Position numbers and translations under genes: made by a program. This document shows, piece by piece, positions 1 to 64,000 of a stretch of 64,000 nt of DNA (positions within the stretch are counted from its first letter, which is position 1; every line of letters starts with the position of its first letter). The notes beneath the pieces are model-generated. The model was not told the origin of the DNA, did not search any database, and saw nothing but the letters and a program-made list of their open reading frames with translations. The DNA comes from a virus: the IMG/VR virus record IMGVR_UViG_3300048033_000857, positions 19,338 to 83,337 of that record; one strand, written 5' to 3'.

Positions 1-231
1 CTGATATATGAGCGTAGCAACGGTGTTGTCTACGCTCATTATCGCGACAAACCTGAGATACCTCGTTGGATTATAGGAGGAGATCCGGGTGCTGTTGCAA
101 GAGCACAAGGTGAAATATTAGACTACGGTGAGTGGAAAAACTTATGCGAAGTAGCTTCAAAAAATCCAACACTTAAAAACTTAATGGACAAGTTAGTTAC
201 TACGTATTATATAGTAAAGGATTCAAAATGA
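1..231 (+). CDS. hypothetical protein, 5'-truncated by window edge
   Basis: Open frame from base 1 (LIYERSNGVVYAHYRDKPEIPRWIIGG...) to TGA 229-231, overlapping the next ATG (ATGA). Confidence 0.7.
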   Translation: MIYERSNGVVYAHYRDKPEIPRWIIGGDPGAVARAQGEILDYGEWKNLCEVASKNPTLKNLMDKLVTTYYIVKDSK

Positions 232-932
232 AAGCTATTAATCATTTAATATTTCCAACAGTTATTTCTCAAATACAGCATAACGTTTCTACTAGTGAAA
301 AAGAAAAATGGTTTGAATTATATTTAAAAAATTCAAATACTGAAGGAGTGTCACAAGACTTTCTTGGATTTGAAGACATTCAAACAAATACTGTGTTTGA
401 AGATCTCTTTATGAATAAATTAAGAGTCGGAATAAATGAATATTTTAAATCTCTTAGTATAGACACAACTAAACTTGATGTACATTTAACTAAATGTTTT
501 TTTAACGTCACTAATCAAAGTAGCATTGACATACACGATCATTCAGAGAATCATCTCTCGTTTACATATTATCCTTATATTGCTAAATCTAAAGATAGAG
601 ATTTTATAATTTATAATGTTAACGAAGCACATAATAATGAACCGTATCCTCATTTTTTTAGCAACTATGTTACTGAATGGACCGAAGTAAACAGTAATAT
701 TAATGCGTTTCCAATATATGAAGGTACTATGATAATATTTCCGTCAAGACTAAAACATTGTATTGAATCACGAGAAGGCGACAGTTACGAGGACGGTAAG
801 TCTTTTAAAGATAAGTCTTCATTGCTTCAAAGTCGATTTTGTGTAGCCGGAGATATGATATATACTCGAAAGTTAGAAATTAAAAATTACAATCGAGCGT
901 TGTCAAATCCTAAAAATTGGAGAAGTTTATAA
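228..932 (+). CDS. putative 2OG-Fe(II) oxygenase (TIGR02466-like)
   Basis: HxH motif HDHSENHLSFTYY, 'EGTMIIFPSRLKH', C-terminal R..VAGD. Confidence 0.7.
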   Translation: MKAINHLIFPTVISQIQHNVSTSEKEKWFELYLKNSNTEGVSQDFLGFEDIQTNTVFEDLFMNKLRVGINEYFKSLSIDTTKLDVHLTKCFFNVTNQSSIDIHDHSENHLSFTYYPYIAKSKDRDFIIYNVNEAHNNEPYPHFFSNYVTEWTEVNSNINAFPIYEGTMIIFPSRLKHCIESREGDSYEDGKSFKDKSSLLQSRFCVAGDMIYTRKLEIKNYNRALSNPKNWRSL

Positions 933-1375
933 TGAAACATTGGGTAGAACATCATCCAGATTTTTGGTTACCTAATTGGGAATTAGTAATTGGAAACTTA
1001 GACGCCTGTCCAGACGAAGCAATTTTTCATATGGATAACTTAGGTGTTGCAGTACATCAAGTATATTTAGAAGAGTATAAACCTATATTACATCTTGCAG
1101 ATCATATTTCTAAAGAATACAATAACGCTCCTGTAACTGCTCAAACAATGATTAGTTTTATGTCTCGAAGCGGAAATTACGGAAAGCATGTTGACGAAGT
1201 AGACGTCTATATATTACAAGCATTAGGTCTAGTTAACGTGAGTGTTTGGGAAAACGAAAATGAATACAAATATCAATTAACTCCGGGACATATGATACAT
1301 ATACCCAAAGGGCTATATCATCAGATAACTCCCTTATCGCCTAGAGTTAGTATTAGTTATGGAGTAGAAGAATGA
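932..1375 (+). CDS. cupin/JmjC-like oxygenase
   Basis: HVDEVDVYILQALG and 'LTPGHMIHIPKGLYHQI' JmjC/Cupin_4 pattern; ATG 932 overlaps the upstream TAA. Confidence 0.7.
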   Translation: MKHWVEHHPDFWLPNWELVIGNLDACPDEAIFHMDNLGVAVHQVYLEEYKPILHLADHISKEYNNAPVTAQTMISFMSRSGNYGKHVDEVDVYILQALGLVNVSVWENENEYKYQLTPGHMIHIPKGLYHQITPLSPRVSISYGVEE

Positions 1376-2133
1376 GAATTATAGCAGGTCCGTGTCAGCA
1401 CGAAACACTAGCACAGAGTGCAGAGATTGCAAAGGAATGCAAGCGTGTATGCGACAAGTATGGCATTGAATATTACTTCAAAGCAAGTTTTGACAAAGCA
1501 AATCGCACAAGTGCTAATGGCAAACGTGGCGTAGGTTTGCATCCATTTGTACACGATATACTAGCACTCAAAGACACACTTGATGTAAAAACACTAACAG
1601 ACGTACACGAAGTTGATCAAATACAATACCTCAAAGACATTGTAGATGTGCTACAGATTCCTGCATTCTTGTGTAGACAAACCGATCTTATTCGTGCAGC
1701 GTGTGATACTAACTGTGTAGTAAATATCAAAAAAGGACAGTTTCTTGCACCTTGGGACGTTGCAGGAATACTAAGTAAGTGTGAAGATGCCCGTGAGGTA
1801 TGGATTACAGAGAGAGGTACTAGTTTTGGATATAATACTTTGGTTGTCGATTTTACCGGCCTTAGCTTTATGCTTGATAATTACGATTGTCCTATTGTGC
1901 TTGATGCCACGCACTCAGTACAGAAGCCAGGCGGCAACGGAACTAGTAGCGGCGGCAATAGGGATTATGTTCCTGGCCTGGCTCGTGCAGCAAGTGCTTT
2001 GGGCGTTAGGAATTTCTTTTTAGAAGTACATGCCGATCCAGACAATGCACCTAGCGACGGTCCTAACATGCTACGCTTAGATCAATTTGAGGAGGTTGTT
2101 CGTGACATCATCAGCTATTCTTATTCCGGCTAG
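1372..2133 (+). CDS. kdsA: 3-deoxy-8-phosphooctulonate (KDO8P) synthase
   Basis: IAGPC, FKASFDKANRTS, QIPAFLCRQTDL, NIKKGQFLAP, ERGTSFGY, DATHSVQ, SDGPN motifs. Confidence 0.95.
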   Translation: MRIIAGPCQHETLAQSAEIAKECKRVCDKYGIEYYFKASFDKANRTSANGKRGVGLHPFVHDILALKDTLDVKTLTDVHEVDQIQYLKDIVDVLQIPAFLCRQTDLIRAACDTNCVVNIKKGQFLAPWDVAGILSKCEDAREVWITERGTSFGYNTLVVDFTGLSFMLDNYDCPIVLDATHSVQKPGGNGTSSGGNRDYVPGLARAASALGVRNFFLEVHADPDNAPSDGPNMLRLDQFEEVVRDIISYSYSG

Positions 2134-2791
2134 ATACGGTAGCACACGTTATCCTGGAAAGCCTTTGGCTATGTTAGATGGCGTTCCTATGATAAAGCGT
2201 GTGTATGACGCTTGTACAGCGTCTAAGATACCAACATACGTACTTACTGATGACATGCGTATATACAATCTGTTTGGTCCTAACAAATGTTGGATTGATC
2301 AAACCGATTATGCTAACGGTACTGAACGATGTGCTGGTGCTATTAAGAATGACTTCTTTAGTGAGTACGATCAGTTTGTAAATGTACAAGGCGACATGCC
2401 AGATGTAACAGTTGAAATGATTGAGAAGTGTATTGAAAACTTATCGTACAATACTCTAGTAAGCACAGTATATACAGACATGCCGTTTGAGATGGAGATT
2501 GACCCTAACACAGTCAAAATGATAACAGCATATCCGAGCAAGGCATTATGGTTTGGTAGAGGACTTAAAGGATACGGCGAATGGCACTTGGGTGTATATG
2601 GATACAAGCGCGGCGCACTACTAACCTATCCTAATTTAAAAGTTCCGCAAGAAGAAATTATCGAGCAACTAGAACAGCTACGCTGGTTAAAAAACGGTTG
2701 GCAAATAGTCTGTAGTAGTGTATACTTTAATGGAGTAGAGATTAATTCACCAGAGGATGTAGAAATATGGCAGCAGAAAAACTTAACTTAA
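2102..2791 (+). CDS. kdsB: CMP-KDO synthetase (3-deoxy-manno-octulosonate cytidylyltransferase)
   Basis: IPARYGSTRYPGKPL, GTERC, VNVQGD, HLGVYGY, EQLEQLRWL; GTG start preceded by GAGGAGG. Confidence 0.93.
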   Translation: MTSSAILIPARYGSTRYPGKPLAMLDGVPMIKRVYDACTASKIPTYVLTDDMRIYNLFGPNKCWIDQTDYANGTERCAGAIKNDFFSEYDQFVNVQGDMPDVTVEMIEKCIENLSYNTLVSTVYTDMPFEMEIDPNTVKMITAYPSKALWFGRGLKGYGEWHLGVYGYKRGALLTYPNLKVPQEEIIEQLEQLRWLKNGWQIVCSSVYFNGVEINSPEDVEIWQQKNLT

Positions 2792-3234
2792 AGCAAATAC
2801 TAGGCTGCGTAGATATGAACTACAAAGGCGCCTGGAAAGAATTTACCGACGACGAAAAGAAATCAGTTGGTTTTTGGTTATTAAATAGATACGTAAGTAG
2901 TGTTAGCGGCAGTCGTGCAAAACAAGAACGAGCAGTCTTACGTACAAACAAATACTATAACAAAAATTTTAATGATATCGGTGTTGGAAAAGATAACGGG
3001 CATCAGGAATTAATGTGGCAGCTATTGTGTATGAGTGGTGCAACCGGAGACATACAGTTTCATTCGTACATCGGTCATAAAAGAAAAGGTGAGTCAAACT
3101 CAAAGGCAGTTAAACTTATTGAACAGTTATATCCATATTTAAAAAATGACGAGGTTGAATTACTTGCTAGAATATCTACAAAAAAAGAACTCCGAGAATT
3201 GGCTAAAGAGTATGACATTGACGTCAAACTCTGA
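2767..3234 (+). CDS. putative clamp-loader small subunit (T4 gp62-like)
   Basis: 'FWLLNRYVS...N...H.ELMWQLL' pattern resembles phage gp62-like proteins; replication context. Confidence 0.45.
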   Translation: MAAEKLNLKQILGCVDMNYKGAWKEFTDDEKKSVGFWLLNRYVSSVSGSRAKQERAVLRTNKYYNKNFNDIGVGKDNGHQELMWQLLCMSGATGDIQFHSYIGHKRKGESNSKAVKLIEQLYPYLKNDEVELLARISTKKELRELAKEYDIDVKL

Positions 3235-3913
3235 AAAGCCATATGTCTGTGAATACTGCGGCAGCGGTTATGTAAGAGAAAAAACTCTTGCAGCTCATAT
3301 GTGTGAAAAGAAAAGACGCTGGATGCAAAAAGATGAAAAGCGTGTAAGGCACGGTCTGTATGCTTTTAATAGATTTTATAAACTTAGTGCAGGCGCCAAG
3401 AAAGAAAAAACATATGACGAATTTGTTAACAGTCAGTACTACAATGCATTTGTAAAGTTTGGCAGTTTTATTAGTAATGTTAAACCTTTATATCCCGAAC
3501 GTTACATAGACTGGGTAGTTAAGAGTGGAGTAAAATTAGATCACTGGTGCAGAGATAGTCTATACGAAAAATATGTTCTTGAATTTATCCTTAAAGAAGA
3601 TGTTACTACAGCATTAGAGCGTAGTGTAAAACACATGTTAGAATGGGCCGAAGAACACCAGCCCGCTCCATGGAATCATTATTTTCAACATGTAAGTTTA
3701 AATCGAGCAGTATGGCATATTAAAGACGGTAAGATTAGTCCTTGGCTCATTCTTAACTGCGATAGCGGTCGAGAAATGTTAAGTAAGTTTAATGATGAGC
3801 AATTAGGTATGGTTTATCATGTTATTAACCCGGAACATTGGTCAATAAGATTTAAAAGATTGCCCAATGACGTACAATTAGTAAAAGATATTGCTAAGGA
3901 AAGTAAGTTATGA
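3212..3913 (+). CDS. C2H2 zinc-finger-containing phage protein
   Basis: YVCEYCGSGYVREKTLAAHMC at the N-terminus. Confidence 0.6.
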   Translation: MTLTSNSEKPYVCEYCGSGYVREKTLAAHMCEKKRRWMQKDEKRVRHGLYAFNRFYKLSAGAKKEKTYDEFVNSQYYNAFVKFGSFISNVKPLYPERYIDWVVKSGVKLDHWCRDSLYEKYVLEFILKEDVTTALERSVKHMLEWAEEHQPAPWNHYFQHVSLNRAVWHIKDGKISPWLILNCDSGREMLSKFNDEQLGMVYHVINPEHWSIRFKRLPNDVQLVKDIAKESKL

Positions 3914-4338
3914 AAATTTTAATATGCGGCTTGCCTGGTAGTGGTAAAACCACACTAGCAGAACCGTTTGCAAAACTAATTGGTGCTGTACACATTAACG
4001 CAGATGCAGTACGTAAAGAATATGACGATTGGGACTTTACACCCGAAGGACGTATTCGTCAAGCACAACGTATGCGCTATCTAGCAGACGGAGTTGTAAA
4101 GGCAGGCAAAGTTGCAGTAGCAGACTTTGTTGCACCAACGCCAAAAGCACGTGAAGAGTTTGGTGCAGACTATGTAGTGTGGATGGATACTATCAAAGAA
4201 GGTAGATTCGAAGATACAAACGCAATGTATGTACCTTTAGAAAAAGATCAATATGACTATCATGTATCTGAGTGGTTTGAAGATACTCATTTACAGTTAA
4301 TGCAAATAGTGTCAAAGTATTTAGAAGATGGAAAATAA
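3910..4338 (+). CDS. adenylylsulfate-kinase-like P-loop kinase
   Basis: GLPGSGKTT, NADAVR, DFTPEGRIRQ (CysC-like). Confidence 0.75.
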   Translation: MKILICGLPGSGKTTLAEPFAKLIGAVHINADAVRKEYDDWDFTPEGRIRQAQRMRYLADGVVKAGKVAVADFVAPTPKAREEFGADYVVWMDTIKEGRFEDTNAMYVPLEKDQYDYHVSEWFEDTHLQLMQIVSKYLEDGK

Positions 4339-4543
4339 AGTATCCCCTAAGCGTCACTTAGCAAAGGCAATAACGTGGCGTGTTATAGCAAGTATTACTA
4401 CAGTACTTATTGCATGGTATTTTGGATTGCCTCCAAAAGCAATAGGAGCAGTATTCATAGCAGACTTAGTTATCAAGTTTGCTTTGTATTATGCTCACGA
4501 ACGTGTGTGGTATAAACATATACAGTATGGAGTTAAAGAATGA
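4328..4543 (+). CDS. DUF2061-like small membrane protein
   Basis: RHLAKAITWRVIA ... YYAHERVW signature. Confidence 0.75.
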   Translation: MENKVSPKRHLAKAITWRVIASITTVLIAWYFGLPPKAIGAVFIADLVIKFALYYAHERVWYKHIQYGVKE

Positions 4544-4953
4544 GTTTTGATTGGCAAAAACCTACAGCACAAATGTTAGGCAGATGGCAACCGTGGCACG
4601 ATGGTCACACAGCACTATTTAAAAAAGCACTTATGGAGACTGGCCAAGTAGCCATTATGATACGCGATGTCGGCGGCATCGTAGGGCAAGATGCAGGTGC
4701 TGGACGTACTGTAGCACAAGACGATAACCCATTTGACTTTGAAGTAGTTTATAACAATATTGAAATGGGACTAGCCGAAGCAGGATTTACATATGGCATA
4801 GAATATATTATAATGAAAGTTCCAAACATTGTAGATATTAGTTATGGCCGTGGTGTTGGTTACACATTTACACAACACGACTTAGGTGAAGAGATACACA
4901 ATATTAGTGCTACACAGATTAGAGCTAAACTAAGAGAAGAAGGTAAACTATAA
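4540..4953 (+). CDS. cytidylyltransferase-like (HIGH superfamily) protein
   Basis: GRWQPWHDGH and ISATQIR motifs. Confidence 0.75.
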   Translation: MSFDWQKPTAQMLGRWQPWHDGHTALFKKALMETGQVAIMIRDVGGIVGQDAGAGRTVAQDDNPFDFEVVYNNIEMGLAEAGFTYGIEYIIMKVPNIVDISYGRGVGYTFTQHDLGEEIHNISATQIRAKLREEGKL

Positions 4954-5522
4954 TGCCTGATATTGATATTGACTTTGCTGACAGAAATATTATACTATCT
5001 AAACTAAAGCATCGTGTAGCTAAACTCGACAGCGGCAAGAAGCATAACACCGGCGTATATGTAACTGAGATACCACATAACCCGTTTAACGAAATTGCAA
5101 CAATCGAACACAAGGCAGCAGAAGACCGCGGCTACTTTAAATTAGACTTTCTAAATGTAAGCATTTATAAAGATGTAAAAGATGATAAACACTTAACAGC
5201 ACTTATGGAGCGTGAACCTTTATGGGAACTTTTACAACACGAAGAATTTGTGGATCAACTATTTCATTTACACGGGCATACGGAAATACTCAAGAAGACT
5301 TGCCCTACTTCCGTGGAACAATTAGCTGCCGTCCTTGCTATGATAAGACCAGCGAAGAGACATTTGATTGGGAAGACATGGAACGAGATAATGAACGAAG
5401 TTTGGACTAAGCCGGAAGACGATGCTTACTACTTTAAAAAAGCACACGCAATGAGTTATGCGTTTGCTGTAATAGTACATATGAATTTATTATGTGAGGA
5501 ATTTAATGACAGTAAAGGTTAA
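4953..5522 (+). CDS. minimal DNA polymerase III alpha (DnaE)-like catalytic protein
   Basis: PDIDIDF, HNTGVYV, GYFKLDFL, LAMIRP, YYFKKAHAMSYA motifs within only 189 aa. Confidence 0.8.
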   Translation: MPDIDIDFADRNIILSKLKHRVAKLDSGKKHNTGVYVTEIPHNPFNEIATIEHKAAEDRGYFKLDFLNVSIYKDVKDDKHLTALMEREPLWELLQHEEFVDQLFHLHGHTEILKKTCPTSVEQLAAVLAMIRPAKRHLIGKTWNEIMNEVWTKPEDDAYYFKKAHAMSYAFAVIVHMNLLCEEFNDSKG

Positions 5523-6219
5523 ATTTTATTCTAAATTTAAAGAGTTAGAAATGTCTCTGCCGCCGGTTCCTGCTAGTAAATTTTGGCCTGAATGGTTTAA
5601 AAACCAAAGACCAATTATAGACGGTAACGATCAACAATATGCAAGTACTGTACGTAAATGTCCGGCAATACTGGATATTCTTAGTACTGGTTATATTATT
5701 CCTTTATGGAGTGATTTTAAATTAAAACGTACAAATAAAAATGAAATGGGTTACTTAATGCCTCCAGCAGCTTCAGAATTATTTGGAGGCATTACTACAC
5801 ATGCTAAACCTCAAATTGATAATTATCCTTTTGACAATGATACATTTCCGGGCAGTGTAAAATTTATGAATCCTTGGGGAATAGTAACTCCACCAGGTTA
5901 TAGTTGTATGGTTGTTAGTCCGTATTATCATTCTCATCCTCATATACGAGCAATGAACGGAATTATTGAAACAGACAGATATCACGAAGCACATATTAAT
6001 ACATTTTTTAATGCAAAAATAAATGAAGAAATTGAGCTTAAAAGAGGAATGCCGCTAGTCCAAGTAATTCCGTTTAAAAGAGAAGAATACGAAATGGAAA
6101 CAATTACCGGAGACGGTCGTAGTTGGATTAGCAGAATTCGTGATTTTGTTTCTGATACTCAGTTTCTTGGTGACGTAAAAAGATATAGAGACGAGTTATA
6201 TACTAAACGTTATAAGTAA
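5506..6219 (+). CDS. hypothetical protein (DUF6065/dUTPase-like fold)
   Basis: TVRKCPAILD..GYIIPLW, KFMNPW.I.TPPGYS, GMPLVQVIPFKRE. Confidence 0.5.
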   Translation: MTVKVKFYSKFKELEMSLPPVPASKFWPEWFKNQRPIIDGNDQQYASTVRKCPAILDILSTGYIIPLWSDFKLKRTNKNEMGYLMPPAASELFGGITTHAKPQIDNYPFDNDTFPGSVKFMNPWGIVTPPGYSCMVVSPYYHSHPHIRAMNGIIETDRYHEAHINTFFNAKINEEIELKRGMPLVQVIPFKREEYEMETITGDGRSWISRIRDFVSDTQFLGDVKRYRDELYTKRYK

Positions 6220-6221
6220 TT

Positions 6222-6593
6222 TTAATTTTTAGGATTCTTTATAAGTTGGACATTTTTACGTTTCACTCGTTTGACTGCTAAGTTATTTAGATTAACACAT
6301 GGTCCTAATGTAACCTTTACATCTTTAGAATTCATAGTCATGAGTGCATAACGAAATAATTCCATTTCTCGTCTTAAAAAGATATTAATAGGAATCATTC
6401 GATTTGACTCCCACCACCAAGCTTCGCCTGCTTCTAAAAATAATTCTTTATCCTGCACAGACCTTAACGAAGTAAAGACATACATAGTGGTAACATGCTG
6501 ATCTTGATTAGCAATAAGACCAACGTATTCGTTCCCCCCGTAAGTTACTACGCTTATAAATGGATAATTTTCTTGTATGTCTTTTGTTAACAT
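6222..6593 (-). CDS. hypothetical phage protein
   Basis: ORF with WWWESNRMIPINIF motif; probable start MLTKDIQ. Confidence 0.65.
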   Translation of the reverse strand: MLTKDIQENYPFISVVTYGGNEYVGLIANQDQHVTTMYVFTSLRSVQDKELFLEAGEAWWWESNRMIPINIFLRREMELFRYALMTMNSKDVKVTLGPCVNLNNLAVKRVKRKNVQLIKNPKN

Positions 6594-6614
6594 GTTATTC
6601 CGATAAATATAATT

Positions 6615-7382
6615 ATGCAATTAATACCTAGATATTTAGTCTCAAACAAAACTACAATTGTAGCTAATGAAGCAGGATTCGTCACGGAGTACAAACCAGT
6701 GTATCAAAAACATATAAACATATATAAAGGCATTGATAATGTCTTAGAATTTAAAATTTTAAATGTAGATCAAAAATCAATTGATTTAACAAATTATATT
6801 ACAAAGTTTCAGGCTTACGATGAAACTAACAGACTTGTTATTGAGCACGATGGTATTAATGTAAATGCTACAAAAGGACTAGTTAAAGTTACAGTTACAC
6901 AAAATGATTTACTTAATTTTGATCAACAATACTTTAGCTATAATATTCACTTAGTTAATCAAAATTCTGAGTCTGTAATAACTTATACAGATTCGCATTT
7001 TGGTATGAATGGTACTATATATGTTAGTGACGAAGCAATGCCAGGACCAGCAGATACAGCAGAAGTTTCTGCAATATCAGTTCTTGGTAACGACGAATGG
7101 GAAATTGGTCCAGTGACTGCCGAACCGGGAATTAATGGTAACGAAGCTCTCCATACAGCAGCAATATATACATCTGGATATATTGGAGATGTAATTGTAC
7201 AAGCAACATTAGATAGTCAAGTAACTAATCAAACTAACTGGGCAGATGTAACTACAGTTACATTTACAGGTTCTGAAAATCAACCCAAGGCTATAAACTT
7301 CAACGGAGTATTTAATCATTTAAGATTCTATACGCAATCAGATCCAACAGATAAAATAACTAAAATCTTAGTCAGAAACTGA
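6615..7382 (+). CDS. putative virion structural protein (BppU-N-like)
   Basis: beta-rich, 'IYKGIDNVLEFKILNVDQKSIDL...KGLVKVT'; preceded by TAAATA late-type motif. Confidence 0.5.
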   Translation: MQLIPRYLVSNKTTIVANEAGFVTEYKPVYQKHINIYKGIDNVLEFKILNVDQKSIDLTNYITKFQAYDETNRLVIEHDGINVNATKGLVKVTVTQNDLLNFDQQYFSYNIHLVNQNSESVITYTDSHFGMNGTIYVSDEAMPGPADTAEVSAISVLGNDEWEIGPVTAEPGINGNEALHTAAIYTSGYIGDVIVQATLDSQVTNQTNWADVTTVTFTGSENQPKAINFNGVFNHLRFYTQSDPTDKITKILVRN

Positions 7383-7411
7383 TTGACAACTCGCACACTC
7401 TGCGCTATAAT
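7383..7411 (+). promoter_or_regulatory. sigma70 promoter (leaderless primase mRNA)
   Basis: TTGACA-17nt-TATAAT; ATG 6 nt downstream. Confidence 0.8.
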
Positions 7412-7417
7412 AAGAGT

Positions 7418-8401
7418 ATGAGTGTAGTTAATGAAACAGTTCTGACATACTTGCCTGCTAAGAGGAAACAAACTCCTAGTGGCTGGCTAAGTTTCAATGC
7501 GCCCTGTTGTCATAACAATGGCAACAGTGCAGATACTCGTGGCAGGGGTGGTTTAATTAGCAACCCCGATGGAGGCGTAAGTTATCATTGCTTTAACTGC
7601 GGCTTCAAAGCATCCTGGCAACCGGGCAGGAATTTCTCACACAAGTTACGAAAACTCCTACAGTGGATGGGAGCGCCTGACGATATAATCAATAAGGTGG
7701 CGTTGGAAGTGATGAGAGAGAATGAAGGTGTAGAGGCTAAAACACGCATTGCCGAACTGCCCTCATTCAACACTGTCCCGTTGCCAGAAGATGCTATAAA
7801 GATTACAGACATTACAGACTTTAATAAGTTTAGTATGGCAGTGCTTGAGTATATGGCTGCACGTAATCTAAATGTAGATGATACAGACTATTACTGGTCA
7901 CCTAGCTTAGGCTATCGTGATAGATTGATTATACCATTCTACTTTGAAGGACGTATAGTAGGATGGACGGCAAGAACTATCACAGCAGACAAAAAGCCCA
8001 AGTACCTTACAGAAGTACAGCCGGGCTTTGTATACGGACTAGACGAACAGGGCTACAACAAAGTATTTGCTATTGTGTGCGAAGGTCAACTAGATGCTAT
8101 TCATATAGAAGGCTGCGCAATAGGCGGGTCAGAAATTTCTGACCAGCAAGCAATGTTGTTAAATAGACTACAGAAGCAAATTATTGTTGTGCCTGATAGA
8201 GACAGTGCAGGTAAGAAACTTGTCGAACGTGCTATTGAATTAGGTTTTAGTGTTAGTATGCCTGAGTGGACTGATGACATAAACGACATAGGCGATTGCG
8301 TACAACGTAACGGTAGACTATATACACTACATAGTATTGCAACTAGTGCATTAGATAGCGCACTTAAAATTAGACTAAGGGCAAAGAAATGGTTTATATA
8401 A
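7418..8401 (+). CDS. phage DNA primase
   Basis: Zn-binding PCC...YHCFNCG, RLIIPF..VGWTAR..PKY, TOPRIM CEGQLDA and VPDRD. Confidence 0.88.
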   Translation: MSVVNETVLTYLPAKRKQTPSGWLSFNAPCCHNNGNSADTRGRGGLISNPDGGVSYHCFNCGFKASWQPGRNFSHKLRKLLQWMGAPDDIINKVALEVMRENEGVEAKTRIAELPSFNTVPLPEDAIKITDITDFNKFSMAVLEYMAARNLNVDDTDYYWSPSLGYRDRLIIPFYFEGRIVGWTARTITADKKPKYLTEVQPGFVYGLDEQGYNKVFAIVCEGQLDAIHIEGCAIGGSEISDQQAMLLNRLQKQIIVVPDRDSAGKKLVERAIELGFSVSMPEWTDDINDIGDCVQRNGRLYTLHSIATSALDSALKIRLRAKKWFI

Positions 8402-8511
8402 AAAAGTTTTGGGGGTGGATTGCAACTCCGTATCGACGTTATAAAGAACGCCGAGCAATTAAAAAACGTTTAGAAGAACTTAAAAAATCAGATCCGTTTA
8501 TTTACAAATGA
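8389..8511 (+). CDS. small basic hypothetical protein (40 aa)
   Basis: MVYIKKFWGWIATPYRRYKERRAIKKRLEELKKSDPFIYK fills the gap, with ATGA overlap to the next gene. Confidence 0.6.
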   Translation: MVYIKKFWGWIATPYRRYKERRAIKKRLEELKKSDPFIYK

Positions 8512-9974
8512 TCACATGGGGCATATCAGCAAATAGTCACGATGCTGCACTAGCAGTGTTTACTGACGAAGGACTAGAGTTTGCTAGTCACGCCGAACGC
8601 TTTAGTGGAGTTAAGAACGATGCACATCTTAATAAAGAGATAATTAACTATGCACGTCGATGGGGAGAGCCTGATGAAATTATTTGGTACGAAAGACCCT
8701 TTAGAAAAACTCTTAGACAGCTTCGAGCAGGACAAGGATTCAACTTTAGGGAAAACAATATCAATCGTTATCTTCGATCTTATGATATATCTGCTCCTAT
8801 TAAGTATACTAGTCATCACCATTCCCATGCTGCTGCCGGTTTTTATACTAGTCCTTTTGCAGAAGCCACTGTTGTTTGTATTGACAGTATTGGAGAATTC
8901 GAAACGCTGACTATATGGGAAGGCAAGGACAACGGACTAAAGCAAGTTTATAGTCAAGGGTATCCGCACAGCATAGGACTATGGTACAGTGCAATGACGC
9001 AACGTGTGGGCCTTAAGCCTAACGAAGACGAATACATCCTAATGGGTATGGCAGCATATGGGGACCCCCATAGACTGTTTATGGACATACTCAACGACTT
9101 TATTGACAAGACTGGTATAGGGTACGATCCTAAGATTAAAATAAAGCATAACCTACATCGAGGGTGCAAGTGGTGGCGTCCTGATCTTACTACCGAACAA
9201 GACATGTATGACATTGCAGCAGCTACCCAAAAGGTATATGAATATATACTATGTAACACTCTGCTATGGGCCAGTAGAAACTTTGCTAGCAAGAACCTTG
9301 TACTCATGGGAGGGTGTGCGCTTAACTGTAGTGCTAACAGTATTGCTTATCGCTTTTACGACAACGTATGGATTATGCCCAACCCAGGAGACGCAGGCAG
9401 TGCTATAGGTGCTGTGCTTGCACACAAAAAAGAAACATTGCCTATGACACATGCGTACTTGGGCTACAACATCGAAGGAGAGTATCCAGTTGAAGAAACA
9501 ATCAGCGAACTCAAGAAAACGGGAATCGTGGGTGTTGCGAATGGTAGGGCGGAGTTTGGCCCTCGTGCTTTTGGCAATCGCAGCCTACTTGCTGATCCCC
9601 GTGGTAACGACATCAAGCACAGAGTCAATGACATCAAGCAGCGACAGCAGTTCCGACCCTTTGCCCCAGTGGTGCTCGAAGAGTATGCAAGTGACAATTT
9701 TGAAGGGTACTACAACAACTATATGCAGTTTACCTCCACCTGCACCAATCCAGACTTGTATCCTGCCATCGTACACGCAGACGGCACCAGTAGAGTCCAA
9801 GTGGTACCAAGAGATGGTAGCGGAATACGAGCTTTGTTAGAGCGTTGGTATGAAGAAACAGGATGTCCTATGTTACTAAACACAAGCCTAAATATCAAAG
9901 GAAAACCGATGGTAAATGATAAACAAGATGCACAGGAATTTACAAAAAAGTATGGAGTTAAAGTATGCAGTTAG
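8508..9974 (+). CDS. carbamoyltransferase (NodU/CmcH family)
   Basis: SHDAA, HHHSHAA, GGCALNC, GRAEFGPRAFGNRSLLADP, FRPFAP, LLNTSLN. Confidence 0.92.
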   Translation: MITWGISANSHDAALAVFTDEGLEFASHAERFSGVKNDAHLNKEIINYARRWGEPDEIIWYERPFRKTLRQLRAGQGFNFRENNINRYLRSYDISAPIKYTSHHHSHAAAGFYTSPFAEATVVCIDSIGEFETLTIWEGKDNGLKQVYSQGYPHSIGLWYSAMTQRVGLKPNEDEYILMGMAAYGDPHRLFMDILNDFIDKTGIGYDPKIKIKHNLHRGCKWWRPDLTTEQDMYDIAAATQKVYEYILCNTLLWASRNFASKNLVLMGGCALNCSANSIAYRFYDNVWIMPNPGDAGSAIGAVLAHKKETLPMTHAYLGYNIEGEYPVEETISELKKTGIVGVANGRAEFGPRAFGNRSLLADPRGNDIKHRVNDIKQRQQFRPFAPVVLEEYASDNFEGYYNNYMQFTSTCTNPDLYPAIVHADGTSRVQVVPRDGSGIRALLERWYEETGCPMLLNTSLNIKGKPMVNDKQDAQEFTKKYGVKVCS

Positions 9975-10477
9975 AAGATGGTATACATTATAAAGTGGTA
10001 GATGATTTTTTGCCACAAGATCATTTTGACGAAATTCAAAATTATGTTATTTTAAATAAAAATAATATGTTAGGCTGGACATTTGTATCTAATATTAATA
10101 CTAAACATACTGACAATGATAATAACTGTTACTTCGAACATCTTATATATCATCAAGGGCCGCAAAGTGCATTATATGAATTATTTGATCCACTGTGGAA
10201 TATGTTACAAATTAAATCATTAATTAGAATAAAAGCAAATTGTTATCCTGCAAAAGATACTTTAGTTACACATGCAGCACACAAGGATGCTGAATTTGAT
10301 CATAACGGTGCTATCTTATCGTTAAATGACTGTGACGGTTATACACAATTACTCGACGGGACTAAAATAGAAAGTAAAGCAAATAGATTATTAATTTTTA
10401 ATGCAGGGTTAGACCATAGCAGTACTAATTGTACTGATCAAAAAGCAAGGTTTAATATTAATATAAATTATTTCTAA
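9965..10477 (+). CDS. 2OG-Fe(II) oxygenase
   Basis: HKD, NRLLIFNAGLDHSS, RFNININY. Confidence 0.7.
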   Translation: MQLEDGIHYKVVDDFLPQDHFDEIQNYVILNKNNMLGWTFVSNINTKHTDNDNNCYFEHLIYHQGPQSALYELFDPLWNMLQIKSLIRIKANCYPAKDTLVTHAAHKDAEFDHNGAILSLNDCDGYTQLLDGTKIESKANRLLIFNAGLDHSSTNCTDQKARFNININYF

Positions 10478-10506
10478 TTGACATATGTTGTAAAAGGTTA
10501 TATAAT
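10478..10506 (+). promoter_or_regulatory. sigma70 promoter (leaderless helicase mRNA)
   Basis: TTGACA-17nt-TATAAT; ATG at 10513. Confidence 0.8.
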
Positions 10507-10512
10507 ATACAC

Positions 10513-11934
10513 ATGACTAGACAAAATACAGATTACGGATACGATATACAAAAGGTATATCTTGAAATGTTTATGACAGACGCTGAGAGCTTTGTACGCT
10601 GTCAGGGTGTGTTTGAACCTAATACATTTGACAGACGCTTAGTAGAACCAGCTAAGTTTATTAAGACATATGTAGAAGAGCATAATGCACTGCCTACATT
10701 TGATATTGTTAATGCAGCAACTGATAGTAACTTAAAACATCCAGGAGATCTTGCAGAGAATCACTATGATTGGTTGTTGCAAGACTTTGAGACATTTAGT
10801 AAACACAAAGCACTAGAAGCTGCTATTCTTAAAAGTGCAGACTTGTTAGAGAACGGTGAGTATGGCGCATGCGAAGACCTAGTCAAGCAAGCAGTACAGA
10901 TTGGTCTGCAAAAAGATCTAGGTACGGATTATTTTGCAGATCCAAGAAGCAGACTTGAAGCAATCAAAGACAAGAACGGACAAGTAAGCACAGGCTGGCC
11001 TGCACTTGACAAGAAACTGTTTGGCGGATTCAACAGAGGCGAGCTGAATATCTTTGCAGGCGGATCAGGTTCGGGTAAAAGTTTGTTTATGGCGAACATG
11101 GGTGTTAACTGGTGTTTAGCAGGTATGAATGTTATGTACTTAACATTCGAGCTTAGTGAAGCACTGGTTAGTATGCGTCTTGATGCAATGACTACAGAAA
11201 TTCCAAGTCGTGATGTATTTAAGAGCATCGACGATGTTGAAATGAAAGTTAAGATGATTGGCAAGAAGTCAGGAGCCTTCCAGGTCAAGTATATGCCTAC
11301 AGGCAAGAACGCAAATGACATTAGAGCATACTTAAAAGAATATGAGATCAAAACAGGACGTAAAGTAGACGTACTACTAATTGACTACTTGGATCTTATG
11401 CATCCAATTGGACAAAAGATTAGTGCAGAGAACTTGTTTGTTAAGGACAAGTATGTATCGGAAGAGCTACGCAACTTGGCAATGGAACTAAACTGTATCT
11501 TTGTTACAGCATCGCAGTTAAACAGATCGAGTGTTGAAGAGATTGAGTTTGATCACTCACACATCTCGGGTGGTATATCTAAGATCAATACAGCAGATAA
11601 CTTGATTGGTATCTTTACAAGTAGAGCAATGCGCGAACGTGGACGCTATCAAATCCAGCTTATGAAAACACGTAGTAGTTCGGGTGTTGGCATGAAAGTT
11701 GATCTAGGCTTTGATGTAGACACATTACGTATCTTTGATATTGGCGACGAAGATGATGATAATTATTCAAACGCAAATAGTACATCGGGATCTAGTTCTA
11801 TTGTTGATGCGCTAAAACGTACTAATACTCCCGAATCAATTAATGAGTCTCCAGACGAAGGAGCGCCTGTAAAGAAAATAAAAGCAGAAGCAGATTCAGG
11901 TAAGTTAAGAGACTTTTTAAATAGACTAGGTTAA
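10513..11934 (+). CDS. replicative DnaB-like helicase (T4 gp41-like)
   Basis: STGWPALDK, GGSGSGKS Walker A, LIDYLDL, TASQLNR, KTRS. Confidence 0.92.
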   Translation: MTRQNTDYGYDIQKVYLEMFMTDAESFVRCQGVFEPNTFDRRLVEPAKFIKTYVEEHNALPTFDIVNAATDSNLKHPGDLAENHYDWLLQDFETFSKHKALEAAILKSADLLENGEYGACEDLVKQAVQIGLQKDLGTDYFADPRSRLEAIKDKNGQVSTGWPALDKKLFGGFNRGELNIFAGGSGSGKSLFMANMGVNWCLAGMNVMYLTFELSEALVSMRLDAMTTEIPSRDVFKSIDDVEMKVKMIGKKSGAFQVKYMPTGKNANDIRAYLKEYEIKTGRKVDVLLIDYLDLMHPIGQKISAENLFVKDKYVSEELRNLAMELNCIFVTASQLNRSSVEEIEFDHSHISGGISKINTADNLIGIFTSRAMRERGRYQIQLMKTRSSSGVGMKVDLGFDVDTLRIFDIGDEDDDNYSNANSTSGSSSIVDALKRTNTPESINESPDEGAPVKKIKAEADSGKLRDFLNRLG

Positions 11935-12188
11935 TCTATTGCTACAAGTAGTTGCTTATCTTTTTCGTGTTGAAAATGTATCATAGGCTGCCAATCAGTA
12001 GTACCTAACGTTTTATTTTCATTTAAACTATTAGCAAATTCTCTACTACGAATTTTAGCTTGCTCGAGACTAGCAAGTTTTTTCATTCTTTCAGTTTCTG
12101 TTGCTAGAACTAATTGACGTATTTTTTTTGTTGCTGGGCTATATGCTTCTACAATATAATACGGTTTAAATTTTTTTGGATCTGACAT
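11931..12188 (-). CDS. hypothetical protein, paralog of 15512-15790
   Basis: AAAGGAG RBS; shares AYS...A..FA..LN....G.TDW with the 15512 ORF. Confidence 0.65.
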   Translation of the reverse strand: MSDPKKFKPYYIVEAYSPATKKIRQLVLATETERMKKLASLEQAKIRSREFANSLNENKTLGTTDWQPMIHFQHEKDKQLLVAID

Positions 12189-12238
12189 AGTGTCTCCTTT
12201 CTTATATTTAATAAATATAAGCAAAGGAATAACATTTT

Positions 12239-13891
12239 ATGACAGTACCAGTACGTAGCCTACGATTACAAAAAAGATCAGCAAGAAGTCTTGATACCCT
12301 AAGCGGAGCATCTGGTGAAATCTTTTTTGATGCAGACCAAAACACATTAAGAATTTATACTGCTAACCAAGCAGATAGTATTGTGTTAGCTGACCGAGAA
12401 TGGGTTGATGAAAACACTTTTAGCGGCAACTATGCAGAGTTAACTAATACTCCTTTCATACCAACAGATGTTAGCGAACTGTCTGATAGCGGTAATACTT
12501 TGTTTAGTGGCAATTACTTAGATTTAGTTGGTGCTCCTGACTTAGACAGCCTTAGTGTAGATATTAGCACAATTGATAGTATAGGTGATGTTGATACATC
12601 TACTAATCCTTTAGTAGCAGGACAGCTATTAGAATGGGACGGCAGTAATTGGGTTAACACTACTGTAACAGGATTTACAGATACTAACACTACGTATTCT
12701 TTTGGGATTGCTACTAACGTTGACGGCGGCGTTGATTTAAATTTAACCGATAGTGATGCTAATGTCGAACCAGTAAATGTAGTTGGGTTAAACGGTATTG
12801 ACGTTGTATTAAATTTAAGTGGAAACTTAGAAATACAAAATAATACAGTATACACTATCGATGAGCTTTCTAATGTTAATATTTCAAATCCAAGTACCGG
12901 CCAAGCAGTAATATGGGACGGCACACAATGGGCAAATGGTAGCGCCGCAGCGCAAGGAGGTGTTGCACTTTCAGATTTAAGCGTAGGTCCAGCAGCTAGT
13001 GCTTCTAGCGATGGCGCTATATCATACGATAACACTACCGGAGTCTTTACATATACACCCCCAGATCTCACAGCGTATGCAGCATTAACTGCGTTTAGTG
13101 TATCAGTTGGTACAGCTCAAAGTGCAGGTAATTTAAGCTATAATAGCGATACAGGAGTATTTACGTTTAATCCAGCTAACTTGTCAGGATACGCACAACT
13201 TGACGATTTAAGTGTTACACAAAATGCTGCAAGCGGCTCAGGTTCGTTAAGTTATTCTAATAGTACCGGAGTATTTGAATATACTCCTCCTGATTTATCT
13301 GGCGCAGGTGGAGGAGAAGTTATAGATGATACTACTCCGCAACTTGGCGGTAATTTAGATCTAAATACATTTGATATTATCGGCCCAGGCGATATTAACG
13401 TTTCAGGCTCCGGTACGTTTACTGGACCAATTAGCGCATCTAGTTTCTCAAGTAGTGCAACAGGTGCTCCATCAATTACAAGTGCAAGCACAATTACACT
13501 AACAGCACCAGATGGCATTATTGCAGACGGATTTATAGTAAAAAATACTATCTCTTATAATGTAAACGCTGCTACATTTGATTTTGATTGTGGTAATGGT
13601 GATAGTATCTTTACAGTTGCTAATAATAGCACTTCTGCAAATTACACAGCAAACTTTACTAACTTTCCTATTAGTGACGGTAGCAATAAGCATACAAGAG
13701 TTGTAATATACGATATATTTGGTACAGGTCCAACTGCTATACAAATAGGAGGATCAGCTGAAAGTGTAGCTTGGAGTGGAGGCATTACTCCTACGTATTC
13801 AGGGGCATCAAGAATTACATTTGATATCTTTAGTAGTGGAGGAAGCAATCTTACAGTATTTGGATTTGTTGATACAGGCTGGAGCACTTAG
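12239..13891 (+). CDS. tail fibre / virion fibre protein
   Basis: GEIFFDAD motif, repeated 'LSYxxxTGVFxYTPPDL', DTTPQLGGNLD, G/S/T-rich. Confidence 0.75.
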   Translation: MTVPVRSLRLQKRSARSLDTLSGASGEIFFDADQNTLRIYTANQADSIVLADREWVDENTFSGNYAELTNTPFIPTDVSELSDSGNTLFSGNYLDLVGAPDLDSLSVDISTIDSIGDVDTSTNPLVAGQLLEWDGSNWVNTTVTGFTDTNTTYSFGIATNVDGGVDLNLTDSDANVEPVNVVGLNGIDVVLNLSGNLEIQNNTVYTIDELSNVNISNPSTGQAVIWDGTQWANGSAAAQGGVALSDLSVGPAASASSDGAISYDNTTGVFTYTPPDLTAYAALTAFSVSVGTAQSAGNLSYNSDTGVFTFNPANLSGYAQLDDLSVTQNAASGSGSLSYSNSTGVFEYTPPDLSGAGGGEVIDDTTPQLGGNLDLNTFDIIGPGDINVSGSGTFTGPISASSFSSSATGAPSITSASTITLTAPDGIIADGFIVKNTISYNVNAATFDFDCGNGDSIFTVANNSTSANYTANFTNFPISDGSNKHTRVVIYDIFGTGPTAIQIGGSAESVAWSGGITPTYSGASRITFDIFSSGGSNLTVFGFVDTGWST

Positions 13892-15501
13892 TGGAACGAG
13901 AATACACAGTAGTAGCAAACACTAGAGAAGACTTGCCCGCACTTGAAGCAGAGATTACTGCGAGCAGTGGAGCAGGCCCTATACCTAGTCGCTCAGTAGA
14001 CGTTGCTAACCCACGCCCTGGATCAAAGATACAAACACACTTTATGCTTACTGATGAAGAAGCAGAAGCTCTACGTAGCGATCCTAGAGTACGTGCTGTA
14101 GAGATACCTCCGGACCAACGTGACGATATTAGCATTGGACTAAACGCATCACAATCAGGTACATTTTTTAGAGGTAGTGGTTTAGACAACAATTATGTAA
14201 ACTGGGGCCTAAGACGTTGCATGGCTGAAGCTAACAATTTTGTTAGTGGTGGTAGTAGATCAGATACTATAGAAGGTGGCTACGAATACGCAATGGACGG
14301 AACAGGAGTTGATGTAGTAATACAAGACAGTGGCATAGATCCTGATCATCCGGACTGGAATGATTATAACGGCACATCGAGACTACAACAAATTGATTGG
14401 TATACTGAGTCGGGTGTTGTAGGAACACAGAGTCAAGACCATTACAGAGACCTAGATGGACACGGATCACATTGTGCAAGTATTGCCGCTGGACTGTTGT
14501 ATGGATGGGCTAAAGGTGCGCAAATATACTCACAGAAACTAGGAGGCCTAGAAACGCTACAAGGCAGTGACGGAACTGGAATTCCAATTGCTGATGCATT
14601 TGATTGTATACGTCTTTGGCACACTGCAAAAACAAACGGCCGTCCGACAGTTGTAAACATGTCGTGGGGATATGGTGCTAACGTAACTGGTGATCCAACC
14701 AGCGGCACATACAGAGGAACAGCTTGGACATATGGTGTTGACTATACTAACAGAGCACAACTAATGGCTGCTACAGGTGTAAGTCAAAACTTCTTTGGTG
14801 GCGGAACAAGTCATCGTATTCCTGTTAGAGTAGCAAGTGTTGATGCAGAAGTTGACGACATGATTCTCGATGGCATACACGTTTGTATTGCAGCTGGCAA
14901 CAATCTACACAAAGCAGACTTGCCTGCAGGTGCTGACTACGATAACACATCAACATTTGGCGGTACATCTAGAACCTATCACAGAGGTAGCTCGCCTTAT
15001 AGTTTAGATGCGTTTATGGTAGGCAACATAGACAGTGGAGCACAAACAAGCGGTGGTGCAACAGATAACTCAATACTATTAGATCAAACTAGTTCAAGCA
15101 CAACACGTGGTCCAGGAGTTAACATATTTGCACCAGGAACAGACATAATGGCAGCTACTAGTACAGGTTACGACACAGGTAGTTATTCGGTTACTGGTTA
15201 TCCGGGTACTCCAGGATTTCCTATTATGAGCATTAGCGGAACATCAATGGCAAGCCCACAAGTATGCGGAGTAGTAGCACAACACCTTCAGGTATTTCCA
15301 AACCTAACACCTGCACAAATGCAAACAAGAATATTTAATGATTCAAAGTCAGTACTGTTTACCACAAACTCAGACACAGACTACGAACGTATATACGACA
15401 GTCTAATGGGAGCACCTAATCGTATGCTCTACAGTAGATACGGCAAGCAAGCAATAACAGTGAATACTGTAGATTTATTAGAAGCAATATCTGTTACATA
15501 A
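13891..15501 (+). CDS. subtilisin-like S8 serine protease with I9-like prodomain
   Basis: VVIQDSGI, HGSHCASIAAG, AAGN, GTSMASPQVCG catalytic triad motifs. Confidence 0.9.
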   Translation: MEREYTVVANTREDLPALEAEITASSGAGPIPSRSVDVANPRPGSKIQTHFMLTDEEAEALRSDPRVRAVEIPPDQRDDISIGLNASQSGTFFRGSGLDNNYVNWGLRRCMAEANNFVSGGSRSDTIEGGYEYAMDGTGVDVVIQDSGIDPDHPDWNDYNGTSRLQQIDWYTESGVVGTQSQDHYRDLDGHGSHCASIAAGLLYGWAKGAQIYSQKLGGLETLQGSDGTGIPIADAFDCIRLWHTAKTNGRPTVVNMSWGYGANVTGDPTSGTYRGTAWTYGVDYTNRAQLMAATGVSQNFFGGGTSHRIPVRVASVDAEVDDMILDGIHVCIAAGNNLHKADLPAGADYDNTSTFGGTSRTYHRGSSPYSLDAFMVGNIDSGAQTSGGATDNSILLDQTSSSTTRGPGVNIFAPGTDIMAATSTGYDTGSYSVTGYPGTPGFPIMSISGTSMASPQVCGVVAQHLQVFPNLTPAQMQTRIFNDSKSVLFTTNSDTDYERIYDSLMGAPNRMLYSRYGKQAITVNTVDLLEAISVT

Positions 15502-15511
15502 GGAAATTATA

Positions 15512-15790
15512 ATGGCTAAAAAAGATCCATCCCACATATATGCAATACTAGCATACAGCAAACAAGAAAACACAACCAAAAGAATTTTTGACGAGGACAG
15601 TTTACTTGCTCCGTATCAACACACCACACAGCTCAAGCTAGCAGAACAAAAGGCAATTGCATTTGCAGCACAACTAAATCAGCAGCGACACAAAGGAGCA
15701 ACTGACTGGGTTGCTAGAACCGAACGTCAAGAATACAAACCTTCAGGACTAGTACGCGGTGCTCAAATCCGTAGACCAAAAATAGGCTAG
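15512..15790 (+). CDS. hypothetical protein, paralog of 11931-12188
   Basis: AAGGA RBS; shared motif with the 11931 ORF. Confidence 0.65.
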   Translation: MAKKDPSHIYAILAYSKQENTTKRIFDEDSLLAPYQHTTQLKLAEQKAIAFAAQLNQQRHKGATDWVARTERQEYKPSGLVRGAQIRRPKIG

Positions 15791-15806
15791 TAGTGTAAGT
15801 ATACAC

Positions 15807-16493
15807 ATGCCCAAGAAACAAACAGCGTTCTATCAATACAGTTGCGAGCTGCAAATTGCTATCCCCCATCTTGCTTTTAGACAAGCAACAGAAATACACA
15901 TGGAAAAAATGCTGCGTAGAAAAATCTCGCACACAAAAACTGTAGATTGTTTGCCCATGTGGTATTACTTTTACTGTGTGGACATAGAAGATCCTCTTAC
16001 TATAATGCAGCATCCCAATGATGATGTAGAGCTACATCCAGGACAGAATAGATTTATCGGACGCAGCATACGCGGCGATAAGCCTTGGGTTCCAGCTAGA
16101 ATAATCTCAATTGGTCAAGAGTGGAAATATCATTTGAATGGCATTAGAGAAGTGCGCATGATGGACAACAGGACGTTTGAATACGAAACCAAAGAAGACT
16201 TTTATTCACAAGTAGATCTCTACACATGGAGTCACGGCAGTTATGCACCCACTCGCGGTGACTGGCTCACATATCCTGAGCGTTGGGCACAACAGCATCT
16301 AGGTGAATGGGGCGGAAAAATATATCTGCCCAACCGCAAGGTACATATTATAAATCGTCATGCTAAAAAATGGCTAGTAGAAGATGTGCGAACCCACCCA
16401 GGTCTTATGAGTGCTGTGCAAGAATTGTTTCGCAAACTCAAACAAAAGCAAGACAAATACCTACGTAAAAGCCTCAAAGCTGCTAGAGATTAA
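15807..16493 (+). CDS. hypothetical protein
   Basis: 228-aa ORF; HPGQNR faintly resembles the ParB/Srx-like DGxxR motif. Confidence 0.6.
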   Translation: MPKKQTAFYQYSCELQIAIPHLAFRQATEIHMEKMLRRKISHTKTVDCLPMWYYFYCVDIEDPLTIMQHPNDDVELHPGQNRFIGRSIRGDKPWVPARIISIGQEWKYHLNGIREVRMMDNRTFEYETKEDFYSQVDLYTWSHGSYAPTRGDWLTYPERWAQQHLGEWGGKIYLPNRKVHIINRHAKKWLVEDVRTHPGLMSAVQELFRKLKQKQDKYLRKSLKAARD

Positions 16494-16744
16494 CTTTGCC
16501 CACTACAACGATACACAACACACATATAAAAAAAGAAATCCACTAACCATAACGACAGATACATTGCATAGCCCTGCAACACCCCGTAAATAACGATTTA
16601 CAAAAAGATGGTAGTTTATACTCAACCCACTAGTGTAAAACAGCACTAGCCCACACAAGCCGCAGAGCGGTCCGCGCAAATTCTAGACAGCCGCGAAGCG
16701 GTAAACGCTTTTTGCAAAATTTTTAGCGTTTACCTAAAACAAGC

Positions 16745-16939
16745 TCAATCAATGCACACGGGTGTAAAGCTAGTGCTGTCCGATAGTATCAACAAGCCTA
16801 TGATTCTATCTCTATCCGATTCAAACACAATACGCGATGCGCTTGATTGTGATGTATGGATGCCTCTTAAGAATAGTTCTACTGTAGCACAGTATGTGAT
16901 TGACTCTTTTAGTATAGTAGATGTTGGTTCTGGATTGTA
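16745..16939 (-). CDS. small hypothetical protein
   Basis: ORF MYEVKLVYNPEPTS... in the ORF track (16745-16960); start uncertain. Confidence 0.35.
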   Translation of the reverse strand, partial: YNPEPTSTILKESITYCATVELFLRGIHTSQSSASRIVFESDRDRIIGLLILSDSTSFTPVCID

Positions 16940-17403
16940 TACTAGTTTGACTTCATACATATATAAGACTCTTTAATAAAGTGTATGCACAGTGCGGTCA
17001 GCTAGTCTGCTGAGTGTATATAGCGTATAACGCATATCTGTTGACATGTGTTCAAACTGTGATGCGCACTGTGCATACACTATTACTTATATTAGAGCTA
17101 GCGTGGTTCCACAGTTAAGAGGTTCTGTTTTACATACACTAGAGCTAAAGCTCTAACACGCTACGCTAGTTCGCTTGCGTGTGTTTGCTTCGCTTTACTG
17201 TGTAGCGTAAGTTAGGTCCGAAATGGGTCCTGCAGGGTAAAAATTTTGCTGCGCAGTTTTTTTAGGTGAAGTACTTACAGAAGTGGGGTGGTGATTTTGC
17301 CTCTGTACGTTTTTAAATCATTAAGCGCAGCTAAGTTGTTGTTTTTAAAAGTCTTTTATACCCCACCGTACCCCCGACGCCTCGAGAAAAATTTTTTTTT
17401 TTG

Positions 17404-17441
17404 AAAAAGAAAAAAGACAAGTGTTGCCACTTGCCTTTCTC
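17404..17441 (-). terminator. probable intrinsic terminator ending the leftward early region
   Basis: GAAAAAGACAAGTG-TTGC-CACTTGCCTTTCTC hairpin with U-tract on the minus strand. Confidence 0.5.
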
Positions 17442-17484
17442 TTACATGCAGATCTGAGCCTGCCGTCTACACTCTTATTGTTCT

Positions 17485-17829
17485 CTAGTCTAGTCTGCTA
17501 CCTGCGTAGGCTTTGTCAAAGCCATACTTCTTAAGCACATCAGCTGCTGCTCTAGCACCTGCTTCTAGTGTGTCCACGTTCTGTGTAGGATACTTACTAG
17601 GGTTCCATATCTGGTAAGCGCCGTTGTAGGCTTTGTTAATACCTGCTTGTTTCATAGCACGACCCAACTTGGTGTTGCCTTTAATGCCGAAGATGTCTAC
17701 CCAAGCAAAGCCACAAGCACCCCAGCCACCATTGGGGAAGTGTGTGTTCTCAAAAGCATCAGCTGCTTCATATGCTGCTTCAGTTGCTTCACGTAGTGCT
17801 TGCTTGATTGTGTTTACTGTAATGTCCAT
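17485..17829 (-). CDS. early hypothetical protein
   Basis: CGFAWV motif; own promoter and GAGGGC RBS. Confidence 0.8.
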   Translation of the reverse strand: MDITVNTIKQALREATEAAYEAADAFENTHFPNGGWGACGFAWVDIFGIKGNTKLGRAMKQAGINKAYNGAYQIWNPSKYPTQNVDTLEAGARAAADVLKKYGFDKAYAGSRLD

Positions 17830-17884
17830 AGTGTTTAGCCCTCTTGCTATGTTTAACTTACTCTATTAGTATAGCATCTATATG

Positions 17885-18064
17885 CTATGTGTCAACCCCT
17901 AATGGCTCTGCTTCAACACTTGCTTCTGCCATTTCAAACATTGCATACAGCATGTCAATGCACTTGGCTTCGTTCTTCATGCTCAATGGCAGCTCACGGA
18001 TCAGTTCTTCTACTGTGTCTAGTGTTGTGTCCAATTGCTCAAGTGTGTGTGCTACAGTCTTCAT
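17885..18064 (-). CDS. small early hypothetical protein (59 aa)
   Basis: MKTVAHTLEQLDTTLDTVEELIRELPL..., AAGGAG RBS. Confidence 0.65.
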   Translation of the reverse strand: MKTVAHTLEQLDTTLDTVEELIRELPLSMKNEAKCIDMLYAMFEMAEASVEAEPLGVDT

Positions 18065-18074
18065 AGTGTTCTCC

Positions 18075-18350
18075 TTAGTACAGTTCGTATACAGTTGGTG
18101 CGTTTAGATTGTTTGCGTTACAGTATGCTTCAAGCTCACGGCATACTGTAGCTAGGAAGCGATACTTGCGCTGTGCTTCTGCGTTAGATATCTCTCCATC
18201 ACAGTGCAAGTTCTCTGGCGATAGTTTGCTGTCCAGTGTACGTGCCAAGTCATTCACTTGAGTCTGGCTCAGTGGAAATGTCATTGGAGCTGTGTTGAAG
18301 AATGCGATCCAACGGTTGTTGTCATCGATGAAGTTCTTTAGGTTTTGCAT
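18075..18350 (-). CDS. early hypothetical protein
   Basis: LSPENLHCDGEIS motif; promoter plus GAGGGC. Confidence 0.8.
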   Translation of the reverse strand: MQNLKNFIDDNNRWIAFFNTAPMTFPLSQTQVNDLARTLDSKLSPENLHCDGEISNAEAQRKYRFLATVCRELEAYCNANNLNAPTVYELY

Positions 18351-18433
18351 GTGTTTGCCCTCTATTGCTTAACTGTTATATACAGTATATGATCAATTAG
18401 AGGATATGTCAACCCCTAATTGCAAAAAAGATC

Positions 18434-18625
18434 AAAAAAAAGCCCTAGCATTGGACGAGGGCACATCCTGCTAGGGCTTAGTCTAGGAAGCAGAGCGTGA
18501 GGGCATACGCTGTTCCACTACCTTAGTTACCTTGCAGCTCTAATGGGCTGCTTCGGTGTACACACACTCGGACGAGGGCTGTCCTCCTGTGTGTTCGAAC
18601 TAGCACGAGGGCACATGCTAGTTCT
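18434..18625 (-). ncRNA. putative multi-hairpin sRNA with four GCCCUC loops, ending in an intrinsic terminator
   Basis: Stem-loops 18440-18479, 18486-18516, 18560-18594 and 18597-18624, each with GAGGGC (plus) / GCCCUC (minus) in the loop; A8 at 18434-18441 gives a U-tract on the minus strand. Confidence 0.7.
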
Positions 18626-18640
18626 ACAGTATGCGGAGCT

Positions 18641-19642
18641 CTATGCTCGACGCATCACTGTATTCTCTGCCATTGCTTCCCACTTGGTAGGGAACGCTTC
18701 GGCTAAGTCTGCTACCTTGAGCACTGTACGCAAGCTCAGTTCGCGCAGACGATTTTTATTAATATCTACAAAGTCCATGATGTCCTCTTTGACTTCATCA
18801 TCAATCTTGCGATCGTCTAACATACCATCCGACACCACTTGCTTGATGCGCAGTACTTTGTCCTTGTCCGTATCGATAGTCAAGTCCATGTAGTGGCAAC
18901 GGCTCTCTAGCGCACTCAAGTGCTCACGCAGTTTGCCTTTGACTTTGTCGAACTTCAAGTTGGTAATGAAGATCGCACTTGCTTCGAACTTAAACTTGTC
19001 CGGCACACCTTCGTTGCGCAATTTGAAGCTGTCGGTGTTCCAATGGATCCAACGATTCTTCTTTGAGTCTAGTGCTGCTTTCAAAATATTAAGGCTTAGA
19101 TCATCTTGGAAGATGCTGTCACAGTCATCGAACACAACAACCTTGCCTTTGTCTGCCATGTTAAACAGTTTGCAGTAGAGTCCAATTGGGCTCATCGCAC
19201 CTTTGATCACTTCGTGTGTCTTGCCTGCACCCAGTGTCTCCATCATAGCATAGCGTTCTAGTACTTCTTCTACACCGTGGCTCTTGCCTACACCCGGAGG
19301 GCCGCTAACGATCATTGCTCGAACGCTGCCTTTCTTGACGGCTTTGGTCATATCTTTGAGCATGTCAAACCGTTCGCGGATGCGCTCTACAATCTCAGCG
19401 TCTGACTCTTCGCGTTCGGTTGTCTCGACATTTGCTCCAACCTGCTCGTAACCCTCCGGGCCAGCAACCTTGATCTTGATGTTGCGATCCGGAAACCCAT
19501 TTACTGCCGCGCCGTCGACAGTTACGTAACCTCCTCGAGCTCCTACTTTGAAACCTTCTACTAGTGGAAAGACCATGCCTGTCATGTCTACATCTTTACC
19601 ACGAATCTTATATGTGCCTTCTGTAATTCTAACGTTTGTCAT
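18641..19642 (-). CDS. AAA+ family ATPase (early)
   Basis: GPPGVGKS Walker A, VVVFDDCD Walker B, FITN, ALESRC arginine finger. Confidence 0.85.
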   Translation of the reverse strand: MTNVRITEGTYKIRGKDVDMTGMVFPLVEGFKVGARGGYVTVDGAAVNGFPDRNIKIKVAGPEGYEQVGANVETTEREESDAEIVERIRERFDMLKDMTKAVKKGSVRAMIVSGPPGVGKSHGVEEVLERYAMMETLGAGKTHEVIKGAMSPIGLYCKLFNMADKGKVVVFDDCDSIFQDDLSLNILKAALDSKKNRWIHWNTDSFKLRNEGVPDKFKFEASAIFITNLKFDKVKGKLREHLSALESRCHYMDLTIDTDKDKVLRIKQVVSDGMLDDRKIDDEVKEDIMDFVDINKNRLRELSLRTVLKVADLAEAFPTKWEAMAENTVMRRA

Positions 19643-19681
19643 ATCGCCCTCTTTGTTTCTAACTATACGTATACTATACTA

Positions 19682-19846
19682 TCAGTTTCGAATCCTGTCA
19701 ACCAAAGATTCGTCTGTTTGTTCAACAATTAATTTAGCACCAGAGTTGATTTGGCTGCGAGCAAAGTCACTCAGCTGCTGAGTCTGCTCAGGGAATGTGG
19801 TCATTGCAGCCACACCAATCACGATACCAATTGCTAGTTTGATCAT
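19682..19846 (-). CDS. small membrane-anchored hypothetical protein
   Basis: MIKLAIGIVIGVAAM hydrophobic N-terminus; GGAGG-like RBS. Confidence 0.65.
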   Translation of the reverse strand: MIKLAIGIVIGVAAMTTFPEQTQQLSDFARSQINSGAKLIVEQTDESLVDRIRN

Positions 19847-19847
19847 C

Positions 19848-20189
19848 TTAAAACTCCTCCGGATAACCACGTGTAACTGAGTTACCACGCTTGGGCGACA
19901 CTACCATCACCTGCTCTTTGAGGAAGTCACGATAGTCTGCATCGTCTGGCAGCTTGCTGATCCACTCAGCTTCTGACTGCCACTCTACTGGAAACTCCTT
20001 AGCACCAATGCCATTCTCCATTGCAATTGCTGCAACGAACGCAACAGCATCCTGGATGCGATCCAAGTCCTGGACTAGGTAGTCACTGCCACCCTTCATC
20101 TTCCAGTATGCATTGCCTGAGGAGAACTTACCGTCCTCGCAGTGTGCGCCGTAGTTTTCAAGGAACTGTGTTGTGATTACGAAATTCAT
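19848..20189 (-). CDS. early hypothetical protein
   Basis: TQFLENYGAH...YWKMKGGSDY motif typical of T4-like phage hypotheticals. Confidence 0.75.
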   Translation of the reverse strand: MNFVITTQFLENYGAHCEDGKFSSGNAYWKMKGGSDYLVQDLDRIQDAVAFVAAIAMENGIGAKEFPVEWQSEAEWISKLPDDADYRDFLKEQVMVVSPKRGNSVTRGYPEEF

Positions 20190-20236
20190 TTGCAAACCCT
20201 CTTGCTGTTGCCCTAACTGTTATATACAGTATATGA

Positions 20237-20512
20237 TCACTTGCGCTCGATGTCAACCTTTTTCTGCATGAATTTGGAAATTAATTCCATGTCAGCTTCG
20301 GAGAAGTCGTTGCGGCCTGTGCCAAATGGAGCACCATAATGAGTGAGTGCATTGCCTACATGGCTTAGATCGTTGAGTGTACGCAAGCCGTTATCCGTTA
20401 CACCTTTGAGTCCGTGGATCTTACCGTACTCTTCGGAGAAGTCCATCATCTCGCGTCCAATGGAGATCAGTTTGCGTTCTTGTGCTGTTGCTTCGTAGAA
20501 TGATTGTGCCAT
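20237..20512 (-). CDS. early hypothetical protein
   Basis: MAQSFYE start with GAGGGC RBS; similar to part of 50549-50998. Confidence 0.75.
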   Translation of the reverse strand: MAQSFYEATAQERKLISIGREMMDFSEEYGKIHGLKGVTDNGLRTLNDLSHVGNALTHYGAPFGTGRNDFSEADMELISKFMQKKVDIERK

Positions 20513-20619
20513 GTTTGCCCTCGTTTGTTTAATTGTTATATACAGTATACGCTCACTTAGAACGTTTGTCAACCCCTAATTTGGGAGTCCGCTCCAATCA
20601 TCACATGGATCATCATACA

Positions 20620-20907
20620 TTATGCTGGCTCCTCTTCACCAAAGGTTGCATCATCTAACTCGGCCAACTCTTCTACTTCACGACCTTCTGCGAACAACAA
20701 CAACTCTACAGCCAACATCCGTGCTTGGTGCTTGGTCAACTCTATGTGATTGTGAAAGCCATCTGATGTAGTAGGTTTCTGGAAGCCTCGTGGTTTGCGT
20801 TGAGTTATCTGTATGCAAGTCAATCGATCCTTGCCACCCCAGAAGCGAGTCTGAGTCAATTCGTTCTGTGCTACACAGTCTGGGACGTTTCTTAATTCTG
20901 TTGACAT
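20620..20907 (-). CDS. early hypothetical protein
   Basis: promoter plus GAGGGC RBS. Confidence 0.75.
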   Translation of the reverse strand: MSTELRNVPDCVAQNELTQTRFWGGKDRLTCIQITQRKPRGFQKPTTSDGFHNHIELTKHQARMLAVELLLFAEGREVEELAELDDATFGEEEPA

Positions 20908-20978
20908 TTGGATTGCCCTCCTAATTTCTAACTATACATACAGTATATGATCTAAAGTTGAGTTTGTCAACCCCTAAT

Positions 20979-21176
20979 TTAATCTAAATCACATTCCCAC
21001 ACATCATTGCGGAACTGTGCTCGCAGCGCACCTAGCGGATAGTCTGCGTGTTCGAACAGCATGTAAGGTGCACCATCATAGTCCAACTTGATTGTGTGTA
21101 CAGTGACTTCGTCCATTGGCAACCACTTTGGTGCTTCGATGCTTCCGTTGTATGCTGAGTTGAATACTTTGATCAT
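20979..21176 (-). CDS. early hypothetical protein
   Basis: promoter plus GAGGGC RBS. Confidence 0.7.
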   Translation of the reverse strand: MIKVFNSAYNGSIEAPKWLPMDEVTVHTIKLDYDGAPYMLFEHADYPLGALRAQFRNDVWECDLD

Positions 21177-21242
21177 TGGATGCCCTCCATTGCTTCTAAC
21201 TATACATACACTATAGCACAGGATTCTTTACCTGTCAACCGA

Positions 21243-21315
21243 AAAAGTACGGGGAGGAGCAATTAATTCTCCTACGATGAGGGCGGTCGCTTAGAGTATG
21301 CTACCACTCCCCGTA
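21243..21315 (-). ncRNA. putative small structured RNA downstream of the tRNA cluster, with one GCCCUC loop
   Basis: 9-bp closing stem TACGGGGAG/CTCCCCGTA, internal hairpins, GAGGGC at 21279-21284, short U-tract. Confidence 0.45.
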
Positions 21316-21318
21316 TTC

Positions 21319-21402
21319 TGGTGCCGCCACCGAGACTCGAACTCGGACGCCATAAGCGAGGGATTTTAAGTCCCTTGTGTCTACCTATTCCACCATGGCG
21401 GC
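21319..21402 (-). tRNA. tRNA-Leu(UAA)
   Basis: GCCGCCA acceptor, GGTGGAATAGGTAGACAC D-arm, AGGGA-CTTAAAA-TCCCT anticodon arm, long variable arm, GTTCGAGT, encoded CCA. Confidence 0.95.
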
Positions 21403-21507
21403 TTATGTCCACGCCAACCCCGGGCAAATCTATTAATAGTCCCAGAGCCTGACAGTCGCTATGTGATCTCCTACCTCAGCGTAATCGGTAAGGAACGCTG
21501 TCGTTGT

Positions 21508-21584
21508 TGGCCTGCCCTGCAGGATTCGAACCTGCGACCCACAGCTTAGAAGGCTGTTGCTCTATCCAGCTGAGCTAAGGGCAG
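21508..21584 (-). tRNA. tRNA-Arg(UCU)
   Basis: CTGCCCT acceptor, TAGCTCAGCTGGATAGAGC, ACAGC-CTTCTAA-GCTGT, GGTTCGAATCC, CCA. Confidence 0.95.
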
Positions 21585-21589
21585 TTATT

Positions 21590-21666
21590 TGGTGGGCCCT
21601 CCGAGACTCGAACTCGGAACCTACGGATTATGAGTCCGGTGCTCTAACCAATTGAGCTAAGAGCCC
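21590..21666 (-). tRNA. tRNA with CAU anticodon (likely Ile2/lysidine type, possibly elongator Met)
   Basis: GGGCTCT acceptor paired at 1-72, CTCATAA loop, GTTCGAGT, ACCA end; lacks initiator features. Confidence 0.88.
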
Positions 21667-21674
21667 TTAGGATC

Positions 21675-21845
21675 TTACGATCCTGAAAAAGCAAACTCCT
21701 CTTGTATATCAGATTCAAACTGAGCAACCTTTTGCTCTGCTTCTTCGATCATGCCTAGCAAGATAACATCTGCTAGGTCTGTGTTGTTGTGTATAATGCG
21801 GCGAACGCCTTCAAGTCTTTCGATCAGTTGTAGTTGGTCTACCAT
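21675..21845 (-). CDS. small early hypothetical protein (56 aa)
   Basis: MVDQLQLIERLEGVRRIIHNN..., GAGGGA RBS and promoter. Confidence 0.65.
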   Translation of the reverse strand: MVDQLQLIERLEGVRRIIHNNTDLADVILLGMIEEAEQKVAQFESDIQEEFAFSGS

Positions 21846-21914
21846 TCTGTTTCCCTCTTCGTTTCAACTTATATACAGTATGCACTCGAAAGCGCATACT
21901 GTCAACCATTATTT

Positions 21915-22397
21915 TTAGATATCGTAGCCTTGTGCCTTCAAGCGAGCCACTTCAAGTGTTACCTGAGTCTCCAAGTCGTCGAAGATTGGAAAGCCGTTTG
22001 CATCGTTGCCTACGTTATAACGATCGTGTACAATCCAACCTGCTGCGGTGTGCAGGTAAAAGTATTCGCATCCGCTGTCTGTGTAGTATTCAACCATCTC
22101 CTGCACAGTGTCAAACTCTTGTGCGTCTACACGAGTCTCGCCACGGTCACGTCCGTAAAATACAGTAACGCCTTCTTCCGGAGTGTCAAAGCTGTGTCCG
22201 CTGCCTGGCATTGGAAAAATTTCTTCTGCCATGTAGCTCTGATCGCCTAGCTCTACCATCTGCGCAATCTTGCGAGCCTGTTGGTAGTGCTCTTGCAGCG
22301 TACGGCCTGCGCCTACTACATAGCCATCATAGTGTGAATATTTTGCACGGATCTTGCCTTCTGGTGTTTTGTAACCAATTGCAGCTCTAGTTCCCAT
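21915..22397 (-). CDS. early hypothetical protein
   Basis: MGTRAAIG...YSHYDGY...CEYFYL motif common in phage early proteins. Confidence 0.8.
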   Translation of the reverse strand: MGTRAAIGYKTPEGKIRAKYSHYDGYVVGAGRTLQEHYQQARKIAQMVELGDQSYMAEEIFPMPGSGHSFDTPEEGVTVFYGRDRGETRVDAQEFDTVQEMVEYYTDSGCEYFYLHTAAGWIVHDRYNVGNDANGFPIFDDLETQVTLEVARLKAQGYDI

Positions 22398-22443
22398 TGT
22401 AGTACCCTCTTTGCTAATTTATATATACACTATAACACAGCTC

Positions 22444-22653
22444 TTAGACTGTGTCAACCTCTTTTTCATACATTTCTACAGTTTCTTCAAACTGCTCTGC
22501 AAGCGAACGCAAGCTCATCATCGCAAACTCTTCTGTGATGCTGCCCGCTTCTGCTTCGTCTAGTGTCCGGATGCGTTCTGCCATCATCTCTGCGATTGCT
22601 TTATAGCTGCCACATTCACGTGCTGTCTTCATGCTGTGATCAATAAATGTCAT
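22444..22653 (-). CDS. early hypothetical protein
   Basis: promoter plus GAGGGC. Confidence 0.7.
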   Translation of the reverse strand: MTFIDHSMKTARECGSYKAIAEMMAERIRTLDEAEAGSITEEFAMMSLRSLAEQFEETVEMYEKEVDTV

Positions 22654-22716
22654 TGTGTTGCCCTCTTTGCTAATTTATATATACAGTATATGATCTAACT
22701 GCGGGGTTGTCAACCC

Positions 22717-22995
22717 CTAATTTGCATATTCACGATTCTTTTTGAGCTGCCACTTCTCTAGCACAGGCAAGCCAAACTCGTCCTCGTCTACGCAGACATA
22801 TGCCACAGTCTTCTTGACAATACCGTAACGGTAGCCTCGCATGCCGCACACGCCTTCGCCGCCTACCCAAACCTTGTGTGGGAAGTCTTCGCACATGCTG
22901 ATCGGATCGTCGTTGACACTATACTCGAAATAGTTGCCGGTGTCCCGCTCTACGAAACAACCTATTGGATCTTTGGTGTGTGTCCAGTATGCCAT
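22717..22995 (-). CDS. early hypothetical protein
   Basis: 92-aa ORF coupled to the upstream small ORF. Confidence 0.7.
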   Translation of the reverse strand: MAYWTHTKDPIGCFVERDTGNYFEYSVNDDPISMCEDFPHKVWVGGEGVCGMRGYRYGIVKKTVAYVCVDEDEFGLPVLEKWQLKKNREYAN

Positions 22996-23102
22996 TACTT
23001 GTGCCCTTTCAACAGTGCGTGAATCAGTTTGGCTTCTTTGCCTTTGATGCGAGGATCTTTTTTGATCGCTTCATCTACTGCTTTCTTGTTGTAAGTTGCC
23101 AT
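22995..23102 (-). CDS. small basic early protein (35 aa)
   Basis: MATYNKKAVDEAIKKDPRIKGKEAKLIHALLKGHK, GAGGGC RBS and promoter. Confidence 0.65.
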   Translation of the reverse strand: MATYNKKAVDEAIKKDPRIKGKEAKLIHALLKGHK

Positions 23103-23159
23103 TGGAGCCCTCCGTTTGCCTAACTGTTAATAATACTATAACACCGAAGGGCTCACTTG

Positions 23160-23333
23160 TCAACCTTTTTCTGCGATTTTTCTTCCGATCATGCTGAGTA
23201 GTAGACTGCGAGCAAGATCAACACGACCACAATCGATCTGACGCAACACTGCTTCAAGACTCTCCTGACTGGTGTCATAGCCACCTGCGTTAGGTTCAAC
23301 TGCCCACAGCATAGGGTTCTCTGGTTTACTCAT
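23160..23333 (-). CDS. small early hypothetical protein
   Basis: MSKPENP start overlapping the upstream gene end. Confidence 0.6.
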   Translation of the reverse strand: MSKPENPMLWAVEPNAGGYDTSQESLEAVLRQIDCGRVDLARSLLLSMIGRKIAEKG

Positions 23334-23871
23334 CTGCCATTTCTTCTTCTTTCCACATCTCGAAGTTCTCAACCAGAGCATACTCTTCGTCTAGGCGATT
23401 AAACAAGTCCGAACGCTCGTCTTCTGGCAGCTCGCATTGCTCTGTGAGGTTGTCGCAGTATTCGTCGCCACCTTCGCTATGCCAAAAGCCTGCAAAGTCC
23501 ATACCAGGCTCGTGATAACTTGCCTGGATGTCACAGTTATCCATATCGTCACAGAACTGCTCGTAAGCACCAATAGGCGGAGCCCATGCACTGTCAAACC
23601 AACCAGTGATCTCGGCTGTTCCGTCTTCGTTGTCGATATACTCCAATCCTTCGTCGGAGACATCCCACTTGGTGCCCCAACTGTTGACTCGCCACGAATA
23701 CCAATCTGGACCGTCTGGGTTAGGAGCAGTTGTGCCTTCTAGCTCTTTAGGCATAGGCGCCATTGCATTGAGTAGACCAAAGTCCTCGCCTACGTGAGCA
23801 TCGTCCCACAGTTGCTTGATGGTCTCAGTTGGACCGGAGATTGTGATTGAGTTGTTGCACCAATTTGGCAT
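23326..23871 (-). CDS. DUF1281/YubB ferredoxin-like family protein
   Basis: MPNWCNN, WYSWRVNSWGTKWD, FDSAWAPP, EPGMDFAG. Confidence 0.8.
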   Translation of the reverse strand: MPNWCNNSITISGPTETIKQLWDDAHVGEDFGLLNAMAPMPKELEGTTAPNPDGPDWYSWRVNSWGTKWDVSDEGLEYIDNEDGTAEITGWFDSAWAPPIGAYEQFCDDMDNCDIQASYHEPGMDFAGFWHSEGGDEYCDNLTEQCELPEDERSDLFNRLDEEYALVENFEMWKEEEMADE

Positions 23872-23885
23872 AGTAGTTCTCCCTC

Positions 23886-24068
23886 TTAGTATTCGTCGAT
23901 TAAAAATGCGTCTTCGTCTTCCTGGAAGCGTTCGGAAAGCTCGTTTGCGTCTAGCATGTCTTCAACTTCGTCTGTTGACATATACTTGAGTGCCATAGTC
24001 AGCATGTCTTCTGCTGATACTAGGCCTTCTTCTACCAATGCTAGTGCTGCGTCTCTTGAATCAAACAT
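23886..24068 (-). CDS. small acidic early protein
   Basis: LKYMSTDEVEDMLDANEL; promoter plus GAGGGC. Confidence 0.75.
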   Translation of the reverse strand: MFDSRDAALALVEEGLVSAEDMLTMALKYMSTDEVEDMLDANELSERFQEDEDAFLIDEY

Positions 24069-24219
24069 ATTGTTGCCCTCTTTTGTTTAACTTATACATA
24101 CACTATAGCACGGGTGTATGCAGTTGTCAACCCCTAAATTAAACTTTTTTAAAGTGTGTTACAGCGGGGCCTGCGGGTGTGCGCACTATAGCACAGTGTG
24201 CGCTATAGTGCAAGTTTTT

Positions 24220-24492
24220 TTAACTTTCGTATTTTACTCCTACTAAGCGCAAATAGCGTCCTCCAAATGTAGTATGCACTTTGTCACATCCTACTAGCAG
24301 CTTTAACCATTTGCAGTCACCTTCTGTAAAACGTTCTCCTACAATACCAAAGCACAAGTTGCGTTTAGCTGCATCCTTAGCATTGTCTTTCCAAACTACG
24401 TTAGTCCAACTGTTCCAAAAACTAGCATTCTTTTCTGCTAGTACAGTTGCAACCAATTTACGTGCTTGTTTAGTGTTTAGTTCATAGCGCAT
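24220..24492 (-). CDS. early hypothetical protein (GA/GG-depleted island)
   Basis: GAGGGC RBS and promoter; no prolines. Confidence 0.75.
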   Translation of the reverse strand: MRYELNTKQARKLVATVLAEKNASFWNSWTNVVWKDNAKDAAKRNLCFGIVGERFTEGDCKWLKLLVGCDKVHTTFGGRYLRLVGVKYES

Positions 24493-24568
24493 ATAAAGCC
24501 CTCCATATGCTGTTACGTTATACAAGCACTATAGCATAAACTACAGTGCTTGTCAAGTGTTTTTTAAA

Positions 24569-24922
24569 TTATGTTTCTAAGCTAGCAACTCCGTCGTCTT
24601 GCATGCCTTGCTCCGTAAATGTTACGTCAAAGCCTAGCGCAACACTTATGCTCTCCTCAAAGCCATCGTCTGTGTATATGCGCCAATCGCCTGTGCCGTT
24701 TGCGTTGTGCTCCACATAAATCATTGTGCTAGTGTCGCCATCCTCATATGTCATCTCATGTACTTCCACAGCACTAACACCTACACGCAAGTCACCTGCA
24801 TATCCCCATATGCTGCTGCCGTTGCACTCCGCAAAGCCGTTTGCGTCCCAACGTGTTACAACACAGCTATAGTCTTCGTCTGCGTGTGTTGTACGTGTTG
24901 TTTTGTTTTTTAATGTAAGCAT
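24569..24922 (-). CDS. acidic early hypothetical protein (GA/GG-depleted island)
   Basis: WRIYTDDGFE...TEQGMQ motif; GAGGGC RBS; no prolines. Confidence 0.78.
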   Translation of the reverse strand: MLTLKNKTTRTTHADEDYSCVVTRWDANGFAECNGSSIWGYAGDLRVGVSAVEVHEMTYEDGDTSTMIYVEHNANGTGDWRIYTDDGFEESISVALGFDVTFTEQGMQDDGVASLET

Positions 24923-25014
24923 AGTTTGCCCTCTTTGCTTTGTTAACTTATACATACACTATAGCACAAGTGTGCGCTGCTGTCAACTAAAAAATGCTAA
25001 CAGCAGCAACTTTT

Positions 25015-25365
25015 TTATGCAGCAAGCGCACTAGTATACTTTGCATAGTTGTTGCGTAGTTTAGCATACTGCGGATAAGCTGCGTCTGCTTGCTGCTGTA
25101 GCTTAAACAATAGCACACTGTTAGCACTAGTGCATGTGTAGTTGGGATAGCTTTTAGCTAAGTGTATAAACTGTTTAGCGGGCACACTTGTTAGCTGCAC
25201 TGTGCTTGCATGCACACGGTAGTCGCTTGCTATGCTTGCGTTAGCAAACAAATACATAGTTACGTTTAGCATGTTAGTGTTTTTGTTTACGCTTTTAACT
25301 AGTGCTAAACGCTGTGTGTTTTTATAGTTTACTAGTACTACGCTGTTACGTTTAATGTTTTGCAT
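25015..25365 (-). CDS. early hypothetical protein lacking Glu, Gly and Trp
   Basis: MQNIKRNSVV..., GAGGGC RBS, TTTACA-type promoter. Confidence 0.7.
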   Translation of the reverse strand: MQNIKRNSVVLVNYKNTQRLALVKSVNKNTNMLNVTMYLFANASIASDYRVHASTVQLTSVPAKQFIHLAKSYPNYTCTSANSVLLFKLQQQADAAYPQYAKLRNNYAKYTSALAA

Positions 25366-25457
25366 ATTATAGCCCTCTATGCTGTTAACGTTATATAAAC
25401 AATATAGCACAAGCAGCGCACTTTGTAAAGTAAAAAATGCGCTGCTGTGTAAGTTTT

Positions 25458-25721
25458 TTATGCTAGTGCTTCAAATGCTTCATCTATTATATTATGCGCA
25501 CTTGCGTCACTTGCAAAGCCCTCTTCTTCTGCAAAATCTATGCTGCTGCTACACATAATAACGTCTGTAAGCACATTAACGTTATGTGTTAAAAACACTT
25601 GCACAAGTGCGTCTGCTGTTTGTACGTCTGTTGCTACAACTGTGTTATTTACAGTTACAACAATTGCAGCGTTGCAAGCGTTTAAAAATACGTTGTTTGT
25701 TTTTGTAGTTGTGTTTTGCAT
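25458..25721 (-). CDS. early hypothetical protein
   Basis: MQNTTTK..., CSSSIDFAEEEGF; same leader as its neighbours. Confidence 0.75.
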   Translation of the reverse strand: MQNTTTKTNNVFLNACNAAIVVTVNNTVVATDVQTADALVQVFLTHNVNVLTDVIMCSSSIDFAEEEGFASDASAHNIIDEAFEALA

Positions 25722-25801
25722 ATTATAGCCCTCTATGCTTGTTAACTTATACATACACTATAGCATTAAAAGTGTAGTTTGTAAAGAGAAAAGTTTTGTT
25801 T

Positions 25802-25843
25802 AAAAACAAGCACTTAGCATTTTTCTTGTAAGTGCTTGTTTTT
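25802..25843. repeat. perfect 15-bp inverted repeat of an IHF-box-like sequence
   Basis: AAAAACAAGCACTTA-12nt-TAAGTGCTTGTTTTT. Confidence 0.8.
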
Positions 25844-25848
25844 GTTAG

Positions 25849-26016
25849 TTAAATTTCCTCTAAGCAGCGTTCTACTGTGTCTACTACAACGTAAGCGTCT
25901 GCTGCTGCGTTAAGCAGTACTAGTGCTTTTTGTGCTTCTTCAAATGTAGCAAAAGCACTAGCAACGCCTGTTGTTAAGTTACAAATAAAGTACGGAAAGT
26001 TTACAACGTTTTGCAT
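25849..26016 (-). CDS. small early hypothetical protein (55 aa)
   Basis: MQNVVNFPYFICNLTTGVASAFATFEEA..., GAGGGT RBS and promoter. Confidence 0.65.
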   Translation of the reverse strand: MQNVVNFPYFICNLTTGVASAFATFEEAQKALVLLNAAADAYVVVDTVERCLEEI

Positions 26017-26161
26017 ATTATACCCTCTATGCTGTTTAAGTTATACATACACTATAGCACAAACGGACACAGCTGTCAACTACTAAATGCATTTAAACGA
26101 ACAAAAGAACCCTTTGTTTTCAATAGGTTAGCACCTAAAGATTCCTAACGATATCAAACGG

Positions 26162-26494
26162 TTACATGCTCCAGTATGTCTCGCTGCTAGGTGACATGTA
26201 GTTGGGTGTGTTAACTGGCTCCATAAACTCTTTGCCACCAAACCCCTCTAGCACACGGCGCAGCACTTTCTTCTCTATAGTAGTGTGGAAATAGTCTGCC
26301 TCTGCTATACCATAACGGAACACAGCATGATTCGGATCAGTCTTCAACAACCCCTCTGCCTTTGCAATTCGAGTGACTGCTGCCTTCGCTGCTGCCATTG
26401 TCTTGTAGCTGCAACGGTGATCCGGACGAGCAATACCTGTGCGATCTGGCTTGCCAATAATGTAGGTTGAAGTCTTTTCATATACGTAGTACAT
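26162..26494 (-). CDS. early hypothetical protein
   Basis: YKTMAAAKAAVTR ... NTPNYMSPSSETYWSM. Confidence 0.78.
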   Translation of the reverse strand: MYYVYEKTSTYIIGKPDRTGIARPDHRCSYKTMAAAKAAVTRIAKAEGLLKTDPNHAVFRYGIAEADYFHTTIEKKVLRRVLEGFGGKEFMEPVNTPNYMSPSSETYWSM

Positions 26495-26542
26495 AGTAGT
26501 GCCCTCTTTGTTTCTAACTTATACATACACTATACAGTCATA

Positions 26543-26710
26543 CTAGCACCTTGTCAACCGATATTTTCGTTTGAGTTCACTAAAATTCCCTCTCACATAC
26601 TCATCGAACGTATACGGCTGAGTCTGACGCCATGCTTCCCATTCATCTCGGTTCTCCCAATACTGAGTCCACAGATAGGCACGAAAAGGTTTCAATTTAA
26701 ATTTATTCAT
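26543..26710 (-). CDS. small early hypothetical protein
   Basis: MNKFKLKPFRAYLW..., GAGGAG RBS, first promoter of the early block. Confidence 0.65.
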   Translation of the reverse strand: MNKFKLKPFRAYLWTQYWENRDEWEAWRQTQPYTFDEYVRGNFSELKRKYRLTRC

Positions 26711-26775
26711 CAGTTTCTCCTCTACACTGTAGTATATATAGTATACAACCAAACGACACCTTTGTCAAGACCACA

Positions 26776-27467
26776 AGCAGCGGGGCCTATAGTATGTTCG
26801 AACTGCTCTATAGTGTATAGTTCATCCTATACACGCACTCGACACTATAAGTCATTGATATCATTACACTATACACTATAGTAGAGTCACAGTGCGTGTA
26901 TAGTGTGTATAGTGTGTATAGTGTGTATATAGAGGCCTCTGGCCGAACGGTAGTAAGTGTTTGAATAATAAGGGAATTATATACACACTCAAAACCGGCC
27001 TACAGCAGCGGGGCCTAGTAGGATCTAGAGTGGATTTATGGTAGAGATGGTTCAGGTTTTGGATGAATTGGTGTGAATAAACCATTGATTTTTATACACT
27101 TTGGTGTACAATAACGCTAGGTTTTTATACACCATCTCGCGGTGACGAGAGGCATAGTTTAAATACTTTTCGACCCATTTCTGTACGTCTAATATCTGTA
27201 TGTTTTTGTACACCCTGTTAGATTATTCACGCATAATGCACACACAACCTAGCAGCGGGGCCTCTACACTAGCATGAGAGTGTGCAGCCACGCTCGCACA
27301 AGTGTCTCACTCTACTATAGTGTATAGTGTGTATAGTGCGCTACTGCTACTACTACTACTACTACTGTAGTCTATAGTGTATAGCGTATATGCGTTAACC
27401 GTAGTGTATAGTTCGAACTCATCTATATACGTGCGCATGTATAGTGTGTGATCTAGCAGCGGGGTCT
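26776..27467 (+). repeat. non-coding repeat block: 4 oriented AGCAGCGGGGCCT copies, TATAGTGTG tandem repeats, (CTA)n run, IHF boxes
   Basis: CAGCGGGG(C/T)CT at 26778, 27006, 27253 and 27457 (a fifth at 24162); (TAGTGTGTA)x3 near 26900; CTACTACTA 27347-27366. Confidence 0.8.
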
Positions 27468-27689
27468 TTATCGATATTTGTCTGCTGGATTATCACACAC
27501 TGTACTATCTGATTGTTCGCACAGTTTAAATGTAAGAGCTTTGCGTGGACCACGGGTTGTGTTTAGTGTGACTTCTCCACTCTTTTCATGAAACTCTATC
27601 TTAGTTATAGTTGCACGATCATTGTTAGGACCTACTAATATCTCTTGTCCTAGCTCTAGATTTAGATTGATAGTTCTCAGTGTTGCCAT
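27468..27689 (-). CDS. hypothetical protein (small beta-barrel-like)
   Basis: AAGGAG RBS; TAAATA motif upstream on the minus strand. Confidence 0.7.
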   Translation of the reverse strand: MATLRTINLNLELGQEILVGPNNDRATITKIEFHEKSGEVTLNTTRGPRKALTFKLCEQSDSTVCDNPADKYR

Positions 27690-27734
27690 GGGAAGTCTCC
27701 TTGTTTACTACTAATATTTATTGACACATTCAGC

Positions 27735-27762
27735 TTGACAATCTAAATCTAGACACTATAAT
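27735..27762 (+). promoter_or_regulatory. sigma70 promoter
   Basis: TTGACA-16nt-TATAAT, then AAGGAG RBS. Confidence 0.7.
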
Positions 27763-27785
27763 AAGTAGTACAAAGGAGTGGATAT

Positions 27786-28067
27786 ATGTATGAATCGATC
27801 AATGATGTTGTAGAGGGCACAAGTGTTGCTTGTAAGTTTCGAGTGGAGACTATGTTGGATACCCTAGGTCGTCCGGCACCAAATCTTTCGGACACGCCCT
27901 TGGCAGGGGTTGGAGTCTATGAGAGCTTGGGCGTTATTATGCAGCGTGATCATGCTCAGGGTGTGGTCAAGCTAGAAGACACAGCAAGCAAACGTCAGTT
28001 TGTTGTGGAGTATGCCAACATATGGGACATCGATGACGTTGAGTGGCAGGACCCATTGGATGGCTAG
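27786..28067 (+). CDS. hypothetical protein
   Basis: 93-aa ORF with AAGGAG RBS. Confidence 0.7.
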   Translation: MYESINDVVEGTSVACKFRVETMLDTLGRPAPNLSDTPLAGVGVYESLGVIMQRDHAQGVVKLEDTASKRQFVVEYANIWDIDDVEWQDPLDG

Positions 28068-28935
28068 ACGTGTTGAAATACACACTGATAGCTCTTGCGT
28101 AGAGTTTGAGTTGGCTGATACCTCAGCTGCAAACGCTTGGTTTGACTATGCACGTGATGTGGTTAGATACACCACCAACAGTTTTTATTGTACGCATGTG
28201 TGGAGAGAAGCAGCCACAAGTGCAGAGCAGACCAATTGGCAGCAGATCAAACGTTTGACACAGGAGCTAGACCATCACATTCAAACACTAGTACGTCACA
28301 CAGGTCAAGACTATGCCAGTGTGAAGGCTGCAATTCGCAGTCTAGAGTCACAGCCCACACAAGCAGCCTGCAACACCATACACAGATTGTTTACCAGTGT
28401 GTGTCAATCAGGGCAATTAGCAGAGCACAACTCAGCTGACCTAGAACAGAGTGTACACGCTATCAATGGTTGTGTACACGAGATAGAAGTCAGCTTTGGT
28501 CAACCCTTGCGTGAGCAATGGGATGGCAGAGTATTTCAAGTGTTGTTCACCGACGCACTCACACGTGAAGGCGTGGACTTTAGTGTGTGGAACACCAGCC
28601 TTAGACATCAACAGTTTGATCATCGCACTCAAAACACTGACTATGATGTGTGGCTCAATGACGACATATTGGGCAAAGATCTACCCAGATGTTTTCTTGA
28701 TCAAGATGACCCTTGCGAATCAGACATCACAGGCAATCAGTTTCTAACACCCAGCCTTTATTTCGATCTAGATCGACACTATCATCGTATAGTAACAAGC
28801 CCAGAGTTTAACACATGGCTGGACGATACCAAGTGTGGCAAAACACTAGACAGATGGCCCTTGGGCACCATTACTAACATAACACAACTGCCTGAGGAAT
28901 ACACTCAGGTCTTGGAGTATAAATTTTATGACTGA
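28060..28935 (+). CDS. hypothetical protein
   Basis: Overlapping operon gene; HxLF..H and LGKD motifs. Confidence 0.65.
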   Translation: MARRVEIHTDSSCVEFELADTSAANAWFDYARDVVRYTTNSFYCTHVWREAATSAEQTNWQQIKRLTQELDHHIQTLVRHTGQDYASVKAAIRSLESQPTQAACNTIHRLFTSVCQSGQLAEHNSADLEQSVHAINGCVHEIEVSFGQPLREQWDGRVFQVLFTDALTREGVDFSVWNTSLRHQQFDHRTQNTDYDVWLNDDILGKDLPRCFLDQDDPCESDITGNQFLTPSLYFDLDRHYHRIVTSPEFNTWLDDTKCGKTLDRWPLGTITNITQLPEEYTQVLEYKFYD

Positions 28936-30121
28936 CAAACGATGCCTTGCGCCTTGGATACACCTACACACTTGGCCCAATGGCAGCACCTATCCCTGTT
29001 GTCTAACAGACATGCGAGACATAGTAGGCAACACCAACAACAACACTCTCAAAGAAATATTCAACGACAAACCCATGCGTGATCTACGTTTGGATTTTAT
29101 AGCAGGCAAAGAACCCAAGACCTGTAGTCGTTGTTTCGAACAAGAGCGTATGGGTCAAAGCAGCCTGCGCAATCATATCGATCGCAATTTTGGACAACAC
29201 AAAGATCTTATCGCAACTACACTACAAGATGGAACAGTAGAAGACATGCGTCTAGTATACTGGGACTTTCGATTCTCTAACATCTGTAACATGAAGTGTC
29301 GCAGTTGTGGACCGCAGTTGAGTTCGGGTTGGTACGAAGATGAAAAGAAACTCAACGGACGTTTGCCTCCGGATGTACCAGATCGAACAATAGAGAGTAA
29401 CCTATGGGAAGATCTACTACCACATTTTGATTGGGTAGAAGAAATTTACTTTGCAGGCGGTGAGCCTCTTATAATGGAGGAACACTATCGTATTCTAAAC
29501 AGACTGTTAGAACTAGAAAAAACTGATGTGCGCATACGATATAACACTAACTTTTCAACCATGCGTTACAAAAAGCTAGATGCTATTGATGCTTGGAGTA
29601 ACTTTAAAAATGTAGAAATTGGTGCTAGCCTAGACGGCATGGGCAAACAAGCTGAGTACATTCGTTCTGGTACTAAATGGCAGCAGGTACTAGACAATAG
29701 AGAACGTATGAAACTCAAAGTGCCGCATGCAAACTTCTACATCAATTGTACTGTGAGTGTGCAGAATGCATATCACATTGTAGATTTTTATAAATGGGCT
29801 GTTGAATCAGACTTTATTCCTTATGTTGATAGTTTTAGAATTAATATAGTTCAAAACCCTCTCAAATTAAGGATGCAGATGCTTCCTACTCATCATAAAC
29901 AGGCTCTTACCAAACTGTATAAAGAAACAGCAGAATGGGCCAAGACCAAAGGCAGTAACGGATTGGTAGTAGATCAGTGGGAAAGTTTGATTAATTTCTT
30001 AAATGATCAAGATCAGCCTGAAAACTTAGAGCAGTTTAAAACATACATGGGTGCTATAGATAACATAAGGAATGAAAGTTTTGCTGAAACGTTTCCTGAA
30101 ATGAGAGACCTAATTGAATGA
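28928..30121 (+). CDS. radical SAM protein with N-terminal twitch/SPASM-like domain
   Basis: CLAPW..G.TYPCC; CNMKCRSC; FAGGEP; YNTN; SLDG. Confidence 0.88.
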   Translation: MTDKRCLAPWIHLHTWPNGSTYPCCLTDMRDIVGNTNNNTLKEIFNDKPMRDLRLDFIAGKEPKTCSRCFEQERMGQSSLRNHIDRNFGQHKDLIATTLQDGTVEDMRLVYWDFRFSNICNMKCRSCGPQLSSGWYEDEKKLNGRLPPDVPDRTIESNLWEDLLPHFDWVEEIYFAGGEPLIMEEHYRILNRLLELEKTDVRIRYNTNFSTMRYKKLDAIDAWSNFKNVEIGASLDGMGKQAEYIRSGTKWQQVLDNRERMKLKVPHANFYINCTVSVQNAYHIVDFYKWAVESDFIPYVDSFRINIVQNPLKLRMQMLPTHHKQALTKLYKETAEWAKTKGSNGLVVDQWESLINFLNDQDQPENLEQFKTYMGAIDNIRNESFAETFPEMRDLIE

Positions 30122-31209
30122 GTAAGCCGTGCTTATTACCATTTATACATTTAGAAACTGACACAGTAGGCAATGTTCGTCCTTGTTGTATGTGGCGCGG
30201 CGAACCAATGGGCAATCTAAACAATCAAAGTATCGACGAAGTATGGAATGGAGAGCGTTATTCAGCTCTTCGAGAACAGTTTCGCACAAGCAAACAATTG
30301 CCTAGTGGTTGTGAATTTTGTTGGCGTGCCGAACAAGGAGGCATGCAGAGCAAAAGACAAAATGATAATGCTAGATTTGACCATCATCAGCACGGAGTTA
30401 CGCTCGATGCTCCTGTTTATTTAGATCTTAAACTAGGATCAATATGCAACATTAAATGTCGTACTTGTTCGTCACAGCATTCACAAAAATGGGCTGCTGA
30501 TGAGAAAATAATATACGGCGAACAACGTTTCCCTACAGTTCTTAATTGGCTAGATGACGACAGTCAGTTTTGGAAAGACTTAGAAAAAATTGCTCCTACT
30601 ATTGAGTTTATTGATTTTACTGGAGGAGAACCTTTTCTAGTAAAAGGCCACTGGCAACTATTAGAGTATCTTGTCGAGCACGGATACGCTGCTAATATTA
30701 AAATACATTACAACACAAACGGAACAGTACTACCCAAGCCAGAGCAACGCGACTTATGGTTGCACTTTGAATGGGTAGAAACTATGTTTTCTTTTGATGG
30801 CATAGGCAGCAAGTTTGAGTATTTACGTCATCCTGCACGTTGGGATAAAGTCCTGCATACCTTTAACACAATACTTGATGAAGCTGTTACTCATACAACA
30901 TTATGTTACACAGTTAGTTTAATGAATGTATTAGACATGAGAGAGTTTGCAGAGTGGGCCCCTGTTGATGTGTATTGGAATATGTTACACGGACCAGAGT
31001 ATTATAGTATACGTAATCTACCAGAAAATGTAAAAGACATTATTGCTGATAAAATAGATAGACAAGATGTAATAGATTACATGTACGCCGGCGAGCATAG
31101 TAAAGGTCTATGGGAAGATTTTGTAAAAACTACAAAACAAATTGATATAATACGTAACGAAAACTTTAGTACAGTATTTCCAGAACTTTCTCAACTAATA
31201 AATATCTAA
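30118..31209 (+). CDS. radical SAM protein with N-terminal twitch/SPASM-like domain (paralog)
   Basis: CLLPF..GNVRPCC; CNIKCRTC; FTGGEP; YNTNG; SFDG. Confidence 0.88.
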   Translation: MSKPCLLPFIHLETDTVGNVRPCCMWRGEPMGNLNNQSIDEVWNGERYSALREQFRTSKQLPSGCEFCWRAEQGGMQSKRQNDNARFDHHQHGVTLDAPVYLDLKLGSICNIKCRTCSSQHSQKWAADEKIIYGEQRFPTVLNWLDDDSQFWKDLEKIAPTIEFIDFTGGEPFLVKGHWQLLEYLVEHGYAANIKIHYNTNGTVLPKPEQRDLWLHFEWVETMFSFDGIGSKFEYLRHPARWDKVLHTFNTILDEAVTHTTLCYTVSLMNVLDMREFAEWAPVDVYWNMLHGPEYYSIRNLPENVKDIIADKIDRQDVIDYMYAGEHSKGLWEDFVKTTKQIDIIRNENFSTVFPELSQLINI

Positions 31210-31268
31210 CGAGAGTAAATCTACACTAAATATATACAACGCACGTACAAATTTAAACAGGAGAGAAA

Positions 31269-33533
31269 ATGCCTCTATCAGTATCAGTTTACGGGTTCCA
31301 GACACAGCCCGGATTTCAAACAGCAGGGCGATGGGCAACTGCAAATGTTGCACAAGAAGACGGAGCCGATATTCTTGTGTATACTTGCCCAGGTGAGCTT
31401 ATAGCAGAATATATGATTGTTGCTGTTAGTATAACAAACAGAGATGTAGTTGCAGCTAATAACGTAAGTTTTGCAGTATCGTCAACAGAAAAACCACAAC
31501 CTTATGAGTTTGTTGAATACAACTCTGCACTAGTTCCTGGAGGTACACTAGAAAGAACACAGATTATTCTTTCACCAGGTGACAAAATTGTTGTACGTTG
31601 GGGTGTACAATATCCAGGCAATTCGATTACAAGTGACGACGGCAAAGCAATGCTTGTAAGCTCAAGCACTCCAGGTGATAATAACGAAAATGATCTACTC
31701 CAACTAGAAAGTAGAGGCGTAGCACCTACACAATCATTTGTACAGGGTGTATTTGATAGATCTACTTGGGCATATGGAACTAAGTCTGGATATCGTTTTG
31801 ATGCTAGTACTATTTCTAGTCTCACAGTAGAAGATCAAGTTGCTACTGTAGAGTTCCTTGATATTAATTATGGAACCTCAACACCTTTACAAATATCAGA
31901 GTCGGTTGAAATTGGTACTATTGTAGGTGATACTACCGATGGCACAACACTAGACACTTCACAGCCTTTCTATCCTGTTACTGTTTCTAGCTTTGATGCA
32001 GACGAAGGTATTCCTGGCAATTTTAATCTAGTATTAAATGCAGCAAGTGACGGTAGACTGTTTGATCAAGCAGGCGGGCAATGGCCAGTTGGTTCTTTTG
32101 TTTATGGTCAAAGATCAGCAGCTAACGGAGAAATTACAGGAATTTCTGGAAGTACTTTAATTTTACAAAATGTTACAGATATATTTGAAGAAAATGAAAC
32201 ATTGTTTACAGTTGAGCCCGGTTCAATTGCTGGCCTATCATTTGCGCAAGGTTCTCCTTTATGGGTTAATCCTGAGGCAGGACAAGGCCCAGGCGGCGGT
32301 GGCGGAGCAGGTGACGGTTCAGGCAGTGGCGGCAATCCACAGTCCGGCGGCGATGTAGGACACACAGGCTCAGATGGTGACTATTTAGATTTAACAGCTA
32401 AGACAAATACAGCAGTGTTTGACTTTGAAGAAGATAGTGGTAACAGTGTTAGAGTCAGCGAAGAGTATTGGTATGATACTACAGATGGTACTGAAATACC
32501 GTTTACACCTGGCACAACATACACAATTAAATTTTTCTGGAGCGGTGGATCAAACAGCTTAGAAATTAATCGTGTGTACGAACGCACAGGACAGATTCAA
32601 CTTACATCAGCAACAGGATTCCGTGGCAATCTAAACGGTAATGCTTGGAACATTGGTTTAGATGATACAGACGGTACAGATTGGTATAACACTATTCAAA
32701 GTGCAAACGGCGGACGTTGGTTTGAGTTTTATGAAACTGCACCGTTAGGTGGCGGCGGTGGCGGCGGTGGCGGCGGTGGCAACCCTGCAACCTATGCTGT
32801 TACTCCGGCTGCAACTTCAGTGAATGAAGGCGAAGCACTTACAGTTGATGTCGCAGTTACTGGTGTTCCAGGCGGCACTACACTATACTGGAGTGTAACA
32901 AGACAAGCTGACTTTACTGAGTCCACAGGATCGTTTACAGTACAAAGCGGAGTAGGACAGTTCACAGTTACACCTTTAGCAGATGCAACAACAGAAGGTG
33001 CAGAAACATTTACAGTTAGCATTAGAACTGACAGCGTTTCAGGTACAATAGTTGCTACAAGTGATCCTATTACAATCAACGATGTTAGTTTAGATTCTCC
33101 AGCACCAGTTATAGGTCCGGACGGATCAAGTCTAGTAGATACTACAACAGGTACAACAGATCCAATACTTGATCCAAAAGTTAACGGAACTGTCAACGGA
33201 CAAGAAATTGACGGCGACACCTACACAATACCAGGTTGGGGAGTACTTACACCTAACGGAGCACAAGAAAACTTCACAGTTGGTGATAGCTATGTTATAG
33301 AATTCTTCTACAACGATGGAGCAAATAGTGTACAGTTAACAAGAACATTTGAGTTTGTTGGTTTAGAAGAAGACGGTGTTACAAGACACGGTGTTGAAGA
33401 AGTTACAACTAATGGATTCCGTTGTAACAAGCGTGGCGATACTTGGACTATTGGTGATGGAACAAATACAGGCTGGATAACCACGCTACAGAATTCTACC
33501 GGAACACGTTGGTTTGAGATTAATCCAGCTTAA
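31269..33533 (+). CDS. virion structural / fibre protein with Gly-rich linkers and a Calx-beta-like domain
   Basis: poly-Gly linkers, 'SVNEGE...ADATTEGAETFTVSIRTDSVSG', internally repeated 'IKFF..GANS..R..E' domain. Confidence 0.7.
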   Translation: MPLSVSVYGFQTQPGFQTAGRWATANVAQEDGADILVYTCPGELIAEYMIVAVSITNRDVVAANNVSFAVSSTEKPQPYEFVEYNSALVPGGTLERTQIILSPGDKIVVRWGVQYPGNSITSDDGKAMLVSSSTPGDNNENDLLQLESRGVAPTQSFVQGVFDRSTWAYGTKSGYRFDASTISSLTVEDQVATVEFLDINYGTSTPLQISESVEIGTIVGDTTDGTTLDTSQPFYPVTVSSFDADEGIPGNFNLVLNAASDGRLFDQAGGQWPVGSFVYGQRSAANGEITGISGSTLILQNVTDIFEENETLFTVEPGSIAGLSFAQGSPLWVNPEAGQGPGGGGGAGDGSGSGGNPQSGGDVGHTGSDGDYLDLTAKTNTAVFDFEEDSGNSVRVSEEYWYDTTDGTEIPFTPGTTYTIKFFWSGGSNSLEINRVYERTGQIQLTSATGFRGNLNGNAWNIGLDDTDGTDWYNTIQSANGGRWFEFYETAPLGGGGGGGGGGGNPATYAVTPAATSVNEGEALTVDVAVTGVPGGTTLYWSVTRQADFTESTGSFTVQSGVGQFTVTPLADATTEGAETFTVSIRTDSVSGTIVATSDPITINDVSLDSPAPVIGPDGSSLVDTTTGTTDPILDPKVNGTVNGQEIDGDTYTIPGWGVLTPNGAQENFTVGDSYVIEFFYNDGANSVQLTRTFEFVGLEEDGVTRHGVEEVTTNGFRCNKRGDTWTIGDGTNTGWITTLQNSTGTRWFEINPA

Positions 33534-33549
33534 TTAAGGTAAATACTGT

Positions 33550-33804
33550 ATGCGCATAGACGAAGTACTAACAGACGAAGAAGATTTAATTGATTGGAGA
33601 GCAAGCAAAGAGCTGTGCTTAGGCGACAAGCCTGACAAAGCAATCGGTGCCAGTGCTTTATCCAGTTGCAAAAGCCAAGGCTATAGAAAACGCAAAGGCA
33701 AAAAGAGTCATAAAGTAGGAAAACGTAGAGTTACAGTAGGCGGTAAGAAAATACGCGGCAAGAAGTATGGAGGCCCATTACCTGACTGGGGGACACGTAA
33801 ATGA
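33550..33804 (+). CDS. small basic protein (putative head-internal)
   Basis: MRIDEV N-terminus, K/R-rich, leaderless after TAAATA. Confidence 0.7.
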   Translation: MRIDEVLTDEEDLIDWRASKELCLGDKPDKAIGASALSSCKSQGYRKRKGKKSHKVGKRRVTVGGKKIRGKKYGGPLPDWGTRK

Positions 33805-34190
33805 AAATATTCGAAGTAACAAACGAACAAGAACAAACACCTCAGAATGTAGCTGACCTAGCTACACAACGTGATCAGCCAATGTCAGGGGAGACTAGAG
33901 ACTTACCTATTCCTGTAGAGATTGCAGAACCTGCATTACGTTTAGCACCAAGTCTGAGACAGTTTGTTATATATGATTCCACACACGGAGTTGTAGGCAT
34001 AAAAACAGTTAATGGCAACACAATTAGACAATTACAGCAAAGTTTAAACAGAGCAGGATACGATTTACAAGTTGATGGTGTTGCAGGTAATAGTACAAGA
34101 GCAGCAATAATAGATATTTTTTACACAATAGCAGACGCACAGAATAACTTTGGAGTTGACCCGACAATGCCTGCACCAGGGACGAATTAA
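33801..34190 (+). CDS. peptidoglycan-binding domain protein
   Basis: IRQLQQSLNRAGYDLQVDGVAGNSTRAAI (PG_binding_1). Confidence 0.75.
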   Translation: MKIFEVTNEQEQTPQNVADLATQRDQPMSGETRDLPIPVEIAEPALRLAPSLRQFVIYDSTHGVVGIKTVNGNTIRQLQQSLNRAGYDLQVDGVAGNSTRAAIIDIFYTIADAQNNFGVDPTMPAPGTN

Positions 34191-35203
34191 TGAGATATAC
34201 AGATTTTAAACTTGTAGAAACACATTTCAAAGAACAAGAGAATCCGTTTGGTGATATTGTAGACGCAGCAAATGGCGGCAATTCAACAACTACACCAGCA
34301 CCAGATGACGGCTCACGTGGTCAAAACAATCAAACATCACCAACTGATGACAGCAGCAGCGATCAACAAGAAGAAACAGTTGGCTTAGAAGCAGGCCCCC
34401 CTTACCCACAAGAAGATAGAGATGCTGTTCGTACTATGCAAACTAAGTTAGAAGAGCTAGGTTACTCAGTAGGTAGTACAGGCATTGATGGTAAGTATGG
34501 TCCTAGAACAAGTCGTGCAGTTAGAGCATTTAAACGAGATAATAACATTCCTACACCTAACGCAGGGCGTAGTATGAGTCAAGACGAGTTGACTACACTT
34601 TCGTCAGCAACCCCAGTTGACAACCCAACAGCTACAGGTAATGAAGGCGCAGACGGCGGCTCAGCTAGATACGATTTACCACCATTATTGCAGTCAGACG
34701 TGCAAGGTAGGGTAGGTAGTATATTAGACTTTATTTCACAATACGAAAGTCGAGGCCGTTATGATATGCGCAACGGCGGAACAAGGGATCCTCGCATACT
34801 TGACATGACTATTGCAGAAATATTACAGTATCAACGATCTGCACCTTGGCCAAACGGCGAAAGTAGTGCTATTGGACGTTATCAATATATACCCACCACA
34901 TTAAGAAATACTGCTAGACAAATGGGTCTAGATATTAATAATGTAAAATTTGACGAAGATACTCAAGATCAATTAGCAATTTATACTCTAAGACAAAGTT
35001 GTGGATTAGATCAATGGCTAAGAAGCGACGGCGGCGAGAGAGCAAACACACGTTTTATAAACGGAGTTGCACAAATATGGTCAGCTATTCCGCAGTCAAA
35101 TAATCGCAGTGCGCATAGAGGAATTGGCAGCAATCGTAGAGGACTTGATTTCTCGCAAGCTCTTGCTATGGTAGGAGACATTCATCAAAGTGGAATGTCG
35201 TAA
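34190..35203 (+). CDS. peptidoglycan hydrolase: PG-binding plus lambda-lysozyme/GH104-like domain
   Basis: MQTKLEELGY..GIDGKYGPRT..AVRAFK; ESRG.Y...SSAIGRYQYIPTT...FDEDTQD...W. Confidence 0.82.
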   Translation: MRYTDFKLVETHFKEQENPFGDIVDAANGGNSTTTPAPDDGSRGQNNQTSPTDDSSSDQQEETVGLEAGPPYPQEDRDAVRTMQTKLEELGYSVGSTGIDGKYGPRTSRAVRAFKRDNNIPTPNAGRSMSQDELTTLSSATPVDNPTATGNEGADGGSARYDLPPLLQSDVQGRVGSILDFISQYESRGRYDMRNGGTRDPRILDMTIAEILQYQRSAPWPNGESSAIGRYQYIPTTLRNTARQMGLDINNVKFDEDTQDQLAIYTLRQSCGLDQWLRSDGGERANTRFINGVAQIWSAIPQSNNRSAHRGIGSNRRGLDFSQALAMVGDIHQSGMS

Positions 35204-35211
35204 GGAGTAGC

Positions 35212-35757
35212 ATGCTAGGAAAACTTTTAATTGCACACCCTAATCTTCCTGCAACAAATCCTTTTTACAAAAGTGTAATTTACATATTTGACGACGGTCC
35301 CGACGGAACACAAGGACTTATATTAAACAAACCTAGCGATTTTAGAATAACAGATTTTTTTAGATCAAAAGGGTTTGAATTGCCAATAATTAAAGAAACA
35401 ATGCGTTTCGGCGGCCCTGTTAAAACAAATATGGTTGTTATGTTACATTCTGATGGTTGGTATTCTAGTTCGACATCATATACACGAAATGGAATATCAT
35501 TAAGTTGCGATGATTTAATGCTACAAAAGATATGTATTGGTGACTTTCCTACTTATTATAGAATGTTTATGGGTGTAAGTACTTGGCGCCCAGGACAGCT
35601 TGATGCCGAATTGCAAGGAATTCGACCTTATAAATCAGAAAATAGTTGGTTAATTGCAGAAGCAGACCCTAATATTATATTTGATTATGATAGCCAACGA
35701 CAATGGGATAAAGCAGTTTCTAGAAGTAGTCAAGAAATGATAAACAACTACTTCTAA
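35212..35757 (+). CDS. YqgE/AlgH (UPF0301) family protein
   Basis: GKLLIAHP.L..PF.KSVIYI...GLILNKP...GGPV...G.S.W.PGQLDAEL...SWL. Confidence 0.88.
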   Translation: MLGKLLIAHPNLPATNPFYKSVIYIFDDGPDGTQGLILNKPSDFRITDFFRSKGFELPIIKETMRFGGPVKTNMVVMLHSDGWYSSSTSYTRNGISLSCDDLMLQKICIGDFPTYYRMFMGVSTWRPGQLDAELQGIRPYKSENSWLIAEADPNIIFDYDSQRQWDKAVSRSSQEMINNYF

Positions 35758-35782
35758 ATGTATTATAAAAAGGAATGACTCT

Positions 35783-36127
35783 ATGAAATGGCTAGTAACA
35801 ATTTCTATGTGTCTACTAGCTAGTATAGCAGTTGCACAAGAACAAACTCCAGAGATGTTAATGTTCCCCATGGGGATACCCTGCACACCGCCTGTTCCAG
35901 ACCTATACGACAACTTTGAAAACAACATGGGCGAGCTGCCTATGTTGCGTGGCCGGGCTAAGGTAATGAGTGTTCGTGGAACAGAATACCCTGTAACAAT
36001 GGAAATGTTTGTCAATCCCGACACAAGAGACTTTACTATTATTGTGCTGTTTGACGATGACGAAATGGCATGCATACTAACTGTTGGAAAAGAACTTATA
36101 CCCTTTATACAAGGCGATCAGATATAA
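35783..36127 (+). CDS. secreted hypothetical protein
   Basis: Signal peptide MKWLVTISMCLLASIAVAQ. Confidence 0.65.
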   Translation: MKWLVTISMCLLASIAVAQEQTPEMLMFPMGIPCTPPVPDLYDNFENNMGELPMLRGRAKVMSVRGTEYPVTMEMFVNPDTRDFTIIVLFDDDEMACILTVGKELIPFIQGDQI

Positions 36128-36176
36128 CATTGTAATGTAATCCTTTTTGTAAATATATGAAATAGAGGATAATCAT

Positions 36177-36932
36177 TTGCGTACATTTTATTTAGGTATC
36201 GGCGCACAAAAAGCCGGTACTAGTTGGTTGTTTAATCAATTAAAAACAAATCCAAATTTTGTATTTTGTGCAAAAGAAATGCACACATTTGATGTTGCTT
36301 GGCTTGGTTCTCCAATACCTAAAGACGTTCGGATCAATCCCTATCGTGATCAAAACAAAATTAAAAAATCTTTAATGAAATCTCCAAAACAATATTTTGA
36401 TTTTTATGACGAACTTATGGTTAATGAAAATTCAGAAAGCGGCGATTTTACACCGGAGTATTGTAATTTAAAAGCATCACATTTAGATTATATTAAAAAC
36501 GAATTTAAAAAACGAGGAATAAAATTAAAGGTAGTCTTTTTAATGCGTGAGCCAGTATCGAGAATTGCTAGTATGATGAAAATGAGAAAGCGTAACAGTG
36601 GGAAATTTCCTGCAATAGAATCCTTAATAAAACAAAGACATGGAGATGCAATTTATTCTAACTATAAACAAACAGTTACTGAAATTGATTGTACAATGGA
36701 AAAACAAGATGTGTTCTATGCATTTTATGAATTAATGTTCTTTCAAGAAGATCGAATAGCTAAATTTTTTAATTTAGATGTTGACAAAATTAATGTAAAT
36801 AAAAAATGGAATGCTTCGACAATACATGAAAGATTTAAATTTACTAAAAAAGAACGTAAGTTTTTAAAAGAACACTATGCTCCCCAATACGAATTTATTA
36901 GTCAAAGATTTGGCAGTGTATGGAAGAAATAA
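36177..36932 (+). CDS. sulfotransferase family protein
   Basis: GIGAQKAGTSWL (5'-PSB), KEMHTF, GDFTPEY, REPVSRIAS (3'-PB). Confidence 0.82.
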   Translation: MRTFYLGIGAQKAGTSWLFNQLKTNPNFVFCAKEMHTFDVAWLGSPIPKDVRINPYRDQNKIKKSLMKSPKQYFDFYDELMVNENSESGDFTPEYCNLKASHLDYIKNEFKKRGIKLKVVFLMREPVSRIASMMKMRKRNSGKFPAIESLIKQRHGDAIYSNYKQTVTEIDCTMEKQDVFYAFYELMFFQEDRIAKFFNLDVDKINVNKKWNASTIHERFKFTKKERKFLKEHYAPQYEFISQRFGSVWKK

Positions 36933-36957
36933 ATATTATTATAGATAGGAAGATAAA

Positions 36958-37467
36958 GTGGCAGACACACTTGTATTAAATGCAGACGGACAACCTATTA
37001 GCCTACTACCGCCTTCTACGATACAGTGGAAAGAAGCAATTACATATCTATGGCTAGACAAAGTAAACGTACTCGAATGGTATGACGATTGGGTAGTGAG
37101 CAGTGCAAGTTGGGAAACAAGAGTACCAGCAGTAATCATGTTAAAAGAAATGTATCGGCGGCGACGGCATCCAAGATTCTCTCGCTACAACCTACACCTC
37201 CGTGACATGTTTACCTGTCAATACTGTTCCATAAAACTCCCCCAATCACAACTAACACTAGACCATGTACTACCTATCAGTCGTGGAGGTAAAACCAATT
37301 GGGAAAATATTGTAAGTGCATGTGGACCATGCAACAGCAGAAAGGGCAGCAAGTTAATTAAGCCTAAGCAATTACCTTACCGCCCTGATTATTATGATCT
37401 TGCTAACAAACGCAAGCAACTAGAGTTTACTATTAAACATCCTAGTTGGTCTAATTGGTTGTCTTAA
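36958..37467 (+). CDS. HNH endonuclease
   Basis: LVLNAD..P, RDMFTCQYC, TLDHVLPISRGG..WENIVSACGPCNSRKG. Confidence 0.9.
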   Translation: MADTLVLNADGQPISLLPPSTIQWKEAITYLWLDKVNVLEWYDDWVVSSASWETRVPAVIMLKEMYRRRRHPRFSRYNLHLRDMFTCQYCSIKLPQSQLTLDHVLPISRGGKTNWENIVSACGPCNSRKGSKLIKPKQLPYRPDYYDLANKRKQLEFTIKHPSWSNWLS

Positions 37468-38359
37468 TTGGTATGTTTGGATTTAACGTTTTTTCAGATT
37501 CAAATAATACATCTTTACTCACATTACCATAAAGAACACCTTTGATGTTACACTTGTTACAAGGATGACATCCACGTCCGTTAGAAAGTTTTTGTCTAAA
37601 CTTCCATAGCTTTTGGCTTTTTAACCAAATATCTTGTACACTAGTCTTCATTACATTACCCATAACTTGTTTCTTTTCCCAGTCATGTGAGCAAAGTAAT
37701 ACATCGCCGTCCCAGTGTAAACTCATTGCATAGAACGGAATGTTGCAACCTAGTGCAGGGAGTTTTTCATTAAACAAATATCCTGCTCTATTACTTAGAT
37801 ATAAGAATCCATAATTTTCCTCTGGTGGCTTATAATAATGTTGAAGTATAAAGTTATCTTCAGATAATCCTACTCTAGCAAAGAGTTCTCTAAATTTATC
37901 TTCTTGCTCAGGGCCATCGTACATTGACACAAAGAATTTGTTTAGTCCAGCATCAATTAATTCAACAGTCTTGTCGTATGTAAGCCTATCACCATTAGTA
38001 ACCATATGTATGTTTTCTTGCCAAGGCATATGTTTTTTAAATAATTTTATACTTTTGGTAAGATCCTTGTACAACAAACTTTCTCCAAACCCACAATAGA
38101 GTAATCTATTTTGATAATGACTGTTAGCTAGATCACTTCCAACTTTATCTATTATCTTTAGATCCATATGTAAGTTTAAGTTTGGATAACCGTGTGCTCT
38201 AGGACAGAATTCACAAGTTAAATTGCATAGTTCTGTAGCCATTACATCTATCAACATTAACGAGCTAAAAGGATCATCAGTAGTCATCCGATCTTCCATA
38301 GGATCGTACATTGATTCTCTGTCTTTAGCAATATAGTTTGTACTTTTCATCTCTGGCAT
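37451..38359 (-). CDS. radical SAM/SPASM domain protein
   Basis: CNLTCEFC; C-terminal CNIPF..DGDVLLCSHD...CHPCNKC. Confidence 0.85.
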   Translation of the reverse strand: MPEMKSTNYIAKDRESMYDPMEDRMTTDDPFSSLMLIDVMATELCNLTCEFCPRAHGYPNLNLHMDLKIIDKVGSDLANSHYQNRLLYCGFGESLLYKDLTKSIKLFKKHMPWQENIHMVTNGDRLTYDKTVELIDAGLNKFFVSMYDGPEQEDKFRELFARVGLSEDNFILQHYYKPPEENYGFLYLSNRAGYLFNEKLPALGCNIPFYAMSLHWDGDVLLCSHDWEKKQVMGNVMKTSVQDIWLKSQKLWKFRQKLSNGRGCHPCNKCNIKGVLYGNVSKDVLFESEKTLNPNIPIKTTN

Positions 38360-38362
38360 ATT

Positions 38363-38908
38363 TTATTTAACCTTAATATTAAATGCTATACTAATTCTAT
38401 CTTTGTTAGATTTATTTGTACTTACACTGTGCAATGTGTTGCCTGGAAATAAAATTATAACACCTTGTTCAGGCGTAAGTACATGTCCAGTAGGACAATG
38501 CGATGCATTTGGAAATATATCTATTATATTATTAATAGGAGCATTGTAATTGTGTATTATTAAATCTCCACTTTGCTCTGGTACGCTAACATAAAACACT
38601 CCACTGAAATCGCAACCGCCATGATGATGTACAGTATTTGATGACAGTGGAGGATTAATATTCGCCCACTGATCAATTATTTCAAAGTCTACATTTTTAT
38701 TACCTAAATCTTCAAAATAGTTTGTAACATGTTTTATAATAACATTGTCAATTAAATTTAATTCACAGCTCTCACTTTGCCATCCGCCATCGTTAGAAAT
38801 ACTTACACTTTCTTTTTGTTGTTTTATTGCATATATTTCTTTTGCAATTTTTTGTGTTTCTAAATTGTCTTTGGCAATGTAAAGCGGAATTGAAAATAAA
38901 TTATGCAC
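38363..38908 (-). CDS. 2OG-Fe(II) oxygenase (TIGR02466-like)
   Basis: WANIN, HHHGGCDFSGVFYV, FPGNTLHSV, RISIAFN. Confidence 0.8.
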   Translation of the reverse strand: MHNLFSIPLYIAKDNLETQKIAKEIYAIKQQKESVSISNDGGWQSESCELNLIDNVIIKHVTNYFEDLGNKNVDFEIIDQWANINPPLSSNTVHHHGGCDFSGVFYVSVPEQSGDLIIHNYNAPINNIIDIFPNASHCPTGHVLTPEQGVIILFPGNTLHSVSTNKSNKDRISIAFNIKVK

Positions 38909-39328
38909 TCACTTGATCCAACCTATTTTTTTGCCATATGCTAAACGTCTATTATGTTCTTTAACACTGCCGGGATAACGCCAAGCCCAAATAGCAACTA
39001 ATGCCATAAAGCCTCCGCTCCATAGTGCAGCCTTAACATTACCTGTACTAAACCATAGGAATGCAAGCGACGATGCCATTACTAACACCATTGCATATTT
39101 TCCTTTGGTTGGAAATACACGTTTTTTTGTCCAATTAGTTAAAAATTCTCCAAACCATGGATGGTTATATAACCAGTTGTGTAATCTCGGTGAGCTCTTT
39201 GCAAAAGCCCATGCAGCAATTACAAGGAAAATACTAAAAGGTATTCCCGGTACTACAAATCCTACGTAAGCCATGCCAACACAGAATAATCCTAGCGCAA
39301 TGTATGCGTATTTTTTAATTGTATTCAT
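38909..39328 (-). CDS. YbaN/DUF454 family membrane protein
   Basis: [38 protein letters not shown]. Confidence 0.88.
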
Positions 39329-40514
39329 TAAACACTCTTTCTAATGCGTCAACGAGGTCATTCATCATACTGTCTGTATGATAAGGAGTAGGTGCTATTC
39401 GTAAACGCTCTGTACCCTCAGCGACTGTAGGGTAGTTAATAGGCTGAATGAATATACCATAATCATTCAACAGGGTGTCGCTCATTGCCTTGCACCTAAA
39501 GGCATCTCCAACCATTACTGGAACAATGTGTGTGCAGGCACTATCATGTATTTCTAAACCTCTATCACGAAGCATGTGTGATAGTGTTTCTGCACGTTCT
39601 TGATGTTGCATCCTAAGCTCAGGATGATCTCTAAGATACTTTACACTAGCTAGAGCACCTGCACAGAGTACAGGGCTCATGCTTGTTGTAAAAATAAACC
39701 CAGATGCTACTGAGCGAACAGCATCTATGATGACTGCATCCGCTGCTATGTATCCGCCAGTAACACCAAAGGCTTTGCCTAACGTTCCGTTGACTATGTC
39801 AACCCGATGCTCCCCAATGTGTTCGCAGTATCCTGCACCTGTTTCTCCATAAAGTCCAACAGCGTGTACTTCATCAATGTAGGTAATCGCATCGTAACGT
39901 TCGGCTAAGTCGCAAATCTCTCGAATAGGGCCGACATCACCATCCATACTATATACAGATTCAAATACGATGCACGGCGTACCGCCATCCTTGACTACTT
40001 CGGCTAATTTATTTTCGAGATCCTCTAGATCGTTGTGCCTCCATACCTTCTTAGGTGCACCACTGTGTCTTATACCTTGGATAAGGGAGGCGTGATTCAT
40101 AGAATCACTAAGATACACAATGTCGGGAACGATTGATTTAAGAGCGATAAGTGTCCACTCATTTGCGACATATGCTGACGAGTATAAAAGCGCACCACCC
40201 TTGCTATGCAAGGACGCTAGTTCTCCTTCCAGCGCAACATGATAGTGTGAAGTACCGCCTATATTGCGTGTACCGCCAGAGCCTGCACCAGTTTGATTTA
40301 ATGCAGTATGCATTGCATCAACTACTACTTTGTTCTGACCCATTCCGAGGTAATCATTTGAGCACCAGTTTACAATCTCTTTGATTGCATACTTTCCGTA
40401 CCAAATAGCTTTAGGAAACTTTCCGCGTTCACGAAGTATATCGTTGAATACACGGTACTTGCCTTCCTGTTTTAGCTCATCAAGTTTTTGTTGGAATGGT
40501 TTCTTATCTATCAT
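39315..40514 (-). CDS. hemA: 5-aminolevulinate synthase (C4/Shemin pathway)
   Basis: [78 protein letters not shown]. Confidence 0.93.
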
Positions 40515-40544
40515 AGTGTATTTAACAACGAGATAAGTATCATT

Positions 40545-41162
40545 ATGACAGTAATGAATAACATTTTTCCGATATTGATATATCAAAAAAACTACACAGG
40601 TGACTTAAATAAGTTGCAAGATGACATAATTCCAAATATGGAACCTGTAGTAACTGCCTCAACTGAGAACAATCAGTTAGCAATGCGTAATGGCGCAGTA
40701 TGTTCTGCAGTATCAAATTTAGATTTGTATAATATGTTTGATCTTTCTGAGTTGGAATCTTTTGTAAGATCCTGTGCATTAGAATATTGTAACAAGTTAG
40801 GTTATCGAGAAGCTAATATTATCGTTGCAAGCACTTGGATTAACAAATATCCTAAAGGAGGTTATATAGATAATCATCATCATGCACCAAGTATAATGGG
40901 TGCAACATTTTATTTAAATAAACCTAACGGCTCGGGTGATATTGTTTTTGAAAATCCTATAGCTGCGCTAAGGAGATACGAACCTTTTAAGGCATTAGAT
41001 CATGCAAATGCATATGCTGAAGAAAGTACAATTTTAAATCATAAAATTGAAGTTAAAGAAGGTGATTTAGTGTTATTCCCAGGTTGGATATTACACAGAA
41101 CAGAACCAAACATGTCAAATGAAGATAGAATAGTTATTGGATTTGACATAGTATTAGATTAA
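40545..41162 (+). CDS. 2OG-Fe(II) oxygenase (TIGR02466-like)
   Basis: [31 protein letters not shown]. Confidence 0.8.
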
Positions 41163-41180
41163 TATTTTAAGGAAAAATAA

Positions 41181-41840
41181 ATGATACCAAGAATACCAGA
41201 AGAACACCCATTAATTGAAACTAGGCAGCAATGCAGAATATATTCAGCATCAATTAAAAAGTTTAATGACCATTTTGAATATGTTTCTTTGTTTAAACGA
41301 TTTAATACTATGCAATTAACTGAAGGTCATGTTGCTGACTTAGGTTCAGGCGAATGTACATTTACAATTGCATTAGCAAAGGCATTTCCAAATATGACAT
41401 TTGATTGTTACGAATTGTCAGATGAAATGATTGCAATAGCAAACGAACAAATAACACAAAATTTACTAACTGACAGAATTAATGTAATTAAACAAGATGC
41501 AACAACCGCAACTGGAAACTACGATCTTGTTATTGCAAATAGATTTTATCATCATGTACTTGATACTAAAGCATTTTGGAATACAGTACAATCGTTAAGT
41601 GAAAATGTTTTTATAACTGACGGTATTAGGCCAGAGAGTTATGAATTAGTAAACACTTTATTAGGAGCAATGGCTCCTTTATTCGAACAGCTTTATATAG
41701 AGGAAACAAAAAATTCTATCTATGCTTGGTTTTCAGAAGCCGAATTACTAAATGATATACCTGCAAAATATAATTTAGAAATATTTAATAATGATGATAT
41801 TCCTTTAAGAGAAGCGGTGATAACTACGATAAATACGTAA
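41181..41840 (+). CDS. class I SAM-dependent methyltransferase
   Basis: VADLGSGEC, YDLVIANRFYHH. Confidence 0.8.
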   Translation: MIPRIPEEHPLIETRQQCRIYSASIKKFNDHFEYVSLFKRFNTMQLTEGHVADLGSGECTFTIALAKAFPNMTFDCYELSDEMIAIANEQITQNLLTDRINVIKQDATTATGNYDLVIANRFYHHVLDTKAFWNTVQSLSENVFITDGIRPESYELVNTLLGAMAPLFEQLYIEETKNSIYAWFSEAELLNDIPAKYNLEIFNNDDIPLREAVITTINT

Positions 41841-41858
41841 TAGAATACGGAGATATTA

Positions 41859-42128
41859 ATGCGAGCAACAGACATTATTAGACAAATATTAGATATTATA
41901 GACGATGTTGAAACTCAAACCTCTAATATCGAAGTAAAAGTAGATAACGACGACGATGGACATTTTAAACAAATACTGTCTATGTTAACAAACAAACAAT
42001 CGTCTTATACAACCCAACCAAACGAAGTAGTTGCTCCTATTGAAGCAGTAACAACAGATGCTGGAGGCGGATTAAATGGACCTAAGCATCCAGACGATAT
42101 TAGAGTAAAAGATCCAAGAGGATACTAA
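41859..42128 (+). CDS. hypothetical protein
   Basis: MRATDII N-terminus; GGGLNGPKHP.DIR. Confidence 0.7.
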   Translation: MRATDIIRQILDIIDDVETQTSNIEVKVDNDDDGHFKQILSMLTNKQSSYTTQPNEVVAPIEAVTTDAGGGLNGPKHPDDIRVKDPRGY

Positions 42129-42605
42129 ATGTTTAGTTTTGACGTAGAGAACATAACCAAAGGTATCGGTGTAGTAACAGCAACGTTTGCACTGATTGGT
42201 GGCGGCTATACGTTATGGGACAAAGTAGAATCAAAAGACATACTAACTTGGGCACCGGAACACTTCACTATATCTGATGCACCTGTTAACGGAACATTTG
42301 ATGCAATCGTTGCCCGTGAAAAGCACAGAGACGATTGCAGTGTAGAAGGGTTTACACTTGAGGTAAAGGACAGCAAATACATGGTACACAAAGCAGTCCC
42401 AGGTATAACAAAGTTCTCAGGACCTGCCAGCGATAAGATAGACAAATTTGGATTTACATTTACTATCGATGAAGAACACAGGCATATGATTGATCCAGGA
42501 CCAGCAACACTATTAGCACGTATTGATTATGCTTGTCCGGAAGGACCAGTTGTTGTAGCATATCCAGATCATGAAAATTTAACATTTAAAATACTAGAGG
42601 AATAG
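42129..42605 (+). CDS. membrane-anchored hypothetical protein
   Basis: N-terminal TM helix, two Cys. Confidence 0.65.
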   Translation: MFSFDVENITKGIGVVTATFALIGGGYTLWDKVESKDILTWAPEHFTISDAPVNGTFDAIVAREKHRDDCSVEGFTLEVKDSKYMVHKAVPGITKFSGPASDKIDKFGFTFTIDEEHRHMIDPGPATLLARIDYACPEGPVVVAYPDHENLTFKILEE

Positions 42606-42608
42606 ACA

Positions 42609-43091
42609 ATGGCAAACATCACTCTCAACTATAGAGGACTCACAGGCAAGCGTGGCACAGTTACAGTAGATGATACCGGTAATGTTTTAAGTATTATTAC
42701 TGCCATCCGTGCTGATGAAGATCCTACACTAGGAATACTTACTGGCAACGACTATGACATAGCACTCGAGCGTGACACAAGCATTACAGATGTTAATAAC
42801 GGAACAGATGTTATTAGTGCCGCAGGTATAGTTGATGGTGATACTATTATTTGTATTGACGATAAAAAGAACCTAACATCAACAAATACCAAAGAAGTAA
42901 GACAGAATCGCAAGTTAAGAATTGCAAGTGTGAAAAGATTAGCAGACAGTGTAGCAAACATTGGATCACCTAGCAATGACAGATACACCCTAAATACAGC
43001 ACAGATTCCCAACCCATACGAAGGCAATGCAGTTAATCCAGACGATGATGAAAACACAGGCAGTCTTGTAGTTGGGAGACCCTGGACCTAA
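42609..43091 (+). CDS. hypothetical protein with possible N-terminal ubiquitin-like fold
   Basis: ITLNYRGLTGKRGTVTVDDTGNVLSIITAIRADE...SAAGIVDGDTIIC. Confidence 0.55.
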   Translation: MANITLNYRGLTGKRGTVTVDDTGNVLSIITAIRADEDPTLGILTGNDYDIALERDTSITDVNNGTDVISAAGIVDGDTIICIDDKKNLTSTNTKEVRQNRKLRIASVKRLADSVANIGSPSNDRYTLNTAQIPNPYEGNAVNPDDDENTGSLVVGRPWT

Positions 43092-43852
43092 TGGCAAGTA
43101 ACGACAAACACATAGATTGGCACAGTGCTGTCGCATTAGGTAAAAGCGGAGGAAACAGTGTTCGCAATATTTTTGGATACAATGCGGCAATACCTAGTAC
43201 CTTTGTGCCGGCCTGGGAGAACGCAACAGCCTACACCTATCCTACCACAGCTGAAACAATGACCCTACGCTGGGACACAGCAGACGCAGGATACACAATC
43301 CTTATCAAAGGGTTAGATGCTAACTACGATGAGATACAAGAAACCATCACACTCACAGCAAGCCCAGTTACACAAACAACACAGAATCAATACTTGAGAA
43401 TAAATGATTTGATTACTGTGGGCAACAACAATGGTGGTTTTAGCGATCCAGACAATGATGTTTCACTTACCAACGCAGGCAACACTGTGACCTATGCTAA
43501 GATAGCGGCAAACACAGGTAAGAACCAAGCAAGTATCTACACCGTGCCAAGAGGCTATCAGTTTGCTCTACTTCGTATCTCAGCGTTCTGTGCCTCAGCC
43601 GCACTCAACAACAGAACACTGGCTTTCCGCAATGTGGCAAGACTCAAGACTGGAGTGATTCTGCGTGTTGCTCAAACAGAGTTCTTAGAGCAGATGATTA
43701 TTGATAGACAGATTCCGTTTGTGTATGATGAATGTACAGACATTGAGTTCCAACTAAAAGGATCAGCAGGCACACAGTTTGTTGGTGTGTTCGGCGAAGG
43801 CATCCTACACGAAAAAGACTATCAGACCCAACTTAATAATCTAAGTCCATAA
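43091..43852 (+). CDS. hypothetical (putative virion) protein
   Basis: NIFGYN..W, ILIKGLDANY, NQASIYTVPRGY motifs. Confidence 0.65.
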   Translation: MASNDKHIDWHSAVALGKSGGNSVRNIFGYNAAIPSTFVPAWENATAYTYPTTAETMTLRWDTADAGYTILIKGLDANYDEIQETITLTASPVTQTTQNQYLRINDLITVGNNNGGFSDPDNDVSLTNAGNTVTYAKIAANTGKNQASIYTVPRGYQFALLRISAFCASAALNNRTLAFRNVARLKTGVILRVAQTEFLEQMIIDRQIPFVYDECTDIEFQLKGSAGTQFVGVFGEGILHEKDYQTQLNNLSP

Positions 43853-43944
43853 ACGATTAACCCCTAGCTAAATTAATAACTAGGGGCTGCTACTTTATTA
43901 CTTGTTATTACAGGGCTATGCCCCAAATGTTCTTTTTTATAATT

Positions 43945-44262
43945 TTATTTAGTTGGCTTACCGTTTACAAAATTGTAAAACTTATCAGCAGCTTCTAGTA
44001 CAGCATCAACACCTGGTACTTCTGGCATTGCTACAGTAGTTACTACTTCATCGCCTTCTTTAGCAACGGTAGTTTCGAACGCACCCATTTTAGCATGATA
44101 GTCTTGCCATGCTTGATTCTGAGCAAACTCTAGAACCTTTGTGCGGATCTCATAACCGTTTTTATTTGTTGTTACTTTTGGCATTGCCTGTTTAAACATA
44201 TCGGCAATTTCTTGTGTTTGCTTGAGGATAGTTTCCCCGTATGTTGTTTCCACTTTTGACAT
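43945..44262 (-). CDS. hypothetical protein
   Basis: KNGYEIRTKVLE...VLEAADKFYNFVN; AAGGAG RBS. Confidence 0.75.
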   Translation of the reverse strand: MSKVETTYGETILKQTQEIADMFKQAMPKVTTNKNGYEIRTKVLEFAQNQAWQDYHAKMGAFETTVAKEGDEVVTTVAMPEVPGVDAVLEAADKFYNFVNGKPTK

Positions 44263-44332
44263 TGTTTTCTCCTTTGTGTCTGTATGTGTGTAGTTGGCTA
44301 CATTAATAATGTAACAGAGTATTTAGTGTTTG

Positions 44333-44512
44333 TCAACCACTAACATAATCTTCTTTGGGTCTGTACCAATTCTTCTGATGATGTAGTTTAGCACGAAGTT
44401 CTTGTATCTCACGCTTGCCTTCATTATCAGCATTTGATTGTAGTAGAAATAGAGCTGACTCAATCAGCTCTAAATCTTTTACGTCTAGGTTAAACTTAGT
44501 GTTTGGTTTCAT
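44333..44512 (-). CDS. small hypothetical protein (59 aa)
   Basis: MKPNTKFNLDVKDLELIESAL...HHQKNWYRPKEDYVSG. Confidence 0.65.
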   Translation of the reverse strand: MKPNTKFNLDVKDLELIESALFLLQSNADNEGKREIQELRAKLHHQKNWYRPKEDYVSG

Positions 44513-45098
44513 TGATTGTATCTGCCATCTTATGATTTACATCCGCATGACCTTGTTCATCATTGCGAACAGCAATTACAACATCTCTAAGAGTTGCGTC
44601 ATAGTGTAAATCGTAATAGTCTTTTGCAATGTTTGGTGCAGGTATATTAGTTATTCTACCTGCATCAATCTCTTCAAGGTATTGAGTGTAACTGATCACT
44701 GCCTGATCTTCAAAGTATCCTACCATGCGATGTGCTGTCTTGGGAAAGAACACGTACAACACAAAGTAGAAATGCCAGAACACAAACTGAGCAAACATTA
44801 TAAGCAAACGTTCGAACCAGTTGGGTTTGGCAATTTCAATGAATATCATTAGATGCATACGCTCATTCTCAGCTTCATCTAACAATGTTTTGATCCAGCC
44901 ACGTTCATCTGGCTGCATCTTTCTTAGACTGCGCAAGTGATTCCACATGCCTGCTACCATGCCGGGAACACCTGCTACAGTTTCTAACACTACGGCTCTA
45001 TGTCCATAACGCTTTGCAAAGAATGTATCTGCAAACCATCTAAAGGACATAGTTAAGCCGTAGGCTACGTTATCGGATAAACTAAAACGCTCCGGCAT
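44496..45098 (-). CDS. aox: alternative oxidase (ubiquinol oxidase, di-iron)
   Basis: LETVAGVPGMV, EAENERMHL, HRMVGYFE..A..SY, RNDEQGH. Confidence 0.93.
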   Translation of the reverse strand: MPERFSLSDNVAYGLTMSFRWFADTFFAKRYGHRAVVLETVAGVPGMVAGMWNHLRSLRKMQPDERGWIKTLLDEAENERMHLMIFIEIAKPNWFERLLIMFAQFVFWHFYFVLYVFFPKTAHRMVGYFEDQAVISYTQYLEEIDAGRITNIPAPNIAKDYYDLHYDATLRDVVIAVRNDEQGHADVNHKMADTINETKH

Positions 45099-45192
45099 AG
45101 TGCAAACCGTTTAGTACCATAAAGCCTGTAAGCAAGCTCATCATTAGTGCAAAGGTAGCGAAACCTTTAGCTAGGTCTTTCCAGTTATACAT
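45082..45192 (-). CDS. small membrane peptide (36 aa)
   Basis: MYNWKDLAKGFATFALMMSLLTGFMVLNGLHYAGAF bridges the two neighbouring genes. Confidence 0.5.
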   Translation of the reverse strand: MYNWKDLAKGFATFALMMSLLTGFMVLNGLHYAGAF

Positions 45193-45394
45193 CTGAGATA
45201 TCCTTTCCTAACATAAGTGCTTTGGCTTCTGCTTGGTAGCCCATGCGTGACAGTTCTGCTGCCGCTCTTGCTCTACCTGCTGATTCGCCTATAGCAATAA
45301 TGCCAATCCAAAGAGCAATAAAGCCTTTGCCGATTGCTTTGAAGATTGTTGGAAGTGGATTAGTAAAAGTAGGTTGTCTAAATGCTACAGCCAT
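45185..45394 (-). CDS. small DUF1127-related protein
   Basis: ESAGRARAAAELSRMGY pattern; adjacent to a DUF1127 gene. Confidence 0.55.
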   Translation of the reverse strand: MAVAFRQPTFTNPLPTIFKAIGKGFIALWIGIIAIGESAGRARAAAELSRMGYQAEAKALMLGKDISDV

Positions 45395-45639
45395 TATACC
45401 CATCCTCTCAAGTTAGCGTTCTCGCGAACTGCTTTGAGATCAGCAGTGCCGTGTGCAACACTATAGATGTCGCCACGAGTAAGACCCATATCGTTTAGTT
45501 CACGATCGGATAGTGCTGAAAGTTCTTTGATTGTGCGTTTAATTTCTTTGCGCTGGATGCGCTTTTCGTTTAGATTTACGAAAAATTGTGCAATTGATTT
45601 CAGACTGAAATTGCCACCAGTCATCGTTATTGAAGTCAT
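45394..45639 (-). CDS. DUF1127 (YjiS-like) small RNA-binding protein
   Basis: RTIKELSALSDRELNDMGLTRGDI signature. Confidence 0.88.
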   Translation of the reverse strand: MTSITMTGGNFSLKSIAQFFVNLNEKRIQRKEIKRTIKELSALSDRELNDMGLTRGDIYSVAHGTADLKAVRENANLRGWV

Positions 45640-45871
45640 TAACTTCTCCTTTTAGTCTATATGTGTGTGTGCTTCTAAGGTTCGTCACGTACCCCGGTCT
45701 CTTCCGGCGTCACCTTTTTATGGCATAGGACATGCCCTTCATTTTTTGTAAGCTGAAGACGCTTATCTTTAACAATGTTATTTATTACACTATACTATAG
45801 TATAACACGAAAAACAAGTGTTTTCCGTGCATACCGTAGTTGTTATTTTTGCATGACTCAGTTTAGAAAAA

Positions 45872-46057
45872 CTAAACTATGTTGCGATAGTCTAACTTGC
45901 GTCCAGTTGACATGCAGTACGCTACGTATGCGCGGTCTCCTGGTTGAAACTCAATATTAATATAAGTTTCCATTGATTTGTATTTGTCTTGTGTTGGTCG
46001 TGGGGACGAGACCGCAGTCATCATCACACGACCGATTGCTTTTGCTAAATCGATCAT
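45872..46057 (-). CDS. small hypothetical protein
   Basis: GGAG RBS, 61 aa. Confidence 0.6.
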   Translation of the reverse strand: MIDLAKAIGRVMMTAVSSPRPTQDKYKSMETYINIEFQPGDRAYVAYCMSTGRKLDYRNIV

Positions 46058-46269
46058 TGTTTTTCTCCGTTGTAATGATGCTTTATAAGGCGAGCGCCAG
46101 TTGTCTTTTCAACTTGTCAGGTCGAGAACATATCTTGCCGTACTATTTATATATAAACCATTTGACAAGCAGATTAATGATGTTACTATAAATAATTCAA
46201 CAAGCACACGTCGAGCTTGTTATCTAAAGTGAGCGACGGGGTAAAGCCGTCAAGCAGAGGAGAACTAAA

Positions 46270-47241
46270 ATGGACGCACTCACCTTATGGAGCCTTGTGG
46301 GCTTCTTACTTGCTGCCTATGCAGTTATAGCCAATGATTCAGTACAAACTCTCGGTACATGGATGGCATCAAACAATGAGAGATTCAACTACAAAGTATT
46401 ATGGGGAGCCGCAAGTGCAGTGTTGCTTGCAACCTTATGGTATGGTTGGACAGTAAATGGTGGAGACATTAGTTACGGACGATTAAACAAAATACCCTGG
46501 CAAGAGGTACAATGGTATCACGCAGCCGCACCTGCTATTCTAGTTGCACTTACTAGACTGGGTGTGCCAGTATCAACATCATTCTTGGTGCTATCAGTAT
46601 TTGCTTCAACCTTTGTGTTGGAGAAAATGCTGATGAAATCGATTATGGGTTACGGTGTTGCAGCAGCATTTGCATATGTGGTATGGTTTGCAATACACAA
46701 ATACTTCGGCAAGTGGTATGATGAAACAAAGCCGGTAGATGAAAGCAACAAACGTTTTTGGCGCATTGCACAATGGGGAGCAACAGGCGGCTTGTGGTGG
46801 ACATGGCTGAGTCATGACATTGCAAATATTGCAGTGTTCCTTCCGCGAGTAGTGCCTGTGGACCTAATGATGTTTATATCAGTTGTGTTTGTGGTAGGCT
46901 TGTTCTTTATGTTTAGAGAGAAGGGCGGTAAGATCCAACAGATTGTATTAGAGAAACACAACACACGTTATGTGCGTAGTGCGACACTGATCGACTTGTT
47001 CTATTGGTTGTGCTTGTACTTCTTCAAAGAGCTCAATGATATTCCTATGTCAACAACGTGGGTGTTCGTGGGCTTACTTGCAGGTAGAGAACTAGCAATG
47101 GCTACTTACTTTGGTAAGCAAAAAACAAAGTCTATCTTTCCACTTGTGGCAAAAGACTTTGGTAAGATGATGGTAGGTTTGGGTGCAAGTGTTGCACTGG
47201 TCCTAGCAATACATTACGTTATTGTTCCAAGCGGACTATAA
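46270..47241 (+). CDS. membrane transporter, PiT/phosphate-sulfate permease-like
   Basis: AVIANDSVQTLGT, GVPVSTS, HDIANIA, IPMSTTWVFVG duplicated PiT-type motifs; many TM helices. Confidence 0.65.
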   Translation: MDALTLWSLVGFLLAAYAVIANDSVQTLGTWMASNNERFNYKVLWGAASAVLLATLWYGWTVNGGDISYGRLNKIPWQEVQWYHAAAPAILVALTRLGVPVSTSFLVLSVFASTFVLEKMLMKSIMGYGVAAAFAYVVWFAIHKYFGKWYDETKPVDESNKRFWRIAQWGATGGLWWTWLSHDIANIAVFLPRVVPVDLMMFISVVFVVGLFFMFREKGGKIQQIVLEKHNTRYVRSATLIDLFYWLCLYFFKELNDIPMSTTWVFVGLLAGRELAMATYFGKQKTKSIFPLVAKDFGKMMVGLGASVALVLAIHYVIVPSGL

Positions 47242-47249
47242 TGTTTTGT

Positions 47250-47281
47250 AAAGGCAGTGTGCGACGGCACTGCCTTTTTTC
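47250..47281. terminator. bidirectional intrinsic terminator
   Basis: AAAGGCAGTG-TGCGACGG-CACTGCCTTTTTT between convergent genes. Confidence 0.8.
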
Positions 47282-47286
47282 TTGAC

Positions 47287-48072
47287 TTATTTTTGTGAGT
47301 TTTCTTTACCGCTTGCGTACATACCTAAGAAGTTAATGTAATTAGTCATACTATGATCTGAGAAGCTGTCAACGCCTCCGCCTTTTAAACCCATCCATAA
47401 CCCACGCATACGATCTTTAAAACGCTGCCACATAGTCATCTTACGAACATTACCGTAGCAGTTTAGATAGTGTTCTTCACCATCGTGCTTATATCCAATA
47501 AATGCAGGAGGAACACGAGTAACAATGTCATTATTGTTTACCCAACGATGATGTTTGGTTTTCATTGTGTTAACGTAACGTTTCCAACCTACTCTTGGCG
47601 AACCGTATGTGTACAGTTCTTCTGCATCACGAACGCCGTCTTCATAGAAGCAACGACTAGACATAACAGTTGCCATTGCTGCTCCTAATGAGTGTCCACA
47701 GAACCATAACTTCTTATCTTTGTTTACAGTACGAGTAATGTCTTCTAGTACCATAGGCCATAGTTCGTCTACTTCTGCTTTAAACCCTCTGTGTACACGA
47801 CTTACACTTTCGCTTTTAACCGGAAATGCTTTTAGATCTGCTGCAATGTCGTTAAATTGTGTAGGTTGTGTTCCTCGGCATGCAATAACTAAATCTTCTT
47901 TGTTTTGGAAACGATAGGCTTGTGCGCCTTCTCTGTTATAGAATTCAACAGTAGTAAATCCTAATTTTTTTACTTGCTTTTTTACTTCCTTGATGTTATC
48001 ATCGTAAGCTATACTCGCTAGTTTAGCAAACAATAACGAACGATCAGGAAAAGACATTTGTGATATTGACAT
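47287..48072 (-). CDS. lipase class 3 family protein
   Basis: IACRGT, VHRGF, GHSLGAA, YTYGSPRVG, NNNDIVTRVP, DHSM..Y. Confidence 0.9.
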   Translation of the reverse strand: MSISQMSFPDRSLLFAKLASIAYDDNIKEVKKQVKKLGFTTVEFYNREGAQAYRFQNKEDLVIACRGTQPTQFNDIAADLKAFPVKSESVSRVHRGFKAEVDELWPMVLEDITRTVNKDKKLWFCGHSLGAAMATVMSSRCFYEDGVRDAEELYTYGSPRVGWKRYVNTMKTKHHRWVNNNDIVTRVPPAFIGYKHDGEEHYLNCYGNVRKMTMWQRFKDRMRGLWMGLKGGGVDSFSDHSMTNYINFLGMYASGKENSQK

Positions 48073-48152
48073 TTTTACCCTCCAGTTTGTTGCCCCATTA
48101 GTACACATATTTATAGTTTGTCAACGATAAATACATTAACGGAGTGAAAGTA

Positions 48153-48413
48153 ATGAAGAAACGTACAAGAAGCATATTAGAAGAACTAAACAATCTTGAT
48201 CGTGCAAAGAATAACGATCATCTAATTGAAGCTACAGGCAGTAATATTATTGAAAGTGCAATTAATCTTCTAAATAAAATATCTAATACTTACGACGAAG
48301 ATACCGCCGGAGAATTAGAAAGACGTTTTCTTAACTCAATTAAAAGTGGCGATCCACGAAAGTTTAAAAGAAGTATACAAAAAGTAATAGAGAGCAAAAA
48401 TAATGACATTTAA
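48153..48413 (+). CDS. hypothetical protein
   Basis: RSILEEL...ERRFLNSIKSGDPRKF; TAAATA motif upstream. Confidence 0.7.
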   Translation: MKKRTRSILEELNNLDRAKNNDHLIEATGSNIIESAINLLNKISNTYDEDTAGELERRFLNSIKSGDPRKFKRSIQKVIESKNNDI

Positions 48414-49278
48414 TTTATTCGAAGGCGGCAATGTTTTTAAAATAGTAGATGGTGACAAAATTCAACCAATTACACAAAGAATTGCAACTACTGATGTAAA
48501 GCCAACTATAGATTGGCTTAACACTACATTTGGATTTAAGTTTGTTGACGAAGACATGCTCGGCACTACTGGACAGAAAAACAAACCAGACGGATCATTT
48601 GAAGAAAATTCATCAGGTGATATTGATCTAAATGTTGATTCTAGAGAATTGCCTAAAGAAGAAATTATTGCAAAACTCACTGCTTGGTGTCAAAAGCAAG
48701 GCATTCCTGATTTAGAAATTATGAATAAGGGCAGAACATTCACACAAGGATGGGTTGCTAATGCAGGATTACAAGTACACTTTCGTACTCCTATTAGAGG
48801 CGATGTTAAAAACGGTTTTGTACAAACAGACTTTATGCTCACAGACAACCCTGCACTACAGCGTGGAGCCAAACGTGGCGGCACTGAAACTTTTACTGGC
48901 GCTGACAGAGCTGTACTACTATCTAGTCTTGCTAGAGGTAGAGGATATAAGTTTAGTCCTACAAAAGGTGTAGTTGATCCTAACAATGGCGATGCAGTAG
49001 TTGCTAACGATTGGGACGAGATTGCAGAGATACTACTAGGCCGAGGTGCTAGAGAAACAGATACTCATACAGTTGAGCAGATGCTTGCGAAACTAAAAGG
49101 CGATCCAAACTATGCAGAACTAATTGCTCCATGGAAAGACAACATGGAAAAGCAAGGTAAACAAGTTCCAGAACATGCTCAGCAGTCATTAGCAGACAAA
49201 CAACTTGAAAGAATTAAACAGTTGTCAGGGTCTTTATTAAACAGTAGTGTAATGATCTCAGGAGCGTTTAATAAATGA
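48403..49278 (+). CDS. putative Pol-beta-type nucleotidyltransferase
   Basis: LGTTGQK...SSGDIDLNVD...VQTDFM (G[ST], DxD and third Asp). Confidence 0.55.
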   Translation: MTFNLFEGGNVFKIVDGDKIQPITQRIATTDVKPTIDWLNTTFGFKFVDEDMLGTTGQKNKPDGSFEENSSGDIDLNVDSRELPKEEIIAKLTAWCQKQGIPDLEIMNKGRTFTQGWVANAGLQVHFRTPIRGDVKNGFVQTDFMLTDNPALQRGAKRGGTETFTGADRAVLLSSLARGRGYKFSPTKGVVDPNNGDAVVANDWDEIAEILLGRGARETDTHTVEQMLAKLKGDPNYAELIAPWKDNMEKQGKQVPEHAQQSLADKQLERIKQLSGSLLNSSVMISGAFNK

Positions 49279-50534
49279 GATTTAGTGACTTTAAAATAGT
49301 AGAGGCAAAGCGCAAGCAAAAAAACGCTGATCAAGTAAAGGGCAAAGAACCTATGCCCAAAGCAAAACCAGGGCGCACAGAACATCCGTTTCAAGGTAGA
49401 CTTGTTGGCGAAAGCATTGTCAATGAAGGTGCAAGAATTGATCACGCAGAAGACATAATTTTCTTTGAAGGCTCTCGTGGCGCAGTCCGTGCTATTGAAA
49501 GTTTAAAGAGTCTAGAGCAAGGTAAACATACTGATGTAACAATTAAATGGGATGGAAGTCCTGCTATTATATTTGGTCGTGATGAGAACGGTGAGTTTAT
49601 TCTTACAGACAAGAGTGGCTTTACTGCAAAAGGTTATGACGGCAAGAGCAAGAGTGCAGACGACTTAGAGCAGATGTTCCTTAACCGTAGCGGCGGAAAG
49701 AACAGAGATAATCCTGGATATGTTGCATTTGCAGCTAACATGAAAGATATCTTTGACGAGTACGAACGAGCAACTCCAAAGGATTATAGAGGATTCTTTA
49801 AAGGTGACTTGTTATATTATAACACACCTGAAATAGAAGATGGTCGTTATCATTTTACTCCAAACGTAGTAACATATGATGTAACAGTTGATTCACCAAT
49901 AGGTAAACAAATAGGTGCAAGTAAAACTGGTATTGTTATACATAGAGAAGTAGATGCTACTGGTAATGAAGGTCCACTAAAGAATGGAAATATATTTCAG
50001 GGCAATGAAGTTTTAGTATTGCCGCCGGTAGTAGCACAATCTGCACCAGAAATAGACGATACTGATATTAAAAACTTACAAGCAATGGTATCTAAAAATG
50101 CTAATCAAATAGATGATATTCTTGCAAGACGTCCAGGCCTGTCAGACTTGCCGCAAATTTTTTATACATATTTAAATAGTAAAGTAGACACAGGTATAAA
50201 GGATTTAGCACAAGGATTTGGTCCGTGGTTGTCGCAGTCTAAAGTTAGTAAGCCTAAGCAACAAAAAATTATTGAAATAATAAACAATAATGTTGAAGGA
50301 TTTAATGCAATGTGGAACATTGTGCTTGGTATTATGACTGTTAAAGATAATATTATTAATCAGTTAGAGTCACAAGATGCTGATATTAAAGCAAGCATAG
50401 GATCTAAAGGTCCTGCTGCTCCTGACACACACGGTGACGGTGGCGAAGGTTATGTGCTAGCACATCCCGAAGGCGATATTAAACTAGTACCAAGAGCGTA
50501 TTTTACTAGAGCCAATAGATCAGTACAACGATAA
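49275..50534 (+). CDS. ligase-like covalent nucleotidyltransferase (DUF6267-like)
   Basis: TIKWDGSPAIIFG (KxDG), KGDLLY, GEGYV, IKLV motifs. Confidence 0.6.
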   Translation: MRFSDFKIVEAKRKQKNADQVKGKEPMPKAKPGRTEHPFQGRLVGESIVNEGARIDHAEDIIFFEGSRGAVRAIESLKSLEQGKHTDVTIKWDGSPAIIFGRDENGEFILTDKSGFTAKGYDGKSKSADDLEQMFLNRSGGKNRDNPGYVAFAANMKDIFDEYERATPKDYRGFFKGDLLYYNTPEIEDGRYHFTPNVVTYDVTVDSPIGKQIGASKTGIVIHREVDATGNEGPLKNGNIFQGNEVLVLPPVVAQSAPEIDDTDIKNLQAMVSKNANQIDDILARRPGLSDLPQIFYTYLNSKVDTGIKDLAQGFGPWLSQSKVSKPKQQKIIEIINNNVEGFNAMWNIVLGIMTVKDNIINQLESQDADIKASIGSKGPAAPDTHGDGGEGYVLAHPEGDIKLVPRAYFTRANRSVQR

Positions 50535-50548
50535 ATTAGGAGAATTAA

Positions 50549-50998
50549 ATGAAAAATTATATGGAAGAATTTGAAACACACCTAAATAAGATTACAGAAG
50601 GTGTATTAAACGAAAATGTAGAAGAAGGTATGGAACTATCTAATACACAACGTAAACTGGCAAATTATGGTAGGATTTTAATGGATCAAGCCGTAACCCA
50701 AAAAGATGACAACTTGTCAAATGTAATGGCTAAAGTTGGTAACGAACTAACAAACTTTGGTGCTACTTTTGGACCAAAGAGTTTAGAAGAACTTGTTAAA
50801 AAAACAGGAACAGCACCAAACATAATTAAAAAACTTTTAGCATATGCTGAAAATATTTCAAAAACACAGGCATCACTATCAGCTGATAACTCTGATGGAG
50901 GACTTGACGACGAAGGTGATGACGAATTTACTAGTGCAGCTGATGACGAAATGGATGCTATCCAAGCAGATAGAGCAGCAAGAGATGCTAGTAGGTAA
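50549..50998 (+). CDS. hypothetical acidic protein
   Basis: AGGAG RBS; similar to early ORF 20237-20512. Confidence 0.7.
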   Translation: MKNYMEEFETHLNKITEGVLNENVEEGMELSNTQRKLANYGRILMDQAVTQKDDNLSNVMAKVGNELTNFGATFGPKSLEELVKKTGTAPNIIKKLLAYAENISKTQASLSADNSDGGLDDEGDDEFTSAADDEMDAIQADRAARDASR

Positions 50999-51003
50999 TT
51001 AAT

Positions 51004-51357
51004 ATGGATTTTTTACGTGTACTCGAAAATGGTGAAGAGTTTTTTCTTGAAGAAGATTTTCAAGAACTTATAGAACAACTTGAGAAAGAAGAATTAGACG
51101 AAGATGCTTTAGATCGTATTGCTCAGCGAGTCACACAACGCGAAGTTGCACTTTACAGTTATCTAGTAGGTAAACAAAATGCACTTCTTGCAAAAATTTA
51201 TGTAGATAAAATCCAAGCAGGCAAAACAGCACCTCCAAGCATTGCAAAAGGATATCTTCCAGCTGTTGATATGATACATGATATTGTAAAAGCAGGTCCA
51301 AGTTATGTAAATTTATTAAAGAGTTTACATAATAGAGCCAAAAGAGTGTCTAATTAG
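51004..51357 (+). CDS. hypothetical protein
   Basis: 117-aa ORF, Glu-rich N-terminus. Confidence 0.65.
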   Translation: MDFLRVLENGEEFFLEEDFQELIEQLEKEELDEDALDRIAQRVTQREVALYSYLVGKQNALLAKIYVDKIQAGKTAPPSIAKGYLPAVDMIHDIVKAGPSYVNLLKSLHNRAKRVSN

Positions 51358-51438
51358 AAGTTTTTTTTATAAAAGACTAAATACAATTGTAAACTTTACA
51401 GAGTGTAAAGTAACCATTTAGAGACATAGGAGAAAAAA

Positions 51439-51795
51439 ATGGCAGATCTAATTTCAACAATCGGACAAAACTACCGTAAAAACGGTATTAATAACTCAGG
51501 CGTAGGTCGTGAGTTTATTCTAAGTGTTACTGCTGATGCAGGTACACTTACTGATGCAAAACTAAACGCAGCAATCGATTATCTAACTACATCACACGGT
51601 GTAGATGGTGCAGGCGATTCAGCAGGCACAATCGGTGCAGTTGGTACAGCAGACGGAACAGCATTTGATCCAGCAGCCGACACAGTTGTATATGTGCGTA
51701 TGCAGACTTCAGGAGACTTCACAGTAACTGGCGTTAACGCAGCAGCAACAGACACAACAGTAGCAGTTGTTTGTGAATTTAAACCAGCAAAATAA
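51439..51795 (+). CDS. putative virion structural protein
   Basis: A/G/T-rich, strongly biased codons, TAAATA promoter, AGGAG RBS, downstream terminator. Confidence 0.6.
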   Translation: MADLISTIGQNYRKNGINNSGVGREFILSVTADAGTLTDAKLNAAIDYLTTSHGVDGAGDSAGTIGAVGTADGTAFDPAADTVVYVRMQTSGDFTVTGVNAAATDTTVAVVCEFKPAK

Positions 51796-51834
51796 TTCCT
51801 TACTACCTTAGGAACGCGGCGTTAACAGGCGTCA

Positions 51835-51866
51835 TAAGAGCTCAGTTTTTACTGGGCTCTTTTTTT
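51835..51866 (+). terminator. intrinsic terminator
   Basis: AAGAGCTCAGT-TTTT-ACTGGGCTCTT followed by a T-run. Confidence 0.8.
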
Positions 51867-51883
51867 ATGACTGTAAATACAGT

Positions 51884-52279
51884 ATGAAATTTAGAGTCCA
51901 AACATTAATAGACATAACAAAAACTGGCGGTCGAAAATACGATCATCCTAAAATTCTTAATCAACAAGCTAATTTTAATACTTTTTTTAATACAATAGGT
52001 CTTAGAACGAATGCTACAGAGTTTGATATTAATTTAGATAATATGAATATCGAAGACGTCAACTTTGGTAGTAAATATAAAGGTAAACACAACGTTTGGA
52101 CTGCCGAATTTTATGTTGAAGCAGAAGACTCGTTATCAGTTGACATGATGAATAATGATTTTCATTTAGTTCCGATAATTGCAGACCTGGACGAAACTAT
52201 TAAATTAGATACAAAGATGTTTATTACTTGCAAGGATAATGTTAAATGTAACATTATTTTCTATAGAATTGATAAATAA
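51884..52279 (+). CDS. hypothetical protein
   Basis: TLIDITKTG...NQQANFNT; leaderless after TAAATA. Confidence 0.7.
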   Translation: MKFRVQTLIDITKTGGRKYDHPKILNQQANFNTFFNTIGLRTNATEFDINLDNMNIEDVNFGSKYKGKHNVWTAEFYVEAEDSLSVDMMNNDFHLVPIIADLDETIKLDTKMFITCKDNVKCNIIFYRIDK

Positions 52280-52359
52280 CTTTATAGGGCACAACATAAT
52301 AGGCATATTAAATATAAAAAGGCTAACTGACTACAAGTTTACTTTTATGGAGATTATAA

Positions 52360-52599
52360 GTGTCTGACTTACCAACAACACAATTAGAAAGAGAAAGCCT
52401 CGAGGCTCATGTAGACCTATGTGCTCTACGTTACAAGAATCTTGATGAGCGTCTTGACAAAGTTGAAGAAAAAATCGACATAATTCACAAAGATATCACA
52501 GACGGTCAAAAGTCAATGACCAAAGTCCTTATTGGCACAGCAGGTACTGTTGTTGCAGGACTACTTTCCACAGTCATCGTTATTATACTACAGATGTAA
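52360..52599 (+). CDS. coiled-coil protein with C-terminal TM helix (hemolysin XhlA/holin-like)
   Basis: SLEAHVDLCALRY..L.ERL.KVE.. followed by a hydrophobic tail. Confidence 0.55.
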   Translation: MSDLPTTQLERESLEAHVDLCALRYKNLDERLDKVEEKIDIIHKDITDGQKSMTKVLIGTAGTVVAGLLSTVIVIILQM

Positions 52600-52618
52600 T
52601 TCTCGCATAAATAACTAT

Positions 52619-52897
52619 ATGTTATTACGAGAATTTTTTACCACCGATTTAGAAGAAAAGCAAGTTTGGGCTCGTTCTGGAAAGAAAGTAGTTCGCAAAT
52701 ACCGCTGTATGTCTGGTCGTAGAAAAGGCAGAGTGGTTGCCAAAATGTCACAATGCTTTGCTGCTCCAGATTTAAAAAAGAGCAAGAATATGAAAGTTAT
52801 GAAGGCTAGATTAGGCCCTCGACTTGCTAGAAAAATTAAAAAGACTAAAAGAGTCAATCCTGCAAGTAAACGGGTGCAGTCATTAAATAAAAGGTAA
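52619..52897 (+). CDS. small basic protein (putative head-internal)
   Basis: MLLREFF..LEE followed by a K/R-rich domain. Confidence 0.7.
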   Translation: MLLREFFTTDLEEKQVWARSGKKVVRKYRCMSGRRKGRVVAKMSQCFAAPDLKKSKNMKVMKARLGPRLARKIKKTKRVNPASKRVQSLNKR

Positions 52898-52901
52898 GAC
52901 T

Positions 52902-53180
52902 ATGAGAATTTATGAAGTTACAAATGCAAGAGTTACACGCAGTTCTGGAAATCAAGTTACTGTAGATCACGGCGACGGAACAAGTACTACTGTAGATACT
53001 CGTAAAAATCCAAATGCTATTCAGCGCAGCGACGATGGTAAATTAAAAATTCAAACACGTCAGCAAAACAGTAAGATGGGCAACAACAGTAATCAACCAG
53101 ATAAACCGAGACCCGGCGAAGAGATAGAAGTAGATGAAGTTTCTTGTTCGTCTAGTATGAAGAAAAAGAAAAGAAAATGA
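52902..53180 (+). CDS. hypothetical protein
   Basis: MRIYEV N-terminus. Confidence 0.65.
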   Translation: MRIYEVTNARVTRSSGNQVTVDHGDGTSTTVDTRKNPNAIQRSDDGKLKIQTRQQNSKMGNNSNQPDKPRPGEEIEVDEVSCSSSMKKKKRK

Positions 53181-53389
53181 AAATAAATGAGCTGATAACT
53201 TCGTTTGAAATATTTATAACAAACGAAGAACGTGAGATTTATGAAAACATAACTCAAGATCGTACAGCTCTTAGCCAATTTAACGAACGAGAACAATTCA
53301 TAATTCACAACCTTATTCGTAAAAGTTTAGTAAGTAAAGTAGTTGCAAATGGACAAGTATTGGTTATAAAAAATGATAGACACTTCTAA
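53177..53389 (+). CDS. hypothetical protein
   Basis: MKINEL N-terminus; operonic overlap. Confidence 0.7.
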   Translation: MKINELITSFEIFITNEEREIYENITQDRTALSQFNEREQFIIHNLIRKSLVSKVVANGQVLVIKNDRHF

Positions 53390-53807
53390 ATTATTTAAGG
53401 ACCTTGAAGAGCTCCTTAATACGTCAATTGACCCTTCTCTTTTTCCTTATAAAAAAGGAAATTCTATTCGTATTGGAAAATATGTTGTTAGAAGTAGTAA
53501 AAAAAATAATAAACACAAAGTTTTTGATTGCGAAAACAATGTAATGATAGCTGATACTTTTACAAAGGCATCTGCTATTGCACTTGCAAAAAGTCTAGCG
53601 CAAAATAAAAGAAATTCTGTTGTTTCTCAAATTTTAGAAATTGACAAAAATATACAAAAGTGGTATAATGATTGTGTATTTCATAACCATACACTGCATG
53701 TAACAACAGATGAATTTAAAGCTGATATTGCAGCAGTGCGTTATGACATTGCAAGACAAAAAACCGATACCGCCCGAAGCGAATTAGATAAATATATTTA
53801 TAGCTAA
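53373..53807 (+). CDS. hypothetical protein
   Basis: 144-aa operonic ORF. Confidence 0.7.
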   Translation: MIDTSKLFKDLEELLNTSIDPSLFPYKKGNSIRIGKYVVRSSKKNNKHKVFDCENNVMIADTFTKASAIALAKSLAQNKRNSVVSQILEIDKNIQKWYNDCVFHNHTLHVTTDEFKADIAAVRYDIARQKTDTARSELDKYIYS

Positions 53808-53850
53808 AGAGGCTAAATAACTTAAAGCATTAATACATTAGGAAGATGTA

Positions 53851-54846
53851 ATGAACATACATGAGATATCAAAACCAGTAACAGCAGCAAGCCTAAACGA
53901 AAGTCTTGCTAAGAAATTTGGGCAAAAAGTTGCTCTAGATAAATTTACCTTAGAACAATTACAAGATGTTCGAAATAAAATTAGAACTAAAATTTTCAAT
54001 GTCGAAACTAACGAAAGTTTCGATACCGTTGTTAAAGACGAAGGATATCAAAAATCAAAACTCTTCCTTGATGTATTAAATGCTGAGATTTCTGAACGTG
54101 CTGACATTGTAGAAGCAAACGACTGTGACGAAACTTGTCCTAAGAGCTGCACAGACTGCGGCGGAACAGGCGATCCAGAAAAGTACAAAGCTTCAGTAAA
54201 AGAAGCTGATCACAATAAGCGTCCAGATAGTCCAGATTTAGACGATGATGGTGACACAGAAGAGCCAATTGCACAAGCTGCCAAGGACGCTAAAAAGAAA
54301 AAGAAAACATCTGAGTCAGTAGTTACTGAAGGCGAAGAAGACAAAGCAGAACTAGTAATGGCTGCTAAGGACATGGTTGATCGTGTTACTGGTTGGATGG
54401 AAGACACTGCTGAAATGCAAACAGAAAGCATGCTAGAACTAGCAGATGCTATTCGTGACGAACACGGATCAGAAATTTCAGAAGGGTTTACTGCATCAGT
54501 TAAGCCTGCACTAGAAGCAATGTACACTGCAATGGAAAGTTGCAGAATTACATTAACAAGCGGTGTTGGTATGTTAACTGGTGAAGGCGGAACACCTATG
54601 ATGGGTGCAGAACCTTTAGCAGCTGATCCAGCAATGGAACCAACAACAGATATGGATGCAATGGGCGGTGATATAGAAGACCCGTTAGCTGATCCATTAG
54701 CCGACGATGGAATGGGCGCAGCACCAGCAGCAGCAGGCGGCGAAGATGCAGCAGGCAGAGCAAGACGTGAGTCAAAAATAAACAAAAAGAAAGCTATGCT
54801 AGAAAGAAGTAGAAAATTAGGTACCATTCTTTCAAAAAAAAAATAA
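53851..54846 (+). CDS. putative prohead core/scaffold-like protein
   Basis: Acidic, multiple [ILV]xE sites, EDKAELVMAAKDMVD motif, ends in an A10 run. Confidence 0.6.
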   Translation: MNIHEISKPVTAASLNESLAKKFGQKVALDKFTLEQLQDVRNKIRTKIFNVETNESFDTVVKDEGYQKSKLFLDVLNAEISERADIVEANDCDETCPKSCTDCGGTGDPEKYKASVKEADHNKRPDSPDLDDDGDTEEPIAQAAKDAKKKKKTSESVVTEGEEDKAELVMAAKDMVDRVTGWMEDTAEMQTESMLELADAIRDEHGSEISEGFTASVKPALEAMYTAMESCRITLTSGVGMLTGEGGTPMMGAEPLAADPAMEPTTDMDAMGGDIEDPLADPLADDGMGAAPAAAGGEDAAGRARRESKINKKKAMLERSRKLGTILSKKK

Positions 54847-55211
54847 GTGAAGATGCTGATAATCAGCGTCTAACCCAAGTTCTTAGAACAGTAATAGGCA
54901 GCGCCGACTCTAAAGGAGACGCTGTTTTTTTACATTTTAATTCTCCTGCAACACCTAAACAAGGTGTAAGAAATTTAGATCTAAATAAACTTATGCAAAA
55001 TGTTGGAGCCGAATCGTTTAATTTTGATAGCTTTAAGATGGTGTATGACACAGATCCTAGAGTTAAAGCAATGATTCAAAACTTTGACAAGGATGGCATT
55101 GAACCTAAGACGCAAGCTCAGTCACCTGTAGATGCTAAACCTACTGACGTAGGAAGTAAAGACACTGTAGGTGATATGGCTAAAAATGCTGTAGATCTAA
55201 GTGACCTATAA
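54843..55211 (+). CDS. ORF in the -1 frame, probably reached by frameshift from 53851 (first ATG only at 54993)
   Basis: Open from the poly-A run (ISEDADNQRLTQVLRTVI...) with no ATG between TAG 54810 and 54993. Confidence 0.55.
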   Translation: MSEDADNQRLTQVLRTVIGSADSKGDAVFLHFNSPATPKQGVRNLDLNKLMQNVGAESFNFDSFKMVYDTDPRVKAMIQNFDKDGIEPKTQAQSPVDAKPTDVGSKDTVGDMAKNAVDLSDL

Positions 55212-55216
55212 ATCAT

Positions 55217-55245
55217 TTGACAAATAATTAATTAGATAGTATACT
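55217..55245 (+). promoter_or_regulatory. sigma70 promoter
   Basis: TTGACA-17nt-TATACT. Confidence 0.7.
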
Positions 55246-55270
55246 ATACACAACTAGTATAGGAATTCTA

Positions 55271-55978
55271 ATGACATTAATACAAAAGAAATTTGATTAC
55301 GCACCAATTTCCCGCAAGAACGTAGACGGTAAACGCAAGTACATGACACCTGATGGTGGTGCTGTGGCAAGTGTTACTACTATTCTTGATGCTACAAGCG
55401 ACAAGACAGGACTTATTGCATGGCGTAAGCGAGTAGGTGAAACTAAAGCAAGAGAAATTACAACAGAAGCTGCTGGTGTAGGCACAAGGATGCACAAGTA
55501 TCTTGAAGACTACATTGAGTTTGGTGAATGGCCTACTCCAGGTAGCAATCCGTTTGCTAAGAAAGCACACGCTATGGCAGAACAAATCCGTGACAATGCT
55601 ATGGTTGATGTTGATGAGATTTGGGGCAGTGAAGTTGCTCTTTATGTTCCGCAGATGTATGCTGGTACTACTGACCTAGTTGGACAGTACAAAGGACAGC
55701 CCTGCATCATGGATTTTAAACAGACCAACAAGCCCAAGAAGCTAGAGTATGTACAGAACTACTTCCTACAGTTAGTAGCATACGCAGAAGCACACAACGA
55801 AATCTACGGCACAAACATTCGCGAAGGACACATCTTTATGTGTAGTCGCGGCGATGACGGCATGTTGTTGGGCGGTGAAACTTATCAGCAGTTTGATGTA
55901 TGGCCACACGAGTATGACGAGTGGCGCAATGAATGGTATGAAAGGGTATACAAGTACTATGAATTACAAGGAAACTGA
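55271..55978 (+). CDS. PD-(D/E)XK exonuclease (Cas4-like / T4-like exonuclease A)
   Basis: SVTTIL..WRKRVG, GTRMHKYLE, AGTTDLV, IMDFKQ, QLVAYA. Confidence 0.85.
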   Translation: MTLIQKKFDYAPISRKNVDGKRKYMTPDGGAVASVTTILDATSDKTGLIAWRKRVGETKAREITTEAAGVGTRMHKYLEDYIEFGEWPTPGSNPFAKKAHAMAEQIRDNAMVDVDEIWGSEVALYVPQMYAGTTDLVGQYKGQPCIMDFKQTNKPKKLEYVQNYFLQLVAYAEAHNEIYGTNIREGHIFMCSRGDDGMLLGGETYQQFDVWPHEYDEWRNEWYERVYKYYELQGN

Positions 55979-56540
55979 TTTAAAAATACAACAATATTTT
56001 CCTACTGTTATAGGAAACAAATTTAATGTAGAACTTCGTAATAAAATGTTACCTATTGTTAAAGACATATTAAATAGCGAACGTCTCACTTATGAATGGG
56101 GATACAAAAATACTTACAGTCACACCACTGGCTTAGAAGAGTTACCAGAAATGGCTGAGTTTGTTGACTATATTAAAAATGTCTGCGAAGAATACCTTTT
56201 ACTTTTAGGCTACCAGTCTTATGATATAAAGCCTAATATCTTTGCTAGTGAAATGCACAAAGGAGATAGTCACAGCAGGCATGCACATCCTAACAGTACA
56301 TTGTCAGGTGTATTTTATTTAGATATGCCCCGAGGGTCAAGTGATATTGTTTTTTATGATCCAAGACCTTTTAGAGATGTTAAAAGTTTACCTAGAACTG
56401 AAGAAAATATTATAAATGCTTCGGCAGCAATATGTTCTCCTGAGAACGGTATGTTATTAATTTGGGAGTCTTGGTTAAATCACGAAGTGTTAGCAAATCA
56501 GTCTGAGACTGGAAGAATTACCCTTGTGTTTAATGCCTGA
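55959..56540 (+). CDS. 2OG-Fe(II) oxygenase (TIGR02466-like)
   Basis: HAHPNSTLSGVFYL, DPRP, WESWLNHEV, RITLVFN. Confidence 0.8.
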   Translation: MNYKETDLKIQQYFPTVIGNKFNVELRNKMLPIVKDILNSERLTYEWGYKNTYSHTTGLEELPEMAEFVDYIKNVCEEYLLLLGYQSYDIKPNIFASEMHKGDSHSRHAHPNSTLSGVFYLDMPRGSSDIVFYDPRPFRDVKSLPRTEENIINASAAICSPENGMLLIWESWLNHEVLANQSETGRITLVFNA

Positions 56541-56581
56541 AGACGGATAAATATATACAACTAAACAGGAGTATATGTGTC

Positions 56582-58465
56582 GTGGCAGTAGTACAAATTT
56601 CAAAAATCCAGTTAAGACGAGGAAGAAAAAATTCAGCATCTGGGTTACCTCAGTTATCATCTGGTGAAATGGGTTGGGCAATTGATTCCCAAGAACTTTA
56701 TATTGGTAATGGTGCAGTAAGCGAAGGCGCTCCGCAAGTTGGTAACACTAAAATCTTAACAGAAAAAGATGATCTTTTTGAAATTGCAAAAGATTACACC
56801 TATAAAGAAAACAACGGGTCAGTTATTACTGGACCTGACTCATCAAACCCAGTTGTACGAACATTACAAGATAGACTAGACGACAACGTTAGTGTACGTT
56901 CTTTTGGGGCAACAGGTAATCCAACACAAGATGCTACAGTATTCTTACAAAGAGCAGTTGATCAATTATATTTAAATAATGGCAACGAGTCAAATGTTGT
57001 TGATAGAGTAAAGCTACATATTCCAGCTGGAACGTATACAGTAACCGAAACAATTTATATTCCGCCACACGCAACAATAATTGGAGCAGGTTCGGGTAAA
57101 ACAATTATTCAACAAACTGCTAATAACAAATCTGTCTTTACTACTGTAAGTGATGAAAGTACTCCAGGAAACTATATTATAGACGGAGAGTATAATACAC
57201 AAGCTCGAAATATCCGCATAGAAGGTATAACATTACAAACAACTGGCAACTCTAAAGGGTTAGTGCTACAAAGTTGCAGAGATAGTTATTTTGAGAATGT
57301 TACTATTGCAGGAAGTTGGCAAGCTACTGATAGTATTGTTGAAGACACAACAGCAACAGCAAGTATTGGGTTAGGTTTAAACAGCAAAAACGGTGGTGTT
57401 GAAACAGTACGTAACGAATTTACAAACTGTCACATTGACGGTTTTGAGTACGGAGTTGTGTCAGAATGGGACATAAATGATAATGTATGGACAACTAGTA
57501 ACTTTAGTAATTTAGGGTACGGATTCTCGTTTGGTAAAGTTATGCTCATAGATGGTAACGAAGCAAACGGAACCTCAACAGGTCCTCACAATAACATTAT
57601 TTCTGATTGTGTTTTTACAAATACATATAGAGAAGCAATTTTAGTGTCAGAAGGCACTTACAATGTCAGTCGTAATAATAAATTTATTACTTGCGGCAAC
57701 GACGGCGGCTCAGATGCACAACCAATATATCCAATTATAAACTATGCTAAGTTAGGTAACGAAAGCACTGGTGACTTTTTTACTAGAACAAAAACTCTTT
57801 CATACACACAGGGAAGAATTATTACAGGCAATGCTACTATCACAGCAGGACAATCAACTGTAACTATAGCTGACACAACACAAGTACAAGCAGGTAATCT
57901 AATTACTATTGATTCGGGTACTGGTGAATTTGGTAACTCGCCCGTTACTATTGTAAGCATAGATAGTCCAACACAAATTACAGTAAATGTTCCACACATT
58001 ACAAGTGGATTTATTTCATTTAGTATTATCTCTGCTATTATTACGGCTGTTCCGTATATTCCAGAAGTATCAGGTCCGTGTAATTTCGAATGGGGATTCG
58101 AACATCAAATTACTGTACGTGCAGGAACACAACAAACAATATTTAGATTGCCAAAGTTAGCTAATCAAAGTTTTGATATTGATTATGTTGCACAAGGAGA
58201 AAATGGCTACTCCGGTATTCGTTCGGGAAAAATGAAAATAACAATGGATACGCAGTCAAATGTAACAGTATCAGATGAATATGATTTTGTTGGAGATACA
58301 ATTTATGTTGACAGCATTAGTTTTGATGCTATAATAAGTGATATAGACGTTAATGGAGACAACGAAACGATTTTAGTTAAGAGTAATGTTGGATCCGGAA
58401 CACTACCGTCTAACGCAACAACTAAAATGAAATTTAAAGTACAAACTAAGCAAATAGCCATATAA
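56582..58465 (+). CDS. tail/baseplate protein with pectate-lyase-like beta-helix
   Basis: MAVVQISKIQLRRG...LPQL..GE.GW, VSVRSFGATG...DAT..LQRA, IPAGTY..GAG.GKT. Confidence 0.75.
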   Translation: MAVVQISKIQLRRGRKNSASGLPQLSSGEMGWAIDSQELYIGNGAVSEGAPQVGNTKILTEKDDLFEIAKDYTYKENNGSVITGPDSSNPVVRTLQDRLDDNVSVRSFGATGNPTQDATVFLQRAVDQLYLNNGNESNVVDRVKLHIPAGTYTVTETIYIPPHATIIGAGSGKTIIQQTANNKSVFTTVSDESTPGNYIIDGEYNTQARNIRIEGITLQTTGNSKGLVLQSCRDSYFENVTIAGSWQATDSIVEDTTATASIGLGLNSKNGGVETVRNEFTNCHIDGFEYGVVSEWDINDNVWTTSNFSNLGYGFSFGKVMLIDGNEANGTSTGPHNNIISDCVFTNTYREAILVSEGTYNVSRNNKFITCGNDGGSDAQPIYPIINYAKLGNESTGDFFTRTKTLSYTQGRIITGNATITAGQSTVTIADTTQVQAGNLITIDSGTGEFGNSPVTIVSIDSPTQITVNVPHITSGFISFSIISAIITAVPYIPEVSGPCNFEWGFEHQITVRAGTQQTIFRLPKLANQSFDIDYVAQGENGYSGIRSGKMKITMDTQSNVTVSDEYDFVGDTIYVDSISFDAIISDIDVNGDNETILVKSNVGSGTLPSNATTKMKFKVQTKQIAI

Positions 58466-58888
58466 ATGTTTAACAAAAAATATGAAGAAAGACTTGTATT
58501 GTGGTCTGAGTTTCGAGAGACTCTCGAAACGTCAAAGGATCCTTGTCAAGACGTAATTGACTTTTATCGATTAGCACCATTAGTATCTATACATACAGAT
58601 CCTTGGGAAAGATCCACGTGGCCCGATCCGTGGCAACTGATTCATGATAACCAGTATTGTGAGTTCTGTCGTGTACTAGGATACTGCTTTTCTTTACAGT
58701 TAACTGAACGTTTTTCGGACGGTAATTTTGAGATACATATCAGTACGGATAGGGAAAAAGGTTACCATTATTTCCTAGTTGTTAATCAAAAATGGGTATT
58801 AGGATATGAAGAAAACACAGTATCAGAATACTCTAAGTTACCAAAAGAACTTAATTCGCAACTTGTCTACGACATGTCTACTACTTAA
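58466..58888 (+). CDS. hypothetical protein
   Basis: W..FR..LE...WPDPWQLI..N.YC motif. Confidence 0.7.
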   Translation: MFNKKYEERLVLWSEFRETLETSKDPCQDVIDFYRLAPLVSIHTDPWERSTWPDPWQLIHDNQYCEFCRVLGYCFSLQLTERFSDGNFEIHISTDREKGYHYFLVVNQKWVLGYEENTVSEYSKLPKELNSQLVYDMSTT

Positions 58889-58921
58889 TAAATATAGAAA
58901 TATAACGAAAGAGGAAATAAA

Positions 58922-61228
58922 ATGATTCAAGTTACCAAGCGTGATGGGCGTAAAGAGCCTTTAGATATTGACAAATTACACAAAGTAGTTTTTTATGCAT
59001 GTCAAGACATTACAGGCATTAGCCCAAGCGAGGTAGAAATCAAAAGTCAGATCCAATTTTATAATGGAATGACAACTAAAGAAATTCAAGAAACTTTAAT
59101 CAAAGCAGCAGCAGATCTTATTTCTGAAGAAACGCCAAACTATCAGTTTGTTGGTGGTAGACTTATTAACTATGCTCTACGCAAAGAAGTTTATGGACAA
59201 TACGTACCTTGCTCAGTTAAAGAACTAGTGCAAAGGAATACAGAAGCAGGCTTTTACGATCCTGACCTCATTTCGTATTATGATGACGACGAATGGGAAA
59301 AGATTGATTCATTTATAAAACACGAGCGTGACGAGAATCTAACTTATGTTGCTATGGAACAGCTACGTGGCAAATATCTTTGTCAAAACAGAGTAAGCGG
59401 CGAAATTTTTGAAACACCGCAGATGTGTTATGTACTAATCGCAGCAACATTGTTCCAAGGCTATCCAAAAGACGAACGCCTAAAATGGGTTAAAGAATAT
59501 TACGATGCTGTCAGTCTTCATGACATTAGCTTGCCTACTCCTGTAATGGCAGGTGTGCGCACACCACAACGTCAATTTAGTTCGTGTGTGCTTATTGAAA
59601 CCGACGATAGTCTTGATAGCATCAATGCTACTAGTTCGAGTATTGTTAAGTATGTAAGTCAAAAAGCAGGCATTGGAATCGGCGGAGGAAAGATACGTGC
59701 AATTGGTTCGCCAGTACGTAAAGGCGATGCTTATCATACAGGTATTATTCCTTTTTATAAAATGTTTCAATCAGCTGTTAAAAGTTGTAGCCAAGGCGGT
59801 GTACGTGGCGGAGCAGCAACAGTATATTATCCAGTCTGGCACTTAGAAGCAGAAGAATTATTAGTTCTAAAGAACAACAAAGGCACAGAAGAAAATCGTG
59901 TGCGTCATATGGATTATGGTGTACAGTTTAACAAACTGATGTATGAAAGACTTATTACTGGAGGAGATATAACTCTTTTCTCGCCTAGTGATGTTCCAGG
60001 ATTATATGAAGCATTTTATGCAGACCAAGATCGTTTCCGCGAACTATATGAAACAGCAGAACGCAATACAAAACTACGCAAAAAGACAGTAAAAGCAAGT
60101 GCATTGTTTAGTGCATTTATGGAAGAGCGTAAGAACACAGGACGCATCTACTTGCAGAATGTAGACAATGCTAACGACCACGGCAGCTTCCTTCCTGACG
60201 TTGCACCTATTAGACAATCAAACTTGTGTGCAGAGATTGACTTGCCTACAAAGCCACTAAAAGATCTAAACGATCCAGAAGGCGAAATCAGCCTATGTAC
60301 TCTCAGTGCTATCAACTGGGGCAACATCAGACAGCCTAGCGACTTTGAAAGAGTATGTCGTTTAGCAGTGCGTGGACTTGATGCACTATTGAGCTATCAA
60401 AACTATCCGATTGTGGCAGCGCAGTTAAGTACAGAGAAGCGCCGTCCGTTAGGAGTTGGTATTATCAACTTTGCATATTGGTTAGCAAAACACGGATTAA
60501 CATATCAAAATATTGATGCTGAAGGACTACAACTTGTAGACGAATGGGCAGAAGCATGGAGTTACTATCTAATCAAAGCAAGTGCAGACCTAGCAGCAGA
60601 GCAAGGTGCACCGAGTGGTAACATGGAAACAAAATACGGACACGGCATTACACCCAACCAAACATATGCTAAAGCACTGGACGAAATCCTTCCACATGTA
60701 GAACGTCAAGATTGGGACGGCCTACGTGCGCAGTTAAAGGAAACTGGTATTCGTAACAGTACACTAATGGCGCTTATGCCAAGTGAAACAAGTGCGCAGA
60801 TTGCTAATGCTACAAACGGTATTGAGCCACCACGCAGTTTGATTAGTGTAAAACAGTCAAAGCACGGTGTATTGAAACAGGTTGTGCCAGAATATAAACG
60901 ACTAAAAAACAAATATGATTTGTTATGGGAGCAACAGTCACCAGAAGGATATATTAAAATTGTAAGTGTATTACAAAAATACATCGATCAAGGTATAAGT
61001 GTTAACACAAGTTATAACCCTACATACTTTGAAGACGAAAAGATTCCAATGAGTACAATGTTGCAGCATTTATTAATGTTCTATAAACTAGGTGGAAAGC
61101 AATTGTATTATTTCAATACATATGACGGCCAAGGCGAATTAGATATTGATAAAATGTTTGAATCAAAATTAGAAGAACTGCCAGAATATTCACAGGACGA
61201 CGAGGCTTGTGAAAGTTGCACAATTTAG
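58922..61228 (+). CDS. nrdA: ribonucleoside-diphosphate reductase class Ia alpha subunit
   Basis: ATP-cone (VTKRDG), PTPVMAG, FSSCVL, QSNLCAEI, MPSETS, LYY, C-terminal CESC. Confidence 0.97.
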   Translation: MIQVTKRDGRKEPLDIDKLHKVVFYACQDITGISPSEVEIKSQIQFYNGMTTKEIQETLIKAAADLISEETPNYQFVGGRLINYALRKEVYGQYVPCSVKELVQRNTEAGFYDPDLISYYDDDEWEKIDSFIKHERDENLTYVAMEQLRGKYLCQNRVSGEIFETPQMCYVLIAATLFQGYPKDERLKWVKEYYDAVSLHDISLPTPVMAGVRTPQRQFSSCVLIETDDSLDSINATSSSIVKYVSQKAGIGIGGGKIRAIGSPVRKGDAYHTGIIPFYKMFQSAVKSCSQGGVRGGAATVYYPVWHLEAEELLVLKNNKGTEENRVRHMDYGVQFNKLMYERLITGGDITLFSPSDVPGLYEAFYADQDRFRELYETAERNTKLRKKTVKASALFSAFMEERKNTGRIYLQNVDNANDHGSFLPDVAPIRQSNLCAEIDLPTKPLKDLNDPEGEISLCTLSAINWGNIRQPSDFERVCRLAVRGLDALLSYQNYPIVAAQLSTEKRRPLGVGIINFAYWLAKHGLTYQNIDAEGLQLVDEWAEAWSYYLIKASADLAAEQGAPSGNMETKYGHGITPNQTYAKALDEILPHVERQDWDGLRAQLKETGIRNSTLMALMPSETSAQIANATNGIEPPRSLISVKQSKHGVLKQVVPEYKRLKNKYDLLWEQQSPEGYIKIVSVLQKYIDQGISVNTSYNPTYFEDEKIPMSTMLQHLLMFYKLGGKQLYYFNTYDGQGELDIDKMFESKLEELPEYSQDDEACESCTI

Positions 61229-61257
61229 TTGACATTTGTATAAAGCGATGTTACTAT
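61229..61257 (+). promoter_or_regulatory. sigma70 promoter
   Basis: TTGACA-17nt-TACTAT. Confidence 0.6.
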
Positions 61258-61287
61258 GCTAGCAGTGTTATATAAAGGAAGAGAATA

Positions 61288-62415
61288 ATGAGCGTTTTTA
61301 ACGTAGAAAATCGTGTAGATCATACAAAAGTAACGGCATTTCTTGATCCGTCAGGTGGCCCAACAATTCAAAGGTATGACACATTAAAGTACAAACAATT
61401 TGACGGCTTAACTGATAAACAACTTGGCTTCTTTTGGCGTCCGGAAGAAGTTGACATCTATCAAGATGCAAAAGACTTTAAAGGTCTTACAGAACACGAA
61501 CAGCATATTTTTACTTCTAACTTGAAGCGACAAATTTTGCTTGACTCTGTGCAAGGAAGAGCACCAGCAGAGTCTTTTGGTTCTATTGTTTCGCTGCCCG
61601 AACTTGAAAACTGGATCATTACTTGGACTTTTAGCGAAACTATTCACAGTCGTTCGTATACACATATTATCCGTAATATCTACAGCAACCCAAGCAAAGT
61701 GTTTGATGAGCTTATGTCAGCAAATGAGATTGTAGACTGTGCTGATAGTATTTCAAAACATTACGATGATTTGATAGAACTTAGTGGATATTATAACTTG
61801 CTTGGCGCAGGGACACACACTGTTAACGGTAATAAAGTAGAAGTTGACATGTACGAACTTAAAAAGAAACTATGGCTTGCACTAATGAGTGTAAATATTC
61901 TTGAAGGCGTGCGTTTTTATGTGAGCTTTGCTTGTAGTTGGGCATTTGCAGAACTTAAGAAAATGGAAGGTAATGCAAAAATTATTAAGTTAATCGCTCG
62001 TGATGAGAACTTGCACTTAGCAAGCACACAAGCACTGTTGAAAATTTTAAAAACTGACGACAAAGACTTTGAAAAAATTGCAAAAGAAACAGAAGAAGAA
62101 TGTATTCAAATGTTTGTTGATGCAGTAGATCAAGAAAAAGCCTGGGCAGATTATTTGTTTAAAGATGGATCTATGATTGGACTTAATACAAAGTTGTTAT
62201 CAGATTATATTGAATTTATCTGTACACGTCGAATGACAAACGTAGGACTGAAGTCGCCTTATACTATTAAAAGCAATCCGTTGCCGTGGACACAAAAGTG
62301 GATCAGTGGTGCGGACGTACAAGTAGCACCACAAGAAACTGAAATTACAAGTTATATTCAGGGTGGCACTAAACAAGATGTATCAGAAGATACATTTAAA
62401 GGATTTAGTTTATGA
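61288..62415 (+). CDS. nrdB: ribonucleoside-diphosphate reductase class Ia beta subunit
   Basis: FFWRPEEV, DSVQGR, ETIHSRSY, EGVRFYVSF, RDENLH, VAPQETEI. Confidence 0.97.
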   Translation: MSVFNVENRVDHTKVTAFLDPSGGPTIQRYDTLKYKQFDGLTDKQLGFFWRPEEVDIYQDAKDFKGLTEHEQHIFTSNLKRQILLDSVQGRAPAESFGSIVSLPELENWIITWTFSETIHSRSYTHIIRNIYSNPSKVFDELMSANEIVDCADSISKHYDDLIELSGYYNLLGAGTHTVNGNKVEVDMYELKKKLWLALMSVNILEGVRFYVSFACSWAFAELKKMEGNAKIIKLIARDENLHLASTQALLKILKTDDKDFEKIAKETEEECIQMFVDAVDQEKAWADYLFKDGSMIGLNTKLLSDYIEFICTRRMTNVGLKSPYTIKSNPLPWTQKWISGADVQVAPQETEITSYIQGGTKQDVSEDTFKGFSL

Positions 62416-62503
62416 TTAGGATTTTAAAGAATTTGTTTTATAAAAATAGAGAATTGCAAAACGGTGTATTGCATAGAGCACACACAACACGTTATGAGGA
62501 TTT

Positions 62504-62761
62504 ATGTCAATGATTATTATTTGGGGTAAGCCACAATGTCCACATTGTGAATCAGCAAAAAGAATGTTAGACTCGCGAGAGATTGCATATGAGTACAAGC
62601 AACTTGGAGTAGACTTTGAACGTGAAGACGTTCTTGCAGAGTTTCCAGAAGCACGAACGTTTCCACAAATTGTAATTAACGGACAGAAAATTGGTGGGTA
62701 TGATCGACTTGGAACATACCTTGAAGAAACAGGTTATAACGGAACAGGAATGACACTATAA
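62504..62761 (+). CDS. glutaredoxin
   Basis: CPHC, RTFPQI, IGGY. Confidence 0.92.
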   Translation: MSMIIIWGKPQCPHCESAKRMLDSREIAYEYKQLGVDFEREDVLAEFPEARTFPQIVINGQKIGGYDRLGTYLEETGYNGTGMTL

Positions 62762-63048
62762 TGTTAATTGAAGCACCATACAAAAACGGAGATACAGTCT
62801 CTGTAAAAACTGTTGCAGGCGAAGAAATTGTTGCACGTTTAGTAGACGAAAATAACAATACTATCACAGTAACTAAGCCTATGGCCCTTACTGCTACACA
62901 ACAAGGAATTGGGATGGTTCCTTTTAGTTTTACAGTAAACCCCGAATCTAAGCTAAATCTTAATAAAAATACCCTTGTTTTTATTGCAAAAACAGATGAA
63001 GATACTGCTAAATCATACATTGAGACTACAACTAGCATAAAAATATAG
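62761..63048 (+). CDS. hypothetical protein (Sm-like fold candidate)
   Basis: VSVKTVAGEEIVARL...KPM motif. Confidence 0.65.
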   Translation: MLIEAPYKNGDTVSVKTVAGEEIVARLVDENNNTITVTKPMALTATQQGIGMVPFSFTVNPESKLNLNKNTLVFIAKTDEDTAKSYIETTTSIKI

Positions 63049-63049
63049 G

Positions 63050-63078
63050 TTGACAAACTATTTGTTTTGTATTATAAT
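63050..63078 (+). promoter_or_regulatory. sigma70 promoter
   Basis: TTGACA-17nt-TATAAT. Confidence 0.75.
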
Positions 63079-63112
63079 GTAAAATATAAAAGGCAAATAG
63101 AAAGGCAACTAT

Positions 63113-63712
63113 ATGAAAAATAATAAGGTAATACTTACAGATGCAGACGGTGTACTACTTAATTGGGAGTATGCATTTACTTGTTGGATGGAACAACATG
63201 GGCATACAGCAGTAGAAAATGCAAGTCTCTTGTATGACATCGGTGATCGATTTGGTGTATCAAAAGATCAAGGCAAAAAATTAGTTAAGATCTTTAACGA
63301 AAGTGCAGCTATTGGATTTCTTCCAGCACTACGTGATGCTATGTATTACGTTAAACGACTACACGAAGAACACGGATATGTATTCCGTTGCATTACAAGT
63401 CTAAGTTTAGATAAAAATGCGTATAAACTTCGTAAAATGAATTTAGAAAAGCTGTTTGGTAAAACAGCATTTGAAGAATTAGTTTGTTTAGATACAGGTG
63501 CAGACAAAGATGAAGCACTTGAACCATACAGAAATTCAGGATTGTACTGGATTGAAGACAAACTAGATAATGCAGTATGTGGATTAAACTTAGGATTAAA
63601 ACCTATACTGATCGAGCATGGATTTAATATGCACGAAGATATTCCAGAAGATATGACTAAGGTAACTAACTGGAAAGAAATTTATGAATTTATCACAGGA
63701 GAAGAAACATGA
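63113..63712 (+). CDS. HAD-superfamily 5'(3')-deoxyribonucleotidase-like protein
   Basis: DADGVL, ITS, K, WIEDK motifs. Confidence 0.8.
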   Translation: MKNNKVILTDADGVLLNWEYAFTCWMEQHGHTAVENASLLYDIGDRFGVSKDQGKKLVKIFNESAAIGFLPALRDAMYYVKRLHEEHGYVFRCITSLSLDKNAYKLRKMNLEKLFGKTAFEELVCLDTGADKDEALEPYRNSGLYWIEDKLDNAVCGLNLGLKPILIEHGFNMHEDIPEDMTKVTNWKEIYEFITGEET

Positions 63713-63885
63713 GTAATCACGATGAAATTGTACAAGCGTATAACAACTATCTAGCAGAACATGCTACATTTGAAGAAAAGGGTGTTAAAGCCGCAGCCGC
63801 AAGGGCTCGTAAGGCACTAGGTGATCTAGGTAAACTTACAAAAAGCCGTAGAGCTGAGATCCAAGAAAAGAAAAACGAAATGTAA
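63709..63885 (+). CDS. small Hc1/histone-H1-like protein
   Basis: FEEKGVKAAAARARKALGDLGKLTKSRRAEIQ. Confidence 0.7.
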   Translation: MSNHDEIVQAYNNYLAEHATFEEKGVKAAAARARKALGDLGKLTKSRRAEIQEKKNEM

Positions 63886-64000
63886 TGTGGGAATTGTGGT
63901 GTAAAGCTATAGGCCATAAAGCCTATGACGACAACCGCAAAGCAGACCGGGTAGCAATGATCCGCACAGTGTGGATACTATTACACATTGCTACCTGTCT

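Follow-up and report, generated by a model that had tools for sequence, protein, structure and literature searches.

Early promoter modules and the leader tag

Nineteen sigma70-type promoter and leader modules were located within 17410-26768 on the minus strand of the window, the whole 64,000-nt stretch of DNA analysed. Tag denotes the GAGGG(C) motif of the leaders, SD a Shine-Dalgarno sequence.

Module 1, 26543..26768, minus: -35 element at 26768; leader with GAGGAG, without tag; small gene 26543-26710
Module 2, 26162..26557, minus: promoter; tag GAGGGCA at 26500-26506; gene 26162-26494
Module 3, 25849..26079, minus: promoter; tag GAGGGTA, ending at 26021; gene 25849-26016
Module 4, 25458..25785, minus: TTTACA promoter; tag GAGGGCT; gene 25458-25721
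Module 5, 25015..25429, minus: TTTACA promoter; tag GAGGGCT; gene 25015-25365
Module 6, 24569..24986, minus: promoter; tag GAGGGCA; gene 24569-24922
Module 7, 24220..24556, minus: promoter; tag GGAGGGCT; gene 24220-24492
Module 8, 23160..24130, minus: promoter; tag GAGGGCA; gene 23886-24068
Module 8, distal gene, 23326-23871, minus: DUF1281_C domain; SD AGAGGGAG
Module 8, distal small ORF, 23160-23381, minus: start uncertain
Module 9, 22717..23163, minus: promoter; tag GGAGGGCT; 35-aa ORF 22995-23102
Module 9, second gene, 22717-22995, minus: AAGGGCA in the SD region
Module 10, 22444..22713, minus: ATTAGGGGTTGACA promoter; tag GAGGGCA; gene 22444-22653
Module 11, 21915..22457, minus: promoter; tag GAGGGTA; gene 21915-22397
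Module 12, 21675..21905, minus: promoter; tag GAGGGAA; gene 21675-21845, then the tRNA cluster
tRNA-Met(CAU), tRNA-Arg(UCU) and tRNA-Leu(UAA), 21319..21666, minus: within the early block
Second GCCCUC element, 21248..21315, minus: long terminator-like stem after tRNA-Leu; inner small hairpin with loop CCGCCCUCA
Module 13, 20979..21238, minus: promoter; tag GGAGGGCA; gene 20979-21176
Module 14, 20620..20970, minus: ATTAGGGGTTGACA promoter; tag GGAGGGCA; gene 20620-20907
Module 15, 20237..20572, minus: ATTAGGGGTTGACA promoter; tag CGAGGGCA; gene 20237-20512
Module 16, 19682..20256, minus: promoter; gene 19848-20189; two tags
Module 16, tags, minus: TAGGGCA near the leader 5' end; GAGGGTT at the SD
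Module 16, distal ORF, 19682-19846, minus: SD GGAGGAG
Module 17, 18641..19701, minus: promoter; tag GAGGGCG; AAA-ATPase gene 18641-19642 (phrog_1250)
Candidate regulatory RNA, 18434..18640, minus: 3' UTR of the ATPase gene; five hairpins
Module 18, 17885..18412, minus: ATTAGGGGTTGACA promoter; tag GAGGGCA; gene 18075-18350
Module 18, distal gene, 17885-18064, minus: SD AAGGAG
Module 19, 17485..17895, minus: ATTAGGGGTTGACA promoter; tag GAGGGCT; gene 17485-17829
Terminator-like hairpin, 17410..17441, minus: closes the early block

A consensus scan of 17400-27400 returned 35 promoter-like sites versus 17.0 ± 4.0 in shuffled sequences. The 16 best sites were all on the minus strand, with 11 of 12 matches, TTGACA, a distance of 16-17 nt and TATAGT or TATACT; three sites with 10 of 12 matches likewise head cassettes. 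The distance from the -35 element to the ATG was 58-67 nt across the 19 modules, which have promoter and 5'-leader sequence in common; the spacers of the promoters and the leader segment from GTTA to the tag vary by module, while the tag is retained. The original prediction of about 20 one-gene cassettes applies to about 14 modules, since the other five of the 19 drive two or three genes each. Near-consensus promoters were present in all 19 modules, but the sequence described as frequent, ATTAGGGGTTGACA, at five only. Promoter-distal genes have mostly ordinary SDs, and a terminator hairpin precedes only a minority of the modules. Family searches on 17 early proteins (ten against PHROGs, ten against Pfam, three in both) gave named matches for the AAA ATPase and the DUF1281_C domain only; for four others the sole matches, one of them weak, were PHROG families without an assigned function. 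Apart from the ATPase, homologues of the early genes were patchy (0 to 41 related loci each), always on the same strand and in differing order relative to the ATPase gene, in agreement with the predicted shuffling of the cassettes by recombination. The block is best explained as the host-RNA-polymerase (early) regulon of an uncultured giant phage, and the leader modules as travelling with the small genes.

The sequence NAGGGN ended 3-8 nt before the ATG in 18 of 19 modules (14 GAGGGC, three GAGGGU, one GAGGGA); only the first module, at 26768, has GAGGAG in its place. Comparison with the positions -22..-3 of the 92 other called genes of the record revealed GAGGG for a single gene versus 18 of 19 early modules (Fisher p = 1.5e-18), and AGGGC for two. 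The other genes use AAGGA, GGAG, AGGAG or GAGGA. On the minus strand of the 83,337-bp record GAGGGC occurs 19 times, 14 of these in early SD position. The motif is thus class-specific, as had been proposed, and not equally common genome-wide; to call it invariant was an overstatement with the exact hexamer in 14 of 19 modules, and so was non-canonical, the GAGG core being a normal SD. With the 16S tail ..CACCUCCUUA of E. coli, a stand-in that may not match the host, only GAGG pairs (median -6.3 kcal/mol), thus the tail leaves the following G, C and A unexplained. GCCCUC is absent from the E. coli 16S rRNA, from which that of the host may differ.

In related phages, AGGGC was present in 326 of 423 distinct promoter-anchored leaders, at a density of 24.8 per kb versus 1.15 per kb for the gene strand as a whole, and the leader logo reads G79 A G G G C85 A75. 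The tag lies inside the SD window in 297 of the 423 leaders and solely upstream of it in 29. Leaders of the L030 and L038 type have TAGGGCAA at the 5' end before an ordinary AAGGAG or AAGGA SD, the tag is therefore separable from the SD. The predicted exposure of the tags was much the same as that of the remaining leader (0.64 versus 0.62).

Complementary loops behind the ATPase gene

Directly downstream of the early AAA-ATPase gene lies a 207-nt segment (18434-18640, minus) in which four hairpins present (U/A)GCCCUC in their loops, and the loop (U)GCCCUC is the exact complement of the (G)AGGGCA tag. The last hairpin is a terminator followed by U8. The fold of 18420-18650 (minus) has -90.3 kcal/mol and z = -4.95, a stability reached by none of 200 shuffles. 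No Rfam family, C4 or other, matched the candidate RNA above noise. It has no promoter of its own and may thus exist only within the ATPase mRNA.

The zones after the ATPase stop codon of 44 distinct related metagenomic phage loci contain 127 copies of GCCCTC versus 2.4 expected. Stems of at least 4 bp flank 71.7 % of the copies, versus 22.2 % for positions drawn at random from these zones, in 53 distinct combinations of stem and loop flank. Compensatory changes were observed in eight of nine pairs (RNAalifold, 20 terminal hairpins), and U-G closing pairs are frequent (46/96 at stem position 1). The predicted unpaired probability was 0.86 for motif bases versus 0.34 for the rest, the motif being higher in 44/44 zones. 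A GCCCUC hairpin is also present 30 nt 3' of the tRNA cluster in two loci, L007 and L040.

An unbiased 6-mer enrichment ranked AGGGCA and GAGGGC as the top two words of the leaders; in the zones GCCCTC was first and TGCCCT third, the reverse complements of the leader words. The net energy of loop-tag pairing, opening costs of both sides included, had a median of -11.35 versus -5.55 kcal/mol for the 16S tail (E. coli stand-in), and the loop duplex a median of -14.5 with early leaders versus -5.8 with other genes, all values omitting the strain that pairing would impose on a 7-9-nt loop.

Loop and tag pairs across clades

Loop and tag co-occur in the relatives and change jointly between clades. 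Clade A has AGGGC in 314 of 415 distinct leaders and GCCCT in 44/44 zones. Clade C has GGAGUGAGA in the ATPase leaders and UCUCACUC in 23/23 zones, with an exact 8-9 nt match of loop and leader in 12 of 17 distinct loci. In clade D, GAGAGA was found in 13 of 26 leaders and UCUCUC in 6/6 zones. The pairs of the sister clades differ yet occupy the same position; cross combinations were about zero, save for GCCCT in 10 of 23 clade C zones. Hairpin loops and tag are both absent from clade B and phage PA5oct. The loops of clades C and D are pyrimidine-rich and the leaders purine-rich, thus shuffle controls are weak: the observed word was reached in 6 to 181 of 500 shuffles for clade D, and in at most 5 of 500 in only 8 of 17 loci for clade C. 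With so few clades, about three independent events underlie the covariation. Within clade A, no covariation of the position flanking the core was seen across individual loci (Spearman 0.04, p = 0.81). A further search, anchored on a 16-nt hairpin word, yielded four contigs with several loops; the ATPase gene adjoins in all four, and 20 of 25 same-strand leaders are tagged. The other ten new contigs had one isolated match apiece.

Proposed control of early translation and known systems

Based on computation only, and with a probability of about 0.6, we consider the tag a docking site for a multi-loop RNA borne on a 3' UTR that shuts off or tunes early translation. GAGG would act as SD core and the remainder of the tag as a private docking site for the (U)GCCCUC loops of a structured RNA of ~200 nt, putatively made as the 3' UTR of the early AAA-ATPase transcript; the element that follows the tRNA genes has one additional loop of the same kind. 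Over 6-8 bp, loop and tag are predicted to pair about twice as strongly as the SD does with the 16S tail (E. coli stand-in), and their pairing would mask the ribosome site of nearly all early mRNAs. As the RNA, presumably made and stable and pairing in the cell, builds up, translation of the early genes would be reduced or stopped jointly, and the early mRNAs might be exposed to decay. Since the loops are the complement of the tag, a single RNA could act on the entire set of early genes. Stoichiometry speaks against this, with 4-5 loops for 18 leaders under strong promoters. As the regulator would be an early product like its targets, a clean off switch needs an RNA outliving the mRNAs, which is assumed. 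The original prediction saw in the tag an address for collective translational control, and the computations support this: the same block encodes a candidate RNA whose loops complement the tag, RNA and tag co-occur in relatives, and sister clades have other loop and tag pairs.

The direction of control, off, tuning or protection, we infer to be repressive. Every pairing result also fits a protective or activating RNA that shields tagged sites or 5' ends against a nuclease (a phage enzyme of the RegB type or RNase E of the host) or keeps the mRNAs in store, so that early expression is prolonged or timed. The candidate RNA would be produced simultaneously with its targets, and the L030/L038-type tag lies at the mRNA 5' end, 15-20 nt before an ordinary SD, where pairing could act on 5'-end-dependent decay and not on ribosome binding. 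We regard protection as unlikely: in those 297 of 423 leaders with the tag in the SD window, 30S binding should meet competition from a duplex of -11 kcal/mol. A REGB_T4 search of the fragment, ~23 % of the genome, yielded no homologue, but as the control genomes gave no match either, it is uninformative.

Alternatively, tag and hairpins may be without any RNA-RNA link, the tag being the inherited leader of a promoter cassette spread by duplication and recombination in the manner of the PeSLs described below, perhaps a good translation enhancer, and the GCCCUC hairpins an unrelated 3'-UTR stability element or protein-binding array. Uniform module spacing, the common promoter and 5'-leader sequence and the flanking position without locus-by-locus covariation are in line with this, and as gene order is shuffled, common descent of the module accounts for part of the conservation. 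It leaves open why the tag is kept while spacers and the GTTA-to-tag stretch vary, or when it shifts its position in the leader, why it is missing from lineages without hairpins, and why the pairs differ in two sister clades without a change of position; the exact complementarity of two independently enriched motifs has odds of 1 in 4096 per given hexamer. This origin is quite improbable. A phage or host protein binding the asymmetric GAGGGC/GCCCTC in DNA irrespective of its orientation, with a roadblock around +25 of early promoters and a cluster of sites after the ATPase gene, would account for the same hexamer in both places and the fixed distance from the promoters. It does not explain GCCCTC in hairpin loops with covarying stems, the 3-8 nt between tag and ATG, or the tag at a transcript 5' end or SD, and the many U-G closing pairs are C-A mismatches on the other strand; we consider it very improbable.

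No comparable system was found in a literature search. The proposed docking RNA resembles in part the cuckoo/CcsR (RSs0680, alpha-r14) sRNAs of Alphaproteobacteria, described as 2-4 adjacent hairpins with the same C-rich, anti-Shine-Dalgarno-like loop motif on stems that vary widely via compensatory changes (PMC4615179). According to that description, the repeated loop and the compensated stems are shared, whereas the cuckoo loop CCUCCUCCC is a generic anti-SD of chromosomal, stress-induced RNAs with host mRNA targets. The phage loop (U)GCCCUC complements a private tag on one temporal class of the phage's own genes. CCTCCTCCC is absent from the window, its sole one-mismatch match lying in the tRNA-Leu element.

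Some Gram-positive C-rich-loop RNAs present the motif in a terminator loop. Short loop motifs that pair with G-rich ribosome-binding sites of several mRNAs and block translation are described for the UCCC motif of S. aureus RNAIII/Rsa (PMC2790875; RNAIII also PMC4615179), Listeria LhrC (PMC4132741) and M. tuberculosis 6C (PMC6486639), and icaR has a C-rich motif in its 3' UTR for 3'UTR-5'UTR pairing (PMC3868564). As portrayed there, these are cellular RNAs with generic anti-SD seeds and scattered targets; the candidate RNA is encoded by a phage, its dedicated tag marks almost all of one promoter class, and the loop and tag pairs are specific to lineages.

Among phages, the endoribonuclease RegB of T4, with the aid of ribosomal protein S1, acts on the GGAG motif in the Shine-Dalgarno sequences of early transcripts (PMC3014915). 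In the account given, a class-linked SD motif and an A-rich stretch of early leaders likewise form an address for joint post-transcriptional inactivation by the product of an early gene, its own mRNA included, but the effector is a protein nuclease and the motif GGAG, here a candidate RNA and (G)AGGGCA. The promoter-early stem-loops (PeSLs) of T4-type phages, composites of terminator stem-loop and promoter (PMC4122927, PMC2839356), are described as similarly small conserved early-promoter modules between many variable small genes, related phages differing by gene insertion, loss and reordering between them. Unlike PeSLs, most modules here are without terminator hairpin in front, and conservation reaches through the leader to a class-specific tag, a feature not reported for PeSLs. 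The c4 antisense RNA of phages P1/P7, whose loops pair around the ribosome-binding site of a phage mRNA (PMC12197685), is, as outlined there, also a phage-encoded structured RNA with complementary loops, predicted in the present case; c4 controls one operon (ant) in the immunity of a temperate phage, the candidate RNA ~18 putative targets of a lytic-type early regulon.

Early modules and their ribosome-site tag

The early block is built from 19 modules on the minus strand. In each of them TTGACA is followed after 16-17 nt by TATAGT or TATACT, a leader start GTATGTATAAGTTA or similar, an A-rich stretch, a tag at the ribosome site, (G)AGGGCA, and the ATG, with 58-67 nt between the -35 element and the ATG across modules. 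A consensus scan detected 35 promoter-like sites compared to 17.0 +/- 4.0 in shuffled sequences, and the 16 near-perfect sites (11/12 matches) were all located on the minus strand. The following features are referred to:

17410-26768, minus strand: early block of 19 promoter and leader modules
18641-19642, minus strand: AAA-ATPase gene
18434-18640, minus strand: candidate hairpin RNA
21319-21666: tRNA-Met, tRNA-Arg(UCU) and tRNA-Leu(UAA), inside the early block
21248-21315: terminator-like element directly 3' of tRNA-Leu, with a GCCCUC loop

The hexamer NAGGGN ended 3-8 nt 5' of the ATG in 18 of 19 modules (14 GAGGGC, 3 GAGGGU, 1 GAGGGA), only the first module had GAGGAG and no tag. At the same position, GAGGG was present in one of the 92 other called genes of the whole record (Fisher p = 1.5e-18). 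The ribosome sites of these other genes were AAGGA, GGAG, AGGAG or GAGGA, and promoter-distal genes within the block had mostly ordinary sites too. With 18/19 modules against 1/92 other genes, the original prediction of an early set of GAGGGC modules stands with small corrections, and GAGGGC is not equally common genome-wide. The predicted number of about 20 one-gene cassettes is close to the 19 modules, but only about 14 of these are single-gene. The promoter head ATTAGGGGTTGACA, described as frequent, is present, but in only five modules. The term non-canonical fits the distal G, C and A of the motif, which have no partner in the 16S tail, while the GAGG core is canonical.

Several further observations concern the composition of the block. 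Five promoters (17890, 18407, 20567, 20965 and 22708) have ATTAGGGG directly 5' of TTGACA and TATACT, not TATAGT, as -10 element, thus a second promoter subclass exists in the block; a sixth promoter at 24125 carries TTTAGGGG instead of ATTAGGGG. The stretch 5' of the first module (26776-27400) is gene-poor and, by eye, densely filled with CACTATA/TATAGTG micro-repeats that look like the early -10 element. It contains several minus-strand copies of GGCCCCGCTG(C), of which one more is located at about 24165 (24162-24175), and a (GTA)n-like run near 27350, also seen by eye. The mRNA strand of five early genes (24178-26093, minus strand) has 6 TC and 8 CC dinucleotides in 1,916 nt, for an expectation from base composition of about 90 TC and 62 CC; the rest of the early block has 271 TC and 196 CC in 6,348 nt. 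The three tRNAs of the block recur in varying order in four related loci (L007, L040, L021 and L038).

A tblastn comparison of 24 early ORFs with the related loci revealed no homologues for four ORFs and, the ATPase apart, homologues in 1-41 loci for the others, all on the same strand. The early order in the window is G-H-I-J-K-L-M-N-O-P-Q(ATPase)-R-S-T, in the related loci L001 and L012 it is E-C-A-K-H-I-L-Q-M-G-R-T and F-C-B-A-Q-N-K-H-G-L-P-M-O-I-R-T. The patchy presence among relatives (0-41 loci for each ORF) and the differing order relative to the ATPase gene support the view of the original prediction that the cassettes are shuffled. Almost no functions were assigned to early proteins with PHROGs (10 proteins) or Pfam (10 proteins, three common to both); the only Pfam match among the ten scanned was a DUF1281_C (Api92-like ferredoxin-like) domain in the protein of 23326-23871, minus strand (E = 9e-07).

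Two simple explanations of the tag were considered. A best match to the anti-Shine-Dalgarno sequence would place the cause in the 16S rRNA, and the GAGG core does pair with the standard 16S tail. This pairing is restricted to GAGG and is no better for early genes (-6.3 kcal/mol) than for the sites of other genes (-5.9 kcal/mol); the conserved G, C and A after GAGG find no partner in the tail. GCCCUC is absent from the 16S rRNA of E. coli (rrsA), which served as stand-in and may not match the real host. On this stand-in, the 16S explanation was rejected. A simple recent duplication of modules does not explain the tag either, because modules that differ in promoter spacer and in the stretch from GTTA to the tag have nevertheless retained the tag.

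A candidate hairpin RNA behind the ATPase gene

The source record, an 83,337-bp IMG/VR entry of which the window covers 64 kb, is 23 % complete according to CheckV, thus the window is only a piece of a giant-phage genome. Sizes of up to 237-358 kb are reached by related contigs. Genes outside the early block include those for a DnaB-type helicase, a ribonucleotide reductase and structural proteins. Ribosomal_S21 and Hfq had no match in the 83-kb record, itself about 23 % of the genome. At the DNA level the phage has no close cultured relative, as megablast of the early block matched tRNAs only. The nearest named phage by protein is the Pseudomonas giant phage PA5oct (ATPase 46 %, helicase 49-54 % identity), in which the surroundings of the ATPase homologue lack both tag and loops.

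Motif counts on both strands of the relatives located the complement of the tag in a cluster just 3' of the AAA-ATPase gene. The candidate RNA contains four GCCCUC and folds into five hairpins with -90.3 kcal/mol (z = -4.95; 0/200 shuffles as good). (U/A)GCCCUC is placed in the loop of four of the five hairpins, and the last hairpin is a terminator with a U8 tail. The region has no ORF of at least 30 aa on the minus strand and no promoter of its own, and a search of RNA sequencing runs for 17401-27400 produced no match. An Rfam 15 scan of 17000-28000 at E<=1 yielded tRNAs and noise only, so that no family fits the RNA; the best match on it was suhB/mmgR with 21.7 bits for a gathering score of 41. 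The loop of the terminator-like element behind tRNA-Leu is a fifth GCCCUC loop, and L007 and L040 have a similar GCCCUC hairpin 30 nt past the tRNA cluster. Other GCCCTC copies (plus strand 7759, 9559, 52815 and 25518; also 27813) were dismissed as having a coding-like context and not being hairpin loops.

For clade A, the group of the window, an ATPase protein search provided 63 loci, from which 51 zones 3' of the ATPase stop (44 distinct ones) entered the analysis. These 44 zones contain 127 GCCCTC, for 2.4 expected from base composition, with one to five and most often three per zone (two to five in 41/44 zones). Perfect stems of at least 4 bp flank 71.7 % of the zone motifs compared to 22.2 % at random positions in the same zones, and 53 different stem/flank combinations surround the invariant loop word. 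In an RNAalifold analysis of 20 terminal hairpins, 8 of 9 pairs had compensatory changes. U-G is frequent among the closing pairs, consistent with an RNA of this strand rather than with DNA or the other strand. The mean unpaired probability was 0.86 for motif bases and 0.34 for the rest, the motif being higher in 44/44 zones. In L006, the hairpin array persists behind an insertion at the end of the ATPase gene, a 201-codon ORF on the opposite strand. This ORF (L006:2189-2860) is located exactly at the ATPase 3' end with the last ATPase codons duplicated behind it, and looks like a mobile, homing-endonuclease-like insertion.

Tag and loop in clade A and its sisters

In the loci that provided the zones, AGGGC occurs in 326 of 423 distinct promoter-anchored leaders, in 304 once and in 22 twice. 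The leader logo (G79-A-G-G-G-C85-A75-A67) and the loop logo (U60-GCCCUC) give GAGGGCA with UGCCCUC as the common duplex. In a motif-blind 6-mer ranking, AGGGCA and GAGGGC headed the leader list, and GCCCTC and TGCCCT took first and third place in the zones; these are the exact reverse complements of the two leader words. A search anchored on a 16-nt hairpin word added 14 new contigs. Four had several loops, all of them with an adjoining ATPase gene and together with 20/25 same-strand leaders tagged; the remaining ten were single isolated matches. With the opening costs of both partners included and the strain of the 7-9-nt loops ignored, loop-tag pairing had a median of -11.35 kcal/mol for the 18 tagged leaders, compared to -5.55 kcal/mol when these leaders pair with the 16S tail. 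Free loop 12-mers reached a median of -14.5 with early leaders and -5.8 with other genes, again ignoring the loop strain. The predicted exposure of the tag does not exceed that of the remaining leader.

Tag and ribosome site can be separate. Most leaders of L030 and L038 begin with TAGGGCAA, and an ordinary site (AAGGAG, AAGGA or GAGGA) follows 10-15 nt later; overall, the tag lies only upstream of the Shine-Dalgarno window in 29 leaders. The tag of L004 and L020, AAGGGCA, lacks GAGG. The conserved core is therefore AGGGC(A), the loop-matching and not the ribosome-matching part. The flanking base of this core had no locus-by-locus covariation within clade A (Spearman 0.04, p = 0.81); variant loops with GCCCUU or GCCCUG are present, though not consistently, in some loci with many AAGGGC leaders, again L004 and L020. 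In L033, a clade-A locus with 68 % ATPase identity, the leaders belong to another family, with the 5' hairpin GAGCGAACAGCUC and an ordinary GGAGA site. Only one of its five leaders has the tag, and only two CCCUC loops (one GCCCUC, one CCCCUC) follow the ATPase gene. This lineage may be losing or changing the system.

Sister clades were drawn from a second ATPase search. In clade C, with 31 loci and 23 distinct zones, the ATPase stop is followed by a single hairpin, whose stems covary and whose loop, CUCCUCUGUCUGCGUCACUCUCACUC, has 26-28 nt. The ATPase leader of this clade carries GGAGUGAGA(G), the exact 8-9-nt complement of the loop in 12/17 distinct loci; at most 5/500 shuffles reached the observed word in 8/17 loci. 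Clade D (7 loci) has the loop CUCCUCUCUCCUCUCUCCUCC and leaders with GGAGAGAGA or GAGGAGAGA in 13/26, the shuffle control being weak because of low complexity. A count of tags and loops by clade was close to diagonal: AGGGC in 314/415 leaders and GCCCT in 44/44 zones of clade A, GAGTGAGA in 8/66 leaders and TCTCACTC in 23/23 zones of clade C, GAGAGA in 13/26 leaders and TCTCTC in 6/6 zones of clade D. Off-diagonal cells held 0-3 except for GCCCT in 10/23 clade-C zones, and this clade-level covariation comprises about three events. Neither tag nor loop was present in clade B and in other clades whose next gene follows immediately. Among more distant clades, eight loci (L148, L150, L152, L154-L156, L159 and L160) have an ATPase leader with GGAGCGAAA; their next gene starts at the ATPase stop, thus there is no hairpin zone. 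The match in clade C is mainly with the ATPase's own leader, which points to an origin of the system in 5'-3' UTR self-control, with a later spread.

A candidate early-gene switch and known systems

Temporal early-gene shut-off is understood in a few model phages, where it acts via proteins such as T4 RegB, RegA and Alc. The finding of the tagged modules is real and is more interesting than a mere odd ribosome site. Our most far-reaching reading, to which we assign slightly less than even odds (about 0.45), is that widespread uncultured giant phages use a private RNA address code, in which lineages have their own tags ((G)AGGGCA here, GGAGUGAGA and GGAGAGAGA in sister clades) and a hairpin RNA of the ATPase 3' UTR would act as master timer. 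Each lineage would mark its early mRNAs with its own short tag, and the hairpin RNA in the 3' UTR of the conserved early ATPase gene would display the tag complement in its loops, switch the whole early regulon off and release ribosomes to later genes. Self-control of the ATPase mRNA between its 5' and 3' UTR may have been the origin, from which recombination-spread tagged promoter cassettes would have built the regulon. The effect of pairing, whether it represses, tunes or protects, we infer purely from position. If true, phage gene control would have a new layer, in which an RNA addresses a whole promoter class via a private tag; the phages concerned are aquatic giant phages of an abundant, uncultured group. 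This mechanism would also offer a sequence signature of early genes for the annotation of metagenomic phage contigs and a compact, orthogonal tag/anti-tag pair for synthetic translation control. Simple reporters could serve as a test, since loop and tag are short and compensatory mutations obvious.

In the literature searched, including passages of the 2025 phage-sRNA review (PMC12197685), no phage RNA aimed at the tag of a whole early regulon was described. The pairing principle is shared with C-rich-loop RNAs of Gram-positive bacteria, with the icaR 3' UTR and with the P1 c4 RNA, as far as the consulted portions of the sources describe them; the P1/P7 c4 antisense RNA (Rfam C4) had no match in the Rfam scan at E<=1. 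According to the available part of their description (PMC4122927), the PeSL cassettes of T4-type phages resemble the early block in a conserved early sigma70-type promoter between small variable genes, here in 19 modules, and in relatives that differ by indels or reordering at the cassettes. The defining terminator half of a PeSL is mostly missing here: the block scan gave 8 terminator-like sites for 8.5 expected, none directly 5' of any of the 19 promoters, the upstream gene extends into several of the promoters, and hairpins with U-runs precede, by eye, few modules only, e.g., near 25800-25840.

Nearest in logic is T4 RegB, through which early mRNAs are inactivated at a class-linked GGAG ribosome site (PMC3014915, in the part consulted). 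According to the same part, the effector is a protein in T4, here the candidate effector is an RNA, and the early Shine-Dalgarno sequence is GGAG(A-rich) in T4 but (A/G)GAGGGC here, with GGAG in only 3/19 modules, as GGAGGGC. RegB (PF10715) had no match in the 83-kb record (about 23 % of the genome), a family that also matched none of the control genomes. Nearest in architecture are the cuckoo/CcsR sRNAs, with two to four hairpins, one loop motif, variable stems and co-transcription with an upstream gene, in the portion of the source available (PMC4615179). The defining loop motif given there is CCUCCUCCC, instead of which the loops here have (U/A/C)GCCCUC; CCTCCTCCC is absent from 18434-18640, and with one mismatch allowed the only match in the window is at 21252-21260. 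No curated RNA family model matched the candidate RNA in the scan of 17000-28000 (Rfam 15). The likeness lies in the adjacent hairpins with variable, covarying stems, which are also present in the clade-A zones.

Follow-up and report, generated by a model that had tools for sequence, protein, structure and literature searches.

A putative multivalent anti-Shine-Dalgarno RNA in the 3'UTR of an early ATPase gene of uncultured phages

Hairpins in the 3'UTR of the ATPase gene

The window, that is the whole 64-kb stretch of viral DNA that was analysed, contains a minus-strand module in which an early AAA-type ATPase gene is followed by an array of hairpins. The features at and around this locus are as follows.

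19646..19701, minus strand: promoter and leader of the ATPase gene (TTGACA-17-TATAGT at 19701-19673; GAGGGC(G) at 19646-19651, 3 nt before the ATG)
18641..19642, minus strand: early AAA-type ATPase gene (333 aa; phrog_1250, function unknown; weak PF00004/PF13191 match)
18433..18640, minus strand: array-bearing 3'UTR of the ATPase mRNA (about 208 nt, five hairpins, intrinsic terminator at the end)
18597..18624, minus strand: hairpin 1 (10-bp stem, loop GUGCCCUC, motif at 18607-18612, unpaired probability 0.83)
18560..18594, minus strand: hairpin 2 (outer stem ACACACA/UGUGUGU, inner stem GGAC/GUCC, loop AGCCCUC, motif at 18574-18579, unpaired probability 0.95)
18529..18557, minus strand: middle hairpin between hairpins 2 and 3 (GCAGC/GCUGC, without GCCCUC)
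18483..18526, minus strand: hairpin 3 (stem AGCGU/ACGCU with extension GGAAC.../...GCUUCC, loop AUGCCCUC, motif at 18499-18504, unpaired probability 0.90)
18433..18479, minus strand: hairpin 4, the intrinsic terminator (hairpin 18440-18479, stem AGCCCUAGCA/UGCUAGGGCU, inner stem GGAU/GUCC, loop GUGCCCUC, motif at 18457-18462)
18351..18412, minus strand: next early cassette, just behind the array terminator (promoter TTGACA-17-TATACT at 18412-18384, GAGGGC at 18357-18362, ATG at 18350)
21236..21322, minus strand: further GCCCUC-type loop 3' of tRNA-Leu (inner hairpin GCGA-CCGCCCUCA-UCGU, motif at 21279-21284)
17838..26506, minus strand: presumed targets, 14 early leaders with exact GAGGGC 3-8 nt before the ATG

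The initial annotation had placed the array within the 3' region of the ATPase gene. The open reading frame spans 18641-19642 on the minus strand, so the hairpins occupy the 3'UTR instead, between the ATPase stop codon (18641-18643) and the terminator of the same transcript, which is the arrangement of a 3'UTR-derived sRNA. Its description of the hairpins themselves held. A scan of the sequence located GAGGGC on the plus strand at 18457, 18499, 18574 and 18607, four copies within 156 nt as annotated, and the 64-kb window as a whole has 26 copies on both strands against an expected 9.9 +/- 3.4, a count reached by none of 100 shuffles. When 18430-18650 was folded as minus-strand RNA, GCCCUC formed the apical loop in four of the five hairpins (18440-18624), each copy in a loop of its own on an unrelated stem, and the mean unpaired probability of the four motifs was 0.83-0.95; two of the loops read UGUGCCCUCG, as had been noted. 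The intergenic RNA (295 nt, minus strand) reached -110.2 kcal/mol (z = -5.95), and none of 200 shuffles folded as well.

Hairpin 18440-18479 is a G+C-rich stem-loop directly followed by the previously reported run of eight U (plus-strand A8 at 18433-18440), the form of an intrinsic terminator; a simple terminator scan missed it because of the internal loop in its stem. The middle hairpin was conserved in the nearest relatives (L006, L009, L045 and L064). The hairpin with the loop behind tRNA-Leu is nested in a terminator-like outer stem that is followed by U5.

Early leaders with the complementary motif

GAGGGC(A) had been proposed to be the ribosome-binding site (RBS) of the surrounding early genes and the exact complement of the loops, and both proposals were confirmed in the window. 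The 14 minus-strand GAGGGC sites that lie 3-8 nt before an ATG, each complementary to the GCCCUC loops, start at 17838, 18357, 19646, 20517, 20915, 21182, 22660, 23107, 24075, 24498, 24928, 25372, 25728 and 26501, and all of them sit behind a near-consensus promoter, TTGACA-17-TATA(C/G)T. A few additional early leaders of the window carry the variants GAGGGU or AGGGC. The 70-nt promoter-leader of the cassette at 18351..18412 was found in four more copies elsewhere on the contig.

AGGGC was present in 244 of 347 unique early leaders, and in 214 of these 244 it was located 3-8 nt before the ATG. Two copies were found in 21 early leaders, and some leaders have a 5'-proximal AGGGCA in addition to a separate AAGGAG Shine-Dalgarno (SD) sequence, which indicates that the AGGGC element is more than an SD. 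The full motif GAGGGC(A) is an ordinary SD core, GAGG, with a phage-private extension GC, often GCA, and is referred to below as the tag. For a loop-leader duplex of 7 bp the calculated energy is about -12 kcal/mol, in comparison to -3.7 kcal/mol for the 4-nt core alone. Early leaders fold weakly, with an accessibility of 0.67 for the tag and 0.71 for the remainder. Presentation of the tag in a leader hairpin loop, as in loop-loop kissing, was considered as a general feature and dropped, as it was true of only 68 of 246 cases and leader folding is weak.

Conservation in related loci

We compared 52 unique loci with a related ATPase, leaving out eleven loci with identical downstream sequence and one locus that was too short (L063). 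Between one and five GCCCUC sites were found just behind the ATPase gene in 44 of the 52 loci, and the other eight had no array. Motif sites were in hairpin loops of the minimum free energy (MFE) fold in 115 of 127 cases (44 loci), as compared to 227 of 6664 control hexamer positions (3.4%). The loop core was invariant over the 127 sites on stems that are unrelated; the stem variation that the initial annotation had predicted held, in that stems differ across the 44 relatives and the loop core is kept. In a motif-anchored alignment made without selection for structure, pairing was present in 52.9% of cells versus 41.2% after shuffling, and none of 500 shuffles reached the observed value. The covariation score of this alignment was 0.348 versus 0.185 shuffled, and slid registers paired at 31-46%. 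Stems of at least 4 bp were returned by the stem finder at 83% of motif sites, a figure to be read against the 31% of random positions that also gave one. A run of at least four T followed the last motif hairpin in 32 of the 44 loci.

The leaders of these loci agreed with the presence of the array: AGGGC was found in 249 of 343 leaders in the 44 array loci versus 0 of 14 in the eight array-less loci. Flanking bases were compared locus by locus within clade A, the clade of the window (the base before GCCCU against the base after AGGGC, and also the final C of GCCCUC against the first G of GAGGGC), and no significant tracking was seen in 31 loci (Spearman rho -0.03, -0.19 and +0.30). When pooled, the flanking bases have complementary frequencies (loop U 76, A 33, C 18, G 0; leader A 214, U 39, G 10, C 2), a pattern that could in part be due to base composition. 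Complementary 7-mers between the 3'UTR and the locus's own leaders were significant in the window, L122, L112, L134 and L135 and not in L013, L043, L156, L148 and L048, in a test that is inflated by U-runs pairing with A-rich leaders.

Loop and leader motifs in three clades

Outside clade A, the annotation's expectation that loops should track the early RBS was borne out by sister clades that had switched both motifs together with complementarity retained. The pair in clade A is loop (U)GCCCUC with leader GAGGGC(A), in clade B loop UUCGCUCC with leader GGAGCGAA, and in clade C loops UCUCACUC and UCCUCUGU with leaders GAGUGAGA and ACAGAGGA. In clade B1 (L156, L160, L171 and L182) the 3'UTR contains a pair of hairpins whose loop is GAUUCGCUCC, and the leaders read AGGAGCGAA. 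Clade B2 (18 loci), with the same leaders as B1, has a single hairpin, CCG-AUUCGCUCC-CGG, that closes the ATPase operon about 800 nt and two ORFs 3' of the ATPase. RNAalifold on the 18 clade-B2 sequences recovered the CCG/CGG stem and part of the terminator only, with 16 loop columns invariant; as the variable outer stem was misaligned by MAFFT, we used this result solely for the invariant loop columns. In clade C the loop is complementary to the leader of the ATPase itself over 8 nt.

A matrix of loop against leader motifs across the clades was diagonal. It omits L137 and L143 (near-identical to L134 and L142), and the number of unique leaders behind its clade C part is small (3 and 3 of 57 windows). 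The loci L103-L107, repeats of contigs already in the set, were dropped before this comparison. On the ATPase tree, A, B and C formed separate groups, and the 45 rows marked 'none' had been searched for the three known motifs only. Locus L165, labelled 'A' on the tree, was rejected as an array locus, having one chance GCCCTC inside a coding region and no array. The motifs never vary inside clade A, and the co-variation therefore amounts to two or three between-clade switches and not to many. Duplex energies were similar in all three clades (-11.1 to -12.4 kcal/mol), the array was linked to the ATPase gene in all three, and hairpins were absent from clades without the leader tag.

Transcribed strand

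A consensus scan placed all near-consensus promoters on the minus strand. Between the ATPase promoter (19701-19673) and the array the same scan found no near-consensus promoter, the sole internal match being 9 of 12 at 19084-19055. When both pair types were allowed in the stems, 110 G.U and 75 A.C pairs were counted; as this excess is only modest, the assignment of the strand leans on the terminator and the orientation of the genes.

Comparison with known RNAs

At gathering thresholds, Rfam matched three tRNAs only in the whole window. On the array region at E <= 10 there were sub-threshold matches only, to sRNAs with C-rich loops, the best being mmgR/suhB (21.7 bits, cut-off 41), followed by the Betaproteobacteria toxic sRNA (18.4 bits, cut-off 50) and others. 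We rejected these as family membership since all were under the cut-off. Rfam, which the initial annotation had named as a check, holds no such family.

The closest analogues are the cuckoo/CcsR sRNAs and the c4 RNA of phage P1. Cuckoo/CcsR RNAs are described as alphaproteobacterial sRNAs made of adjacent hairpins that share a C-rich, anti-SD-like loop motif on highly variable stems, and the CcsR RNAs of Rhodobacter as RNase E-released products of the ccaF1 3'UTR whose linkage to the gene was kept in evolution (PMC4615179, PMC8034643). The phage array resembles these accounts in having one loop motif on adjacent hairpins with variable stems (2-4 in cuckoo/CcsR, 4 in the window, 1-5 in relatives), in its position in the 3'UTR of a protein gene, and in the evolutionary linkage of gene and array. 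As far as cuckoo RNAs are described there, the array differs from them in the loop motif, CCUCCUCCC in cuckoo as compared to (U)GCCCUC here; in its setting, since cuckoo is cellular, stress-induced and located beside a DUF1127 gene, whereas the array is in a virus record next to an AAA-type ATPase; and in its targets, which are scattered host mRNAs for cuckoo and would here be a promoter-defined class with a private tag. Co-switching of motif pairs is not described for cuckoo/CcsR in the sections of these papers drawn on here (PMC4615179, PMC8034643), and no Rfam model reaches its threshold on the phage array.

The c4 antisense RNA of P1 and P7 is reported to pair through complementary sequences, likely in loops, around the RBS of an mRNA of its own phage and to block translation, with specificities that differ between the related phages and account for P1/P7 heteroimmunity (PMC12197685). 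The array resembles c4 in that its loops are the complement of RBS-overlapping sites in mRNA of the same phage (GAGGGC at 14 leaders), a working likeness and not membership; no Rfam C4 match was obtained in the window (gathering threshold) or in the array region (E <= 10). Whereas c4, as reviewed, controls one operon (ant) in temperate-phage immunity, the array is multivalent, 3'UTR-sited and presumed to act on about 15-20 separately promoted early genes.

Two further precedents concern C-rich motifs. In the icaR mRNA of Staphylococcus aureus a C-rich 3'UTR motif is reported to pair with the SD of the same mRNA (PMC3868564), as the array could with the GAGGGC of the ATPase leader (19646-19651). 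From that account, icaR differs in having a single motif directed at its own mRNA, as compared to 2-5 loops and a tag on many other mRNAs here. The UCCC loops of RNAIII, one of the Gram-positive sRNAs with C-rich loops, are proposed to start binding at target RBSs (PMC4615179); several hairpin loops with the same C-rich motif are shared with this type, whose loops, as described, match the generic host SD, whereas the phage loop matches the SD core and the private extension. Repeated loop GGA, the mark of CsrB/RsmZ-type sponges, was not found in the minus-strand loops, which read GUGCCCUC, AGCCCUC and AUGCCCUC. In phage T4 the early proteins RegB and RegA inactivate translation of early messages via their ribosome-binding regions. 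Here too an early product would act on early messages, in this case an RNA and not a protein.

Proposed mechanism and alternatives

On the sequence evidence we propose, with a probability of about 0.6, that the ATPase 3'UTR carries a multivalent anti-SD RNA that would pair with the GAGGGC(A) leaders and repress the early class. This supports the anti-RBS sRNA circuit put forward in the initial annotation, in which GGAG and leaderless mRNAs would be left untouched. The pairing itself is well supported, the decisive evidence being the coordinated switch of loop and leader motifs from clade to clade. Pairing in the cell, repression, and action either as part of the mRNA or as a cut-off small RNA are candidate features, and we infer the repressive direction of the effect from the position of the tag alone. 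The four (U)GCCCUC loops of the 3'UTR (18433-18640, minus strand) would base-pair with the GAGGGC(A) SD of the early genes and, as 3-8 nt separate the tag from the AUG, a loop bound there would cover the site needed by the 30S subunit. Translation of the entire early class would be shut off, possibly with faster mRNA decay, and genes with plain AGGAG sites would be spared. As the array RNA itself comes from an early promoter, it would act as a delayed, self-limiting off-switch.

Among the alternatives, the one that survives best is that the pairing is real and its role is not repression, the leaders being stabilised or protected (for example from a host or phage SD-cutting endonuclease), tethered or otherwise timed. 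Loop presentation, stem pairing and clade co-switching apply equally to it and no computed result gives the sign of the effect; moreover, some leaders have the tag at their 5' end and distant from the SD, a place from which the ribosome site would not be occluded. We consider it unlikely nonetheless, because in 214 of the 244 tagged leaders the tag stands 3-8 nt ahead of the AUG with the SD core inside it, and the weakly folded leaders, with their tag accessibility of 0.67 versus 0.71, have no inhibitory structure to open. A site that overlaps the SD just before the AUG is the classical one for sRNA blocking of 30S binding.

The 3'UTR might also act only in cis, folding onto the SD of its own ATPase mRNA and autoregulating one gene, with the other tags incidental. 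Here icaR is a documented precedent (PMC3868564), the ATPase leader has its own GAGGGC(G) (19646-19651), there is an 8-nt match of the clade C loop to the leader of the ATPase itself, and array and ATPase gene are linked in all three clades. Yet there are 2-5 loops per array for one own SD, the tag is common to about 70% of early leaders, a similar loop stands behind tRNA-Leu and has no protein gene, and the clade B2 hairpin is about 800 nt and two ORFs away from the ATPase, which together make an exclusively cis role quite improbable.

We give little credence to the hairpins as protein sites, bound either by an RNA-binding regulator or termination factor or by a DNA-binding protein that reads double-stranded GAGGGC at leaders and array. 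Repeated identical loops on variable stems are also a hallmark of protein-binding RNA arrays, and an inverted double-stranded DNA motif would also change together at both places. However, one RNA-binding protein cannot read a sequence and its complement, so that the loop-leader complementarity in three clades would be a coincidence, with a chance in each clade of roughly the number of 6-mers per loop over 4096. The loops are without GGA and hence not CsrA-type, and the last hairpin also serves as an RNA terminator. Flanking inverted repeats would be superfluous for a DNA site, yet loops of unrelated stems hold 115 of the 127 sites; against a co-varying double-stranded motif it is this hairpin presentation alone that argues.

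Plain structural hairpins, acting as terminators or 3'-end stabilisers with loops alike by duplication and no pairing function, would fit the terminator role of the last hairpin, and stacked 3' hairpins shield mRNAs from exonucleases; this explanation is very improbable, as duplication would have kept the stems too, whereas the stems are unrelated around a loop core invariant in 127 sites, and as loop and leader motifs switch together. Scarcely credible is the alternative offered in the initial annotation, a plus-strand transcript whose GAGGGC loops are a sponge for a GAGGGC-binding repressor: the plus strand folds well too (-104.9 kcal/mol, z = -4.86), but the sense strand has the lower MFE in 28 of 44 loci (Wilcoxon p = 0.010), a U-run behind the array exists on the minus strand only, no near-consensus plus-strand promoter faces the region, and the array lies between two minus-strand genes of a minus-strand module.

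Taking the multivalent anti-SD RNA further, we tentatively suggest, at somewhat under even odds, that in a family of large uncultured marine phages one gene class is tagged by a private SD extension and controlled by one multivalent anti-tag RNA, an orthogonal translation code that would have been rewritten at least twice, tag and anti-tag together, and whose effect might extend to co-infecting phages. In lytic phages the known means of timing gene expression are mainly transcriptional, together with proteins such as RegA and RegB. Control of an entire class of genes by RNA alone, via a private ribosome-site tag, would, if true, be a new layer of phage gene timing, and the natural orthogonal SD/anti-SD pair, in three roughly iso-energetic versions, might be reusable as translation switches. 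A clade-specific code could silence the early genes of a superinfecting relative with the same tag and spare others; such silencing between co-infecting phages would be a lytic-phage analogue of P1/P7 c4 heteroimmunity. Searching uncultured phage genomes for 3'UTR loops that mirror a leader tag may also be a simple way to detect their early genes and regulatory RNAs. No comparable case was found in the main texts of the literature searched or in the parts drawn on of a 2025 review of phage sRNAs (PMC12197685).

Occurrence in isolates and sequencing data

No cultured relative was found by blastn among 50,697 GenBank phage records with 17800-20000 or the clade-B and clade-C loci as queries. The nearest isolates by protein were PA5oct-like phages, with an ATPase 46% identical over 76% of the length and a helicase 49-54% identical. 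No array was found behind the PA5oct ATPase gene, the next gene starting after 44 nt.

Six runs, all with small shares (0.05-0.07), came out of a search for sequencing runs, and the four RNA runs among them, from four studies, were compared with the window. The assembled contigs of these four runs were mostly 85-95% alike to it and therefore come from relatives; ends, strand and level are not readable from such contigs, and DNA was possibly present. Bin 18408-18551 was thinly covered by the contigs in three of the RNA runs. An exact 16-mer of the commonest hairpin matched 34 stretches in IMG/VR, of which 10 were chance matches in high-GC coding sequence and 24 belonged to this phage group, namely 20 contigs already in our set and 4 new ones with the ATPase upstream.

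A hairpin array in the 3'UTR of the ATPase gene

The record from which the window derives (bases 19338-83337 of 83,337 bp, an IMG/VR virus record) was estimated by CheckV at 23% completeness, suggesting a phage of very large genome size. Encoded in the window are a primase, a DnaB-like helicase, a ribonucleotide reductase, a subtilase and three tRNAs. The nearest cultured relatives by protein were PA5oct-like jumbo phages (about 46-54% identity), and no DNA-level match was found among 50,697 GenBank phage records. A module of small genes with raised G+C content is located on the minus strand at about 16500-27900.

The hexamer GAGGGC was found 26 times on the two strands of the window, compared to 9.9 +/- 3.4 expected, and this number was reached in 0 of 100 shuffles. 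Four plus-strand sites (18457, 18499, 18574 and 18607) are flanked by the ATPase ORF (18641-19642, minus strand) and another ORF (18075-18350, minus strand), and thus belong to the ATPase 3'UTR, outside the gene. The initial annotation had described a four-loop array mirroring GAGGGC. This was confirmed by the four sites, the minus-strand fold and the U8 run, except that the array, placed there in the 3' region of the ATPase gene, is in the 3'UTR. The minus strand folded into five hairpins, preceded by a small one at the ATPase stop codon.

Hairpins of the array in the minus-strand fold (motif, GCCCUC)
18597-18624, minus: motif hairpin, loop GUGCCCUC
18560-18594, minus: motif hairpin, loop AGCCCUC
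18529-18557, minus: hairpin without the motif
18483-18526, minus: motif hairpin, loop AUGCCCUC
18440-18479, minus: last motif hairpin, loop GUGCCCUC, then U8 at 18433-18440

The four motifs had an unpaired probability of 0.83-0.95. Folding of the intergenic RNA gave -110.2 kcal/mol (z = -5.95) for the minus strand and -104.9 kcal/mol (z = -4.86) for the plus strand.

The motif-less hairpin is kept in the nearest relatives (IMG/VR loci L006, L009, L045 and L064). Between its loop region GCCAUUAGAGC and GCUCCAAUGGC, which comes from the start region of leader type GGAGGGCUCCAAUGGC (e.g. at 23107), 10 of 11 positions are complementary, a match that could be due to chance. Many relatives (L006, L012, L014-L021, L024, L026-L028, L031, L038, L039, L043 and L044) have an additional hairpin in first position with the ATPase stop codon in its loop, such as GAGC-AUAGCCCUCAC-GCUC, so that a terminating ribosome would unfold that loop; in the corresponding hairpin of the window (18636-18648) the motif is lost (GAGCAUAGAGCUC). 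Elsewhere, GAGGGC at 21596-21601 lies within the 3' part of tRNA-Met (21590-21666, minus strand), with no leader there, and the site at 25518-25523 has no ATG near it. Immediately behind tRNA-Leu, a terminator-like structure takes up about 70 nt of 21236-21322 (minus strand). Its inner hairpin GCGA-CCGCCCUCA-UCGU displays CGCCCUC, all 7 nt of which are complementary to the GAGGGCG variant in the ATPase leader (19646-19652). Relatives also have single hairpins of this type at other early-region positions (L012 at -3169, L045 at -3850, L011 at +449).

Early leaders carry the complementary tag

The array terminator is directly followed by a cassette of promoter (TTGACA-17-TATACT), leader, GAGGGC and ATG, which is repeated across the minus-strand module. 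Seven minus-strand promoters with 11 of 12 consensus positions were found in 17400-21700, and GAGGGC was located 3-8 nt before ATG at fourteen minus-strand sites. The promoter-leader sequence is partly repeated at the DNA level at four other places. GAGG is an ordinary Shine-Dalgarno (SD) core; the conserved GC(A) next to it is not known to serve ribosome binding through the anti-SD. Here GAGGGC(A) or AGGGC(A) is called the tag, and the loop motif complementary to it the anti-tag.

Relatives sharing this motif pair were assigned to clade A. Among 347 unique promoter-proximal leaders of this clade AGGGC was present in 244 (3-8 nt ahead of ATG in 214 of them) and GAGGGC in 181, and 21 leaders had two tag copies (e.g. 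AGGGCAAAGGGCA). Some leaders combine AGGGCA at the 5' end with a separate AAGGAG, indicating that the tag is a separate element and more than a variant SD. The leaders were weakly structured, with the tag accessible. Some early leaders of L029, L034, L045 and L025 read GCAAGGGGCAUUGCAC-AUG, in which a small hairpin with the stem GCAA/UUGC holds the G-rich tag GGGGCA in its loop, making a loop-loop contact possible for that subclass.

The array is conserved with the tag in clade A

When IMG/VR was searched for the ATPase protein, 63 loci were retrieved; once loci with identical sequence downstream and a single short one had been dropped, 52 unique cases remained, the window included. One to five GCCCUC sites, 127 in total, were found within about 0-240 nt of the ATPase stop in 44 of these 52 cases. 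In L011 the array is displaced by an insertion to +449 to +869. In this region (L011:2189-3080) about 440 nt are inserted between the ATPase stop and a four-hairpin array that is otherwise intact and near-identical to that of L008, indicating that the array persists even when it does not adjoin the gene directly.

In MFE folds GCCCUC was in a hairpin loop at 115 of the 127 sites, as compared to 227 of 6664 control hexamer positions. The commonest loop size was 8 nt, with GCCCUC adjoining the 3' arm, and the stem sequences were unrelated. When the alignment was anchored on the motif only, one fixed pairing register gave 52.9% paired cells compared to 41.2% after shuffling (0/500), and covariation in the same register was 0.348 versus 0.185, all slid registers being lower. 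Behind the last motif, 32 of 44 array loci had a run of at least four T, and the sense strand was the better fold in 28 of 44 (p = 0.010). The G.U asymmetry was modest. A 16-mer taken from the commonest hairpin had exact matches in 34 IMG/VR stretches, 24 of them from the present phage group; the other ten were chance matches in high-GC coding DNA.

Tagged leaders made up 249 of 343 in the 44 array loci versus 0 of 14 in the eight array-less unique loci, whose ATPase is about 47% identical. L038 was intermediate, with one clear loop and tagged leaders at 1/8. Within clade A neither variation of the motif nor locus-by-locus co-variation of flanking bases was found.

Loop and leader motifs switch together in distant clades

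A profile search yielded 80 further loci, and after five duplicate contigs of the first set were set aside, 75 were analysed. No motif was preset: the commonest 6-mers just upstream of ORFs were determined, and then the positions of their reverse complements. From this comparison a second loop/leader motif pair emerged.

Clades and tags in their leader windows
Clade A: own tag AGGGC in 263 of 729; other tag GAGCGA in 2
Clade B1 (L156, L160, L171, L182; ATPase 63-64% identical): own tag GAGCGA in 14 of 53; other tag AGGGC in 1
Clade B2 (18 loci; ATPase 52-58% identical): own tag GAGCGA in 49 of 267; other tag AGGGC in 4
Clade C (L134, L135, L142, L148, L159; ATPase about 50-53% identical): own tags GAGTGAG in 3 and CAGAGGA in 3, of 57, a co-switch drawn from few distinct leaders; other tags none

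In clade B1 the loop GAUUCGCUCC is found on two hairpins of the ATPase 3'UTR, of which the second serves as a terminator. Early leaders on these contigs read AGGAGCGAA, and the reverse complement of GGAGCGAA is UUCGCUCC. Clade B2 has a single hairpin, CCG-AUUCGCUCC-CGG, about 600-930 nt behind the ATPase, between small ORFs and a terminator; 16 columns were invariant across 18/18 sequences, and the leaders are GGAGCGA as in B1. The clade C 3'UTR forms a hairpin with a CU-rich loop of 27 nt, holding both UCCUCUGU, complementary to ACAGAGGA of the leader that precedes a 231-aa gene, and UCUCACUC, complementary to GAGUGAGA of the leader of the ATPase itself. AGUGAGAA is also matched by the first hairpin loop in three clade C loci.

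Arranged by clade, the matrix of leader tags is diagonal, and the loop motifs were likewise restricted to their own clades (45/45, 22/22 and 5/5 loci). The calculated duplexes of the three pairs were -11.1 to -12.4 kcal/mol, compared to -3.7 for a 4-nt SD core. A generic 7-mer complement test had a mixed outcome.

In an ATPase tree of 117 distinct proteins, with a midpoint root only, clade A formed a single group of 40 rows, with an AT-rich group of 9 rows without the element as its sister. B1 was the next to branch, followed by B2, and clade C was in the other half of the tree. The sister group (L128, L130, L131, L133, L136, L140, L141, L150 and L174) has neither hairpins nor a tagged leader; in L130 and L136 at least, the gene behind the ATPase begins about 6 nt past a TATAAT box and is therefore nearly leaderless.

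Probable pairing between loops and leaders

The chance of a match per clade is approximately the number of 6-mers in the loop divided by 4096. With exact loop/leader complements of three sequences in three clades, coincidence is very unlikely, and such a match is what base pairing predicts. A DNA-binding protein would need neither hairpins on unrelated stems nor a terminator, and an RNA-binding protein reading loops and leaders cannot read both complementary partners. We therefore consider loop-leader pairing well supported, with a probability of about 0.85. The reading of the array as a multivalent anti-SD RNA, proposed in the initial annotation, was supported by the comparison of relatives that it had suggested. 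RNAs of this kind are known; new here would be the phage-private, co-evolving tag/anti-tag pair governing a temporal gene class.

As the SD core is part of the tag, which is located 3-8 nt ahead of AUG, pairing of the loop with the tag would most likely occlude the ribosome site and repress the early class. Since the RNA would come from an early promoter, this would be a delayed self-shut-off, the 3'UTR acting either within the mRNA or after its release from it as a small RNA. At the RNA level, relatives were present as contigs in four RNA libraries, in which ends and strand are invisible.

No Rfam family matched the array. Architecturally nearest is cuckoo/CcsR, which according to the available text of PMC4615179 and PMC8034643 has 2-4 hairpins with a common loop motif (CCUCCUCCC) on variable stems, and in Rhodobacter is cut by RNase E from the ccaF1 3'UTR. 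The phage array differs in loop motif, host and neighbouring gene, which places it outside that family. The nearest phage case is the c4 RNA of P1 and P7, whose loops pair around the RBS of the phage's own mRNA, with a single operon as target (PMC12197685, available sections). In the literature searched, including the available sections of that review, no description was found of a phage RNA directed against a whole tagged gene class. Pairing of a 3'UTR with the SD in cis is known for icaR (PMC3868564, available text).

Many early promoters (18384-18412; e.g. 20544-20572 and 20942-20970) have the sequence TATACTGTATATAACAGTTA, with ACTGT and ACAGT as the outer arms of an inverted repeat. This repeat covers both the -10 element and the probable start of transcription and resembles the operator of a dimeric repressor. 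Its 5-nt spacing presumably does not fit a LexA box. Such a putative operator would allow a transcriptional shut-off of the early promoters beside the RNA.

What the first reader, a model, noticed from the sequence alone, without database searches (positions are those of the whole stretch)
24060..26095. A 2-kb island purged of GA and GG dinucleotides
Seen (manual count): no GA on the plus strand from 24060 to 25073 and only six up to 26095 (25074, 25146, 25786, 25788, 25995, 26066). GG is absent from about 24178 to 25072. Coding exceptions fall mostly at Pro codons, and three of the five proteins have no Pro. In the core (about 24960-25850) the opposite strand is purged too: ORF 25015-25365 has no Glu, Gly or Trp, promoters use TTTACA instead of TTGACA, and IHF-like boxes use AAACAA instead of ATCAA. 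Known: 7-deazaguanine (preQ0) modification in phage CAjan targets GA and GGC; DarT and some cytidine deaminases target TC contexts; first-injected phage DNA often avoids restriction sites. Inference: these are the first-expressed or first-injected genes and must stay free of a GR/YC-specific modification or attack, even at the cost of amino-acid composition.
Basis: partly seen in the sequence, partly recalled or inferred. Interest (0 to 1): 0.88.

Follow-up and report, generated by a model that had tools for sequence, protein, structure and literature searches.

The report
Phage early genes banning UC/CC
A marine giant phage and dozens of its relatives write a few of their first-expressed genes so that the message strand has almost no UC or CC, which leaves the proteins without proline, most likely to hide these messages from a cell factor that reads pyrimidine-C, such as the terminator Rho.

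Summary
On the + strand GA is absent for 1,016 nt and GG for 897 nt. The next-longest gaps in the 83-kb contig are 222 and 250 nt.

The five genes lie on the minus strand, so the rule is no UC/CC (5'-YC) on the message strand.
- It is not explained by codon or amino-acid composition, and it also holds at codon junctions.
- It nearly abolishes proline.
- It is conserved: 48 non-redundant islands in related uncultured phage contigs total 42.5 kb and hold 47 YC, against about 3,000 expected.
- It follows the sense strand where cassettes are inverted.
- It begins at the first promoter's transcription start.
- It is the only such run in a 353-kb relative.
- None of 35 listed population variants creates YC, against 8.4 expected.

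This points to selection on the transcript, or on the displaced non-template strand, rather than DNA modification. No TGT/DpdA was found in 6 genomes.

My best reading (0.4) is that these small, mostly acidic early proteins are made from RNAs invisible to Rho, whose primary sites bind 5'-YC. The main rival (0.3) is a YC-specific RNase or RNA modifier.

The scan had already noted the same thing on a related genome (e1-5341435, e1-5341439).

The parts
24177..26044 (-). Block of five one-gene cassettes in which the RNA-like (minus) strand is almost free of 5'-YC. It has 12 YC dinucleotides at 6 places in 1,868 nt: four Pro codons, one Tyr|Arg junction, and one untranscribed gap at 25786/25788.
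26051..26079 (-). Promoter P6 (TTGACA-17-TATAGT) for g5, the first promoter of the island. Its spacer still holds YC (26065-26066). Transcription start is inferred at about 26044.
   Evidence: boundary rule
25849..26016 (-). g5, 55 aa, one Pro, no family.
25806..25840 (-). Hairpin (12-bp stem) followed by a U run behind g5, a terminator-like site read by eye. The YC at 25786/25788 lie between it and P5.
   Evidence: by eye; the scanner did not list it, since its loop is longer than 8
25757..25785 (-). Promoter P5 (TTTACA-17-TATAGT) for g4.
25458..25721 (-). g4, 87 aa, no Pro, acidic C-terminus. Its family has 7 of 7 tblastn hits with zero YC.
25401..25429 (-). Promoter P4 (TTTACA-17-TATATT) for g3.
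25015..25365 (-). g3, 116 aa, basic, with no Glu, Gly or Trp. Three Pro codons carry most of the remaining YC. Its sense strand is also poor in GA/GG.
24958..24986 (-). Promoter P3 (TTGACA-17-TATAGT) for g2.
24569..24922 (-). g2, 117 aa, acidic, beta-rich, with a conserved C-terminal FTEQGMQD...ASME motif. It is the core family of these islands: 45 of 55 tblastn hits have zero YC and no Pro.
24528..24556 (-). Promoter P2 (TTGACA-17-TATAGT) for g1.
24220..24492 (-). g1, 90 aa, basic, no Pro. It belongs to an island family of 7 members.
24162..24171 (-). GGCCCCGCTG element (minus strand) that closes the island. The same element closes 7 of 48 related islands.
24102..24130 (-). Promoter P1 (TTGACA-17-TATAGT) of the next, ordinary cassette (60-aa acidic protein, 23886-24068). 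YC reappears in its spacer (24112-24113) and from codon 3 of its gene.

Best explanation
Shown: selection keeps the RNA-like strand of a few early, host-polymerase-transcribed units free of the dinucleotides UC and CC. This holds from the transcription start to the end of the unit, in coding and non-coding parts alike. The cost is proteins without proline and without TCN serine.

Inferred, and my committed reading: the agent avoided is the termination factor Rho. Its six primary binding clefts grip 5'-YC dinucleotides on nascent RNA. A transcript with no YC offers Rho no loading site. These cassettes, which encode small, mostly acidic, probably host-takeover or anti-defence proteins, can then be transcribed to the end whether or not ribosomes follow the polymerase. 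That would matter in the first moments of infection, or once translation is disturbed.

A further inference, not tested: one of the products, perhaps the ubiquitous g2 family, counteracts the same factor. That would explain why only these cassettes need the immunity.

Confidence that the constraint acts through transcription is about 0.8. Confidence that the agent is Rho is 0.4.
For: - The depleted set is exactly {UC, CC} on the sense strand, while AC and GC are enriched (odds ratios 1.60 and 1.85). Rho's primary site is described as a 5'-YC cleft (passages of PMC12360218), and Rho as reading up to six CC or UC dinucleotides (passages of PMC13323073).
- The strand rule follows transcription. 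In L093, minus-strand cassettes are YC-free on the minus strand, next to plus-strand cassettes that are YC-free on the plus strand.
- The purge starts at the transcription start. In 13 first-of-island promoters YC is about 10 per 100 nt at -120..-61, 5.4 in the spacer (8.1 in 722 ordinary promoters), and 0.0-0.1 after +1. In 25 inner promoters it is 0 throughout.
- Island 3' ends fall in the next promoter's spacer in 12 of 48 islands, against 18 of 576 control YC.
- The constraint is frame-independent: 11 junction YC against 217 +/- 10 expected in 101 genes.
- There is ongoing constraint. None of 35 listed population variants creates GA/GG on the + strand when adjacent variants are read together, against 8.4 expected. 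Two pairs compensate each other.
- Rho avoidance by coding-strand composition has a published precedent (PMC13323073).
- These phages show the same bias in weak form genome-wide: sense YC 5.9-8.0 against antisense 11.0-11.5 per 100 nt.
- The closest cultured relatives by DnaB infect Proteobacteria, and the promoters are sigma-70 type.
Against: - The class is all-or-none. Among 826 promoters, 46 have 0 YC in the first 300 transcribed nt, only 4-8 have each value from 1 to 11, and the bulk have 17-30. Rho needs several YC, so a few should be tolerable. Eliminating proline looks like a high cost per single site.
- Rho is nearly universal, yet the trait is confined to one clade. It is absent from the 50-kb early repeat region of phage PA5oct and from the complete 383-kb relative G005, which also lacks g2.
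- Neighbouring early cassettes with the same promoters have normal YC.
- The weaker GA/GG avoidance on the sense strand of g3-like genes is not explained by Rho.
- The host is unknown.
- Flanking genes already have C<G, so they would be poor Rho substrates anyway.
Confidence: 0.4

Rival explanations
1. A single-strand-specific enzyme cuts or chemically marks RNA at pyrimidine-C, so each YC is a hit site. It could be a host defence RNase or mRNA ADP-ribosyltransferase, or the phage's own host-shutoff RNase. The island genes are those that must still be expressed while that enzyme is active, for example its inhibitor.
For: - Zero tolerance and the discrete spike at exactly 0 YC, together with the loss of proline, fit a per-site cost.
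- There are precedents for dinucleotide-level RNA attack. CmdT modifies GA in single-stranded RNA (PMC11618068, abstract and passages). SyCsx1 is strictly C-specific and SisCsx1 prefers C-C (PMC9676260, passages).
- A second GA-type enzyme could explain the extra GA/GG avoidance in g3-like genes.
- Restriction to one phage clade fits a phage-encoded agent.
Against: - No enzyme with YC (but not RC) specificity turned up. One search listed none, and the Csx1 cases are C or C-C.
- A sporadic host defence would not impose the same rule on phages of 34-51% G+C from sea, estuary and fresh water.
- No RNase, ART or deaminase family was found among 25 early-region proteins tried: the five island genes and 20 others. 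Most of these proteins match nothing, so this is weak.
Confidence: 0.3
2. The target is DNA. During intense transcription the displaced non-template strand is single-stranded, and a YC-specific single-strand DNA enzyme attacks it. Candidates are a polynucleotide cytidine deaminase, a DarT-like ADP-ribosyltransferase, or a dC-specific endonuclease like T4 endonuclease IV. Genes that must stay intact or transcribable avoid YC on that strand.
For: - It predicts the same strand rule and the same start at the promoter.
- YC is the classic context of APOBEC-type deaminases, and GG/GA loss is their footprint in retroviruses (recalled, not from a call).
- One specificity acting on both strands would explain the partly double-purged genes.
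Against: - Neighbouring cassettes with equally strong promoters are not purged.
- A nick or lesion anywhere in the genome would be as harmful as one in these genes.
- The composition is not a decay footprint. C falls only from 21.4 to 17.2%, AC and GC rise, and CT is unchanged (1.06 against 1.08).
- No such phage-directed enzyme is known to me.
Confidence: 0.12
3. One reading: phage DNA carries a GA/GG-specific (or TC/CC-specific) base modification, or faces restriction at such sites. The first-used DNA must therefore lack the sites.
For: - Motif avoidance in early-entering phage DNA, and the GA/GGC-specific preQ0 of phage CAjan, are known (recalled).
- The window carries radical-SAM, carbamoyltransferase and aminotransferase genes of unknown role.
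- Many related large contigs have the early region near a contig end.
Against: - No TGT/DpdA in 0 of 6 genomes.
- The duplex step YC/GR is abundant in most islands, only always with YC on the template strand.
- The purged strand flips with gene orientation.
- Boundaries sit at the transcription start.
- Only one 921-nt stretch of a 353-kb genome is affected.
Confidence: 0.05
4. The purge serves translation. Without YC, nothing in the message can pair with the purine-rich ribosome-binding tag (GAGGGC), or the RNA stays unstructured.
For: The early genes share a purine-rich tag (earlier notes e1-6126797 and e1-6126781). YC-free RNA cannot form the perfect complement of that tag.
Against: - Island RNA folds as stably as expected for its G+C content (difference -0.6 kcal per 200 nt, z -1.1; 187 island against 507 flank windows).
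- Local avoidance would suffice.
- G-U pairs still allow U-rich masking.
- Other cassettes with the same tag are not purged.
Confidence: 0.05
5. Neutral footprint of past hypermutation (C>T at YC on one strand), without present function.
For: TT is raised on the sense strand (odds ratio 1.33 against 1.08 in flanks).
Against: - The state is kept across proteins only 38-88% identical.
- It is kept in population variants, with compensating double changes.
- C-ending codons are preferred wherever allowed (GAC 659 against GAT 171) but banned after T or C (ATC 0 against ATT 276).
Confidence: 0.02

Closest known systems
Rho avoidance by coding-strand composition (purine bias of genes in bacteria with runaway transcription; Nat Microbiol 2026, PMC13323073, abstract passage and passages read)
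   Same: - The bias is sense-strand specific and against what Rho reads, with the complementary excess on the antisense strand.
- It constrains codon usage.
- It is independent of replication direction.
- These phage genomes show the weak, genome-wide form as well.
   Different: - Here it is absolute and not statistical: 47 YC in 42.5 kb.
- It is limited to a few cassettes of a viral genome.
- It is defined at the dinucleotide level, with RC enriched and not merely fewer pyrimidines.
- It is strong enough to delete an amino acid.
- Dependence on Rho is untested.
Motif-free messages that resist sequence-specific RNA attack: ACA-less mRNAs against MazF (recalled); GA as the target of the defence ADP-ribosyltransferase CmdT (PMC11618068); C or C-C preference of Csx1 RNases (PMC9676260)
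   Same: The logic is to remove the short recognition word from the whole message, untranslated parts included, so that it survives an enzyme that hits all other RNAs.
   Different: No enzyme with YC specificity is known. No natural phage gene set built this way has been described in the papers I could search.
Restriction-site or modification-motif avoidance in early-entering phage DNA
   Same: Local avoidance of short words in an early region.
   Different: Those are properties of duplex DNA. This one is strand-specific, flips with gene orientation, and is bounded by transcription signals. No DpdA was found.
APOBEC3-type hypermutation footprint (loss of GG and GA on one strand of retroviral genomes; recalled)
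   Same: The same two dinucleotides are lost on one strand.
   Different: Reading frames are intact and conserved, C is kept and moved into AC/GC contexts, and the state is maintained by selection across a clade.

Membership tests
Rho-evading (rut-less) transcription units | The RNA-like strand lacks Rho's primary-site ligand 5'-YC, while the antisense strand keeps it. | tested here: met
   Window: 12 YC in 1,868 nt. Relatives: 47 YC in 42,477 nt. Sense-strand GA+GG is normal in 40 of 48 islands.
Rho-evading (rut-less) transcription units | The constraint is delimited by the transcript (start site to terminator). | tested here: met
   In 13 first-of-island promoters the spacer has 5.4 YC per 100 nt and the region after +1 has 0.0. 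The 3' ends lie in the next promoter's spacer in 12 of 48 islands, against 18 of 576 controls.
Rho-evading (rut-less) transcription units | Expression becomes Rho-sensitive when YC is restored, and the host encodes Rho. | not testable with these tools
   The host is unknown and no RNA data exist. This needs the experiment described under next steps.
Rho-evading (rut-less) transcription units | Graded benefit: a few isolated YC should be tolerated. | tested here: not met
   The distribution is all-or-none: 46 promoters with 0 YC, 4-8 at each value from 1 to 11, and the bulk at 17-30.
Motif-free mRNAs resisting a sequence-specific RNase or RNA modifier | The word is absent from the whole message, frame-independent, untranslated parts included. 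| tested here: met
   Junction YC is 11 against 217 +/- 10 expected. Inner promoters and leaders have 0.
Motif-free mRNAs resisting a sequence-specific RNase or RNA modifier | A cognate enzyme with that specificity exists in host or phage. | tested here: inconclusive
   None was found in the literature searches or among 25 early-region proteins. Most of these proteins match no family.
   PF01702 found in 0 of 6 genomes. Three of them are 98-100% complete, and the control genomes were all positive.
   The purged strand flips with inverted cassettes. The boundary is at the transcription start.
Deaminase hypermutation footprint | C is lost to T with broken or decaying genes and no compensation. 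| tested here: not met
   C falls from 21.4% to 17.2%. Odds ratios: AC 1.60, GC 1.85, CT 1.06 against 1.08. Frames are intact and conserved.

The most novel reading that the evidence does not exclude
These phages, or all their hosts, possess a so far unknown activity that destroys or blocks any single-stranded RNA at pyrimidine-C. The islands would be a dedicated 'immune' gene class, rewritten down to its amino-acid alphabet, whose products (the g2 family first) switch that activity off. If the activity is instead Rho, then Rho would be a front-line barrier to phage early expression, and g2 a candidate new anti-Rho protein.
Probability: 0.3. Interest if true: 0.92.

Novelty: new variant of a known kind. 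Interest (0 to 1): 0.85.

Why it matters
This is an unusually clean natural case of a two-letter word being forbidden in a message. It covers about a hundred proteins in dozens of phages built without proline and without four of the six serine codons.

It gives a direct handle on a question that is otherwise hard to test: what nascent or early phage RNA is exposed to in the first minutes of infection. The native and the synonymously recoded cassettes are a ready-made pair of reporters for Rho, or for an unknown YC-specific enzyme.

It also flags the g2 family and about 37 other small, mostly acidic protein families as candidates for host-takeover or anti-defence functions. And it shows that dinucleotide-free runs can be used to find such genes in uncultured viruses.

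Tried and rejected
- **Identity of the island proteins.** Pfam, PHROGs and PADLOC gave nothing for g1-g5, and Pfam gave nothing for 10 further early proteins. The g2 model (pLDDT 87.7) had no PDB match by Foldseek (best E 0.25). By VIA-align the best Z was 5.6, which is within noise. The ESM Atlas gave no usable hit.
- **Complex prediction of g2 with E. coli Rho.** The result was 'no answer' (score 0.00). This is no evidence either way.
- **Cultured relatives.** There was no megablast match of the region and no tblastn match of g2 in 50,697 phage records. The first 50 kb of PA5oct, its long terminal repeat, has no YC-free run above 186 nt. The rest of that genome was not fetched.
- **Expression data.** No RNA holder was listed among 24 runs. 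Only DNA contigs could be laid.
- **Host.** g2 relatives in species genomes were 3 short contigs of metagenome bins (1.8-3.4 kb). These are probably mis-binned phage fragments, so no host can be named. All three carry YC-free runs of 410-820 nt.
- **Hairpin test for island 3' ends.** The first YC lay in a predicted 3' stem arm in 30 of 48 islands, but also in 277 of 576 control positions. The criterion does not discriminate.
- **RNA structure hypothesis.** Rejected.
- **Residual YC context.** The residual YC share no common context (47 sites), so the word is not longer than two letters.
- **Gene-content comparison.** I considered comparing genomes with and without islands to find the agent, and dropped it. 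The island-bearing large genomes are each other's closest relatives, so the list would mostly reflect kinship.
- **Literature.** Searches found no description of such gene islands. Subscription journals and supplementary files were not searchable. The supplements of PMC13323073 might hold analyses of foreign or phage genes that I could not see.
Full report
**The observation.** The window is the right-hand 64 kb of an 83,337-nt uncultured virus contig, which CheckV estimates as 23% of a genome. GA is missing from the + strand between 24058 and 25074 and again between 25146 and 25786. GG is missing between 24176 and 25073 and between 25218 and 25994.

These are the two longest GA gaps (1,016 and 640 nt) and the two longest GG gaps (897 and 776 nt) of the whole contig. 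The next longest are 222 and 250 nt, and no other dinucleotide shows anything comparable except CC, which is rare throughout. A geometric estimate gives about 2e-23 for the GA gap.

**Anatomy.** All five genes are on the minus strand:
- g5, 25849-26016
- g4, 25458-25721
- g3, 25015-25365
- g2, 24569-24922
- g1, 24220-24492

Each has its own near-consensus sigma-70 promoter with an extended -10, either TTGACA or TTTACA, then 17 nt, then TATAGT or TATATT. Each also has a GAGGGC-type ribosome site. So what is missing is TC and CC, that is 5'-YC, on the message strand.

Keeping each protein and redrawing codons from neighbouring early genes predicts 50.2 TC and 26.2 CC in the five genes. Observed are 3 and 7. 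The remaining YC in coding sequence are four Pro codons and one Tyr|Arg junction. The remaining YC in non-coding sequence sit in promoter spacers (26065-6, 24112-3), between a hairpin behind g5 and the next -35 box (25786, 25788), and in a GGCCCCGCTG element behind g1 (24162-24171).

**Conservation.** A flanking DUF1281-type protein and g2 were used to fetch 130 related loci from public viral contigs. In loci oriented with the g2 relative on the + strand, the + strand has YC-free runs of up to 2,078 nt. I found 71 islands of at least 400 nt, 48 after removing near-duplicates.

Together these 48 islands are 42,477 nt with 18 TC and 29 CC. Base composition predicts about 1,800 and 1,250 (my arithmetic). 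C drops only from 21.4% to 17.2%, and AC and GC are strongly enriched (odds ratios 1.60 and 1.85). Cytosine is therefore kept, but only behind a purine.

Family by family:
- Of 55 tblastn hits of g2 (38-100% identical, duplicates and the window's own gene included), 45 have zero YC and no Pro. Ten have 1-16 YC.
- All 7 hits of g4, and all hits of ten further island families, have 0-0.3 YC per 100 nt.
- The flanking families are normal. DUF1281 has 113 hits at 5.7-11.1 per 100 nt.

In 101 island genes (9,223 codons) there are 2 Pro codons and 1 TCN against 500 AGY Ser codons. TTC is 3 against TTT 330, and ATC is 0 against ATT 276. C-ending codons are preferred where a purine precedes (GAC 659 against GAT 171). 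YC across codon junctions is 11, against 217 +/- 10 expected under synonymous permutation. The gene set was taken from within YC-poor islands, so the totals describe rather than test. The junction and codon-choice contrasts are the informative part.

**Uniqueness within a genome.** The 353,123-nt relative G001 (98% complete) has exactly one run of 200 nt or more without YC on either strand. It is the 921-nt g2 island. Fourteen other two-dinucleotide classes reach at most 205 nt.

The complete G002 (400 kb) has a divergent g2 with 8 YC and no long run. The complete G005 (383 kb) has no g2 and no run above 226 nt.

**Transcription sets the rule.**
- In L093, plus-strand cassettes are YC-free on the plus strand. 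Two adjacent minus-strand cassettes are YC-free on the minus strand, and one of them is homologous to a plus-strand island gene of L108.
- Among 826 distinct strong promoters in all loci, the 13 that open an island have ordinary YC density upstream: 10 per 100 nt at -120..-61, 6.7 in the UP region, and 5.4 in the spacer against 8.1 in 722 ordinary promoters. After +1 they have 0.0-0.1. The 25 promoters inside islands, which read-through would transcribe, have none anywhere.
- The first YC behind an island lies within 25 nt after a -35-like hexamer in 12 of 48 islands, against 18 of 576 control YC. By eye, many of these sit in the descending arm of a terminator hairpin that overlaps the next promoter. 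My automatic hairpin criterion did not discriminate.
- The number of YC in the first 300 transcribed nt is bimodal: 46 promoters at 0, 4-8 at each value from 1 to 11, and the bulk at 17-30.

**Present-day constraint.** The stretch occurs in seawater, estuary and viral metagenomes of 18 studies. Contigs of four runs were laid on it. They gave 35 listed variant sites inside the island, out of 40 shown, with 273 more not shown.

Singly, two of these would create GA or GG on the + strand. Both are accompanied by an adjacent second change that prevents it, so jointly none of the 35 does. If the same substitution types fell at random in the island, 8.4 would be expected.

**What it is not.**
- *Not a DNA-modification motif.* There is no TGT/DpdA in the own contig or in five large relatives. 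The duplex step YC/GR is plentiful in most islands, only always with YC on the template strand. The boundaries are transcriptional.
- *Not a decay footprint.*
- *Not selection for unstructured RNA.* 187 island windows fold as stably as predicted from 507 flank windows at equal G+C.
- *Not a longer word.* The 47 residual YC share no context.

**What it most likely is.** The only factor I know that reads exactly 5'-YC on single-stranded nascent RNA is Rho. Its primary-site clefts bind YC (PMC12360218, passages), and it recognises up to six CC or UC dinucleotides (PMC13323073, passages). The same 2026 paper shows that avoiding Rho shapes the coding strand of whole bacterial genomes. The phage genomes here carry the weak form of that bias everywhere: sense YC 5.9-8.0 against antisense 11.0-11.5 per 100 nt, and 54-56% purines. 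The islands would be its extreme.

I therefore commit to Rho evasion at 0.4. Several things speak against it:
- the all-or-none character;
- the willingness to give up proline for single sites;
- the restriction to one clade;
- the normal composition of neighbouring cassettes with the same promoters.

All of these would fit better an enzyme that hits every YC in RNA. Dinucleotide-specific RNA attack exists: CmdT at GA, and Csx1 at C or C-C. No YC-specific enzyme is known, however, and a sporadic host defence would hardly constrain so wide a phage group. A phage-encoded one could. I give this rival 0.3. An attack on the displaced non-template DNA strand gets 0.12.

That only a few cassettes are affected suggests that their products are needed while the YC-reading agent is active. 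The products fall into 38 families, mostly 45-150 aa with pI 4.1-4.8, and g2 is the commonest. Possibly they act against that agent. This is inference. g2 has no recognisable fold or family.

**Unexplained.** g3 and similar basic proteins also avoid GA and GG on the sense strand beyond what their amino acids require. Two promoters in that part use TTTACA. Across relatives the effect is partial, with odds ratios of 0.34 and 0.44 in 8 islands, though one 423-nt stretch has none. A second agent of the CmdT type, or one agent acting on both DNA strands, would explain it. Rho does not.

**Earlier notes of this scan.** My reading was filed before I saw them. Two follow-ups on a related genome (e1-5341435, e1-5341439) describe the same kind of island. 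One favours Rho and the other leaves the agent open. They repeat my reading and are not independent evidence.

**Papers.** I saw passages via 'find' in PMC11618068, PMC12360218, PMC13323073, PMC9160355 and PMC9676260, and the outline and abstract of PMC12945103. T4 RegB, Alc and endonuclease IV, T5 first-step transfer, T7 early region, CAjan preQ0, the APOBEC footprint, MazF/ACA-less mRNAs and P4 Psu beyond one search are recalled.

Noticed in passing
window 24162-24171 (-), and the copies near 26778, 27006, 27253, 27457 named in note e1-6126803; 62 distinct copies in related loci: The element GGCCCCG(C/G)TG always lies on the same strand as the early genes. It often follows directly behind a hairpin and sits directly before a TTGACA promoter. 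It closes 7 of 48 islands. It is conserved across phages whose proteins are only about 40% identical. Function unknown; it could be a terminator-associated, processing or protein-binding site.
   Followed up: partly
L108 4300-4345 and L093 5575-5625: Just upstream of the island there is a consensus promoter on the opposite strand. Its transcript would begin with the complement of the GGAGCGTAC ribosome-site tag used in L108. This is possibly another anti-ribosome-site RNA of the kind described in note e1-6126778. Seen by eye.
   Followed up: no
window 25015-25365 (g3); L093 8338-8760; 8 of 48 related islands: In a subset of cassettes encoding basic, Glu/Gly-poor proteins, the sense strand is also depleted in GA and GG beyond amino-acid needs. 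No explanation so far.
   Followed up: partly
window 8508-15501, 28928-31209, 36177-40586: A carbamoyltransferase, a subtilase, three radical-SAM/SPASM proteins, a sulfotransferase-like protein and a class I/II aminotransferase. Together they look like a peptide- or sugar-modifying set in a phage genome. Their role is unknown, and no link to the island was found.
   Followed up: no
L125 5701-6705 and L126 5701-6588: The g2 domain occurs inside larger proteins of 335 and 296 aa that have Pro and normal YC content (27 and 33 YC). The fold itself therefore does not require the YC-free state.
   Followed up: no
window 17000-27700 compared with L006, L008, L093, L108: Early one-gene cassettes are shuffled, lost and even inverted between close relatives, while each keeps its own promoter. 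The YC-free cassettes stay clustered.
   Followed up: partly
whole contigs G000, G001, G002, G005: Genome-wide, long reading frames have about half as many YC on the sense strand as on the antisense strand (5.9-8.0 against 11.0-11.5 per 100 nt), and 54-56% purines.
   Followed up: partly
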